Of a stretch of 64,000 bases of DNA, positions 1 to 64,000 are shown piece by piece. A model generated the notes under the pieces. That model saw nothing but the letters and a program-made list of their open reading frames with translations, made no database searches and was not told the origin of the DNA. The stretch lies in assembly GCF_001194135.2 (NCBI RefSeq), contig NC_068989.1, positions 29,101,987 through 29,165,986 of the forward strand, written 5' to 3'. Position 1 is the first letter of the stretch; each line of letters starts with the position of its first letter. The position numbers and the translations under genes were made by a program. The DNA is from Octopus bimaculoides (Eukaryota).

Positions 1-203
1 GGCCGTTTTCGTGCGGGTGACACGTAAAAGCACCCACTACACTCTCTGAGTGGTTGGCGTTAGGAAGGGCATCCAGCTGTAGAAACTCTGCCAAATCAGA
101 CTGGAGCCTGGTGTTGCCATCCGGTTTCACCAGTCCTCAGTCAAATCGTCCAACCCATGCTAGCATGGAAAGCGGACGTTAAACGATGATGATGATGATG
201 ATG
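1..203 (+). mobile_element. RTE-type 3' tail repeat, 5' end cut by the window edge
   Basis: Same conserved tail, ending in (GAT)n. Confidence 0.85.
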
Positions 204-1481
204 AAGGATGAATTATGATGATGTTGTTGGTGTTAGGTGCAGTAAGAGCTGGTAGTAGTGATGTCAGCAGTGATGAATTTCATCGTCCTAACACAGAAAA
301 AGTGAGCAATGGCTTCCTGGAGGGAAACACAAGTTAGACTTCTTAAATGAAGAAAAACTGATTTATTTAAGGAAATTGCTGGGCTCCATTATGAAAGGTA
401 GAAACTCCAAGCTATGTAAAATATGGCCCAGACTGTGATTACCAGCATGAACGTCAAACTTCAAAAAGTAGTTAACCATTTAATGGCTTTAGTAAATTCA
501 TACAGAAAAAGTAAGCATTATACCGTCCAGCATAAATGAAAGTCAAGTTCATTATATTTTTTCTGTAAAAACCTATTTTGACATTAAACGAGTCAACTTC
601 CAGGACGAACGTTTACATTTGTACGTCATTTTTCAACAAAAAAAAATTTTTTTTTTAATTCTGGAAACAATCTTCTCATATGCACCCCCTAAAATTTATT
701 TTTGCTTTTGCGAAAAAAAAAGTGCATAAGTTACATAAGGTTTTATGGTACTTTTAATCTAATTATATATGCTCTTTGTAATGATGAGGTGTGTCACTTT
801 AAGCAGATTGGACTTGTCTGAAGAAGTAGCTGCATGCCAAGGAAACACTGGAGTAACAGGCCACTTGACTGGGCTGAATGTAACACACACACACTCACAA
901 TTGTCAGTTTGGAACTGAGGATGACTTGGTAATGTACTATGCTTTTGCTAATTGCTTTAGGTTCCTATAAAGTCATGAACAGATATAGATGTCTTCTTGG
1001 GCCTCTCACTTTTGATCCAGCATAACATCTAAGAAGCCATAGTTAAAGAGAGAGGCGGGAGGGGTCACATTAGTGCTCAGCTGGTATCTATTTCAGCTGA
1101 ATTGACTGGAGTATTGTGAAATGAAAAACCTTGCTCAAGGACACAATGCACTACATGGTCCAGGAATCAAATCTACAAACCTGTGACAGTTTGTGTGTGT
1201 GTGTGTGTGTGTGTGCGTGTGCATGCACGCTGAAGGGATTTGTCTATGCTGCATAAATATATATTTGATGCCAATAAAGTGGATCAGTCAAAGAGCAAAA
1301 GATTCATAATCTCTCCAAACTTCAGAATTATAAGTTCAAGCCTTCTTAAAGTTACTATGTTCTGGCCTATGGTTAAAACACTAACAAAATTTGTTCTAGT
1401 TTGTGTGGTTAGTGGACATTAAGAAGTGTATTTATTCATTTATATATATTTATATATATACATAAGAAAGAAGGAAACAAA

Positions 1482-1526
1482 GGACCACTGATGAGGTCAC
1501 AGAAGTGTGACGAAAGAACTCTGGCC
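1482..1526 (+). ncRNA. Degenerate minimal type I hammerhead ribozyme motif (Penelope-like)
   Basis: ggacca-CTGATGA-g-gtcaca gaag tgtgac-GAAA-gaac-TC-tggcc: both core boxes, a 6-bp stem II, a 2-bp stem III and an imperfect stem I are present. Confidence 0.5.
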
Positions 1527-4109
1527 GAAATAAGATTAAGATTAATGTAATATAAAGCTGAAGCAAATTAACACCAAATATACAGTGCGTGTGTTTTTAT
1601 TGGCTAAACTGGCAATATGACCATCCCCAAGTACAACAACATCTGTTTCAACACACAATTTCACATCAAAAATCTTGCAAAACAAATATGTATATATATA
1701 TATATATCTTTTACTTGTTTCATGCTGGGGCAGTGCCTTGAAGAGTTTAGTGAAACAAATCAATGCCAGTACTTATTTCTTAAATCAATAGCAGTACATA
1801 TTTTTTAAAGTCTATTGATCTCTTTTGGTGAATCATTAAGTTACAGCGATGTAAACATACACGCACATGCATACACATGTTAGTAACAAACTAGAAGAAT
1901 TAGTAATCACATTGAGAAGATAAACAATTCCTTTTAATAGAATTTGTGTTAATTTTCCAGAACCCAAGATTTTGTGCAGATAAAAATCAACAAATTTTCA
2001 ATCAGAATTCAAATCACATATGACATTCTAACTTTAGAGTGGATGTCAACTATAATGGTGGAGTGTATGGATACATTGTTTTATTGCTTTCAGTCATTGG
2101 ACCATAGCCATATGCCTTTATGGATTTGATTGATAATTAACCCAATATCTTGTCTGGTCCTATTTTATCAGGCTTGCATGGTAGAACTGCAAAGTCTACT
2201 GGAAGTAAAAGGATGGCATGGAATACGATGTGGCTGTTTTTGATTCACTCACCAATTCTGCACTTTCTTACCAATACACACACTTTTGATGGTTATTTGC
2301 ACAGTTCCAGTAAAGTTTTGGTCAACTTGTAGCCAATATATAAAACATTTATACAACAGCTTTGAGTAAAGTGCAGAGCAGCTGGATTGAGCTGGGACCC
2401 ATCAAACTGTAAGGTGACCTCAGCTACACAGCTATTCCTACATTCACACATACAAAATACTTAACCTGTTTCCAAAATCTATTGAAGGTCAGAAACATTT
2501 TAATATAAAACTAATTTAGGCACAATACCTGTAATTTTGAGGGGTGAGGATAGTTGAATAAATCAACCCAGAATTCAACTGGTACTTGGCAGGATTTAAA
2601 TTCAAAACATCAAGTGGCGGAACAAATACCCTAAGGCATTTTATCACATATTCTAATGATTCAGTCAAGTCACTACACTAGTTGTTGTCATTGTACTTGT
2701 CATAGTAGTAGTAGTAAATTAGAAGCTAAAATATGCAAGAAAATGAGAATGAAATGACAGTTCATGAAAGGAGGGGTTGGAAATTGGCAGAGGAGGTTAA
2801 CAGATCTGTGAAAATATAGATGTGTACCATCAGTGGATATTATCACTGGCAGAGGATGAAATAAAGAGAAAATGGGAAATATTAGATATTCTAAAAGAAA
2901 ATGACAGGTGTGAAAAGTAATTAAAGCAGAGGAGAATGATAAAGAACAGATAAGTATTCAACAGAATTGAATAGAATTCATAGAAGAAACATTAACATAA
3001 TGTTGTGTGTGTGTGTGTATAGTGAACAGTGTTAAACAAAAATCTCTTTCAATAATAGCATTAAAATGGACAAATTTTTGAACAACTACAAAATGAGAGA
3101 GAGAGAGAGAGAGAGTGTGTGTGTGTGTGTGTGTGTGTGTTTATAAAACTGAAACAAATAGCTGTTAACAGTATTGGATTATAGGTTAAAAGTAGGAACG
3201 TGCACACACAAATATACGTGAGCACACAAAGAATAGTGGGAGAAAAAAAATGATGCATGTGTTAATAAGTTTGATATGATTTTTTTCTAAAATCCTGATA
3301 ATCTTTGTACAAGTGGTAGAGCAAAATAAAAATATACTTCCAAGGCTATACATCATAATACTGAATGCAATGTTTAGAGCATCATTCAATGATTATCAAG
3401 CGTTTATTAAGAAGTTATTCACAACAGAAACAAGCAGTACCATAACAGTCCAAAGTTAGAAATTCTTTGTTTGTCTACTTTGACTGAAGATTGCTTTACA
3501 ATCCTAGTTTTCATTATAATACTGACACAGCACCTGCAACAAGTGTCTACAGCAGTGAAATTAGGTAAGCAGAAATTATGTAAAAGATTGTTGGATAGAT
3601 TGTATACACAGCTTAACTACACAGAGTCTGCTGGAGTATTGCATTAAGCATATATATCATTGTCTGTGAAGTACTCAGCTACTTATACTAAAATACAACA
3701 AAGAAGTAATAGATCTACTGAGTGAACAACTGGAACAGTTGTTTGTTGAAGCTGATATTATATCAGTTAACATGTGTAAGATGTAAATAGTACATGTTCT
3801 TAGGTAATTATGTCAGAGATGTTTTAGGGTAAAAGACAGCATTCTGCTCCAAGTTATTGTTGTCTGACAGTAAGAAAGGTAAACATACGAGTATTATTTC
3901 TGTAATCTCTTGTCTGTATATATTTGTTGTTTGCTTTTGATATCAACCCACCTGACTTTGCCTTTAGTTCTTTGACACAAAACCTATTTTAATGTGCTTG
4001 TATCTGTATTAAAACATTCCATCATAATTTTATATAAGAACTTTTTGTTAAGTTACATAATAATAATAATTTCTGATTTAGACACAAGGCCAGTAATTTT
4101 AAAGGAGAA

Positions 4110-4700
4110 GGATTTAGTCAATACCATTTGACCCCAGTGCTTGACTGGTAGTTTATCGACTCCAGAGGGATGAATGGCAAAGTTGATTTCAGCAGAATTT
4201 GAACTCAGAATGTAAACAGCAGGAAGATGTACCACAAGACATTTTGTCCAACACTGTAACAATTCTGCCAATTCACAACTTTCACTATAATAATAAAATA
4301 ATATAGTATACATCTGCACAGGCCACAGTCTTAGGGACAGAGAAACAAGTGATTAAATACAGCCTGGTATTTAACTGATACTTTATTTTATTAACTCCAG
4401 AATGGAGAAAAGGCAAAGTTGACCTCAGTGAGATATGAACTCAGAATGTAAAGAGCTTGAAGAATGGCCACTCATTGCCTTTATCATAATAATTCTAATT
4501 TTAACACAAGATCAGTGGTTTTGAGGGAAGGAGGAGTTGATTACATTGGTTCTAGTGCTCAACTGGTACTTATTTTATTGACCTCTAAAAGGATGAAAGG
4601 CAAAGTTGACCTTGATGGTATTTGAACTCAGAACATAAAATGCCAGAAGAAATGCCACTAAATATTTTCTCTGGTGTGCTAATGAGTCTGCCAGCTCACC
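4110..4700 (-). mobile_element. Cluster of three decayed tRNA-derived SINE copies (gaactcagaatgtaa / gtcgacc..atgaaaggc family)
   Basis: Reverse complements of the SINE at 38175 and 44783. Further copies near 2520-2640 and 5596-5900. Confidence 0.75.
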
Positions 4701-4705
4701 GCTTT

Positions 4706-4793
4706 AATAATAATAATAGTAATAATAACAATAATAATAATAATAGTAATAATAACAATAATAATAATAAGAAGAAGAAGAAGAAGAAGAAGA
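4706..4793. repeat. (AAT)n/(AAG)n compound microsatellite
   Basis: Directly visible. Confidence 0.95.
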
Positions 4794-5241
4794 ATATGTA
4801 CATTGTTTTGTTTTGGTATAAAAGATGGGCTACACTTGCTTGTCAGTTGTTTGACCTTAACCAGTTGATTATATCCCTTAGTGGCTGAAGATATGTACAT
4901 CTCTGATCATGATCAGAAATAGTGGGGGAGTATTGTAGCCATGTGTTGAGAGGAATCCTCTGGAAACATGGATGTTTTGTTCATCATCCTTAAAACAAAT
5001 CCTATTCAGGGACCTTTTGAGTGGGATGGGCTACTCGACCTGAAGAAAATTCTAACTGGGCTCCACCTGCAAGGTCATGTGCTGTTTATCTTGATATGAG
5101 ATCACCATGTCATGCACATATGGTTGCGATGCATGTGCCTAGTGTATCCTTATCAGACACGAGTACTCATGATGGGTATATTGGGCTTCATATATTTGTA
5201 CCCCAGTGTCACTTTGATACCATGCACTGCTCTCTCACTCA

Positions 5242-5280
<39 letters not shown>
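4794..5280 (+). mobile_element. Interspersed repeat with (AAT)n tail, family unassigned
   Basis: GC-richer, non-coding block bounded by microsatellites and ending ...ctctctcactcag(TAA)n; looks like a retroposon 3' end. Confidence 0.5.
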
Positions 5281-5281
<1 letters not shown>

Positions 5282-5595
5282 GAGAGATATGACAGGTTAG
5301 CTTGGAAAGTTAAGCAGTTGTGGTCGATGAAAAAGGTAGCAGTAGTACCAATAATTGTCAAAACCCTGGGAACAGCGAGCAAAAATCTCGAGAAGTACGT
5401 GGAATAAATAGGGGCTGCAATAAGGGTGGAGCACTTGCAGAAAACAGCACTGCTTGGAACCACCCAAATACTCTGGAAGGTGCTCGAAAAATAAGAGGTG
5501 TTACCTTAGTTCACTGGTAGTGAACAGCTGACACCGCAGTACATCTCCAGTGTTAGAAGCTGTGCAAAGGCAATGATAATAATAATAATAATAAT
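5281..5595 (+). mobile_element. 5'-truncated R4/Dong-like (restriction-like endonuclease) non-LTR element in an (AAT)n tract
   Basis: Frame from 5282: ERYDRLAWKVKQLWSMKKVAVVPIIVKTLG...*...LQKTALLGTTQILWKVLEK*, a typical RLE C-terminus. Short 3' UTR, (AAT)n on both sides. Confidence 0.8.
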
Positions 5596-7794
5596 CCTTT
5601 CTACTATAGACACAAAGCCTGAAATTTTGGGAGAGGGGTTAGTTGATTATGTTGACGCCAGTACTCTACTGGTATTTACTTCATTGACCCCCAAAAGGGG
5701 TTAATTATAATAATAATAATAGTTTTCTAGCATAAGCACAAGTCAAGAAATTTTAAGGGAATGATACAGTCAATTAAATTGATTCTTAGTACATATCTAA
5801 ATATCGTTTTGTATGAGCTACAAATGATGACTGGTAAAGTTGACACCAGGGCGATTTGAACTCAGAATGTAATTGAATAATAACTGTATAGCATTTTGTA
5901 CAGCACTCCACGGACTCTGTTTTCCACCACCCTTAAAATTAATAAGTAGCAATGCATTTGATGAGCATTACCCCACTTTCCATAACAAAACTGGTAGAAA
6001 TATTTGAAACAATATTAACCAGAAATATTAATGAATGAGAACAAACCATAATACTTGGCAAATAAAAAAATTGGTCAGTGAAATTGAAATTATTGAAAAG
6101 GTCACAATTGCATGATCAAAAGTTTTGGACTATATAGCTAAAAATGAAGTAAGCAACAACTAGTGTGTGTGTATTTATTGGCAGTATGACCCTCCCAAAG
6201 TATAACAACATCACTTGTGGCACACAATTTCAGATTGAAATTTTTGCAACATAAAATTCAAAATTAAAATGCTCTTCAACAGATTATTTGTTTGCCCTAT
6301 ACCTTAGCTCACTCCTTCTATATGTGGTCAGTGTTCTTAGTATATTTGCACTAGCAATTACTACAGTCAACAATATATGGAAGGAAGTGTGTTACTTTAT
6401 TGCCGTTGTTGTTTAGCTCTAGGTCATCGCTGAATGAAAAAACCTATAATTAAAAGTATTCCAGATGAAAGATAACATTACCTAAAGTATTCTTCTGTCT
6501 TTAAAATGGTAGGGTGTGAGTTAATGGTAACTTGATTGCTATTTCTAGCAGGTTGAACTAGCTACTGCATAGTGACTGCCTTGTTGGTTATGTGTAGTTG
6601 AGTGTATGAACATACTTCTTCTGTTGTGCATAATAAGTATTTTTTATATCTATATTTTTATATAACCTGTACCACACCTAGTATATGTAGAAGATGCTGA
6701 AGACAAAAACTTGTTAAAAAAAAAAAGGATATTCAACTTTGCTTATAAAATAAACGATTTGCACTTAGTCTGAAAAATTTAAGTGTCCATTGCTGAACCT
6801 ATTTCAATGTGAGGGAAATACATTTTATAATCATAGGTCTGCTTCATTAGAACTAGCCTGGAATAAGCAACAATAACTACAACAACGATATTCTGAAGGT
6901 TCTATTATGTATATCAATTCCTGTCTTGGTCCAAGCTTTAACCATTGTTTTTGCCAATACTACCTTTCATAAATAACCATTTAACAGTCAGATTCAAACT
7001 ATTCCAAATTTGATATCTGTGTTTATTACCACTAAATACAACCTTGTTTCAACAAATTTCTATTCAGTAATCATAATTAATTTTGTTAGTAACATATTAC
7101 TTGCTTTTCTCTCTCTCTCTATTATTCCCAGATCACTTTGTTAATGTACACACATCTACTGAACATTACAAATACTGCAATTCACATTTGTTGCATTTCT
7201 TTTTTAGGTCATATCTCAGTATCATAATATAGTAGTGAGATCTACACACACACACACACACAAACCAAAACCATAGCCTCTCTATAGTTACAGCCTACTA
7301 CTATCACATTAGACTAATGTAGTTCTGGATCTGTAAAGACTTATGATAGGTCTACTTGATATCTGGGTTAAATTGGAGCTAAACAACACACGCACAAACT
7401 GTAGATATTTTAATTTCTATAATATTACCATCACAAATATATTTAAAAATCTAATTAGTAGACTTTGCTAACTAGACATGCAGAAATTAAAATAAGTGCT
7501 CTTGTATGCAATGCCAGGTGAATGACTGCATTGTCAGCACATCTGAAAATGCCATACCTACAATGAATTAACAAATTGTCCTGTATACAATGCAGCACCA
7601 TTGTTTGAAAGTAAAATTAGATAGCATTCAATTCAATACATTGTTCATTATATATAACAAAATGTAGAATGCCTTAAATTTCTCTCCAACACACACTTTT
7701 TCATTGTATATAAATTTAATAAAATTCAGATAGGCATTAAAACTATCTCTCTCAAACACAGAATTTCATTATTTCACTTTCAAGCACCAATTTC

Positions 7795-8612
7795 TATGAA
7801 GTGATATTAAAAAGTTCCCAGACTAGTTATGTTTAATAAAAAATTACTTATTTACCAAAGTTTTAACATCATCTCCTTCAAAATAGTCACCTTGTGCAGC
7901 AATACACTGGTCCCAGCATTCCTGCCACTTTTGGAATCTGACCTGAAAGTCGTTTTCCATAAGCAAGCTAAGAATCTTCTGTGATTCACACTGGATCTCA
8001 ACAACGGTGTTAAAACAGTGACCTTTAAGCTGCATTTTCCTCTTGGGGAAGAGATGGAAGTCTGCTGGTGCTAAATCTGGCAAATAGGGTAGATGCAGAA
8101 GCGATACCGTGTTGTTTTTGTGAGGAGAGCTTGGTGAAGAATCTAATTCTTCGCATTCTGTAGATTCAGTTGCTTTCACCGAATGTCCTCTCTCAAATGC
8201 TTCAAAACATCACAGTAGAACACTCAATTGATGGTCTAGCCCTGGGGGACAAATTCTTGATGCACAATACCACATTTCCAGGGAGGCTCGTCTGTTTTTG
8301 AAGCGCCTGTGCCACTCAAAACATTGCGTACAGCCCATTGCCTCATCACCATAAGCATGCTCAATGTCTCTATAGCAGACTTCCCAAATTTAATGCAAAT
8401 TTTATGTTGGCTCTTTGTTCCTGTCCATGACAAAATCACAGACTACAGCATGCATGTGATCACAAAAACACAAATTTCACAACTTGCGAAGTAAACACAG
8501 CAATGTCATTCAGTATACTGTCACATGAAGGTCACCGCGAGTTCTCACTTTGCACACAGCTGTATGTTGCCATCTGTTGGCACGCTACAGAACTTTTTGA
8601 CACAACCTCGTA
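7795..8612 (-). mobile_element. Internally deleted mariner element
   Basis: TA-flanked degenerate TIRs; ORF contains HLPYLPDLAPADFHLFPK (YSPDLAPxD motif) and WQECWDQCIAAQGDYFEG. Same family as 42658-43483. Confidence 0.88.
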
Positions 8613-8730
8613 CATAACTAACAGCATTGTCCACCTTTATAATGGTGTAGTGTTAATGATTTATTTACTTATATTTGTAGCAAATTCAGATAACCACTGT
8701 CTGTCAGAGCCAATGAAGGAAGCTCCAATG

Positions 8731-9280
8731 CAGTGGTTCTCAAAATAGGGTCTGCAGTCCCCGAGGGGATACCTAAGGGTCGCTGAAGTATTAATGAAAA
8801 CAGGATGACTTGAGACAGTTAATTTTTAAAATTTCAAGACTTTCAATTTGTCACATGCTATCATCCTTTCTTGTCATTGGCCTCAAAAACCCATGTCACT
8901 CCTACACACTCATTTGCTAATCACACTTGTACAACAAGTGTGATTGGTCGATAGAAAATATGCAGATATAATGGTTGATCATGCATGTGCTGTTGATATT
9001 TTTCGTTTCTCATTCGTCTTGTAACCAACTGATCAACTGATTCCCCATATTTTCATGTGCATTTATTGTATCTCAATGGGGCATTGACTGGATTAAGTCG
9101 TGGTTTTCAGGGTTGCAGGTCTATGGGCAGTGTGGTTCATAGTCTGAAATTCATGGTACATGAATGTATGTCAGTTTTTTACCATGTTGATTACCTTGCA
9201 TTTTATAGGGGACTGCAAGTCATTGAAAAAACTGTGATGAGACTGGCACGTAAAATTTTTTGAAAAGTTTGCTTGCCCTG
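8731..9280. mobile_element. hAT (Charlie-like) non-autonomous relic
   Basis: Starts cagtggttctcaaa and ends aaaagtttgcttgccctg (degenerate TIR). Confidence 0.4.
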
Positions 9281-9354
9281 GTACACACAGTAATCAAATC
9301 TTCCTCAAATCACATATCTTAAAAAAGTAAGGACACATTGGACAAAGTAGGCTT

Positions 9355-9650
9355 ACGAGTGTGGTCTGAAAAGTTCATAGCCTAGTCAGTGAAGGAGTGA
9401 TGCTAGAGCTGTGAAATCTGGCATGCATTAATTTCAACCCTTCTTAATAACTGCATTGTTTCTTTCCAGGTAAACTGACATCTGACTGTTCAACAAAGAC
9501 TTCAAAAGTAACAAGCAGTGAAAATGCCAAAATTTGGCATTGAGGTGTTATCAAGTACCTGCAGAAAAACAGTTTAGTCCTCAGTGACATAATCGCTACA
9601 TTAGAGATGACGCCCCAACTTTATCAACAGTGCAAAAGTGGGGATAGTCA
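9355..9650 (+). mobile_element. Mariner 5' fragment
   Basis: TIR tacgagtgtggtctgaaaagttcatagcct; colinear with 18949-19660 and 39592-40598. Confidence 0.75.
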
Positions 9651-10151
9651 AGAGAAGGCATTTTGTCATATACCATCTTGGTTAGGGTTGACCAAGCACA
9701 AAATAATAACAAGATCAATGTCTTGACATTATAGGAGTTTTCACAGGGTCACTATCTGCTGGAAGAAATAGCAGTCACACTATATAGTCTTAAAAAAGGA
9801 AGGATGAATTAGATAATGTGTCTGAATACAGGTAAAACTTTGATCAATAGGTCTGACTGATCAGGGCTGATTTGAGGCTAAACAACTAACAGCAATGCAT
9901 GGACAAAACTATGAGCAGCATTAAAAGAAATCTATGAGTTTCTTGCTAACAGAGTCTCAGCTTTGATTATAAATGTACAACACATACAGTGTAGTTTTAT
10001 AAAAGATCCAAATTGAATTTAAATTTAAGTTATAAAAGAAGAAATTTTTCTTTTCCAGAATTGATGAACAGTGGTTAAAAAGTACCTTTCATTTTTTTCA
10101 TATAACAAATTCATTACTATTACACATTAAAGAACCATAAATGATACATAC

Positions 10152-10259
10152 CTAATAATTTATTTACATGGTTTTCCTGTACATCATCAGATTCTTTTAA
10201 AACTCCTTTTCGTATTAACTCCTCTCGCGTGGAACGCATAGATATTTTTCTCTCTAAAT
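10152..10259 (-). CDS. PHACTR: PHACTR-family exon encoding the N-terminal RPEL (G-actin-binding) repeat
   Basis: Acceptor cttgctttcag| and donor TTAG|gtatgt; 108 nt, phase 1-1, in frame with the 37.5 kb exon. Translates (D)LERKISMRSTREELIRKGVLKESDDVQENHVNKLL, the RPEL motif that follows the WKW motif in PHACTRs. Confidence 0.93.
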
Positions 10260-10518
10260 CTGAAAGCAAGAGAAATATATACAATACACACACACACATA
10301 TATATATAAAATTATGACACCAGAAATATTCTTTCAAATGTTAAGAAAAGAAATCCTTTAAAAACAAAATGAAAGTAAAAGATAATGCAAAATAGGATCT
10401 TCAATATGTTACTTTGAATAGATTGAGAAAGGAAACAAAATTGTTTTAATCGCTGTTTTGGGGTTTTTTTTTACAGCATCTAATATTGTAAGGGTAGTTT
10501 CAAACTAATTAAAACATA

Positions 10519-11021
10519 TATTGGGTCATCCCATAAATAATGCTGTGTTTTCAATTGCATGAAGTAAAAGTCAGAGGGAAACATGATAAACTACTTGCAT
10601 CAACTTGCTATAAAAGCAGGTAGTAATTCTAACTTCTGTTTAGTCTTAATGCAAGTTTTGAAGAGTGCAGTTAAATTTTAACAGTTATGTTTTTAATGTT
10701 ATAATGAAAGTAGCAAAGGAGCATATTTGGTATATTTTACCTTATTAGTTCAATAAAGGCAATATGTGGAGGAATATTAATGCAGTGTATGGGGATGGAA
10801 CAAGTGTAAGCCAGTGTCAACGGTGGTTCCTGAAATTCCGAGCCAATGACTACAGCTTAGAAATTAAGCCTCGTCCTGGAAGATCTGTAGAGCTCAAAGA
10901 GGATGTCCTGCAAAACCTGGTGGGGCAAAATCCCATTGTAACTGTTGGGGAGCTAGCAGAGATGCTTGAATTTGGTCATTCAACCATTTATCGACACTTG
11001 CATGCCATTGGTGAAATCTGA
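10519..11021 (+). mobile_element. Mariner 5' fragment (helix-turn-helix region)
   Basis: tattgggtcatccc terminus; ORF ...CQRWFLKFRANDYSLEIKPRPGRS...TVGELAEMLEFGHSTIYRHLHAIG. Confidence 0.85.
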
Positions 11022-11149
11022 TTTAAGGAGACTTGGTTGCTATCTCTGACAGATTGAACCACTATGGCAGAGGTACCCAATTGTAGGTAGTTTAGCTCCA
11101 AGCTAGACATTATCATGCAGACTGATTTACGATCAAAGGTGCTCCAAAT

Positions 11150-11422
11150 ATAGCAATCCTCTTATTGAGACATAAGGTCTTTGCATTTATGAACAACCAA
11201 GTATCTCACTTTCTGGTGAGAATGTAGTCAACCTGGCTAGTGATTGATTGATAGGTGAACAGGTGACTGCCTGGCTTTCAGAAGTTGGTGTTGCAGATTA
11301 TTAGGTTATTTGCACCATAGAACTCCAGTAACCTTGCTCCCTCCTTATTACAGAACCAACTCTATGGCTACCATATACATCACTGAAGACATCTGGAAGC
11401 TGCTCAACATATCCAGTGAAGT

Positions 11423-11426
<4 letters not shown>
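11150..11426 (-). mobile_element. RTE endonuclease fragment followed by (CA)n
   Basis: Colinear with the GDFNGHVG...IDYILT region of the RTE at 12.8-13.0 kb. Confidence 0.75.
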
Positions 11427-11498
<72 letters not shown>

Positions 11499-14400
11499 GG
11501 GCTTTTTTTTTCTCTCAAACCTTCTCATCTTGCTCTGCTATTTAACACCATCATATCACATATGAAATGTCCAGCTGCTAAGCAAAGAAACTTTAATGTA
11601 TTACTAACGAGCTAACATTCTTGAGTTAAAATAACTTCGCAACCTGTAATACATTACTTTCTCCAATAACTTCTAGAATCATACCCCTTTAATTACTTGA
11701 CATAATTCTCAGGTGTTTCTATCGTTCTTTGCTTCACTATTGCCCTTTGCTGCTATTTCAATTTTCTTGTGGCAAAGCTAGCCATTTCTTCCATTTCACT
11801 ATTGCTCTTTGCTGCTATTTCAATTTTCTTGTGGAGAAACCAGCCACTTATTTGACCACTTCTGGCTGTAGATTATATAAACAACGCCTTCGCACATGGT
11901 TTATCTCAAACCTTCTCATTTCGCTCTGCTATTTGACACCATCATATCATGATGCGGAATGTCCAGCCACTAAGCTAAGAAACTTCTCTAGTTTTTAATC
12001 GTTCATCATTTTTTTCATTCATTTAATATATATTACTAACATGCTAACGTTCTTGAGTTAAGATAAATTTGTAACCTGTAATTCGTTACTTTCTCTATAT
12101 ATAGGACTAACCCAAACTATATATATATATAGGACTAATACCAGCCCATTTACTTACTTAATTTAACATTGGCATATTTATAGCTATATTTGCAGCTGCA
12201 GTAATGCTTATATTTACAATACTTAACTTACTCTCACCCCCAGTAGAAGCAACAATTTCCACATGGTTGAATGATGATAGCTTAAAAGTGAGAACAACTG
12301 TCATGACATGTCTGTTATCAAACGATCACAGAAACCTTCTTTTCAGATGCTCTCCTTCCCCATGTTCCCTCCCACATCCCTTTCTTAGTTTTCAAAGTTG
12401 GCACTGTAAATGTAGGCACATTGAAATGTATGTCTAACGAAATTGTAGAGATGCTTGAATGGAGGTGTGTTGATGTATGTTGCATTCAAGAGGTAAGGTG
12501 GAGAGGAGCTTCAGCCAAGTTCCTCATAGGCAAGTCACATAGGTATAAAATCTTCTGGGAAGGTAACAGTGATGAAGCAGGTAGTGTGGGCATACTTTTT
12601 GCAGAGAAATAGAGGGAAAAGTCATAGAGGTAGTCAGAGTGTGCGATAAAGTACTTAAGCTCAGGCTAGTCTTGCAGAATAGTATAGCTACAATTATATC
12701 TGCCTATGCCCCACCAGCATGCCTACCAAATGAACAGAAGAACCACTCTTATGATATTCTTCTTCAGGCTATCTCAAAGATGAGTGACAATGATCTCATC
12801 TTCGTGGCTGGGGATTTCAATGGGCATGTCAGACGGCAGCCTGGCATAACCCATGGTGTTCATCAAGGCTATGGAATTGGTTCAAAAAATGAAGAGGGAA
12901 CAAGGCTACTGGAGTTCTGTGATTCAAATAACCTTTTGATCTGCAACACCAACTTCAGGAAGCCAGCCAGCCACCTGATAATCTATCAATTAGGTGACTT
13001 TGTTAGCCAGATCGATTACATTCTCACCAAACAATAGGATGCATGGTTGCTCTTAAATACAAAGACCCTCTCCGGTGAAGAATGTATCCCCCAGCATAGA
13101 CTAGTCATTAGCAGGAGGATGCCAAGAAGCAGACCAATCTAGAAAAGAATGATTTGGAAGCTTAAGGACCCTTCATAAGGTCAGAGATTTAGGGACATCC
13201 TAACTGAGAAATTTGATGAGAGGGAGGAGGAGCTACAAACTTGTGACATAGACAGCTTGCTGAGTGCCACAGACCAAATCTGTGGCTGGTGCAAAGTCCC
13301 TTCCAGACTTAGGGAAATGTAGTGGTCGAACAATACTGTGGACAGGGTCATTATGGCAAAGAAACAGGCCTGGAAGAGTGAGGGCAGCAAGGAACTGTAT
13401 CAGATAGCCAGAAGGGAAGCTAGGAGACAGCTATATCCAGCCAAAAGAGAAGCAGAAAAGCAGTTTACCTATGTTCAGCACCGCGAGGACCAAAGAACTG
13501 AAGTATTTTGGATTAGAAGACAGTGTGTGAGAGAAAATTCTGATATCATAGGAGAGAAATGTGTCTGCATGGATGATGCTGCACTTGCTTTTAATGAGTC
13601 TGCAAAGAAATAGGCTTGGAGATGCCATTATGAAAGACTGCTGAACATGGAGAATGAATAGAAGGATGAGAGTTTGCCAAATGTTGACCCAATTGAAGGA
13701 CTAGCTACCCAAATCAACAGTACCCTGGTAGATAAAACAATTAAGGATATGAAGGCAGGGAAAGCCCCTGGCCCAACAGGAATCACTGATGAGATGCTTA
13801 AAATATCTGGTGGTGTGGGTTATGGTCTTGTCACCCATATTGTAAATCAGGTGATTCATGGAGGAGTCATACCCAATGACTGGTGTAGTAGCACCATAGT
13901 CAACTGCTACAAAGGTAAAGGTGATGCCTTTGATAGAAATAATTACAGAGGTATCAAATTATTGGATCAGGTGATGAAAGTTGTGGAGAGTCATGGCTCA
14001 GCTAATTAGGGAGAGAATTAGTCGAGATGAGATGCAGTTTCATTTTGTGCCCAGTAGAAGCACCACAGAGGCTATATTTCTGGTAAGACAACTGCAGGAG
14101 AAATACCTAGCCAAAGATAAACCTCTGTACCTGGCTTTCGTTGACATGGAGAAAACCTTTGACAGGGTCCCCTGCTCCCTTATCTAATGGTCAATGCGGA
14201 AACTAGGGATAGATGAATGGTTTATGAGAGCCATACAAGTTTTGTACAGTGATGCTACCAGTAAGGTGAGGGTGGGCAACAAGTACAGTGAAGAATTCAG
14301 GGTACAAGTAGGAGTTCATCAAGCTCAGCTTCCTCTTGTTTATCATAGTCCTCCAGGCAATAACAGAGGAATTCAAAATGGCTGCTCCTGGGAGCTCCTC

Positions 14401-14995
14401 TATGCTGATGACCTTGCTCTTATAGCTGAATCACTACCTGAACTAGAGAAGTTCCAGGTATGGAAGCAAAGTCTAGAATCTAAGGGCCTTAGAGTTAACT
14501 AGGCAAAAACCAGTCATAGTAAATAGGAAGGCAGACAAATCACAAATTCTTTCAGGTAGATAGCCTTGCTCAATCTGTAGAAAAGGTGTAGGCAGAAACA
14601 CCACAAGTGCACCCAGTGTAAGCTTTGGACACAAAAGGTGCAGCAACATCAGAGGAAGGTTAACAGGGAAACTAACTTTTATATGTGGGAAGTGCTCAGG
14701 TACAATAAATGCTGAAAATGTGCAGAAAATAGACTCCATCAACTGCCAGGGGGGCAAGCTAGAGGTAGTAGATAGCTTCCATCATCTAGGTGACCAAGTT
14801 AGTTGTGGCGATGGATGCTCCAAGAGTGTAGCTGTGACAATAAGATTAGGCTGGGCCAAGTTCAAAGAGCTCCTAACCCTGCTGGCAACAAAGGGCATCT
14901 CTCTCAGAGTGGAAGGCAGATTGTTTGATGCCTGTGTGCGAACAGCTATGCTGCATGGCAGTGAAATATGGGCTATGACAGCTGAGGACATGCAT

Positions 14996-15377
14996 TGTTG
15001 TTGTTGGCACTCCGTCGCTTATGACATCGAGGGTTCCAGTTGATCCGTTCAACGGAACAACCTGATTGTGAAATTAACGTGCAAGTGGTTGAGCACTCCA
15101 CAGACACGTGTACCCTTAACGTAGTTCTCGGGGATATTCAGCATGACACAGTGCGACAAGGCTGATCCTTTGAATTACAGGCACAACAGAAACAGGAAGT
15201 AAGAGTGAGAGAAAGTTGTGGTGAAAGAGTACAGCAGAGTTCGCCACCATCCCCTGCCGGAGCCTTGTGGAGCTTTAGGTGTTTTCACTCAATAAACACT
15301 CACAACGCTCGGTCTGGAAATCGAAACCGCGATCCTATGACCGCGAGTCCGCTGCCCTAACCACTGAGCCTCCAGAA
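14996..15377 (-). mobile_element. Young tRNA-derived SINE inserted in the RTE, with 13-bp TSD
   Basis: Minus-strand head ggctcagtggttagggcagcggactcgcggtcataggatcgcggtttcgatt (A/B boxes), (CAA)n tail. TSD tgaggacatgcat at 14983-14995 and 15378-15390; the RTE frame resumes after it. Confidence 0.9.
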
Positions 15378-15773
15378 TGAGGACATGCATAGGCTTGAAA
15401 GAAATGAAGCCAGAATGCTTCATTGGATGTGCAATGTCAGTGTGCATGATTGACAAAGTGTAAGCATCTTGAGAGAAAAGTTAGGCATTAGAGGAATCAG
15501 ATGTGGTGTGCAAGAGAAACGACTGTACTGGTATGGTCATGTGATGCATATGGATGTGGACAGCTGTGCAAAGAAGTGCCAATCTCTAACTGTGGAGGGA
15601 ACCTGTGGTAGAGGTAGACTCAGGAAGACATGGGACAAGGTGGTGAGGCATGATCTTTGAACTTTGAGCCTCACAGAGGCAATAACTTGTGACTGAGACC
15701 TTTGGTGATGTGCTGTGCTTGAGAGGACCAAGTGCACCTGTGCTAGTGACATGTAAAGAACGTCTTTTAAATG

Positions 15774-15940
15774 TTGGGTCTCACAGAGGCAAAGTGGCTG
15801 AGTTCCTTTCAAGTGCTGGGTCTGACGGAGGCAAAGTGGCTGAGCTCCTTTTGAGCGTTGGGCTCTACGGAGGCAAAGTAGCTGAGTTCCTTTCATGTGG
15901 TGGGTATCACAGAGAAAAGTGGCTGAGTTTGTTTCGAGTG
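15774..15940 (+). repeat. Four 42-bp tandem units in the RTE 3' region
   Basis: Units start at 15774, 15816, 15858 and 15900 (ttgggc.tcacggaggcaaagtggctgagttcctttcgagtg-like). Confidence 0.9.
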
Positions 15941-17082
15941 TTGGGCCTCATGGAGGCAATGACCAAAACGTTTGGCATTATGTTGTGCTTGAGAAAAAGA
16001 CCCATCAAGCCAACCAAAATCGCAGTTGTGGCAGATACCAGTGTCACACAAATTGACACATAAATGCACCCCAGTGTTGTGCTGGCAGCATGTAAATGTA
16101 CCCATTACACTCCAAGAGTGTTTGGCATAAGGAAGGACATTCAGCCATTGAATACCATGCCAAATTGGACTGGAATGTGGTGCGGCCTTCCAGTGTGCCA
16201 ACCCAAACCGTCCAACCCATGCCAGCATAGACAACAGACGTTAAATGATGATGATGATGTCTAAGAAATCCACTTCCAAGGCTTTTTAAGACAGTAGGGA
16301 GTAATTTAATGGTTGTTTGGCTGCTATTCTATGAAATCAGTCAGATCAAGTGACAATAAGGAGCCTACTTCATTTAAATTCTCTGAACTACTGCATTTAT
16401 GTTTAAGGGGTAAGATATTATTTTTGAAGAATGACTCAGCGTCACACTTGCTGCTTTTGTCAGTCCTTCATCCCCAGAACATTAACACACTGGTATCCTT
16501 TCTATCCTCATGTCTTCCCCACAAGTTCTGACCTCAACAGTTTAAATGAAACATTAGTGGCATGAAGTTCACTAATCTTAGAAAACTTGCATGGCCTGCA
16601 AAGGTCAGGGGCAATAGCAATTCTTCCAGACTAGGCAACAACAAAAAAATTATTTTAAAGAAAAACTTTTAACACAGAATACAAATGATTCTGGTAGCAA
16701 TGAATAAATAAACGAAAGTTTCCATTTTTTTAAAATGTCATAACAAAAAAGAAAAAAAAACTGTGCTTATTTTGTACAGTTTAGTGGTGTCCTGGCAAGA
16801 CCACAGTTAAGTGGATGGATGTTATAACTAAAACAAACACTGAAGAGTTGATAGACACACTACTACACATTGTATTTATTTAGGGTGATTAAAGTTTTCA
16901 AAACTAAAATTTTACAACATGATGGACTTCTTCCAGTCTACCTCCCAAATCCACTCTTAAGGATTTGGTCAGCCCAGTGCTATTATTGTAGAAGACACTT
17001 GCTTAAAGTTCAAACATTGGGACTGAGCTGAAAACTATGTGGCTTGTGAAGCGAATTTCTGAACTGCACAATCATGTTTGAG

Positions 17083-17131
<49 letters not shown>

Positions 17132-17582
17132 ACGCATGTGTGCATGCAGATGCACATGATGTGTTTCATTAAATAAGATTGAACTATTATTTTACTGTTA
17201 CAAACCATTAACTACAAAAATAAAATTCAGGTTTTTCCAGACATAAACCTGATAGAAGAATCTAATTATACCAGATTGACAATGGGAAATTGAAATAATA
17301 CTCTACAAGTTGATTAATGAAGATATTGTGTGCAACATTCACGCACTATGTTGCAAGCTAATTATGAGTTGAGAAGATATTTTAGTTAAATATGAAAATT
17401 TATAGTCTTTACGAAACACCTTGTTGAGAAGACTAAGGGATGTGTTTTCTGTTACTAACTCATAAGTAAAAGAAATGGTAAAAAAGACACACAAATACAA
17501 AACATTCATTTTCAGAAGAGCTATTAAATTAGTGAAGATAGAGTTTCTTTATGAAAACATTTTCTCTCTCTCTCGCTCTCTC

Positions 17583-17617
<35 letters not shown>

Positions 17618-18254
17618 AAACCATGCTAAAACAGATACTGGAACACGATGCGGTCAAATTATCCAACCCATGCCAGCATTGGTTAGGTAAGTACATATGA
17701 CTAAGGCATTTTTTTTTACAGCCTGATGACCTTCCTGTTACTAATTTGTGTCTTTTTGAGTAAAGGAATTTTCATTTCAGTCATTTTTGAAAGCACAAAG
17801 CTGCTAGACAATTTATTGAAAGATCAATGTCAACAATGTCATGATCTGAACTTCAGCAATTTTCGAGAGAAGTGCACAAAGTAAACATAAAGATGACATG
17901 TGTACAAACACACTTACAAGAGAATGCGTTATATAATTTCCATCTATCATATGCATTCAGTAAGCATTGATTGATTATAGCAGAAGATAATTGCCCAAAA
18001 TGTGGAAAAAGATTAAACCAGAAGCCATGTGAATGTGAGGTGAACTTTTTAACCATGTGGCCACAGCTGCACACCAGGGTCAAAGCTACACACACCTACA
18101 TACATACACACTCACATATATAAACATAACCTGATAAATGGGTTATCTAGTACTGCTACAGTTGTTTCAGTAAAAGTCTTTATCATGATGTAAACAATCA
18201 AGTATAGCAGCATGCACAACATCCCAAGAAAATTAAACTCACATTGTCACTTAT

Positions 18255-18911
18255 NNNNNNNNNNNNNNNNNNNNNNNNNNNNNNNNNNNNNNNNNNNNNN
18301 NNNNNNNNNNNNNNNNNNNNNNNNNNNNNNNNNNNNNNNNNNNNNNNNNNNNNNNNNNNNNNNNNNNNNNNNNNNNNNNNNNNNNNNNNNNNNNNNNNNN
18401 NNNNNNNNNNNNNNNNNNNNNNNNNNNNNNNNNNNNNNNNNNNNNNNNNNNNNNNNNNNNNNNNNNNNNNNNNNNNNNNNNNNNNNNNNNNNNNNNNNNN
18501 NNNNNNNNNNNNNNNNNNNNNNNNNNNNNNNNNNNNNNNNNNNNNNNNNNNNNNNNNNNNNNNNNNNNNNNNNNNNNNNNNNNNNNNNNNNNNNNNNNNN
18601 NNNNNNNNNNNNNNNNNNNNNNNNNNNNNNNNNNNNNNNNNNNNNNNNNNNNNNNNNNNNNNNNNNNNNNNNNNNNNNNNNNNNNNNNNNNNNNNNNNNN
18701 NNNNNNNNNNNNNNNNNNNNNNNNNNNNNNNNNNNNNNNNNNNNNNNNNNNNNNNNNNNNNNNNNNNNNNNNNNNNNNNNNNNNNNNNNNNNNNNNNNNN
18801 NNNNNNNNNNNNNNNNNNNNNNNNNNNNNNNNNNNNNNNNNNNNNNNNNNNNNNNNNNNNNNNNNNNNNNNNNNNNNNNNNNNNNNNNNNNNNNNNNNNN
18901 NNNNNNNNNNN
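18255..18911. other. Assembly gap (others at 44365-44738, 45405-45665, 47041-47255, 48434-48533)
   Basis: N runs, each abutting or lying close to a (TA)n tract. Confidence 1.
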
Positions 18912-18948
<37 letters not shown>

Positions 18949-18954
<6 letters not shown>

Positions 18955-19660
18955 ATGGGCTGAAATTTTCATAGGCTGACTATGAAGGAGTGATGCTAGA
19001 GCTGTGAAATCTTGCATACATCAATTTCAACATTTATTAATAACTTCATTGTTTCTTTCCAGATGAACTGACATCTGGCTGTTCAAAGAAGACTTTAAAC
19101 GTAACTAGTTGCAACTTCTCTTGAAAATTGACAAAATGTGGCATCCTGATGTTATCAAGTACCTGCAGAAAAACAATTTAGCCCCAATGACATTCATACT
19201 GACAACTTTATCAACAGTGCAAAAATGGTACAGCTGAATTTAGTGGGGGTAAGGGAGAGTCTTGGAGATGACCCAACATCTGGATGTCCTGCCACTGCCA
19301 AGCAAAACAGGTGACTGACTATAAATCAAATAGTCAGTACTGTTAGCATATCCTGTGAGATAGTTGAGAATATTCTGCACAATGAATTTGGTATGACAAA
19401 AGTTTCTGCTCAGTGGGTGTCATGTTTTCTGATATCTGATCAAAAGTGTACCAGGCTGATCACACCACAGGAAAATATGACATTGTTTGAGGCAGATCCA
19501 GCTGGTTTCCTTGAATGTTTCCTAACCCAGGATGAGTGCGGAGTTCATCACTTTGAGTCAGAGACAAAGAGACAATCAAACACCCCTCCTCAACTGCTCC
19601 AAAGAAGGCCAAGTTCATTTCATCTGTAGAGAAGGTAAAGACCTCAGTTTTTATCAAATG
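18949..19660 (+). mobile_element. Mariner relic (5' half)
   Basis: TIR after (TA)n; LHNEFGMTKVSAQWVS (WVP motif) and FLTQDECGVHHFESETKRQS (first catalytic D region). Confidence 0.85.
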
Positions 19661-20193
19661 TCACTGATTTTGTCTGAGAATTACATTAAGTAAATACATG
19701 TCTGTGGAATACTCAATCACTTAAATACTAATCCAGGAGCAGGTAATTCAATTAATCAAATACCTAAATCCTCACTGTTGAGCAATGGTGATCTACAAAC
19801 AGGATTTACTATTTAACAAACTATAAAAGTGTCGACATAATTTTTACATTTATCTTTTACTAATACAAGTTGAAGACTGTTTCATTTGATATTATATAAA
19901 ACTGAAGATACTAGTTCAATTGTGAAATAAAAGACTTGTTGGTAGTAAGAAGAAAACATAGTTTAATGAAAATATGGAAGAATGGGGTAAACATTTTTCC
20001 TTGATGTCTCTTAATTGTAATATTTAAAGTTAAACATATTACAAGAGTAATTACCAGCCCAGTCTAAATACTCAATGATGAAGCTTGAGGAAGAATTCCT
20101 TAGGCAAAAAACAAAAGTTTTTTTGGCATACATACATCTGCTGTTTGGAGATTGTTTATTTTGAGATACTTGTGTATCTACATTATCTATCTG

Positions 20194-20275
<82 letters not shown>

Positions 20276-22059
20276 GCACAAGTAGTGAGAGAGTGTGAGT
20301 GAATGTATTTGACTTTTAGGATAAATGTAGAATTCACTTTGTTTAGGATGTACTTGTGATGAAGGGTATAGAAATTAGTAAATTCTGAGTAACATATTCT
20401 GTAGGAAGAGGGGGCACTGAAAACTGGATGTAGTGTCAGAGTGTATTGAACACTCACTCCTCAACAAGTGGTTCACATAGTGAAAAGAGGAGGAGATGTA
20501 TCAGCTTCTATTTTGATCTACAGCAACAATAAACTAACAAACAGCCTTTAAAGTTGGCATTCACCCAATATAAGTATTATAAAACATAACTGAAGATGAA
20601 AGATTTTGCTATAAATAATCAAGGAATGAAGAAGTAGGCAAAATGTATATTACTAAAAAGTGTAAGTTGAATAAAGATATTTTGCTTTTTTGTAATTTCA
20701 AATTACCTTCTTTAATGTTTTATCCATTCCATGAGGACCTAAAATACTAATTAGTAGTTTATCAATTATTAACTTACTAATTATCAACATACTTGCCTAA
20801 TATACTGTTCTGTATTTGTTGCTAACCACAATGACTATCACCATTGTGTTATAAAGTTCACATTTCTTGGATCTGGTTGGATGGATTGGATAGTTCTGTA
20901 ATTCAGTATCAGTACATATATAAATATATTGTGATCTCATCTTTGAGACTCAGTCATCCAAAACATACTTTAATACTTTCTTTTAAAAGTTTTCTTTTAT
21001 CTCAACTCAACATTTATGTTTTTTACAATTCTAACTATAGAGTTAGCTATCACACGCTAAAACACATACACAGTTATTTGTGTCAATGTATATGCACTGA
21101 TAATTGCTGTAGGAAAGTGTATAAACACAATTTCTTTCAAGAGTAATCTTACCCCAATAAAATTTCTTGAATAACTAGTTATATTACAGTAACTATGGTG
21201 CTCTGACTAAACCCTTCCTTACTGTGAATGCCACTAAATCAACAAATTTAAAGAAAAGCCAACTAGCTTGATGCACCAGTGACATTTCTTTTAAATCACA
21301 CCATACCATTTTAAAACAATCTATTCCAAATCATATCATACCATCTGAAATAAGGAAAGGACACATTGGAAAGAGTAGAGTTAGATGCCCCTAAAATGAG
21401 ATTATCACTACAGCTGGAACATCTCTAAGCCAAGGTCTACTGGATCAGGGTTAACCTGACAACAACAATTATTCATAAATAAACTAAACAGTGGTTGTGC
21501 TCCAGCATGTCCAGACTGCAATACTGCACCACATATAATTAACCACTTCATGTTGAAGCATGCAGTGTGGTCTTTAACGAGGTAAAGGAAGGCTGTTATT
21601 TGATACACAAGATCTTCAGATCTCATCTTGTCATTTAGCCAACTATTTATAAACCAAAAGTCAGTTGGATCAAAGCTAGCCTGCAGCTTTACAACAACTG
21701 ACTTCAAAGTCTGTAGACCCCTATCTCCCATGTAGAGCAGTTGGTGCTGAGAATGTCTCCAAATGTAATGAAGACTGATCAACTACTATGTCTATACTAG
21801 ATGTGACCAATGAAGAAAAAAAATCAAAACAAGACAACTGTACCTTAACTGTAATGAAGAAAGAAGTAAAACAGCATTGATAAAATAAACTAATGTCATT
21901 TTATGTTTACAAAGTATTTTCTTAAGAGGGAAGAAGCTGATCAGATTAGGTATGACAACATTGTGAATTAATTGGAGAGACTGTGATGGATTAAGAGAAA
22001 GATGAGTTTGATTAATTGAGGTGGAGGTGAAGAAGAGCAGAGAAAATAATTAGCTGTTT

Positions 22060-23096
22060 CTAAAAGGTGGAATTAAGGTTTAAGGACATTTTCAAAATAG
22101 TTTCTTTGTTTAGATTGCCATTCTAGCAGTCTTTGGAAATAATTCAGATGTTTACATTGAAGATGTGTTTAGTTGTAAAATGTCTTTTCAACTTTGCTAG
22201 GCAACATGCCTTCGTTAGACATCTTTTCACCATGAACAACACAGCGGAAGAGGTTGATCCTCATTGCCAGTCCAATGAAACCCAAACTTTAAATAGCTAT
22301 TGGAATATTTACAATTTGGTCGAGCTTTCACATTATTATCACTACGCATAGTTGCTTTTAACGAACATTAACTTTCAGATTTTCACATTCATAATCATCA
22401 CAGTCATGTTTCCTCTTTTGAAACTTTTCCATTTTATGGGTAATTTAGTTTGTTAATATGAATTGTATTGCACAAAGAGCACAGATTACTAATAGAGTCA
22501 AACTGGGACAACTGACCAGTGAGCTGTGAAAAGTGGCAGTGTGTCACATATTATTGGACTCTTTTGAGAAGTCTCTCAAAATTAATTGAAAAGATGAAAA
22601 TTCTTGCCACTATATGAATGAAAAAATATTGACATACAGCCACAATACATGAGGACGTATTAAAAGATTTAGTTCAACATCATATATTTTAGTTCAATAG
22701 TTTATTTTTCACACTTATTGAAACGAAAACTGCAGAGGCTATGGCCAAAATAAACTGAAATATAGACATGCACTGAATATGTCCATAAGATGTCAATTTT
22801 GAGGATAGATTGATGCTAATTTAGTTCTTATCCTTATGAAATATCAGATTCAAAATTGAATAACATTGTCATACCATAATTAGCCTAAATGAATTGAATG
22901 CCACAACCACCTCTCGTTCTTAGTTTAGAACTTAATATTTAATTTTTTGTCACTTAGACATTTATATATGAACTTTCTAGTGAATTTTGATTTGTATTTT
23001 TCATATTTTGAAATATAATCTTACTTTTTCAAGGCGCACCTAATTACATCTTGTGGTGTACCAGTGTGCTGCGGTGCACAATTTAGGAACCACTTG
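22060..23096 (-). mobile_element. hAT Buster/Charlie (ZBED5/8-like) transposon 5' relic
   Basis: Frameshifted KYSNSYLKFGFHWTGNEDQPLPLC / GEKMSNEGMLPSK / LKRHFTTKH at ~22150-22330; terminus caagtggttcctaaattgtgc at ~23096. Confidence 0.75.
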
Positions 23097-23359
23097 TCTA
23101 TATGTTTCACATATATGAAACACTTTAACATTTCTATTTATTTCTAATGAACTTGCATATCCATATACAGCTGCAGATGAACTGTTTGCTTTAACAGACA
23201 ATTGTATTTTATTTCTTATTTTCAATCAAAATCATTAAATATGTTTAAATATGTGAAATTAAGAAACCAAAGTTGACAGTAATTTGGTAGATTTATTATT
23301 ATTTCTAACATTTTCTTTTTACTCCTGAACATTTAAGTCATCAGTGCATTTTCATTGAC

Positions 23360-23419
23360 CGGCGGTACATGTTCTAAAATGGGAACGATACAGAGTATCG
23401 TGAAGCGTTCCATATTTTT
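23360..23419 (+). pseudogene. U6: Internally deleted U6 snRNA pseudogene
   Basis: 23360-23395 matches the canonical metazoan U6 5' part through the ACAGAG box at 31/36. 23398-23419 tcgtgaagcgttccatattttt is an exact U6 3' end. About 39 nt of central U6 are missing. Confidence 0.88.
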
Positions 23420-23862
23420 GCACCCATGCCAATGTCGTCTCCTTCATTGGACAAGAAACTCGGCTTGCAAAGACCTGTTGGGGCAAGCAAAAGCGAAATT
23501 GTGATGGCACCTGTGCCCAGCGTCGCCTTACTGGCACTTGTGCCGCTGGCACATGTAAAGACATTCGAGCGAGATCGTTGCCAGTGCCGCTGGACTGGCT
23601 CCTGTGCAGGCGGCATGTAAAATACACCATTTTGAGCATGGCCGTTGCCAGTACCGCCAGACTGGCCTTCGTGCCGGTGGCACGTAAAAGCACCCACTAC
23701 ACTCTCAGAGTGGTTGGCGTTAGGAAGGGCATCCAGCTGTAAAAACTCTGCCAAATCAGATTGGAGCCTGGTGTAGCCATCTGGTTCACCAGTCCTCAGT
23801 CAAATCGTCCAACCCATGCTAGCATGGAAAGCAGACGTTAAACGTTGATGATGATGATGATG
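23420..23862 (+). mobile_element. RTE-type 3' tail repeat (truncated LINE or RTE-mobilised SINE body) fused to the U6 fragment
   Basis: Shares gtggttggcgttaggaagggcatccagctgt...aacccatgctagcatggaaagc..acgttaaac(GAT)n with five other copies here, and a similar terminus with the long RTE ending near 16260. Confidence 0.85.
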
Positions 23863-25379
23863 TGTCTCTCATACATTTGCCTACCAAAAAGCCCATTTTT
23901 AGTCAGCACCAAATTCCAGTGAGGCAGATAAAGCAATATGTATTGACAAAATATATTAACAGCCTGTAATTAATATACACACTAAAGCATTCATAGAGAA
24001 ACTTGTAGTTCCATGATCTTTGAATCCTAAAGTGTCTTATTTATTAAAGACACTTTAGGATTTGGGGATTTTGTTCAAGTTTTTTCCACTATGAATATGA
24101 GGTGTAATCATTTAATATAAAATATTTAAGCAGAGAAAGAGAGAGGTGGGGAGGTTTGTGATAACTACTTTTGGCTGAAGGGTTTAGTCTGCAAAAGAAA
24201 ATAACTGTTCTCATTGTTTAGCTCAATCCTGATTGTGCAAACATTTGATAGAGGATGTTCCAGTTGTGGCCATTCCAGTTTATTTTAGACAAAGAGTATT
24301 TGGGAAGGTTGTAGCTAAAATAGCTTTTATCAAGAGTTTCCTCAATCATGGCTGCCTTGGAGATAAACAGCAATAACAACTATGAACATGAGACAAATTT
24401 AAACTTGGGGAATAAAGTATTTTGCCCAATAGGACACACACACACACACATTTTAATTTTCTCGACAGTGACTTTGAAGTTTCCCTCTGGTTCAACTGGA
24501 GAATTTTAAAAAGTCATCACCACTAAGACTTTGAAGTCATTGCCAATAATATTTTATAAACTCAACTTTACTGAACAGTTTATGATTGACTCAATGTTTG
24601 CTTTTATGCCTAGAAAACATTTATTTTTTAATACCTAATTTATTATACAAAGGATGGTACAATCGTAAATCAATAACTGAGATACTTATTCAAATATATT
24701 CTTACTCAAACATGAATAAGGTAAGTCATCCTGCCTCTAGGTTGAAATTTGCGTATAGATATATGGGCTTTTGTTTGGAAATCGCTGTATGATGAATGAA
24801 AGAAATTCACAATATGGTAAACTGCCAATTTAAGAAAATCTGCCACCTTCAATGTCATGTGAAGATGTGGGAAGTTACCAAAAATAATCTGACACAGTAA
24901 AAGTGCCAATGTTCTCTGCTATGTTTGTGAGGAACTACTAAATCATGTCATTTATTTCATATTCATTTCAGCAAATAGAAAAGGGCATGATGTCAAACTA
25001 AGATTTATATTCAAAGCTGGAGTTTATATCAGTCAATTAATCAATCAATTAAATATCTAATAAAGTGCAACATCATTTATTTTATCATATCCTGCTTATG
25101 TTGTTACAGAAAACATATTGCTCAATGCAATAAAAACAAGAGATGGTGTTTGAGATGGATGTAGTGAATATCAGTTAGGAGAGGTTTGAGAGAAATAGGA
25201 GCAGGTCAAAGAGGAAGAGGAGGTGATAAGAGACAGTAATAAGGACACAATGTGAAGTGCAGGGAAATAAATGGCATCATTTATACCACCTGAGTGAATA
25301 GTGCTGCAGTTAAGAGTGATGGAAGAGTGGGTGTCAGAAGATAAGTTGTTGGGGAAAGGCTTGACAAAACCTCATTTTG

Positions 25380-26370
25380 GGGTAGGTTTTCTCAACCACA
25401 GAATACTGCCATTCAGTTCAGTTGTTTGTTATCTCCTATGTAAGGATCAATTTCTTCAGGTCAGTCTTCATCACTTCATCTCATGTTTTCCTATATCTCA
25501 CTCTTCTACAGGTTCTGTCCACATTTAGTGATCAGCAATTCTTTATGTTGCCCTCATCTATCTGCATCACATGACCATACCAGCAGTCGTCTCTCTTGCA
25601 CATCTGATACCTTTAACATCCTATATTTTTCTTAACACATTTGTACTTTGTTGTACATGCACACTGATGTTTACATCCAATAGATGAGGCTAGCTTCATT
25701 TCTTTTGCAGTGTTCACATGTTTTCTGCATTTATGGCCCAAGTTTCATAACCATATAGCAGTGCAGTTTGTACACAAGGGCTATACAATCTTCCTTTCAC
25801 TCTGAGAGATAGCCTCTTTGTTACCAATAGAAATAATAGCTCCCTGAATTTTCTCTTGCCCGTTCTTTTTCTAGCAACCATACTTTCAGCATATCTCCCT
25901 CCACAACTAATTAGGTCACCTGCATAACAGAAACAAGCTACTCCTTTTAAAGATCCCCTTGCACATTTGAAGAAATCTATTTCTTGTGTGCTTCTAGTGT
26001 CTACTGCACCTAAACATTTACTACAAACAAAGTCCACTTTCTCTGTTAACCTTCCTGTGATTCCACAGTTTAAACTATGAATACAGAGTTTTCAGTGAGT
26101 ATAGTGCTTGGAATTTCTACTTATACTCTTCTACATATCAAACAGGGTCATTTACCTGAAGGGATGAGTGTCCTGTCTGTTTTCCGGCTAACAAGAATGA
26201 AGGTCTTTATTAAGTTAAATTTAAGGCCCTTTGATTCCAGGTTTTGCTTCCACACCTGGAATTTCATTTCTGATTCTATCACACTTCTCATTATAAGAAC
26301 AAGGTCATCAGCATAGAGGAGTTCCCAAAGGCAGCTGGTCTTAAATTCCTGTTATGGACTGATAACACAT
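25380..26370 (-). mobile_element. RTE LINE 3' fragment
   Basis: LYADDL region and RLSLRVKGRLYSPCVQTALLYGYETW, colinear with 14.4-15.6 kb. Confidence 0.85.
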
Positions 26371-28220
26371 CTTTGGTGAATGCCACTGCTGCCACCACCA
26401 CCACCACCATCATCATATAATGTTTGTTTTCTATATTGGCAAGCCAGAGAGCTGCAGCAGGCTCTAATTGTTTGTTTGGGCATAGTTACTACAGCTGAAT
26501 GCCCTTCCTTGTGCCAATCATTTTAGACTGTACTGGATGCTTTATATGCAGCACCAGCACAGGTGTTTTTTATAAGGCACCAGCAGGAGTGGCATCAGCA
26601 GGAGTGCTTTTTATGACACCAACAAGGGTGTTTTTTTTTATAAAGCATCAAGACCCATGAGCTCGTATGACACCCCTCAGTTGAGAGAGGGAGTGGAGTA
26701 GAGAGATTAGAGTATGAGAGAGGTAGCCCTTTTATTATTGAGGAGATACTTGGCTACCTCAGTAGGACAGGGAAGAGGAGGAAGGTGGGAGAGAGTTAGA
26801 CAGAGAAATAGAGAGACAGTCAGCGTAAGAGAGAGAGGGCCTGCGCACAGGGAACAGTGGGAGTAATATGAGTAGTAGAGGGAAGGAGGGGAATATTCCA
26901 TAAGAGTGTGGGGAAGATGTTTAGAGATAGCAAGTGATGGTGAGAGGAATTGGGGTGGCTGTGGAGATAGCAAATGATGGTGAGAGAAATTGAAGTGGGT
27001 GAAATGGGGGGGTAGTAGGTATGTGCAGGGATGGAGAGTGTGCAGATAAGTGTGTGAGGGATATGGTGGGGCCTGCAGTGGGGTGTGTGTAGAGAAGATG
27101 GGTTGTGAGGGAGTTTGACAGAGGATAAAATTATGTCTATACATGTATGGCTATGATTTTACTTAGCTTGATGTGTCTTCTCAAACACAGTAACTAACCA
27201 GAATCTTGGTGCCTTGTCATTTTCTTAATGAGGCCCACTTTGTCACATGTCTTCCAGAGTTTACCCTCCCACAAGTTCCCTCCACAATTAAAGATCAGCA
27301 CCTCTTTATGTATTACATGACCATACCAACACAGTTGTCTCTTTGCACACTACATCTGATGCCTCTTATACACAATTTTTCTCCTAGAACATTTACACTC
27401 AGTTGTACATGTACACTAATGTTACTCATCCAGCAGAGCATGCTGCCTTCATTTCTTTCAAGCGTTTGCACATCCTCTGTAGCTGCAACTCATGTTTCAC
27501 TGCCATGTAGCATAGCTGCATGTACATAGGCATCATACAATCTGCCTTTCACTCTGAGGGAGAGTCCCCTTTGTTACTAACCTATTCTTTTTCTAGTAAC
27601 TACACTTTCAGAATTTCCTCCCCAACTGCTAACTTGGTTGCCTAGGTAATGAAAGCTATCTACTATTACTAAGGATGCCCAGGACTTTTGAGGAAGTCTA
27701 TTCTCTGGACATACTTAGTGTTTATTGTACCTGCACATCTGTCACACACAAAGACTACTTTCTCTGTTAATCGTCCTGTGATACTACTGCACTTCCGATG
27801 TGTCCATGGCTGGCACTGGATACACACTATGGAGATTCCACCAACACCTTTTCTACATATTGAGCATGGCCATGTTCTGAAGGGATTTGTGATTTGTCTG
27901 TTTTCCTACTTACTAGGACTTTGTTTTTTTCCGAATTATCTCTAAGGCCCTTAAATTCCAGACTTTATTTCCACATGAAATTTCTTCTCTAGTTCAGGAC
28001 ATAAGGAGCAGCCAGTCTTAAATTCCTCTGTTATGGCCTTGAGGACTATGATGAAAAAGAATGGGGTTGAAAACCGATCTGTGGAGAACTCCTACCTGTA
28101 CACTAAATTCTTTGCTATACTCATTGCTAACAGCATCTCAGCAGATAGTGTGAACAGCTCTCGCTAACCACACCTCTATCCCTAGCTTCTGCATTTCGTA
28201 CAAGATTAAGATGTAGGGGA

Positions 28221-28384
28221 TGTTAATAAGATGTAAGGGAGATAACTCTTATAATGATCTGCCTTTGTAGAACTAAGTGTGGAAGGAAGACATATATTGA
28301 GTGAGTGAACAAAGAAGAGAGAAAAACAGTGAGCATAGATTATCTTTCAACAGTTTTTAAAGCGTGTTTATCAGTGGTAGCAGA
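28221..28384 (+). promoter_or_regulatory. 153-bp LTR (28221-28373) plus tRNAiMet primer-binding site TGGTAGCAGA (28375-28384)
   Basis: TG..CA ends; the last 32 nt recur at 31127-31158 (29/32 identical); the PBS starts one base after the LTR. Confidence 0.7.
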
Positions 28385-31158
28385 ACATTCTGTGACTGGT
28401 AGACTTCACTCACCTATCCCACAAATATTTTCTAAGACTTTCCTATAGTATATTGCTGATTCCAATCCTTCCTGCAAGCTTAAGACTTCAGCAGATATAG
28501 TGGATCAAACTATTCCTTTGATTTTATTGGATTTCTGGTAGATTGGACAACAGTTTCCAAGACGATCTTTAATTCACAACAGGTGTGCTCCAGTACTCCC
28601 TTTGCCATTGTTTATATTCATTAAAGCTGCATCGTTGAATAGGAATATTTCCCAGTCTTCTGTAGGCTTTCCTTGCAGGGATGGGAATGACTGAACAAGC
28701 TTTATAACCTTCAATTTCCCCACTAAATCAGCAACAGATGTTTCTGGCAGTTTTGTACTTAGATCAATTAATTCAAAGGCCATGTCTGGATGTGACCCTG
28801 TACCACCCAGTTCAAGTGACCAACTAACTTCCTGAACTGGGACTGTTCACCTGCATTCAGTTGAGATTGTTTCTCAGATGCATGTATAGGATCTAGTTGT
28901 GGATGATCCAATTTCTGCACATATGCCAAATGATTAAGTGTTATTACATCTGTTCTTTGCTGTATCTGGAAATCGGTGTACCTGAAGTTTCCTTTCTCAA
29001 CTTTACCTGCTAGAAATCGCTGTCTGAGTGCATAATATTTCATCAAACATCTTCTCACCTGCATTGAGAAAATCATCAACATGACCACATATGATTCCAA
29101 GCAGATTTCCACCTTTTGTCAATGTGAACATGACAGTAACCAAATTTAACTGTTTACATTCTAATTTAATAAGTTCATCTTTCATGCTCAAATAAAACTG
29201 TCTTGCACTCTCCTTAAGCCCGTATAATCCATATTTGAGTTTTCAGACAGAACTTTTCTGTGTGTCACTTCCTACAGTAGTTGCCTTGTAAAAAAAACTG
29301 ACTTCATGTCTGTGGTTTTTACATTGCAATTTTTACTTGAGGCAAGAGTAAGAAATATTCTCATAACTCCTTTTCCTACAGTCAGGCTATTCTTAGGTAT
29401 AAATAACAGTTCCTCAAACCCTTGTGCCACAAGGCGAGCTCTGATGCTACCATCTTTACCTGTAATCACCCACCTTATGGTATTTTGTCTACAATCATTC
29501 ATTTCCTCATATGTTTCAAACTCTCACAGCTTTTGTAATTTGGCTTGTTTGGCTATTACACTGCTTGGATTACTATCATCCACAGTAACATGTATTTCCA
29601 CAGGTTACAGTGTGTCCAAACTTTTCCACTCTACATAGCCTAAATCAATGCATTGCATTTCATTGTTGACCTCATTGTAAACATTATACCATTTTTTATT
29701 CCTTCCTGTTGTTTTGCCTGCTCTGCTTAATATTGTAGCATCTGTCCATTCCTCAGACTCTGGCAGTTTATATTGAATGCATTGATTCACTCCGATATGA
29801 TTCTATTCTTTGCAGTGTGGATGTCCTCCATCACTATCATCTTTAGGACTATTGTCACTTTTATGGTCATGTGAAGTATCTACACCTCCTTCTTCTAACA
29901 CATTCAGTTGATCTTTTGAGATGCATAGCTGGCTGCTTGCAGAGTTTGTGTCATTGTCATTGTCATCTACCTCTGGATAACTTTCTTTTGTTTATCCGCC
30001 TACTTTGCATAGTCTGTTAGGTGACATTCTGACAAATACACTACCATGTCTAACAAACATGACTTTACCATCCTGAAAAACTACTTTACCAGGACCTAAC
30101 CACCACTCCTTTCCTTCTCTTTTGTAAAACACATTATCACCATTTTCATATATCTGTTCTGCTGCTCTCACTTTTGACCTCAAAGCCTGCCTAATCCTTC
30201 CACTAGCTTCCATTTGTTTGAATGCCTTCCGTGCCTCATGCAAAGCATTCAGATGTTTGAAGAATGTTTCACTGGTTGTGCTTCCCTCTAAAGCAGGTAA
30301 CTCTGCTTGCATTATATTTGGTACATTTGGGTTCTTGCCAAATACTAACTGGTGGCTACTGAAACCATTCCACATTTGCACTGAGTTCTTTGCCATGTTA
30401 GCCCAGGTCAACAGAGTATCAGAATCCACTTGTGAATTGTCTGCTGCTAGTTTCTCCAACATCATATCAGTGATGGCATGGACACACTCACACAAACCAT
30501 TCCAGCCATGGTACAAACACATATATTTAGGATTGAAATGATCTCACGCATTTCTTCAGAGTTGAACTGTCCTCCATTATCCATCATCAATGCCCCATGA
30601 CTTCAAACACGCCAATCCAGTTTTTCATCAAAGCATTACTCATATCACTAGGTCTCTTTCAAGCAATGAAAACTGACACTGTGTATCAGGACCACATGTC
30701 AGTTATATTTAGTATCCACTGACCTCTATACTGCTTGAAATCCATTGCTACTGTTTCATTAAATTCTCTAGCCATTTGTAATGCCACTACTGGTCGAGGT
30801 GGAGTTTTGGCATACGCTTTACTAAGTTCACACTTTGCTTCTATTTCCGACAGGTCTTCATCATAATTCTCATTCCATGCCCCAGCATCCTTTAATAAGG
30901 TTTCAAGTCTTTTCTTTGGAGGATGAGCAAACTGTCAATGGGGCTTTAACAAGTTTGTCCTACGTTTACCTGGACCAAGCTTTTCAATCGTTACATCATT
31001 CATTTCTTTTATAGAAAATATTTCTGTTTTGCTGATCAGAATGCATTAATAACCTGATGAAATAAGATTTAATGCTATGTTCTTCCCCATAATTACAGCT
31101 GTGTCATTTTCCAAGTCCATTTTTACATCTTTCAACAGTTATTAAAGTGTGTTCATCA
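28221..31158. mobile_element. Ty1/Copia LTR retrotransposon relic, probably GalEa-like, rearranged
   Basis: Minus-strand pol in Copia order: PR (MDLENDTAV), IN (MDNGGQFNSEEM, WLGPGKV), RT (RARLVAQGFEE, HVDDF), RH (FNDAA, LSLQEGLESAIYY). TG...CA ends with gggga/aggga flanks (4/5 TSD). Confidence 0.88.
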
Positions 31159-33539
31159 AGGGACTCTATCCAAAGCTTTTTCCATGTCAAAAAAAAAAAC
31201 CAAGTACAGAGGTTTATTTGGGGTAAATGCTTCTGCAGTTGCCTCACCAGGGAGGTAACATTAGTAGTATTTCACCCTGGCACAAAACCAAACTCATCCA
31301 GGCTCCCTTCCTAATAAGTTGAGCAATGACCCTTTCATCACCTGGTCCAGTAATTTGATACATCTGTAATTATTTCTGTCTAAGGCATCACCTTCACTTC
31401 TGTAGCAGTTGACTAAAATGCTGCCACACTAGTTGTTGGGTATGACTCCCTCATGGACAACCTGATAAACTATATGGGTGACTTAGCCGTATCCAATTCT
31501 GCTGGATATTTTAAGTATCTCAGCAATGATTCCTGATGGGCCAAGAGCTTTCCTTGCAATCAAAACATCTCAATCTTGTGGTTCTCATGCCACAGAACAT
31601 TGGCAAACTTCTTCCTTTCTACTATTCTCCTAACTTCCCTTCTAGCTACCTGATAAAGTTCTCTGCTACCACCACTCTTCTAGTCCTTCCAGGCTGGTTC
31701 TTCACTCTAATGGCTCTGTCTACCACATTGTTCCACCACCATGTCACCTTAGGTCTGGAAAGGTTTTTGCACCAGCCACAAATTTGGCCAGTATCCCTCA
31801 TCAAGTTGTCCCACGGGAATCTCCAGTTGTCTTCTACATTATATGCTACTATATCCTTCTCTTCATCAAATGCTTCAAGTAGAACATCCTTAAATCTCTG
31901 ACTATTCAGAAGATCCTTAAGCTTCCAAAGAAATCTTCTTTCCTGTTTTTTGGTGAGAATGTAGTCAATCCGGGTAGCGTGGCCACCAGACTGATAGGTA
32001 AACAGGTGACTGGCTGGTTTTTTGATGTTAGTATTGCAAATCATAAGGTCGTCTGCATCACAGAAATCCAGCAGCCTAGTTTCCTCCTCATTGTGGGAAC
32101 CAACTTTACAGTCGCTATGCACTTCATGGAAGTCACTTGGATGCTGCCCAACATGCCCATTGAAGTCACCAGCCATGAAAAGAAGGTCACTGTCATTTGT
32201 TGATGAGGTAATCTGCAAAAGAGTGTCATAAAATCAATCTTTCTGTTCAGTCCCAGTTGAGGAGTGTAGGCAGAATAATAGTTGCTCTTCCCACTTTGCA
32301 AAACTAGTCTGAGCTTAAGTATTCTATACTCTGGCTACCTCAATTACTTTATCAATCCACTTCTCAGCAAGAAGTATGCCCACACTATCAACCCTGTCAG
32401 TATTGGCCTAACCAGAAGATTTTATACCTATGTTCTTTGTCTGTGAGGAATGTGGCAGAAGCTCCCCTCCAGCTTATTTCTTGGATGCAACACACATCTA
32501 CATGCCTTTGTTCTAGCATCTCAACAATCTCACCAGATCTACCTTTCAATGTGCCTACATTGAATGTGCCAGTTCTAAGGGTGAGGAATGGACGGCAAGA
32601 AGGAACACAAGCATGTATCTGAAAAGAAGGTTTGCATGGACGTTTGCCAGACATATCATATAAGCTGATATAGGTTTCAATTTGCATTTAATTTACAATC
32701 ACTTATTCGCTTCACACTTGCTGCATCTACCAGGAGAAGAGGGTGTGGTATAGACCATTGCTTATACAAAGATAAAATAGTGCTGATAATTAACCCACCG
32801 GCAAGTATACTTGCCATATTTCCAATGCAAGCAAGTTAGCTATACCTTTTTACATTGTAGTACTGTGGATGCTAGTAAGCTGATGCCAGCAGGAGGGGAG
32901 AGGTGAAACAGAACTTTTTATACAGGTTTTCAATATAAAGAAAGGGTCCAAGAGAAAGACTTCTGGTATAGGTGGTGAGAGCAGGATGGGAGAGCACACA
33001 GTGAATGACCAAGACACATGGCTACCCCATGCCAGAAATAGAGTAGCAAGGGAGGCTGGATAAAATATTCAACAAGCTAAAAATGAAATTGCTAAAAAAT
33101 TAAATAGACAAGCAAACAGCTAACAAAATAGTATGGGATGACAGAGTATACATATTCATGACAGTATGGAAGAGAGCTAGCCTGGCACATTTTACTAGAA
33201 AAAATTCATTTAAATAAATAGCATTAAAACTGTGTGGTTTTAAACACAGGCATGCAGTTAAAATGAAACAAGATGACACTATAATTAAAACAAGAATAAA
33301 TTAAAATTTGGCCTATCTGAACATTTATCTATTCACCACAGACATTCAATGGCTAGGTAATCCACTGTGAGTGAAGTGAGGTAAATGAAACAATATTCAT
33401 GGAAGATGACAGGAAATTAGGGTCTTTTATGGTGCAAGTATAGCCATAAACTATGAACAACCAAGATGCATGGTTACCTTGTGCCAGAAACAGTAATAAG
33501 GGAGACAAAATAAAATATTCAGCAAACTAAAAATGAAAC

Positions 33540-35900
33540 TGCTCTGCATACTAAATCCATTGTTGTACTCATTGTTAATCCTCAACTTATTGACATCATC
33601 TCTGTACCTGGCTCAATAAGTCACACCAGCAATTCATCTACTCCTAGATTCCACAATGACCACCAGATCAGTGAGTGAGAGAACCTGTCAAAGGCTTTTT
33701 CCAGGTAGATGAATACCAAGTGTAGTGGTTGACCTTTGGCTAAATCTCCTGAAATTTCAGTACTAGGAAGAAAGTATCAGTAGTACTTCTTCCTGGCATG
33801 AAACCAAACTAGGCTCTAGCAATTTTATACCTCTGAAACTACTTCCCTTGACAGCATCTCCATTACCCTTGTATGACTATGATGTTGCAAGTAGCTGGTA
33901 ATCTGACTCCCAGTAATTTCACTTTCAATATTTTGACTCCAGTAATTTCACTGCCAGTCAATTTCCCTCCCAATATTAGAAAAAAAATGTTGAATAGAGA
34001 TAAAATAAAAAGTATATTAAAACAAAAATATTTCTAAAAGCTTCAGTAATAATGAAGGTTATGAGTGATTGCTCATAAAAAAAGCCATCTTATTTTCAGG
34101 ATTATATTGCCTAATAAATTATCTGCAGTCATTTGTTTATATCTTTATACTTTTTTCTTGGTCTCACAGGTCTCACCTCAATCAAATTCAACCTTTTTCA
34201 GTTGTGCCAAGTGTTCTTCCCTTTTCAATGCAGTAATTAATATCTATAGGTTTGGATCTGTGCAAGAACTTTGTAGTGCATTGTGATATCCCTCTAAATG
34301 ATTATCAGTGTGAAGCATATCCAATTCTGTTCTAAAGCGGACATTCCAACTATCAATAGCAAACAAAGAAGTTTTTTGTTGACTAATTCCTATGCATCCT
34401 ATGTACGATAATTCAAAATAGGACACAACTTCTTGTGGAAGATTGTCGTCATCTCCAAGATCTTCGAATTCATAAACCACATAATTGAGAGGAAGAAAAA
34501 CATCTGATTTTAATGCTAAACTCATTATCATGATGGTATCTTTCCTTAAAGCCAAATTCACATGCTTTTCTGTATACATTTTGAGATAGATGAAAAAGAC
34601 AACAAAAGATGGAAGCACTAGGAAAAACAGATAAAATGCTATTAATGCGAACTTTTTCAAAATCCATAACATTTTCAAGGCTTGGTCCTTGACGTAATTC
34701 ATTTAGCTTATTAAAAAGGCAGGTGTAAGTTTCTTGATTTTTGTTTGGAAGTAATGCAAACAATCATGGAACACACTAAATAAACCCACTTGAATATGAA
34801 GTGTGTACAACTGATAAAATATAGTCGGGGAGCACTTAAAAGTTCCACCACCAGCCCAGTGTTTTACATTCACTAAGTCATCAAGCCCTTTATCAGTTGC
34901 AAATGCAAGTAATCTGTCTACACCAGTTTCACCACTATCAAACTGCAAGTAAAGTTTGCCACTATCAAGGAACTTGTATTCATTAGGTATCTCATAATTA
35001 AATCGACTGAGGGATTGGAGTGGCACTTACTTTTGCTTGATGCCAGTTCCTTATATTGCGACTTACAGACAAAGAGGAGGGCATGTGAGCCATTTCATTT
35101 TCATCAAACTTTTCACAAGCAGTCACAATTAATGAAAGAGAAGATTCCTAGGAAGCAGCTGCTTGTGCCTTTAGGTTTGCCAAAATCTTGTGAACTTTGA
35201 GTTTTGGAGCACACAAAGAATGACAATGTTCACCAATCTTCATCGTGTGTCATAATGTGACCTCGCACTTTAAAGGACTTCATTTTGCATTTCCAATAAG
35301 TCATCATTTTGTTTCTGTGTTTCATATATGTAATTCATGTCACCCACGAACTTCCCTCTGCAGATACTGTTAAAAATGTGAGGCATGGTATACGCATATT
35401 TCTTTTTTAAGTAATGAATGAGGTAGGGATGGATCACAGGTAAACCTGTAAACTCTTTAAATAAAACACCCAAATGTGAAATGATACTGTCAGTTAGCTA
35501 AATTAAACAACTGAATGGAGAACTGAAATGATGCTTTCACTTAGCTGAATTATTCTGTAAATCAACAACAACAATAATAAGAGTTAATGAATTTCAACAT
35601 TTTTTTCTAATTCTAATTTAGGAGTGAAATTACCGGGGGAGGGGGATGTGGAGTTGACTGGCAGTCAAATTACTGGGGTCAAATTAACGGAGTCAAATTA
35701 CCCAGAACTGATGCTGCAATACAAGTTGTTGGGTATCATGCCTGCCTTACAACTTGATTGACTTATGTGTGACCAGGCCATGTCACACACCACCAGATAT
35801 TTTAAGCGTTTCAACATTAATACCTCATGAATCAGAGGCTTTCCCTGTATTCATATCCTTCATTGTTTTGTCTATCCCACTACCATCAGTAAGAATGGCT
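33540..35900 (-). mobile_element. RTE RT fragment interrupted by the MULE (33540-33890 and 35709-~35900)
   Basis: DKTMKDMNTGKA...LKISGGV upstream of the MULE; RGIKLL..FGFMPGRSTT..LEKAFDR downstream. Confidence 0.75.
33891..35708 (-). mobile_element. Mutator-like (MULE) DNA transposon with long TIRs and 11-bp TSD
   Basis: Transposase pieces GTFKCSPTIFYQLYTLH, ALLPNKNQETY, MDFE, CCLFHLSQ, NHLEGYHN. ~110-bp TIRs with gtaatttgact sub-repeats. TSD tgatgttgcaa (33880-33890) / tgatgctgcaa (35709-35719). Confidence 0.9.
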
Positions 35901-35999
35901 GGACCCTCCACTACCTAACAATCCTCTGTGCAACCTCCAAAAAAGCAGTCACTGTCCTACACTGCATCCACAATTTGTATCCTCTTAGAAGCAGTGCAT

Positions 36000-36640
36000 G
36001 CACCATCCACACATTTCCATGGTGGTGGCACTGTATCTTGTGACCTGGCTCTGTCTTTGGTGGCTGTTCTTTCTTGTCTTCAGGTGAGTGGAATGAGCAT
36101 TGCTCACATGGGATTTGAGATGAGTAAATCTGCAGCCTGTCCCAATGTCACCATGTCAGTAGGTACCCTTTCCATAGAACTTACAGCCTGGTTTGGCTTC
36201 CTTTTTACCAGAAGCATTGCCTTCACAAGTTCTATTTCATTTTCCTTTTGTTTCTTTACCCACCTTGGGCCTATCATCTATTCTTACATCAACGTCCTTG
36301 CTGGTGTCTTTGTCTTCATTCATTTTTCCTGGTGGATCTTTACTTTGCTGCTGTTGTTCTCCTCTACACATCTTCATCTTTGTTTCTTTGGTTTCTCCTG
36401 GTGAACCTTGGCTTTCTTTTCCTCAGACTTACAGTTGTTCAGGGTGATGGTATCTGCTTTATTTTGTTCCTTCCTTACAGCATCACTTTGATTCTTCTTA
36501 GATTCTATGGAGTCAGTAGTTTCATTTTCACTCTTTTGTGTTTTTGCCTCCTCTCTAAATATTTTATCTAGTAACTCCATGTGCAGTTGGATTAAGGCAT
36601 ATGAGTGAATGAACTCATTCTTTTTTTCTCTCAATTCGAG
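36000..36640 (-). pseudogene. Decayed ORF with a CCCH-like zinc finger, possibly LINE ORF1
   Basis: Charged low-complexity stretch followed by CKFYGKGTY*HGDIGTGCRFTHLK. Confidence 0.35.
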
Positions 36641-37441
36641 CTATGGTTCAGTAAAAGCCAAAGCTCTTCAGGGCCTCTGCAATGAAAGTGCTTGGCGGCA
36701 ATCCTTCCACAAGGTTCCATGTGAGGAGCATCATCTTACTTTCTTCAATTTGTCAGTTTCTCTGAATTTTGAATCTTATGCTGTCTTTCATGTAGTTTGC
36801 TTTGTTGAGGTCCATGTTGCTGAGATAGGGAGAAAAAACGTTTGGAAAAAGGGTGGGGGAGGGGAGAGACAGACAGACAGACAGATATGTAAAGGTAATG
36901 AAGAAAAGCAGAGCAAAAGACAGAGAGAGAAAGAGAGAGACAGAGAGGTGTAGAAGAAGCAGTGAAGAAAGCAGAGAGAAAAGAGAGATGTAAAGGTAGA
37001 GAGGGAAGGCAGAGAGAAAAAAGAGATGTAAAGGTAGTGAAGAAGAGCAAGGCTTCTTTCAGTTTCTGTCTGCTAAATTCACTCACAAAGCTTTAGTTGG
37101 TGTGGGGTTATAGTAGAAGACATTTGCCCAAGGTACCATGTAGGACTGAACCTAGAACCATGTGGTTGGGAAGCAAACTTCTTACCACACAACTATGCCT
37201 GTGCCTTTATTATATTTACAGTCCTTTTTCATCAAAAACAAGAAAAGCACAATTATAGTTTTTAAATTTTGATGCCAAGTCATCATATGGAATTTACAAT
37301 TTTGTCTGAAATTCGATCAGATCATAAACTGGTGTTATTGACCTTAATTGTGTAAACTTGCATTAATTATTTTTGCAATATTTGTTAAAAAGTTAATTTA
37401 CATCCCAAAACATAAAGAACTAAATAATGAAATTTACTTAC

Positions 37442-37597
37442 CTACAGCTTTCCGAACAATGTTTTCACTTTTTTTTTTTTTTTTCCATTTCCAAGGCTTA
37501 AATATTTTTCCTAAGGCTGCAAATTTACTTTTCCGTTCTGGAGGCGGTGTTTTTGGTCCTAATGAACTGGATTTCATTTCTCCATTTTTTCTCTTAT
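37442..37597 (-). CDS. PHACTR: PHACTR-family internal exon (N-terminal basic/NLS region)
   Basis: Minus strand: acceptor ttttgttctag| and donor G|gtaagt; 156 nt, phase 1-1. Translates (D)[51 protein letters not shown], matching the PHACTR motif [19 protein letters not shown]. No paralogue number can be assigned. Confidence 0.93.
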
Positions 37598-38174
37598 CTA
37601 GAACAAAATAAAATTAAAATTTTAAACTCATTAAATAAGACAGTCATTTAAATTAACAGAACAATTAAAGTCACACAAATAGCCAACTTAAGAAAATAAT
37701 TAAGCACTTAATAGTAATATGATGAACTTCCTAATTAAATGTTTCTTGAAAGAAGTTTAATTATAAGCTAACTCACATGGTTAAATTTTACATTCCATGA
37801 ATTATAGCCTGAAACATTAACCAAATTAAGCATTTATCATAATCTTGGCTTTGAAAATTTGAAATAACTAGTGAAATTACTGCAAATACAGCAATCCAGG
37901 AACCTTCATCTAAGAACCTTGTTTACAGCTAAAGCTGAATAGACTAGGACACTGTGAAATGATGTACCTTGCACAAGGACACAATGCACCACTCTGTTCA
38001 GGAATTAAACTGACAACCTTATGATGATGGTATGTCGACTAATATTCACAACCATATTATCAAGAAGAGGTGTAGCCTAGTAATTGCAACAACTAGGCCA
38101 CATACCTTCACAATGTTTATGCTGAGGATACAATAAATATATCATCATCAGTGTATCATTAATATGAATATTAA

Positions 38175-38400
38175 AGGGCAGCGAGCTAGCAGAATCTTTA
38201 GCACACCAGGCAAAATGCTTAACAGTATTTCGTCTGCTGTTACACTCTGAGTTCAAATTCCGCCAAGGTCAACTTTATCTTTCATCCTTTCGGGGTCGAT
38301 AAATTAAGTACCAGTTGCGTACTGGGGTCGATCTAATTGACAGCCCCCCCCACACTCCCCAAAATTTTTGGGCCTTGTGCCTAAAGTAGAAAAGAATACG
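38175..38400 (+). mobile_element. tRNA-derived SINE with central cctttcatcctttcggggtcgataaattaagtaccag domain
   Basis: A-box/B-box-like head (gagttcaaattcc). Related copies at 44783-45010, 45020-45120 and 49300-49490. Confidence 0.85.
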
Positions 38401-39591
38401 AATATTAACTTCATTGTCATAGAATAGAGCAAACTAAACTTTTCGTGAGCTAAACCTGTATATAACACTTATCATTCCTGGTATTAGATATTACACAGTG
38501 ACTGCTTCAGAAAGGCATGAATGTTATTTAATTGCATTATTTCTGTTTATAAATTTAGTATATCTATATAAAAATTCATCATCCCCATGCTTAACAAACA
38601 AAACAGTAACCAAAACCTACAGTTAAAGTATGTCATAATATGAAATGGTCATGTGAAATAAATATTCATGCACACACGTCACAAGTGTGCATATATACAC
38701 ATACATATATAAGTGTGTGAAGGTACATGGCCTAGTGTTGGACTCATGATTTTAAGGTTGTGGGTTCAATTCCTGGAACCAAGCAGCATATTGGATTTTT
38801 CAGCAAGAAACTTCATTTCATACTGCTCCAGTCTCCTCAGCTGAAAATGAGTATCAGCTTAGTACTGGTGATGCCTTCTCTCTTTTTAATGGCCACACTC
38901 TCAATGTACTGCTAGGTCAAGGGGTCAATGCCAGATCATGAGTATATGGACATCTAAAACAATTAGTGAAAGCATAACAAGTTTACCAGGTCATACTTTA
39001 TTTTTTTACACACATGTAATATAAAAAAATATATATATTGCTGGTAAGGACACCATATTTTGTTTACAGCAACAATATACTACCAAGTATAATAATACTT
39101 TGTAAGTCAACTATGTCTTGCTTTCTGTGTTAGCAGTGTGATTTAATCACTTTTTGAAGTTATCTCTACAGATTTTCTATAGAATTTAGAGCCAGTGCTA
39201 AAAGTTATGATGTTTCATATATGAATATATCTATATAAACAATGCCATCAAAGATAGAAAAATAGGTAATGGGTGCATATGAATAAGTCTTATTATTGGC
39301 TATTGAATAGGTCATCATCAACGTTTATGCATGCTTAAAATTTTCCCTGAGGATGGTGAACTTATGCTATGTTGTAGTTTATGAATGCATCAATAAAATT
39401 CTACTGAAACAGCTGTAGTAAATTTTAAACACCACTTGTTATTCTTTATATACATATATGTGGTGTGTGTATACACATGCATGTGTGTATTCGTGTGTGT
39501 ATTTATGCATGTATGTGTGTGTGTGTATACACACACATGTATATTTATGAATATATATGTATACACACACACACACACACACACACACATG

Positions 39592-40598
39592 AGGCTGATC
39601 AAGATATTCTCATGGAATGTGACCAAATAAGGTTTATTTTCCAACCTAGTCCCCCTTGCAGTCCACACACTTTTTCCATCAGTGTTGCAGTGCTTGGATC
39701 CCCATTGGTGAAGAAGCTTTCATCCTGTTGGCTACAAAAGGCATCAACAGCAGCTACATCATCACCATTGTGATACTTGTTCCGAGCCAGGTGTTTTTTC
39801 ATGTTGGGGAACAGATGATAGTCAGAAAACAAAGAACAGAGAATAGGGAGGGTGATCAACCAGTTCAAAGTCACAGTCACACACAACAGTTATTGAAACC
39901 AGGACTTGATGAAACAAAACTCTTTGGATTATCTTTTTGTCTCTGACTGAAAGTGATGAGCCCAACACTCATCATGGGTTAGGAACTGCTCAAGGAAGCC
40001 AGCTGGATCGGTCTCAAACATGATGTGGTCAGCCTAGTGTGCTTTTGATCAGGCATCCAAAAGAGATGGCACCCACCCCAGTAGAAACCTTCATCATGCC
40101 AAGTTCATTGTGTAGAATATTCTCAACAATCTCACAGGATATGCTAATAACATTGGCTATATGATTTATAATCAGTTGCCTCTCATCCATCATCATGTGG
40201 TGAACACGATCAATGTTTTCCTCAGTGGTGGCAGTTGTAGGACGTCCAGATGTTGAGTCATCTTCAGGACTCTCCCTTCCCCTCCTAAATTCAACTGTCC
40301 ACTTTTGCACTGTTGATAAAACTGGAGCACCACCTCCTAATGTAGAAACCACATCAGCATGAATGTCGCTGGGGGCTAAAGCTATTTTCTGCAGGTACTT
40401 CATAATACCAGGATGCCAAATTTTGTCAATTTGCAAGAGAAGTTGCTACTAGCTACTTTTGAAATAACTAGTAGCAATGAGTTTACCTGGAAAAAACAAT
40501 GCAGTTCTTATTGAGAACAGTTGAAATTAATGTAGGCAAGATTTTACAGCTCTAGCATCACTCGTTCAGAGTCAGCCTATGAACTTTTCAGCGCACAC
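39592..40598 (-). mobile_element. Mariner relic with N- and C-terminal transposase fragments
   Basis: STVQKWTVEFRRGRESPEDDSTSGRP...ILHNELGMMKVS and SDYHLFPNMKKHL; TIR ctgaaaagttcataggctga. Confidence 0.9.
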
Positions 40599-40794
40599 GC
40601 ACATGCATGTATGAATGTGTGTTTATATTTATAGGCACAAATGTGACTGAATGGCTAAGAAGCTTGATTCCCAACCATATAGTCATGGGATCGGTTTAAT
40701 TGCACACCACCTTGGGCAAGTGTCTTCTACTATTAGCCTTGACTGACCAAAGCTCTGGGAGTGGATTTAGTAAATGGAAACTGAAAGAGAACCA

Positions 40795-40843
<49 letters not shown>

Positions 40844-41144
40844 CGTATCCTTATATTTTCATCATGGGATGCTTATAAATAAGCACTGCCATCGTACAAG
40901 TGATGTTTGTGAAACATGAACAACAGGTCTGGCCATGGGAAGTGTTACCTTGCTTGGAAGCAAGTGAAGGTTGGCAACAGGAAGGACATCTGCCTCAACA
41001 AATTCTGTTTGAATTGTACAAACATGGGAAAGTGGGCATTAAATGAAGATGATGTATTCTGTTAGATGTTCCTGACCATGCCAAGACACTACCATTTATT
41101 TAAGTTCTATAAACTTGCATATTAGGTCTGTCTATGTAGTTAAG

Positions 41145-41187
<43 letters not shown>

Positions 41188-42657
41188 CGTGCATGCATGT
41201 GGGTAAATTTGTATTTCCTTTAAATTCAATGGTTGTAAACAATAGCTTCGTTGACAGTGTTGCTTGCTTCAAGTCAACCATGAAAGCATGTCAGTTTCTT
41301 GATGTGTTTTGAAATACTGCACAATCTTTGTAAACAAAATACTTATTCATACGGTGCTATTTGTTTCCAGACAAAACATGTCTGGGCTGTTTTTGTTCTG
41401 TAGGCTGGGAAATTATTACTTTTCTTGTAAACAAGTGGTGATTGATGTCAGGAAGGGTATTTGGTCATAGAAAACTGCCCAAAATAGACTCTCATTTGGT
41501 CAATGCAAGCAAGCAGGGCCATTTATAAAGGAGTATTCTTAATGTTACTCTTTTACTCTTCACAGTAATTCAATCAGGTTAGGTCACCCACTTCAGGGGT
41601 TTTTGTTATTTACATCAACTTCAGTATTTTATCTGGTACTCATTTAATCATCCTATTAAATAAGGGTAAAAGTAAATGAGGTAAAAAAAAAATACAGGGA
41701 TTGTTGGTCAATGCACTAAATTCATCCTCCATCCATATTGATGCATATGTGAGTACATCTGTGTGTAGTTGAGTATAGTCATACCCACCACTTTCACCAG
41801 GCTTCCCTACAGTTGTCATCTCTCAAATTTCACAAACAAGGTTTTGAACCCTGAATCACAATTGTGAAATAAATTTCTCAGCCACATAGACAATACCTAA
41901 CCTACAGGTTTGTACAACTATTGTCTATATACAAACATTACATACATATACACGTTCAACAGACTTCTTTCAGTTTCTGTCGACCAAATCCACTCCTGAG
42001 ACTTTTGTTGGCTCAGGGCTATAGTTGAAGACAATTGCTCAAGGTGCTACAGAGTGAGATTGAGCCTGAAGCTACATGGTTGAGAAGCAATTTTCTTAAC
42101 CACACAACCATGTATATTATTCAATAACAATTGTGACTATTTATTTGCATGAAAATAGAAAGATAAAATTTGAACTCTGAATTATAAAAATAGGGTTGAG
42201 AAGAGATAAAAGGTTCAACCAAGAGTAAAAGATAGTAATGGCTTACTTTTTAAAACAATTTACTACCTTTATTACAATGAACAAGAATAATTTAATATTT
42301 TATCCAACACAACTAGAGTACCCCCTCACATTTTTCTATGAATAAAACATTCAAATTCTCAGTATAACTATTTTGGTGTTAGTAAAATGCATGATGTCAA
42401 CAAAAATAATTGATTTTCACAAATCTCTCTGGCATACACTGGCTTTCGCAACTATCTCTCAATATCTAACATTTGTGCATTTACTTTTATACCATACCAT
42501 TATATCAGATAAAGAAGGATTATGGAAAATAAAATAGGTTAGTTTGAAAGGGTAAATAGTGGCATGATACGGCACTTAGATAACCAGATAACAACTTGAA
42601 TTAAGAATGACTTGGATTATGAGGTGGTATCAAATGATTGTGATCAACTGCTTGGTT

Positions 42658-43483
42658 TATGAGGTGGTATCAAAAGGTTCTCGAACTAGTTATGTTTAAT
42701 AAAAAATAACTTGTGTAAGTTTTAACACCATCTTCTTCAAAATTGTCACATTGCACAGCAATACACCGATCCCAAGTGTTCCTGCTGCTTTTGCAATCTG
42801 GCCTAGAAGTCGTTTTCTGTAAGCAAATTGAGGACCTTCTGCAATTTGCTTTTGATCTTGACAACAGTGTTAAAATGGCAACCTCTCAGTTGCATTTTCA
42901 TCTTCAGGAAAAGATGGAAGTCCGCAGGTATTAAATCTGACAAATAGGGCAGAGGGGATACAATATTGTGTTTGGCAAGAAACTTTCAAGTGAGGAGAGC
43001 TTGGTGACATGGTTCATTGTTATCATGAAGAATCCAATTCTTCACATTCCACAGATTTGGTCGCTTTCATTGAATGTCCCCCACTCAAATGCCTCAAAAT
43101 GTCGATAATTATCCTCCAATGATCCTCATGTACAAGATGATGAATTTTCTCCACATTTCTGGAGGTGACACATGTGGCAGGTCTTCCAGATCACTCATTG
43201 TCTTCCAGGAACATTATTCCACTTTTGAAGTGGCCATGCCACTTGAAACATTGTGTATAACCCATTGTCTCATCACCATAAGCTCAATGTCTCTAGAGCA
43301 GACTTCTCAAGTTTAATGCAAAATTACATGTGATCACAAAAACACAAATTTCACGATAGTGATGTCATTCAGCACACTGCCTCATGAAGGTTACAGTAAG
43401 CTCTCATTGCGGATGCAAAAATGTGCTGCCATCTGTTGGCATGCTAAAGAACTAGTCTGGGAACTTCTTGATACCACCTCATA
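42658..43483 (-). mobile_element. Internally deleted mariner with both TIRs
   Basis: tatgaggtggtatcaaaaggttctcgaactagtt ... aactagtctgggaacttcttgataccacctcata; TA ends. Confidence 0.9.
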
Positions 43484-43999
43484 TTGTAACAATGAGCTAA
43501 CTGCATAGAAACTACCTGAAGTAGCCTGTTTTGTAAAAGACCACCCTTGCTTCAGTAACTGGGATGGGGGTCTCAACAGTCTCATTTAACTTGCAAGAAA
43601 TAGCAGCTATATTTCTCCCAAACCCACATACATTGTCCATTATGTAAGGACAAACTAGACAATTTACTCCCAGATGAGGTGTCCAAAACAGATAAGACTA
43701 TAACAATTAGAATGTCTTTGATCATAGGTCTGTCAATCAGGGCCCACCTGGTGCTCTGTGTGGTCTGTACCATGATATGATCCAAGAAACACCCTAAATA
43801 TTTCCAACAATCATATGTCAAAGTATCCATTTCTAAATGTTTGCTTCTTACCTCAACCAAATACCACCTCAAGTCATCAGAACTTATTCAGACTATATAT
43901 GGCTGTCCTTATTGATACATGTGTCCTTATTGATATACAGTATGATCGCAGTTTTGAAGCTGAAGCATTTTTAAATAGTTTATACATACATACATATAT

Positions 44000-44332
44000 C
44001 GTGGCCGTTGCCAGTGCCACCTGGCTGGCCTTCGTGGGATTTTCGAGCGAGATTGTTGCCAGTGCCCCTGGACTGGCTCTTGTGCGGGTGGCACATAAAA
44101 TGCACCATTTTGAGCGTGTCCGTTGCCAGTACCGCCTGACTGGCCTTCGTGCGGGTGGCACGTAAAAGCACCCACTACACTCTAAGTGGTTGGCATTAGG
44201 AAGGGCATCCATCTGTAGAAACTCTGCCAAATCAGATTGGAGCCTGGTGTAGCCATCTGGTTTCACCAGTCCTCGGTCAAATCGTCCAACCCATGCTAGC
44301 ATGGAAAGCGGACGTTAAACGATGATGATGAT
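44000..44332 (+). mobile_element. RTE-type 3' tail repeat
   Basis: Tandem hairpin modules plus (GAT)n tail. Confidence 0.85.
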
Positions 44333-44782
44333 ATATCATTCAACCACTACCGTGGCTAAATATANNNNNNNNNNNNNNNNNNNNNNNNNNNNNNNNNNNN
44401 NNNNNNNNNNNNNNNNNNNNNNNNNNNNNNNNNNNNNNNNNNNNNNNNNNNNNNNNNNNNNNNNNNNNNNNNNNNNNNNNNNNNNNNNNNNNNNNNNNNN
44501 NNNNNNNNNNNNNNNNNNNNNNNNNNNNNNNNNNNNNNNNNNNNNNNNNNNNNNNNNNNNNNNNNNNNNNNNNNNNNNNNNNNNNNNNNNNNNNNNNNNN
44601 NNNNNNNNNNNNNNNNNNNNNNNNNNNNNNNNNNNNNNNNNNNNNNNNNNNNNNNNNNNNNNNNNNNNNNNNNNNNNNNNNNNNNNNNNNNNNNNNNNNN
44701 NNNNNNNNNNNNNNNNNNNNNNNNNNNNNNNNNNNNNNTAAGCAATAAGAATATATTGCTAAAATGAATGTTTACATTCTAA

Positions 44783-45120
44783 GGTGGCGAACTGCTAGAC
44801 ACGTTAGCACGCAGGGTGAAATGCTTAGCGGTATTTCGCCTGCCATTACGTTCTGAGTTTGAATTCCGCCAAGGTCAACTTTGCCTTACATCCTTTCGGG
44901 GTCGATAAATTAAGTACCAGTTATGCACTGAGGTCGATGTAATCGACTTAATCAGTTTGTCTGTCCTTGTTTGTCCCCTCTATGTTTAGCCCCTTGTGGG
45001 CAATAAAGAAATAAGAAAACGTTAGCGCGTCAGGCAAAATGCTTACCAGTATTTCGCCTGTGTTTACATTTTGAGTTCAAATTCTGCTGAGGTTGACTTT
45101 GCCTTTTATCAATTTCGGAT
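44783..45120 (+). mobile_element. Two tandem tRNA-derived SINE copies
   Basis: Same family as 38175; the second copy is truncated. Confidence 0.85.
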
Positions 45121-45359
45121 CTATTCAATTCGATGTACAGATTATTTAATTAATTTTTTAAAACTAAACACTTTGAAACTTCTGATACTGGTACAATATG
45201 TCACATACAACAAGGTTTACTCTTAACATTTTTGACAAAATTTTGTATTTTAGAAGTTATTTTGTCACAAGTTACAAAGTGACAATGGACAAATTCATGT
45301 TTGATAAGTGCCAATACACGAAACTCTCAGCTTTTGACTTACTCTCTAACTTCTGCCGA

Positions 45360-45404
<45 letters not shown>

Positions 45405-45665
45405 NNNNNNNNNNNNNNNNNNNNNNNNNNNNNNNNNNNNNNNNNNNNNNNNNNNNNNNNNNNNNNNNNNNNNNNNNNNNNNNNNNNNNNNNNNNNNNNN
45501 NNNNNNNNNNNNNNNNNNNNNNNNNNNNNNNNNNNNNNNNNNNNNNNNNNNNNNNNNNNNNNNNNNNNNNNNNNNNNNNNNNNNNNNNNNNNNNNNNNNN
45601 NNNNNNNNNNNNNNNNNNNNNNNNNNNNNNNNNNNNNNNNNNNNNNNNNNNNNNNNNNNNNNNNN

Positions 45666-45709
<44 letters not shown>

Positions 45710-46653
45710 CATATTATACTTATATGTGTAAAAAAAATCTCATCACGCAATCAAACTAATGAAAGAGCCTCTACCTCGTTGCTCCTTGACACGCTAAAAA
45801 TAACAGCCAATGTATCCCCCTACCTAAGTCACACACCCACTGTACGTAAAGTCCTACATTATCTCTAAAAAGATAGTTTGCTGAAAACTGGAATGTCTTT
45901 GATGATAGGTTTGCTGTATCAAGGTTGATTTGAGTCTAAATAACAACAACATTATGGTAAATTTCTATATTAATACCCGCACGATTTTCACTAAGAAAAA
46001 GAAGCAAAAAATTGGATTCATTCGGTGGAATCAAGTACCCTGACCTCCTAAAATGCTGCAAATCCCTTATTTTGCTTAGGAAAAAATGTGGGTGAGGCAA
46101 GGGGGTATCCCCTCACCCCAGGAATCATTGGAATTTTTTTCGTTGAATAAATTCCTGCAATCTCCTAATATGCAACAAAACCCTTTGTGGATGGGTAATA
46201 TCAAATAATTCAATCACAACATATATTTAAATTAAGCATGAAAAAAATTGAAATATTATCAAATTTAAATATTAGAAATTATTTTATTATAGCTTACAAA
46301 TAACACTATACTTATTTAAGTAGAATTTGGCTAATTTACTACCTTAAATACAGAGAAAAAGTGACTAATTAGACAAACTTACAAATTTGCTGAATAGTTT
46401 TGTACAATAAATTTAAAAGATAAGAACTGTAAAGAGCAATAAATTAGAAGAACTGGCATTCTTTGCTGCAATATTTTAAGTAAAATGTTTCTTATTCTTT
46501 ACTTTACTAGAAGTAATAGCTTGTCCTATACTTTTACAGGTAGAATAACATGTCCTGCACTTTTCCAGGTTTATAATCTTAAGAATATTACATTTCATGC
46601 TCGCATTTTTCCATGTAACATATATTATGTATAATATATATATATATATATAT

Positions 46654-47040
46654 CAGCTTGCGAAGACCTGTTGGGGCAAGCGAAAGCGAAATCGTGATGG
46701 CACTTGTGCCTAGCGTCACCTTCCTGGCACTTGTGCTGGTGGCACGTGTAAAGACATTCGAGCGAGATCGTTGTCAGTGCTGCCGGACTGGCTCCTGTGC
46801 AGGTGGCATGTAAAATACACCATTTTAAGCATGGCCGTTGCCAGTACCGCCTGACTGGCCTTCGTGCCGGTGGCACATAAAAGCACCTACTAAACTCTCG
46901 GAGTGGTTGGCATTAGGAAGGGCATCCAGCTGTAGAAACTCTGCTAAATCAGATTGGAGCCTGGTGTAGCCATCTAGTTCACCAGTCCTCAGTCAAATCG
47001 TCCAACTCATGCTAGCATGGCAAGCAGACATTAAACGATG
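46654..47040 (+). mobile_element. RTE-type 3' tail repeat
   Basis: Colinear with 23460-23850. Confidence 0.88.
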
Positions 47041-47255
47041 NNNNNNNNNNNNNNNNNNNNNNNNNNNNNNNNNNNNNNNNNNNNNNNNNNNNNNNNNNNN
47101 NNNNNNNNNNNNNNNNNNNNNNNNNNNNNNNNNNNNNNNNNNNNNNNNNNNNNNNNNNNNNNNNNNNNNNNNNNNNNNNNNNNNNNNNNNNNNNNNNNNN
47201 NNNNNNNNNNNNNNNNNNNNNNNNNNNNNNNNNNNNNNNNNNNNNNNNNNNNNNN

Positions 47256-47300
<45 letters not shown>

Positions 47301-47305
47301 ACATA

Positions 47306-47610
47306 CATCATCATCGTTTAACATCCATTTTCCATGGGTTGAATATTTCGACCGGGGTCTGGGAAGCCAGGAGGCTGCGCCAGGCTCCAGTCTGGTAGTG
47401 TTTCTACAGCTGGATGCCCTACCTAATGCTAACTACTCCGTGAGTGTAGTGCGTGCTTTTTATGTGCCACCGGCACAGGGGCCTGCAGAGGCTGGCAATG
47501 GTCATGATCGGTTGGTACTTTTTATGTGCCACCGGCATGGAAGCCAGTCAAGGCAGCACTGGCATCAGCCAAGTTCGGATGATGCTCTTTACGTGCCACC
47601 AGCACGAGTA
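47306..47610 (-). mobile_element. RTE-type 3' tail repeat variant
   Basis: (CAT)n tail followed by the reverse complement of the conserved tail. Confidence 0.8.
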
Positions 47611-47721
47611 TTATAACTACAATTTCTATTGATCTTTATTTTGATTGATACATACATGCATGCATGCATGCATGCATGCATGCATACATACATACATACA
47701 TACATACATACATAGACATAT

Positions 47722-48285
47722 ATATTAAGTCAAGTATGAAATTTGTAGAAAAGAACAAAGTTTACTAATGTTTTATAAATACAAAGAATAGTTTCATTCA
47801 TCAAAGTATGCACCCATGTTGTCAATACACTTTTGCCATTTCAGTGGTAGCTTGTCCAGCCTCAAACTGTAAAAGCCTGGCAATTTAGAGTCAATAAAAT
47901 CTTGGAAGGCCTGCTTTACAGCATCGTCAGAATTAAATTGTTTCCCTATCAAAAAGTTATCCAAATTCTGGAAGAAGTGGTTGTCAGTGACGGCAAGATC
48001 AAGTGAGTATGGTGGATGATGGAGAACTTCCAGCTCCAACTCCTGTAGCTTTGACTATGTCATTTTTGCCATGTGTGGTCTGGCGTTGTCTAGCAATAAA
48101 ATAGGAGTGGATCTGTTGACTAATCTAGGCTGTTTTTTTATAAGTTTCTGTATCATTTGGTCCAGTTGGCTGCAGTATACTTCGACCATGATTGATGAGG
48201 AAGGTTTAATGAAATCATAATGAATCACACCTGTGCCAAACCACGAAACACACACCCTCAGCTTCTTTTGATGAATTTTGCTTTT
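47722..48285 (-). mobile_element. Mariner catalytic-domain relic (Hsmar1-like)
   Basis: LLLDNARPH, HPPYSLDLAVTDNHFFQNLDNFL, WQKCIDNMGAYFDE*. Confidence 0.9.
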
Positions 48286-48384
48286 TGGACTTTGTTTTGA
48301 AATACAGGTACTACACATTTTTGCCAGCTGAGTGAACTGCAGGAACGTGAAATAAAGTGTCTTGCTCAAGAAGGTTTCAGCAGG

Positions 48385-48433
<49 letters not shown>

Positions 48434-48926
48434 NNNNNNNNNNNNNNNNNNNNNNNNNNNNNNNNNNNNNNNNNNNNNNNNNNNNNNNNNNNNNNNNNNN
48501 NNNNNNNNNNNNNNNNNNNNNNNNNNNNNNNNNTGAGGATCTTTAAATTGGCCAAAAGAGATCGGATGGTCATGTTGGAATGCAGGTGTATTGTGACTGA
48601 AGAAAAATAAGGAAGTGAATAATATGAAGGTCCCTGATGTATTTTATCGAAGTAATTTGATCACCCCTGCCTCCACACTTTTTTATTCACATATTTAGTT
48701 ATTATTTGAATCCCTTGACTTATAAGTCATTATTTTTAGTTGAAACAAAATAAAAGCTCTAATTTGCATTTTGAATCAGGAGTGGCCTTCAGCTAAACAA
48801 CAATGTGCAAAAACATAACCTCAGGCCTTGCCTTTCCAGGTATACTCCCTCCTTTGCCACCAAATTCTAACACGTGTATGTACAAGTAGGAATTCACAAA
48901 CATGTGCACGCACACGCGCGTGCGCA

Positions 48927-48963
<37 letters not shown>

Positions 48964-50717
48964 GTTGATCTACATACATTTGTATTTTCAAACATATAGT
49001 TAAAAATACAGGGAATTCTTTAAACCAAAAGAGATTTTAAGAACTAGCAATATAACCATCCCCAGCACACACAATAGAGTTGAGACATGAACTAGTGAGA
49101 GAGACAGACAGACAGGAGGAGGTAGAGGCTGACTGTCGCCTATAGATAGATACATCAATGATGACTCACTCAATACAATAACAAACATCAAACCACAGAA
49201 CTTTGATGAGTGGCTGAAGCTGTTGCTGGTGGCAAAGAAATGTTAGACATAATAATAATGACAACCATCATTGCCATCATCATTATCAACAACAAAAACG
49301 TGGTGAGCAGAATCGTAAGCATGCTGGATGAAAAGGTTAAGGGCATTTTGTCTTTACATTCTGTGTTCATATTCTGCAGAGGTTGACTTCGCCTGTCATC
49401 CTTTCAAGGTTGAAAGAAGTACCAGCCGAGTACTAGGGTTGATGTAATTGACTAAACCCCATCTAAAAATATTGGCTTTGGGTCAAAATTAGGAAGAAGT
49501 GTTATTATTCAATAAGAAATAAATATCTACATACATGCATTTATAACGATTAGCAGCTTATTGAGTAATTTAAAATTAACCATCAAAACATCAGCAATGA
49601 AATCAATGATAAATGAACATGCTGTTATTTGCTTTATTGAAATGGAGGACTTCACTGAAGGCTTCCACCGACTTATTTAGTACAAACAATATTGAATTAC
49701 AAGTTATCATTAGGGCTTGTTTTGACACCAAGACAATGTTTTTCATATTCTGAATTTTGGACAGTACAACATGCATTCATTTTTAACACAAAACTGCACA
49801 ACATATAACTTTTTAAACTCCAGTCTGTATACTGCTTAAAAAAAAAAAACTCAAGACAGTGTTCCAAATATCCTTTTTAATTTGAAACAGGACCCCACAC
49901 ATGAATTCAGGACAGATGCAAAACATGATATAAATCAATGTAAAGTTTGCCAAAATTGTTCACATCATGGTTGGACAATTTTCAAGTCTAATACAATGAT
50001 AAACACAAAAAACAAAAATTACATAAATAATTTAAAATCAAAAAGCTGGAAGGAAGATGCACCTGCATGTGCATAAATATATGCATGGACACAAACATGT
50101 GCATGCAGACTAGAATTTTAAAATAAGCAACATATCTAACCTGTGACTGGTAGGAATACAAGATACTTTGTCTTGTACAATTCCATATTGGCAAGAGTTA
50201 CACAATATTTATACTCCATCAAAACATTATCCATTTTCTTATGTACATGTTGCATAGAGACAGTTTGTTTGGGAAAAGTATGTTGATTTGTGTGTGTGTG
50301 TGTGTGTGTGCACACAAAGAAAAACTAAACTGTAGATCGTGAGTTGACAACAGTACAATAAAAATTAACAACTACAAAAACACAAGGGAATGATGAAAGT
50401 ACTATTGTAGTGATAGTACCAATGAGAAGAAAACTGTTTACACAGAGATGACAGAAGAATCAATCATATTAAAAGGAGCCAGTGGATCCAGAAGGCAATT
50501 ATTCTTTGATCAGACTGTATTTTCAACCAGAAATAACAACAAAGGTGTTTTTGTTAATGGACTGCAACAAAGTAGCTTTGCTTCCAAATATATTATTAGA
50601 GAGAAAAGTGTGGGGCAATTTACAATCAGCTTGTTATCATTGTCAGTTTATAGAAAGAGAAGGAACAGCGGCATCAAATGTAGGGGCAGTAGCAGCAGCA
50701 ATGGTAGTGGCAACGAT

Positions 50718-50718
50718 T

Positions 50719-50767
<49 letters not shown>

Positions 50768-50782
50768 CAGCAGCAGCAGCAA
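50718..50782. repeat. (AGT)n(AGC)n microsatellite
   Basis: Directly visible; source of the spurious poly-S/V/L ORFs. Confidence 0.95.
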
Positions 50783-53700
50783 CAATACTAGCTGCACATA
50801 AGGCAACAGAAGTAGAAGCTTTAATAACAGCCAGCTACACATGTAATCAATAAATCAATTCTGAGAAAGAATGTGGGGTGCATACAGATGCAATGTTGCT
50901 AGAGAAGGTAGTGGTGATGAAGAATCTAGTGTAATTTCATATAAGTAACCTGACAGAACACTTTATACACACAGCACCCACTCCCTCGTCTACCTTTATT
51001 CATTACTTGTCTGTGTGTTCTTTCACATCAAAGCAAATGAGTGGACAGATACATTTAGGTGTGCATGTGTGTATACATGTACACTCACACTTATGTACAT
51101 ATGCATTCTCACACACACTTGCATGCACATGTACACTCACACTTGAGTGCACATGCATTCTCACATGTGTTATATGTTTATTATGTATTTCATGAGGAAG
51201 CAGGCTGCTCAACCTGTTAGTAATAGCAGCCAAATATCCCTCAAACTACATTCTACACTCTTAAAAAAACAGGGCCAAAGTAAGTAAACTTAATAGACAC
51301 TATGTCTGAAGAAAAATATAATGGAATGGCCTAGGCTAGATAGCCTTTGATCATAAGTTAACACAATTATAAAAAACCTGTGGCTAAAATAACAAAAAAA
51401 TTGTTTTAACCTAACTTTTGCAATAATAACTTTATAAATGGAGTACTTACTATTACTAATCATCAACTATTAATTCAAAAATTATTTTTGTTTTTAATTG
51501 ACACTTTTGATCAAGGCCATGATTACTTCACCTTTCAGTATTCCAGAGTACTGGCACTTATGAATCTACTGTACCATAAAAAGAAGTGCCCTAGTCCAAT
51601 GTCTGAAACCAGGAAAAGAATGAAGGGAAAATCAAAACTAGCCTTATATTTTAACAGCAACAAATAATCTGTTGTGGTGACATTACTGCTTTTTACAAAA
51701 ACATTAGCAGTGGATTTTCAGTGGATTCAATGGAAAATTACAAACAATTTGTCGATTCAGCTCAGAAGAGCTTAGTTAAAGTGCACACCATACATACACA
51801 TGTGACAATATTGATTGACACTAAAAAGTTATAAAATGATAATGATAATGGTATTTGACTTCAGCATTACTTATGATAAAACCAAATGATATAGATAACT
51901 GACAATTAACTTTGACAAGCAAGGTATTAAATACAACTTTGGAGAGGACCAACCTACTGATCAGAAAGCAGCTTGGGTGATATTTAACAAAAAACTGCAG
52001 CAGGCTCCGACAGATTTTAGAATAAAGTAAAGGTATATTTGATACATTTCTATTTCTCCTTAAAAATTTTGATTCAACTAAAGGCAGGGGAACAAATGTG
52101 TATATTGGTTTAGAATTTTTCCTAGCTCTTATATAATATTTTACTCCTTTCTCTGGGTTGCCTTATGAATACTTATTTACAAAAAATAAAGAATATTTAT
52201 ATAAAAATAACTAATATAAGGAGTGTGCAACAAGCTGCAGTTAAGTGTGAAGTGGAAAAGTATCCAGAATAAATCACTTAAAAATTGATCATGACTGAAG
52301 ACGAGAAAATGCTTCTGTCTTATATTGAGTCATTATATAAATTAATGGTAATTACTAGTTTAATCTACCCAATTTGGAGTAGTTCTGTATCATCAATGTC
52401 TTTAGGCAAAGTTGCATGATGTCATCAATCTTCCTTTTTACAATAAATACTGATTTTTACACAGAATTGGAGGGTATACAAAAAGGAATAACAAAAACAA
52501 AGGAATTTCAACATCTCGATTTTGATGATGACCCATTTCTTGCCTATAAAGATAGAGAAGATGTACCCTTATAACTGAATATGAGATTGAACAGGAATAT
52601 GACTAAATGACAATAAAAGAAAAAGACAAGTAAGTGTTAGACTCCAGTAGTGTTTTTTAGACATCCAGCAAAATAGAGAAAAAGTTGCCATAATAATGTT
52701 CTTTTATACTTAACTTTCTGGGTAAGTCACATAGAAAAACACAAGGAGAAATTTACACTGGTTTAAGAAAACCATGAACTTTACAGTGCTCAGAAATCAC
52801 TGAACTGTTGAAGACATCCAGAGGCTAGGTGTTGGAGTCTCTGACACACTTCCACAATTTCCATCTACCAAATTTCCCTCATAAAGTTTTGGTTGACCCA
52901 AAGGTATGATAGAAGACACCAAGATGCAAACATCAGAATTAAACTGTAGCCCCAAAATATAAAGGTCAAAAAGTTTAATTTCCATCTAAAACTCAAATTC
53001 TGTGACTTAGATGTAGATTAATGGAGCATGAATAAAATCTATGAAAAGTGTTTTGACAATATTTACAAGAAATGATAGAAAGGCTTTCATCACAAATGAA
53101 TAAATTTGATCAAGACCAGACCAACAGTTATCATTTAACACCATTTTTACAAACAACTACTATATAGTTGGGTCCCTGTCTCACAGATTTCAAAAGTATT
53201 TGTGTTTTCTTTAAAGTCAGTTTTTCCTGGCTAGTATGATTTAGATGAGATAAAATTTAAGGCAGGATTTTTATGGCCAACTAAATAAAAAAAGTTCCTT
53301 ACCCACTTATCAAGAAAGGGACTCTTTATTCCAGAGGAATTCAAAAACAGAGAGCTGGTGGACAATTTATTAATAGGGAACAACAACTAGGGTCACACAC
53401 TGCAGTCCAACCATAACAAGTGACTTTACTATCCATAGCTGTAGTTCAGCAGAGTTTTGTAAACATTTTCACACACACACACTTTAAGCGCCTTTCAGTC
53501 TCTGTCTACCAAATTCCCTCACAAGACAGTGGTTGGCCTGAGGCTATAGTAGAAAACTCTTGCCTAAGGTGCCATTCTGTGAAACTGAACCCAAAGCTAT
53601 GTGGATGAGAAGTAGATTTCTTAATTGCTCAACTGTACTTGCACCTACAGCAGGAGAAGGGAGGAAGAATGGTAATGTTCTTGACCTTTGCAAAATCAAG

Positions 53701-55699
53701 TTGTCTTATTGGAGGCTTCAGAATGAACTGGATGTAAAAAAAAAATTTAAAAAAAAGTGTTACATTGCTGAACGTCCACTGAAAAACTTTTTCATGTGTC
53801 TTTAGACAAAGTAAGATGGTCACTGGTGATTGTTTTAGAAATATCATGTTATAAATGTAGCCAATATAAAACATGAAAGACACTACTGGGGTGCCAAAGT
53901 AAGCAATCATTAAAAAAAAACCCTATCATCATGTAAGAAATATAACTCGAAAACAAGCCTATTACTTAGGCTATTTGGCACTGTGTGTCCCAGTTGCATA
54001 TTTAAGGGTAAGACCTTAATTTGAGGTATTTAACATTCACCACAAGAATATTTACAGAAACAGTTGAAAGCTAAGACCATAGCTTCAACATAGGGATTTT
54101 TCAGGTGAAGTGTTAGTAGAATTAGGACAAACTTTCTCGCAGGATGCATAATTCAACTATAATAACAGTAACATAGGGATGCTTTACCTTTCCAGTACAA
54201 ATATCATTATGAAAATTAAACCGTAAAAAAAAAAAAAAGAACCTCTCAGCTGAATATATGAAGAAAGGTTGGTTGTTGTTTTTAAAACAACAAGTTTCTA
54301 GTTTAAAAACAGTCAATAGACAAAGGTTTGGTCAATTTCACTGTGGACAATGAATAGAGAAAAGAGATCAGACTATTATGAATTCTGCTACAAAAAGAAA
54401 AAGATGTATATAGAAGCAGGACACAATTATGTCAATCTCATACTCCAAAATACAAAATTTCGTACCTAAAACCATGAGATGCTCAATAGTGAAGAAATCT
54501 AAACTATGATGGAGCTCTACGAACCCTTGTAATATAGATCAAGTTATTCAGTTTGGAAACTTAATAGAACTGTAATGGAATTAAATGTATGACTTAAATA
54601 TTTAACGATACATATAACTAATACTAAAGCAAACAAACTGATTCTTAATAATAATTATTGACATAATTGATTCAATGGTATAAAATATACAATACAACAA
54701 GTGAAGGAAAAAAACTAGTCGATATTCTGTAAGTGTAGCATGTATTAGATGTCAAAACAGGACATATTTTTAAAGAAGACAATATATTTAGTGAATAATG
54801 TTAGTTAATGAGTGACAGATATATATGATTGAACCAATCAATTAATACAATGCTGAAATATTATACATGCTCAGAAGGCATTGAATGCTTAATTTCTTTG
54901 GAGTTGAATAGCAATATTGGGAAAGCAGTGGGAGGGGGGACAAAAACCTGAAATACTTATGAAATAACATAATTCAGAAATATACAGACTATTAATAAAA
55001 GTTAAATTTAAAGACAGAGTTATGTTTTACATTTGTCTATGTTAACTCTTTTCTTACCATTCTGTTTCTGTTCATTTGGAAAATAATGAAGAATTTCACA
55101 AAATAACTTTGTTCTTGTTAACCAGTTATTAGGAACATTAATTAACAAAAAATTTTCATGAAAGTTTTGAATGTAGATCAGTTTAAATCAGGAAGTTTGT
55201 ATTATTAAGTCAGGAGTGACCTAACATGGGTTAGTATCAAACAGGTTAACATGCTAGCAAAGGTTGAAAGGATCATCTACATTTGCTTGACATGTGCAGA
55301 AAGTATTTTTATGATCTTATTCATGTTACTAAAAGAAAATAAAAGCTGCATAATTTCTCAAGTGTTTCAAAGAATTTACATGAATCTAATTTTGTACACA
55401 AGTACAATTTTGATACTATTAGCCAGTTACAAAAAATGTTTCCACACAAAATTCAAATCTAGTCAATAGCTATAGGCTTGTTAAGATTTTGAAGATTTTG
55501 TCAAGTTTCACTACTACTAATGAACTTTGAAGTTACTTCCTGTAATTATTAGTAAATGTTGTTATTAGCAATAAGATGTATGGAATAAAAGAGACATGAA
55601 TATCATCATAGAGTATGTGTGATGGTGGCGGTGGAATGGAACAGACCTGAAAAGTTTTGAATAATTTTTGGTAAAAAAACTTTTGATAAAAAGCACCCT

Positions 55700-56108
55700 T
55701 CAATCGTTGGGTGATATGCTGTGCTTGTGAAGACATGTCAAGCCAAGTGAAATCAGAGTCATGGCCAATGCCACTGTCATCTGACTGGCACCTCTGCCGG
55801 TGGCACATAAAAAAAGAACCATCCAAGCATTGGGCATTCATGGAGGCAATGACAGGTGACTGAGATCTTTGGCAATATACTGTGCTTGTGTAGACCTGTC
55901 AAGCCAAGTGAGATCAGAGTCATAGCTGATGCTGGTGTCACATCAGTTGCACCCATGCTGGTGGCATGTAAAAAGCATCCACTACACTCTCAGAGTGGTT
56001 GGCATTAGGAAGGGCATCAAGCTGTAGAAACATTGCCAAATTGGATTACAGCCTGGTGCAGCTCCCTGGCTTACCAGTTTTCAGTCAAACGATGATGATG
56101 ACGACGAT
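55700..56108 (+). mobile_element. RTE 3' end with a ~190-bp tandem duplication of ORF end plus hairpin module
   Basis: gatatgctgtgcttgtgaagac.tgtcaagccaagtga.atcagagtc occurs twice, followed by the conserved tail. Confidence 0.8.
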
Positions 56109-57860
56109 ACAATGTCGTAAGTTGAAAGAAACTCTACAGGTTAGAAATGGTTTATTTATCTACCTAGCTAGCTAGAGAAAGAGAATAAATCATTCAAGTT
56201 TAGCATTATAATATATATTCATACACCAGCAGGCTTAAACCATTGAAAATAGCTTGAATGGTAATTTGATAAATGTATAAAAATTGGAAATATTTACGGT
56301 GTGTAACATGTAAAAGAATAGACAAAGTACTTTATTCTTTAATAAAGATTCTTCCAACTGACTAGAAGCAAGGTTTCTTTACAAGCCCATATTGTCTTTA
56401 AGAAACAGTCTCTAATAAGTGGTATGCATCAATTAATTAAACACATAATACTATTGTTGCTCTGTAACAATCACTTGAGTCGCTCCATTTGACATCAAGG
56501 ATTCAACAAACACACACAACCATTTTCAGCACTCATTCAAATTAATTAAAAAAACAATTGTATTCGTCTCATAATTAATTTCTCCTGTTCCTATTGAATT
56601 GATCAAATGTAAGCCTCAAGCTTATAATAACCTTTCATCAGCCATCAAATGTAAATTCTGGAATCTAATTTAGTTGAAATCATGCCCCACCACCCACCCA
56701 CCTACCCACCTCAACAGTAAAGTCACTCTAAACTGACATGAATACAAGTGAGTACTAAACTCAATCCAGCTAAGATCAGAACAGAAACTACTTTTAGACA
56801 GTAGAATGTGCCAAACTAATTTATGAAAAATATAACCTAAGCTGGAGAGGAAAACAATGCATATCTTTTTCTTTTATTTTTTTACAGTCATTGAGATGCA
56901 CTCACACTAGGGCACTGCTTTGAAGAGCTTAGTTGAAAAAATTAACCCAAGTACTTATTTTTTTAAAGTCTGATACTTTATTCTATTGGTACTTTTTACT
57001 GAATCGTTAAGATACAGGAATATAAACAAACCAAAAGTGGTAAAGGGGACAAATGCAAACAAAAAAGACACATTTAGATATATGACAAACTTCTGTAGAG
57101 TTTCTGCCCACTAAATTGGTCAGCCTGGGGCTATAGTAGAAAACATGTCACACACTGGAATTGAACATGAAACCCGTGTGCTTGCAAAGTGAGCTTCTTA
57201 AACACAAAACTATGTCTGTGCCCATGAAGAGATTACAAAAACAAAATTAAATTACAGGAAATGGGGAAGGTCAAGAAAAATACAACTGTATAGAGGCATT
57301 GTAACTAAAGTAAAAATTGGACAGATAGAATGGGAGCTGACAGGTTGCCAAAGTTGTGATAACAGTTCAAAGAGGTCATAGTTGAAACTGTGTCTATAAA
57401 GAAGTCACTTTTAGGATGTTGTAAAAAGGCTACAGATGAGATACTGACTGAAAGAAAGCATCATAGTTGGGACAATAACTGCCAAGACTACCCACTAGGG
57501 ACAGTAGCTGTAAAGTCATGCCATGTGGTACAGTAGAGACAGTGGTTGTAAGGACATACCAGTTAGGGCAGCGAATGTATGGACATACCAACATTTCTTA
57601 CCCTTGTATCATCCTGTGTTTGTATGAGATGTGCCCAGTTTACACTTTACACCTACAATCTAAAACCTAGCGCCAAATATATTTTAGCCCAGTCTGATGT
57701 TCAATGGTTACCAATGAGAGACAAACAGACAGACAGCCACAGAGAGAGAGAGAAATATTACATTTAGCAAGCATGGCAGAATAGTTAAGAAGTATATTTT
57801 GCAATCATGAAGTATTCAATGCATGGCACCTTCAACAAGTTTTTTTAACAATAATCTTAC

Positions 57861-57867
57861 CTAACAT
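57861..57867 (-). CDS. Speculative coding end of an upstream PHACTR exon (ATG TTA G|gtaaga)
   Basis: ATG followed by a strong AG|GTAAGA donor in phase 1; splicing to 37597 would give [10 protein letters not shown]... Motif evidence only. Confidence 0.2.
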
Positions 57868-58992
57868 AAAAGGTATATGGAAATAGTTATATTTACAATT
57901 CAATGAGTAGATAGTTCCTTTGATTGAAAGAGGGGGTGATTTATCATCAAAACTGACAAAGATCTATTTATTTAACAGTGAAAAACAAGTTGGTACTATA
58001 GGAATTTTCTTTTTAGGGCATAGATCTTATTTTCTTTAGATGTTCAAAATATTGATATTAACCATAGGTATAATGTCTGAAATTAACCTATGTCAACCCC
58101 AAACATTTTGACTGATGCTTTATTGACCTGTGGAAAGCTGAAGACAAAATATTAAACACTGCACTGAGGAAAGATATATTATTTTCCATAGGCAAAAAAT
58201 AAATACATGAATAAATAACAATTAAAATCAATAATATAGTCTGTTTCTTAATGCTGAGTATCATAAAATTCAATAAAAAAGAAATTTATGATTCTAAAGT
58301 CACAGATCAATGCAAGATCTTAGGTTACTGATACTTTAACTTTAGTTAAATACCTACTTTTCAGCAACTTTTTCTTTGTTTTGTACAAAGAATAATGCTA
58401 TATTTTCTGAAAGTTCTTTAAAGCAACAAGTTTTATAAAAATGAAAATGTGCTCTAATAGCATAAAATAGTCTAATAACAGAGAAGAAATACAGGGTGCG
58501 GCAGAAGTAATGCCCTTTTTGCATTTAATAACTTTTATAGCATTCTAGACTTACTACCCAGCCTTGCCCAGTAAAGTATTCATGGAATTGGTTGCCAGTT
58601 TGTAGAATGGGAATATATGGTACTTCTGGACTTATTTAATTGAAACTATGCAAACAATAGTAATCAGCTTACATGAGCAGAGGTTTTGGCACTACTTAAA
58701 TACAGAGGTCCCAAACAGTGCACACTCGTTAGGGTTACATTCCTTTTATATCATTACGTAGATGGGTCAGGACCTCTGTATTTAAGTAGTACCTGAAAAT
58801 TACCCCTTACTTTCATTTTAAAATGAAAGAGAGGAGAAAGTGAAAGATGTATGAATGTGTATATGAAATGGATGTGTGTGCGTGAGAGAGAGAGAGAGAG
58901 AGAGAGAGAGTGCCACACATACATGTGAACACACACGTTCACTCATTCACTCACTCACTCACACATTCTCTCTCTCTCTCACAAGTACATCG

Positions 58993-60088
58993 TTGTCAAT
59001 GGATGTTGGCTCTGTCCATTATTTGAGCTGCGCTCCTTTTGTCTATTTGTGTGCATGTATGTGTGTCAGTGTGCATGTGTGTTTGTGTATATATGTGTAT
59101 ATTTATGTGTGTACCTGTCTCCTTGTGTGTGCGTGTTTGAGTGTCTACATGTATGAGTTTGTGTGACTGTGTACGTGCGTCTGTTATGTATGGGTATGTA
59201 TCTTCATATGTCTTTGTGTGTATGCGTATATGTGTGTATATGGTCATGTGTTTCTGTCTCTTTTTGTGTATGTGCTTTTCTGTCTATATTACCTATGTAC
59301 CTATTAATCTACTTACCTATGTATCTATCTGTTTACCTATATATCCATTTACCTATCCATATATATAAATTTGTCTACCTAACATCCTACTAGCAAATGT
59401 TCCTATGCAAGTATATTATGTGGGTATTTGGGTACCACTGCCTTCTAAGTGTATTTCCTATTTAGTACAGGGGGTGTTTCATTTACAAGGATGTACTCCT
59501 GTATTTGTCAGAGTGATGGATCCTTCAGGTGTATGGATATCTGCATTTTATCCAAGCACTCGAAGGACCCATCACTCAGACAAATACAGGAGTACATCCT
59601 CATAAATGAAACACCCCCTGTACTAAATAGGAAATACACACTGAAGGCAGTGATACCCCAATACCCACATAATATACTTACATAGGTACATTTGCTAATA
59701 GGATGTTAGGTAGACACATTTATATATATGGGTAGGTGAATGGATATGTAAGTAAACAGATAGATGCATAGGTATTCGGTACATAGGCAATATAGACAGA
59801 CACACACACAAAAGGAGATGGAAACACACGACCATATACACACATACACTCCACACACACGCATACACACAAAGACATATGGAGATGCATATCCATACAT
59901 AACAGATGTACATACATAGTCACACGAACTCATACACACACATGAATATGCAGAATACATTTATACATACGTACACACACGCATATGATGTACATACATG
60001 CATACACAAACACATGCACACTGGCACACACACACACATGTACAAACAGACAGATAACTCCAATAACAGAGTCAACATCCATTGACAA
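58993..60088. repeat. Long inverted repeat (arms ~545 bp, 9-nt loop at 59540-59548)
   Basis: Terminal ttgtcaatggatgttggctctgt pairs with acagagtcaacatccattgacaa; core 59368-59526 vs 59562-59720 is about 90% complementary. Confidence 0.95.
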
Positions 60089-60971
60089 GGTTGCAAAAGC
60101 AATAAAAATTTTGGAAGAAAAAAATATATCAATAATGAATGGAAATTGAACTGGTGCATGTGCTACATATTAAGGCATTAAAACAGTATGACTCTCTCCA
60201 GACAACAAAATAATAATTGAATAGTAAAGTATTGTTATGCTATGATATAATGAGTACAGGACTTAGAACATTTGATTAACTATTAACTGACTGACAGGGA
60301 TAACAATTTACAAGCCAACAAACAGGCCACTATTTTTGTTGTTGCTTGACTTGCAAGAAATAGCAGCCAAATCTCCCTGAACTTGCATACAATGGTCATA
60401 AAACAAAAGGGAGAGCATATAAGGTAATGCAGTTCTAGATAAATGTAGTTCTAGATACACTATGTCTGCAAAAACAAAAAAGTAGAAATAAATAAAGGTA
60501 AAAATGAGATGGTATGGCTGAAATGTATCTGAGGGTTGCTTTGCTCATGCAGGAATGCCCAGGGCTAAACAATAATTTCTAGTTCTTATCAAATAAAATC
60601 AATATGATATTAATATCAAATTCAAAATATAAATAACATTAAATAACACACCAGTTGTTGGTTTCAAGAGAACTGCTGAGATGCAAAGACAGTTTCAAAC
60701 ATAAAGATACATCCCATTCTATCCTTCCATCATTGAGAAGAGATTCTAAATAATTCTGATTTTATAAGTCTGGTGTTAGCATCAGTCCTGCATAAAGCCC
60801 TAACATTTGTAGATGGTGAGCAAATGTTGATGCAATACAGTGTTGACAGGAATAACAGGTGTTTAGAATAACAGAATCTATTTGGTAATGATATGGAAGT
60901 TTATAACAACCTGTCTAAACTGACAAACAAAACTCACCTCATTAAACTTTGTGTATTCTTTGAGTAATTAT

Positions 60972-61765
60972 ATACAGGGTGTTTAGGCTAAATTTGACAA
61001 TTTTTATGCCTCCTCTTTTCAAGAGCAGCTTCATGTATTGGTGAACAGTCAATAGCAAAACAGAGCATAAAGGGTTGAGAAAAAGTTAGCTGACATGAAG
61101 GACTGGAAACCATCTGAATATTACCTGATTTACACCAGGTATCAAAACACCAATATCATAACTGTAAAGGCTGCAAGATGCAACATAGACAACTGCAACA
61201 GAGACGGACACAATAGTTGTTCTGACTGCATCCACATGTCAGAATTCATAACTACATCTTTGAACAGGATCTTAGGCTCAATTCAGATGGCTACATGAAG
61301 CTGCCAAAGACTATGGCCAAACCGCAGCTGGAAAGGGTGACTGCTGGAAGGCCACATGTGTGGCAACAGGATTTGACTCCTTGCCATACCTTTGGAAAGG
61401 GTTGGAAGTAGTTGGAGAATTTCTACAACTTCATCAGCTCCAATTTATGGCCTCCTAATTCCCACAAATGTAACCCCTTGTGCGGGATGCAGTTGAAAAA
61501 GACAGCAACTGCTCTGCCTGAAACACCAAGGCCAAACTGATGACTAAGATCATGGAGGTGTTCAAAGATCTTTCTAGGGACAAAGAGGTTCCAGAGCCAT
61601 CATGAGGCTGTGGTGGAAGCTGGGGATGGCTACTTTGAGTAAACTGTTATCTCCTAGCCATAATGTAGTTGATATTTTTTGATTTTTTAAAAAAATACTT
61701 ATATTTTTGGATGGAATATTGTGTTTTGTTTTCTTTTTATGCAAACTATCAAATTTGGCCCCAAC
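60972..61765 (+). mobile_element. Tc1/maT-like transposon relic
   Basis: TA|cagggtgtttaggctaaatttga terminus and a degenerate partner near 61750; WPPNS and RFQSHHEAVVEAGDGYFE* fragments. Confidence 0.7.
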
Positions 61766-63296
61766 TCGTTATCATCAGGATTCTTTAACAGTAAGAATAG
61801 AATAAAATGTCAGAACAATGTGAGAAATTGGTCAAATCCTGTGGATGGAGATACGCTGAAGTCATTAAAAAGAAGTGATTGTACACACCTTATTAATATA
61901 TTGATGTGGATTGTAAAAATTTCTGGCACAATTTTGATTTCTTTAATTTTATGCCATGTGTTCTCTAATTTTGTCCACTTTGTGTTTTTCTCTTATAGAT
62001 TATATAGTTATTAATCACTCCCTACCAAATTTATTGTAAATAATGAACATACTTTAAAGTATATACAGTAAAAATCGCATTCAGAAAAATGAAGTAGAAA
62101 TGTAAATATTTTAATTTTTATATTTTCTTGGCCACGACTGTAAATATGTTTGTCTGTTTCTCTCTCTTAAAGTACATACCCCCATCTCTCTCACTCCCCT
62201 CTCTCTCTCTCTCTCTCTCTTTCTCCTTTACAAGTTTAATTTGTTATCATAACTATTTTTTCCTGGTAGTTCTGTGTAACAGATGACTATAAATAAACAT
62301 TTTGTAGCAGAGCTGAAGTGTCTCCACCAACAATATTTTTTATGTATGAAATCTTTGGTATATCTTTGTATTGTTAGTTTGTTATTATTGTTTGGTGGCA
62401 CTGATCAAGGAGGTCTATGATCAAAGATATTCTAGCCCTGATCATCCTATCTTTTGTATTCAGACTTACAGGCATAGGTGTTGCTGTCTGATTAAAAAGT
62501 TTTCTACCCAACCACATGGTTTTGGGTTCAGTTCCACTGCATCACACCTTGAGCAACCATCTTCAGCTGTACACCCAAATATTAATCACACACATACACA
62601 CAAACGTTCACACATATATACCCCATCCTACCAAATATAAAACACACAAACCCATATACACACGCCACAGTAAACTCTGGGACCAATCAAAAACAGCCCA
62701 CACAAACACATGTATATACACACACACATAGAGACTTGCACAGAGACACACACACTCAAACCATTCTGACCTCTAAGACCAGTCCCAAAAACCACTGAAC
62801 CATGACGGACTAGACCAGAAACAAAAAAATCCTTTTAATTCTACATTGCTCTTCCTTCTCTCCACCCCAACCAGCCTCCCACACTGTCCCTTAAAGTAGC
62901 AAACATTCCCTAGCTACACACAAGAGAGAAAACATGTTAAAAAGACAGGTAGGTTCCTCTCCAATTTTTGGTAAATCCTTAGATATATCTCCTTCTGTGT
63001 ATCATGCTCTGGTCTCTGTTTTGGCATTGTTTCAGTGGCTTGATGCCCTTCCTAACAGCAATCACTTTGCAATGTGTACTTTTTCGTATCACTAGTAATA
63101 TAGAGGTCACCATGTAACTTGGAAGTCTACAATCCCGAGGAGGGGATGTGCTGCATCCATGTTACAGGGGGATTAACCCATTACTTGCAATGAACCCCAT
63201 TTGGTGATCTGCTAAAACAGTTTCACTGTTCGTTGTATTTAAAGTGAATTGCTTGTGTACATTGCATTTGCAGAGGTGTGTTTAACAATATCTATA

Positions 63297-63620
63297 GGCG
63301 TAGGAGTGGTTGTGTGGTAAGTAGCTTGGTTACCAACCACATGATTCCGGGTTCAGTCCCACCGCGTAGCACCTTGGGCAAGTGTCTTCTACTATAGCCC
63401 CGGGCCGACCAAATCTTTGTGAGTGGATTTGGTAGACGGAAACTGAAAGAAGCCCATCGTATATATGTATATATTATACGTATGTGTGTGTCTGTGTTTG
63501 TCCTCCCAACATCACTTGACAACCGATGCTGATGTGTAACTTAGCGGTTCAGCAAAAGAGACCGATAGAATAAGTACTAGGTTTACAAAGAATAAGTCAG
63601 GGGTTGATTTGCTTGACTAA
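63297..63620 (+). mobile_element. tRNA-derived CORE-like SINE (resembles octopus OR-type SINEs)
   Basis: Head gtggtaagtagctt...gggttcagtccc and core caccttgggcaagtgtcttc. Decayed copies at ~16950, 37060, 40635, 41950, 53490, 57095 and 62455. Confidence 0.8.
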
Positions 63621-64000
63621 ACAAGTAAAAGAGAGTTTGTCATTATTAGCTCTGGCTAATTCTAGAGGACATTTTATGGCATAAATTGCAATTTTTGAAC
63701 TACAAAAATATTGACTGTTTTGAAAAGGTTTTTTTTTCTTTGCATTTCCCATCTATATCATTCATTGATATTTCATACACATTTGCATTTGATGCTATAG
63801 TTAAAAAAAAAAAAAAACTAAAATGTTTATCATTTCAATTGAATAGAAAAGGATAAATATGCTTTTTTTCAGTGACCCCCATTTAAAATATGTAACATTA
63901 TGATAGCTGGTGACAATATCATGTTCTATTTCACAAATGGCTAGGTTCTGCAGCCATTGTACTGAATGATCTCCACCACAGTTTTAACGACAGGTTGCAT

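What the first reader, a model, noticed from the sequence alone, without database searches (positions are those of the whole stretch)
23360..23862. U6 snRNA-headed RTE retro-chimera: possible U6-derived SINE
Seen: a U6 5' segment (31/36, ending at ACAGAG) joined to a perfect 22-nt U6 3' end. The ~39-nt centre, which carries the ISL and the U4/U2-pairing region, is deleted. The terminal TTTTT runs directly into an RTE-type tail ending in (GAT)n. Established: mammalian U6/L1 chimeras join exactly after the U6 oligo-U; snRNA-headed SINEs are rare. Inference: either a one-off U6/RTE chimera, implying snRNA-LINE joining in a non-L1 invertebrate system, or one member of a U6-headed SINE family. No TSD was found.
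Basis: partly seen in the sequence, partly recalled or inferred. Interest (0 to 1): 0.75.

Follow-up and report, generated by a model that had tools for sequence, protein, structure and literature searches.

The report
U6–RTE-tail chimeric retrocopy in octopus
A dead, internally deleted copy of the U6 spliceosomal RNA is fused head-to-tail to a copy of a very common octopus retrotransposon-dependent repeat, most likely as a one-off by-product of reverse transcription of a kind already described in vertebrates.

Summary
Window 23360-23395 matches U6 nt 11-46 (31/36). Window 23398-23419 matches U6 nt 86-107 (22/22, ending TTTTT). U6 nt 47-85 are missing. The T5 runs with no spacer into a 443-nt repeat that ends in (GAT)n.

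The repeat belongs to an abundant Octopus family. Its last ~190 nt are homologous to the 3' end of an APE+RT LINE in the same window, which also ends in (GAT)n.

The best reading is a single U6/LINE-dependent chimeric retrocopy. The LINE reverse transcriptase copied the repeat RNA and then jumped to the 3' end of U6 RNA. RNA ligation before reverse transcription is the alternative route.

U6 chimeras with RTE and L2 LINEs, often with 5'-truncated U6 and little or no TSD, are already published for lizard, opossum and platypus (PMC4476161). The kind is therefore known; an invertebrate case would be a modest extension.

I found no evidence for a U6-headed SINE family. There was no second copy of either junction in about 125 kb of octopus DNA or in the protein libraries. 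One independent copy that reaches the same 5' end has no U6.

I found no TSD.

The parts
23344..23359 (+). Possible remnant of the U6 5' stem (GTGC...) or simply 5' flank; boundary uncertain
   Evidence: Rfam alignment starts at 23344 with GUGC = model positions 1-4, but the following 12 nt do not match. The pairwise alignment needs two gaps.
23360..23395 (+). U6 snRNA nt 11-46, ending with ACAGAG
   Evidence: 31/36 identity to human-type U6, E=1e-5; Rfam U6 model positions up to 44.
23396..23397 (+). Deletion junction filler 'TA'. The A matches U6 nt 85 of a Drosophila-type U6; the T is unmatched.
   Evidence: Alignments to the two U6 versions.
23398..23419 (+). U6 snRNA nt 86-107, the exact 3' end including the T5
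   Evidence: 22/22 identity, E=3e-6; unique in the window.
23420..23505 (+). 5' unique region of the repeat family (first part of the 'tail')
   Evidence: Shared from about 23457 with the copy at window 46653-47037. Shared from 23422 with an exonised copy in the O. bimaculoides protein A0A0L8GAX3.
23506..23689 (+). About three degenerate ~67-nt internal repeats of the family
   Evidence: Direct repeat 23564-23622 / 23631-23689, spacing 67, 75% identity. Self-hits in BLAST. Present in other copies.
23671..23845 (+). LINE-homologous 3' domain of the family
   Evidence: 74% identical to window 16079-16259, the 3' end of the APE+RT LINE. 80-95% identical to at least 12 other copies in the window and in O. 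vulgaris and O. bimaculoides loci.
23846..23862 (+). Terminal (GAT/TGA)n microsatellite
   Evidence: TRF period 3, 5.7 copies, 100%. The same terminal repeat is on sibling copies and on the LINE.
12307..16259 (+). Context: degenerate ~4-kb APE+RT LINE whose 3' end carries the homologous tail and (GAT)n. It stands for the kind of partner that supplies the reverse transcriptase.
   Evidence: APE domain PF14529 at 12585-13034. Homologues of the C-terminal ORF carry PF00078. 42-nt tandem repeat in the 3' UTR and (ATG)5 at 16245-16259. Tail alignment.

Best explanation
This is a single, dead chimeric retrocopy. Steps 1 to 5 below are inferred; only the anatomy is shown.

1. An RTE-like LINE reverse transcriptase began target-primed reverse transcription on the (GAT)n / 3'-tail end of an RNA of the abundant octopus repeat. 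This repeat is a LINE-dependent, apparently headless SINE-like element.
2. It copied all 443 nt, probably to the RNA's own 5' end.
3. It then continued on the 3' oligo-U end of a U6 snRNA, by an end-to-end template jump. Alternatively, U6 had already been ligated to that RNA.
4. While copying U6 it skipped nt 85-47, a segment that a computed fold closes with pairs G46:C87 and A47:U86. Alternatively, that segment was deleted later in the genome.
5. cDNA synthesis or integration ended near U6 nt 11.

The product has no U6 function, because the ISL, the AGC triad and the U4/U2 pairing region are gone. It has no evident promoter of its own.
For: - U6 lies in sense orientation directly 5' of the repeat. 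The join falls exactly after the U6 T5 with zero spacer. This is the signature of U6/LINE chimeras (PMC4476161, PMC6789731, PMC11838501).
- The repeat runs to its own 3' terminus with (GAT)n. It shares its 3' domain with an APE+RT LINE in the same window that ends the same way.
- Many headless copies of the same family exist: at least 15 in about 125 kb. That is what is expected if only a rare copy underwent a jump, the argument of Kojima 2015 (PMC4494074).
- An independent copy (O. bimaculoides A0A0L8GAX3) loses homology within 2 nt of the same point and has no U6 before it. This suggests the join sits at or near the element's natural 5' end.
- Published non-L1 U6 chimeras (RTE, L2) likewise have 5'-truncated U6 and no or tiny TSDs.
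- The deletion ends abut a predicted helix (pair probabilities 0.76 and 0.71). Only 1.7% of possible deletions of 20 nt or more do so.
Against: - No TSD brackets the whole unit, so a single integration event is not proven.
- No empty orthologous or paralogous site could be obtained.
- The U6 5' segment is more diverged (5/36 against human-type U6) than the tail is from its siblings (5-7% pairwise).
- The structural argument for reverse-transcriptase skipping rests on a computed fold of a human-type U6. It is weaker for a Drosophila-type U6 (pair probability 0.31) and does not match the textbook ISL/telestem exactly.
- The claim that the element's natural 5' end lies at 23420 rests on one protein-level comparison, which could coincide with an exon boundary.
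- RTE clade membership of the partner LINE was not rigorously shown.
Confidence: 0.68

Rival explanations
1. It is one member of a U6-headed SINE family. An ancestral U6+repeat chimera with the internal U6 deletion became a master copy and was amplified by the RTE-like LINE.
For: - The architecture (small-RNA head + body + LINE tail + microsatellite) is SINE-like.
- If the join is at the natural 5' end of the repeat, this is the kind of 5' addition that founded SINEU families.
- SINEU families tolerate internal oligo-T and lack a known promoter (PMC4494074).
- A 2026 O. vulgaris repeat annotation lists one 'SINE/U' family (369 kb) and one 'SINE/U-L1' family (53 kb) whose sequences I could not see.
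Against: - No second copy of the head or of either junction in the window or in about 61 kb of O. vulgaris and O. bimaculoides DNA.
- None among 5.8 billion or 1.84 billion predicted proteins in two reading frames.
- The only other copy reaching the same 5' end has no U6.
- The T5 between head and body would terminate Pol III, and animal U6 promoters are upstream and external (PMC4494074), so the head gives no transcriptional advantage.
- Headless copies are abundant.
- These tests sample only about 0.005% of the genome, so a low-copy family is not excluded.
Confidence: 0.12
2. Two independent events lie next to each other. Either a U6 pseudogene (or a DNA-level U6 fragment) was already there and a full-length copy of the repeat later integrated exactly at its 3' end, or the reverse order.
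For: No common TSD was found. If 23420 is the repeat's natural 5' end, an ordinary full-length insertion would also end there. The U6 5' part looks somewhat more diverged than the tail.
Against: - Zero-nucleotide adjacency exactly at the end of the U6 oligo-T, in the same orientation, is what chimeras show. It is very unlikely for unrelated insertions.
- No poly(A) or other tail follows the U6 T5, and none is seen after the (GAT)n. A free-standing U6 retropseudogene would need one.
- LINEs other than L1 (L2, RTE) were found to form U6 pseudogenes only as chimeras (PMC4476161).
Confidence: 0.12
3. Assembly artefact or chance resemblance. The join does not exist in the animal, or the U6 similarity is accidental.
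For: The assembly is gap-rich (five N runs in the window) and repeats are prone to mis-joins. Reads could not be consulted.
Against: A 22/22 match plus a 31/36 match to U6, in the right order and orientation, is far beyond chance. Both junctions lie in gap-free sequence more than 4 kb from the nearest N run. A mis-join would not land exactly on the U6 3' end.
Confidence: 0.04

Closest known systems
U6/LINE chimeric retrocopies of non-L1 LINEs: U6-RTEX-2 (Anolis), U6-RTE_Mdo and U6-RTESINE1 (opossum), U6-L2 and U6-Mon-1 (platypus); Doucet et al. 2015, PMC4476161
   Same: Sense U6 joined at its oligo-U end to the 3' part of a LINE or of a SINE mobilised by it. U6 is often 5'-truncated. The LINE ends in a simple repeat. 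TSDs are absent or 1-9 bp. The partner is a 'stringent' LINE that needs its own 3' tail.
   Different: The host is a mollusc; all published cases I found are vertebrates. The U6 here also has a 39-nt internal deletion. The repeat part may be full length rather than 5'-truncated.
Mammalian U6/L1 chimeras (template switching, or RtcB ligation; PMC6789731, PMC11838501)
   Same: The join falls exactly after the U6 oligo-U, in the same orientation, with the LINE-type 3' end retained.
   Different: In L1 chimeras the U6 is predominantly full length, clear TSDs and poly(A) are present, and the L1 part is 5'-truncated. Here there is no poly(A), no TSD, a truncated and deleted U6, and a different LINE clade.
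SINEU families (U1/U2 snRNA-headed SINEs of crocodilians; Kojima 2015, PMC4494074)
   Same: snRNA-derived 5' part added to a LINE-dependent element, probably by template switch. Internal oligo-T. No recognisable promoter. SINEU-3 shows an internal deletion of the snRNA.
   Different: SINEU are families: many copies share junctions and deletions, and no headless LINE partner shares the tail. Here only one copy is known, headless copies abound, and the head is U6, not U1/U2.
Tripartite chimeric pseudogenes of Magnaporthe grisea (double template jumps; PMC2104539)
   Same: More than one discontinuity on the cDNA, explained by successive template jumps of a LINE reverse transcriptase outside mammals.
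   Different: Fungal host, different RNAs. Here the second discontinuity lies within the same U6 RNA.

Membership tests
U6/LINE chimeric retrocopy | U6 in sense orientation immediately 5' of a LINE or LINE-dependent sequence | tested here: met
   U6 segments at 23360-23419 (+), repeat at 23420-23862 (+).
U6/LINE chimeric retrocopy | Join located at the mature U6 3' oligo-U end, without spacer | tested here: met
   U6 nt 107 (last T of the T5) = 23419; the repeat begins at 23420.
U6/LINE chimeric retrocopy | The 3' partner reaches the LINE-type 3' terminus recognised by the reverse transcriptase | tested here: met
   The 3' domain is homologous to the 3' end of the APE+RT LINE at 16079-16259, and both end in (GAT)n.
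U6/LINE chimeric retrocopy | One TSD flanking the whole chimera | tested here: not met
   No shared string of 8 nt or more; only chance-level 6-mers. Published RTE/L2 U6 chimeras also lack TSDs or have 1-9 bp, so this weakens the proof without excluding membership.
U6/LINE chimeric retrocopy | Whole unit absent together from an empty orthologous site | not testable with these tools
   No gene anchor in the window. Flanks are unique in the DNA at hand.
snRNA-headed SINE family (SINEU-like) | Multiple dispersed copies sharing the head-body junction and the internal deletion | tested here: inconclusive
   Zero further copies in 64 kb + 61 kb of octopus DNA, in protein libraries and in metagenome/prokaryote contigs, which hold no octopus DNA. 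One other copy reaching the 5' end lacks U6. A genome-wide count was not possible.
snRNA-headed SINE family (SINEU-like) | No abundant headless partner sharing the same 3' terminus (Kojima's argument against independent chimeras) | tested here: not met
   Headless copies with the same 3' terminus are abundant.
Functional U6 snRNA gene | Full U6 sequence and structure (ACAGAGA, AGC triad, ISL) reaching the Rfam gathering score | tested here: not met
   15.2 bits against a gathering score of 44; only model positions 1-44 matched. nt 47-85 are absent.
RTE-clade LINE as partner | Single ORF with APE endonuclease + RT, short simple-repeat 3' end, phylogenetic placement in RTE | tested here: inconclusive
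   APE domain PF14529. RT PF00078 in a homologue. (GAT)n 3' end. The nearest named relative is 'craniofacial development protein 2-like'; that this gene derives from RTE/BovB is my own knowledge. RTE-BovB is reported as expanded in octopus (PMC8967140). No phylogeny was made.

The most novel reading that the evidence does not exclude
The locus is one copy of a U6-derived SINE family in octopus, defined by a shared 39-nt internal U6 deletion and a fixed U6|gcacccatgcc junction. It might be the unexamined 'SINE/U' family of the 2026 O. vulgaris annotation. As far as I know, that would be the first SINE family with a U6 head, and in an invertebrate with an RTE-type partner.
Probability: 0.1. Interest if true: 0.6.

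Novelty: new member of a known kind. Interest (0 to 1): 0.25.

Why it matters
If confirmed as a single chimera, it extends to a mollusc the published conclusion that joining LINE-dependent cDNA to U6 is a general property of non-LTR retrotransposons (Doucet 2015). It also gives a small natural example of how a small-RNA 'head' can be put on the 5' end of a LINE-dependent element, which is the first step in SINE birth. It has no evident consequence for the host: the U6 part is non-functional and the region is repeat-rich with no gene. It would become notable only if many copies share the two junctions.

Tried and rejected
So I obtained no read depth, no junction reads and no RNA-seq.
- **Collection scans.** Metagenome contigs: the deletion junction gave 0 hits. 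A 19-mer from the repeat's 5' region gave 15 contigs, all unrelated chance matches, five of them the same bacterial gene. Prokaryote genome contigs: the U6|tail junction and a tail 24-mer both gave 0 hits. Viral contigs: a tail 19-mer gave 0 hits. These collections evidently hold no octopus DNA, so the negatives say little.
- **Protein route to more octopus DNA.** Three homologue searches yielded only three proteins on long octopus contigs (loci L001, L002, L018). UniRef-only O. bimaculoides proteins and window ORFs are not on record.
- **Empty site.** There is no host gene in the window to anchor an orthologue. The flanks are not part of any repeat seen elsewhere, so no paralogous empty site is available.
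- **tRNA or other small-RNA head.** ARAGORN found none in the window. Rfam found nothing at gathering score in the window or the three loci.
- **SNORD123/SNORD14.** The weak matches at 23844-23907 are rejected as (GAT)n = UGAUGA look-alikes.
- **Octopus U6 gene.** I did not find a real one for calibration, so the comparisons use human- and Drosophila-type U6 typed from my own knowledge.

Full report
**1. Observation**

- A human-type U6, typed from my own knowledge, aligns in two blocks.
  - nt 11-46 match window 23360-23395 at 31/36, ending in ACAGAG.
  - nt 86-107 match 23398-23419 at 22/22, ending in TTTTT.
- Nucleotides 47-85 (39 nt) are absent. They include A47 of the ACAGAGA box, the AGC triad and the internal stem-loop.
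- With a Drosophila-type U6 the 3' block is 23 nt, and one T (23396) is left unexplained.
- These were the only significant U6 matches in about 125 kb of octopus DNA, and both junction strings are unique in the window.
- Rfam recognises only the 5' half, at 15.2 bits against a gathering score of 44. Nothing in the window reaches any gathering score.
- It is a U6 relic, not a gene.
- The 5' limit is uncertain (23344-23360). The first 10 nt of U6 are missing or unrecognisable.

**2. The tail**

The 443 nt from 23420 to 23862 are a copy of a very abundant repeat.
- The window holds further copies at 8-203, 44042-44332, 46653-47037, 47333-47476 (-) and 55956-56089, at 79-95% identity.
- 20-kb loci of O. 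vulgaris (L001, L002) and O. bimaculoides (L018) hold about a dozen more.
- Translated pieces hit only Octopus proteins.
- The gap pattern resembles that of the O. bimaculoides assembly, so the window is probably O. bimaculoides. This is an inference.

The repeat has four sections.

| Section | Window coordinates | Evidence |
|---|---|---|
| 5' unique part | 23420-23505 | |
| About three degenerate 67-nt repeats | 23506-23689 | |
| ~175-nt 3' domain | 23671-23845 | |
| (GAT)n | 23846-23862 | |

- The 3' domain is 74% identical to 16079-16259. That stretch is the 3' end of a degenerate ~4-kb LINE on the same strand.
- The LINE has an APE domain (PF14529) and homologues of its C-terminal ORF carry an RT domain. 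It has a 42-nt tandem repeat in the 3' UTR and a terminal (ATG/GAT)5.
- A second APE fragment in the window has 'craniofacial development protein 2-like [O. bimaculoides]' as its best named relative.
- RTE-BovB LINEs are reported as expanded in octopus (PMC8967140).
- 'RTE-type tail' is therefore reasonable, although I made no phylogeny.
- No tRNA-like or other small-RNA head was found on any copy.

**3. Where the join sits in the repeat**

- Most copies are shorter at the 5' end. In the subject's coordinates their 5' ends fall at positions 121, 178, 200, 201, 225, 240, about 332-337 (four copies), 368, 416 and 436.
- Only one genomic copy (46653) reaches to about 23457. It is preceded by (TA)n.
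- A full HMMER pass over 1.84 billion representative proteins with the + frame 23404-23739 found one O. bimaculoides gene model (A0A0L8GAX3, 'EGF-like domain-containing protein'). It contains an exonised copy of 23422-23667.
- Homology starts at the residue encoded by 23422-23424. The residue before (G against C) is compatible with shared 'gc' at 23420-23421.
- What precedes is ...EIEIKLNSTTG. This is not the translation of U6 (SVPYF) and it matches nothing else in hand.
- So a second, independent copy ends its similarity within about 2 nt of the U6 join and has no U6.
- The simplest reading is that 23420 is at or near the natural 5' end of the repeat RNA. An exon boundary at the same spot is the alternative. 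This is an inference from a single protein.

**4. Mechanism**

*Shown:* the sense orientation, the join exactly after the U6 T5 with no spacer, and a repeat complete to its LINE-type 3' terminus.

*Inferred:*
- The RTE-like reverse transcriptase primed on the (GAT)n/3' tail of the repeat RNA and copied it.
- It then continued on the 3' end of U6 RNA.
- End-to-end template jumping suits a join at the template's 5' end.
- Ligation of the U6 2',3'-cyclic phosphate end to a 5'-OH RNA by RtcB (PMC6789731) is the alternative, and would suit a cleaved RNA better.

*The second discontinuity (U6 nt 86 to 46):*
- In a computed fold of human-type U6, G46:C87 and A47:U86 pair with probabilities 0.76 and 0.71. 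The lost segment is thus the hairpin domain they close.
- Only 1.7% of all possible deletions of 20 nt or more have ends abutting a likely pair.
- This fits a reverse transcriptase skipping across the base of a structure.
- The argument is weaker for a Drosophila-type U6 (0.31). The fold is not the experimentally known U6 structure, and a later genomic deletion is equally possible.

*The missing first ~10 nt of U6 and the lack of a TSD:*
- These match published non-L1 U6 chimeras.
- The opossum U6-RTE_Mdo and U6-RTESINE1 chimeras are 5'-truncated with no obvious TSD.
- The platypus U6-L2 chimeras are nearly all 5'-truncated, with TSDs of 1-9 bp (PMC4476161).

**5. Family or one-off?**

- What I could test is negative.
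  - No other head or junction in the window or the three loci.
  - None in predicted proteins in two frames.
  - The one other copy reaching the same 5' end is U6-less.
- Headless copies with the same tail are abundant. By Kojima's reasoning for SINEU (PMC4494074), that is what independent rare chimeras look like, not a head-defined family.
- The T5 between head and body would stop Pol III. A U6 head brings no internal promoter, because vertebrate snRNA promoters are upstream.
- Against a firm dismissal:
  - SINEU families also carry internal oligo-T and no known promoter.
  - A 2026 O. vulgaris annotation lists a 'SINE/U' family of 369 kb and a 'SINE/U-L1' family of 53 kb, whose sequences I could not inspect.
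- I put the family reading at about 0.1.

**6. Other rivals**

- Independent adjacent insertions would need an unrelated event to land exactly on the last T of U6 in the same orientation.
- They would also need a free-standing U6 retrocopy without any tail. LINEs other than L1 were found to give U6 pseudogenes only as chimeras.
- An assembly mis-join cannot be excluded without reads. The region is gap-free, and a mis-join would not pick the exact U6 3' end.

**7. Comparison and novelty**

- U6 chimeras with RTE-clade LINEs (three with RTEX-2 in Anolis), with L2, and with SINEs mobilised by them (Mon-1, AnolisSINE2, RTESINE1) are published.
- My literature searches found no invertebrate example. 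That is only absence of evidence in the held library.
- This is therefore a new member of a known kind.
- Its two minor peculiarities are the internal U6 deletion and the possible join at the repeat's natural 5' end.
- Interest is low to moderate. The element is old: 5-7% pairwise divergence from sibling copies, and 5 mismatches in 58 U6 positions. It is non-functional and lies in a gene-poor, repeat-rich stretch.

**8. Limits**

- Not done: a genome-wide copy count, an orthologous empty site, junction reads, RNA-seq, the true octopus U6 sequence, and a LINE phylogeny.

Noticed in passing
window 12307-16259 (+): Degenerate ~4-kb APE+RT LINE with a 42-nt x4.7 tandem repeat in its 3' UTR (15764-15959). 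Its 3' end is homologous to the tail of the finding and ends in (ATG/GAT)5.
   Followed up: partly
window 31649-32687 (-): Second LINE fragment with an APE domain. Its best named relative is 'craniofacial development protein 2-like [Octopus bimaculoides]'.
   Followed up: partly
window 24023-24062: Perfect 16-bp inverted repeat with an 8-nt loop, about 160 bp 3' of the element. Nature unknown (small hairpin or MITE end?).
   Followed up: no
window 18255-18911, 44365-44738, 45405-45665, 47041-47255, 48434-48533: Five N runs, most flanked by (TA)n-type microsatellite. A similar gap pattern is seen in the O. bimaculoides locus L018, which suggests the window comes from that assembly.
   Followed up: partly
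window 23844-23907: Weak Rfam matches to SNORD123 and SNORD14 (E about 0.6), caused by the (GAT)n tract mimicking a UGAUGA C box. Judged to be chance.
   Followed up: yes
protein P0016 (UniRef A0A0L8GAX3, O. bimaculoides), aa 111-191: A gene model for an EGF-like domain protein contains an exonised copy of the 5' part of the repeat family. It is probably an annotation artefact or a true exonisation.
   Followed up: partly
protein P0018 (721 aa, source not looked up): A protein made of about fourteen ~52-aa tandem units, weakly similar (E=1e-4) to the translated 67-nt repeats of the family. This hints at a satellite-like array built from that unit.
   Followed up: no
L001 9920-12515 (-), O. vulgaris OX597822.1: Three same-strand copies of the tail family within 2.6 kb. 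No tandem repeat was detected by TRF, so they are probably independent insertions or a diverged local duplication.
   Followed up: partly
window 7847-8209, 10749-11018, 19315-19626, 40032-40445, 47797-48573: Several ORF fragments that I judged, by eye only, to be mariner/Tc1-like transposase. A retroelement integrase-like ORF (29995-30543) and a MULE-like ORF (34247-35026) were also read by eye. Pfam gave no family for the ORFs I scanned (29995-30543, 34247-34702, 40032-40445). The window is almost entirely transposon-derived, with no evident host gene.
   Followed up: no
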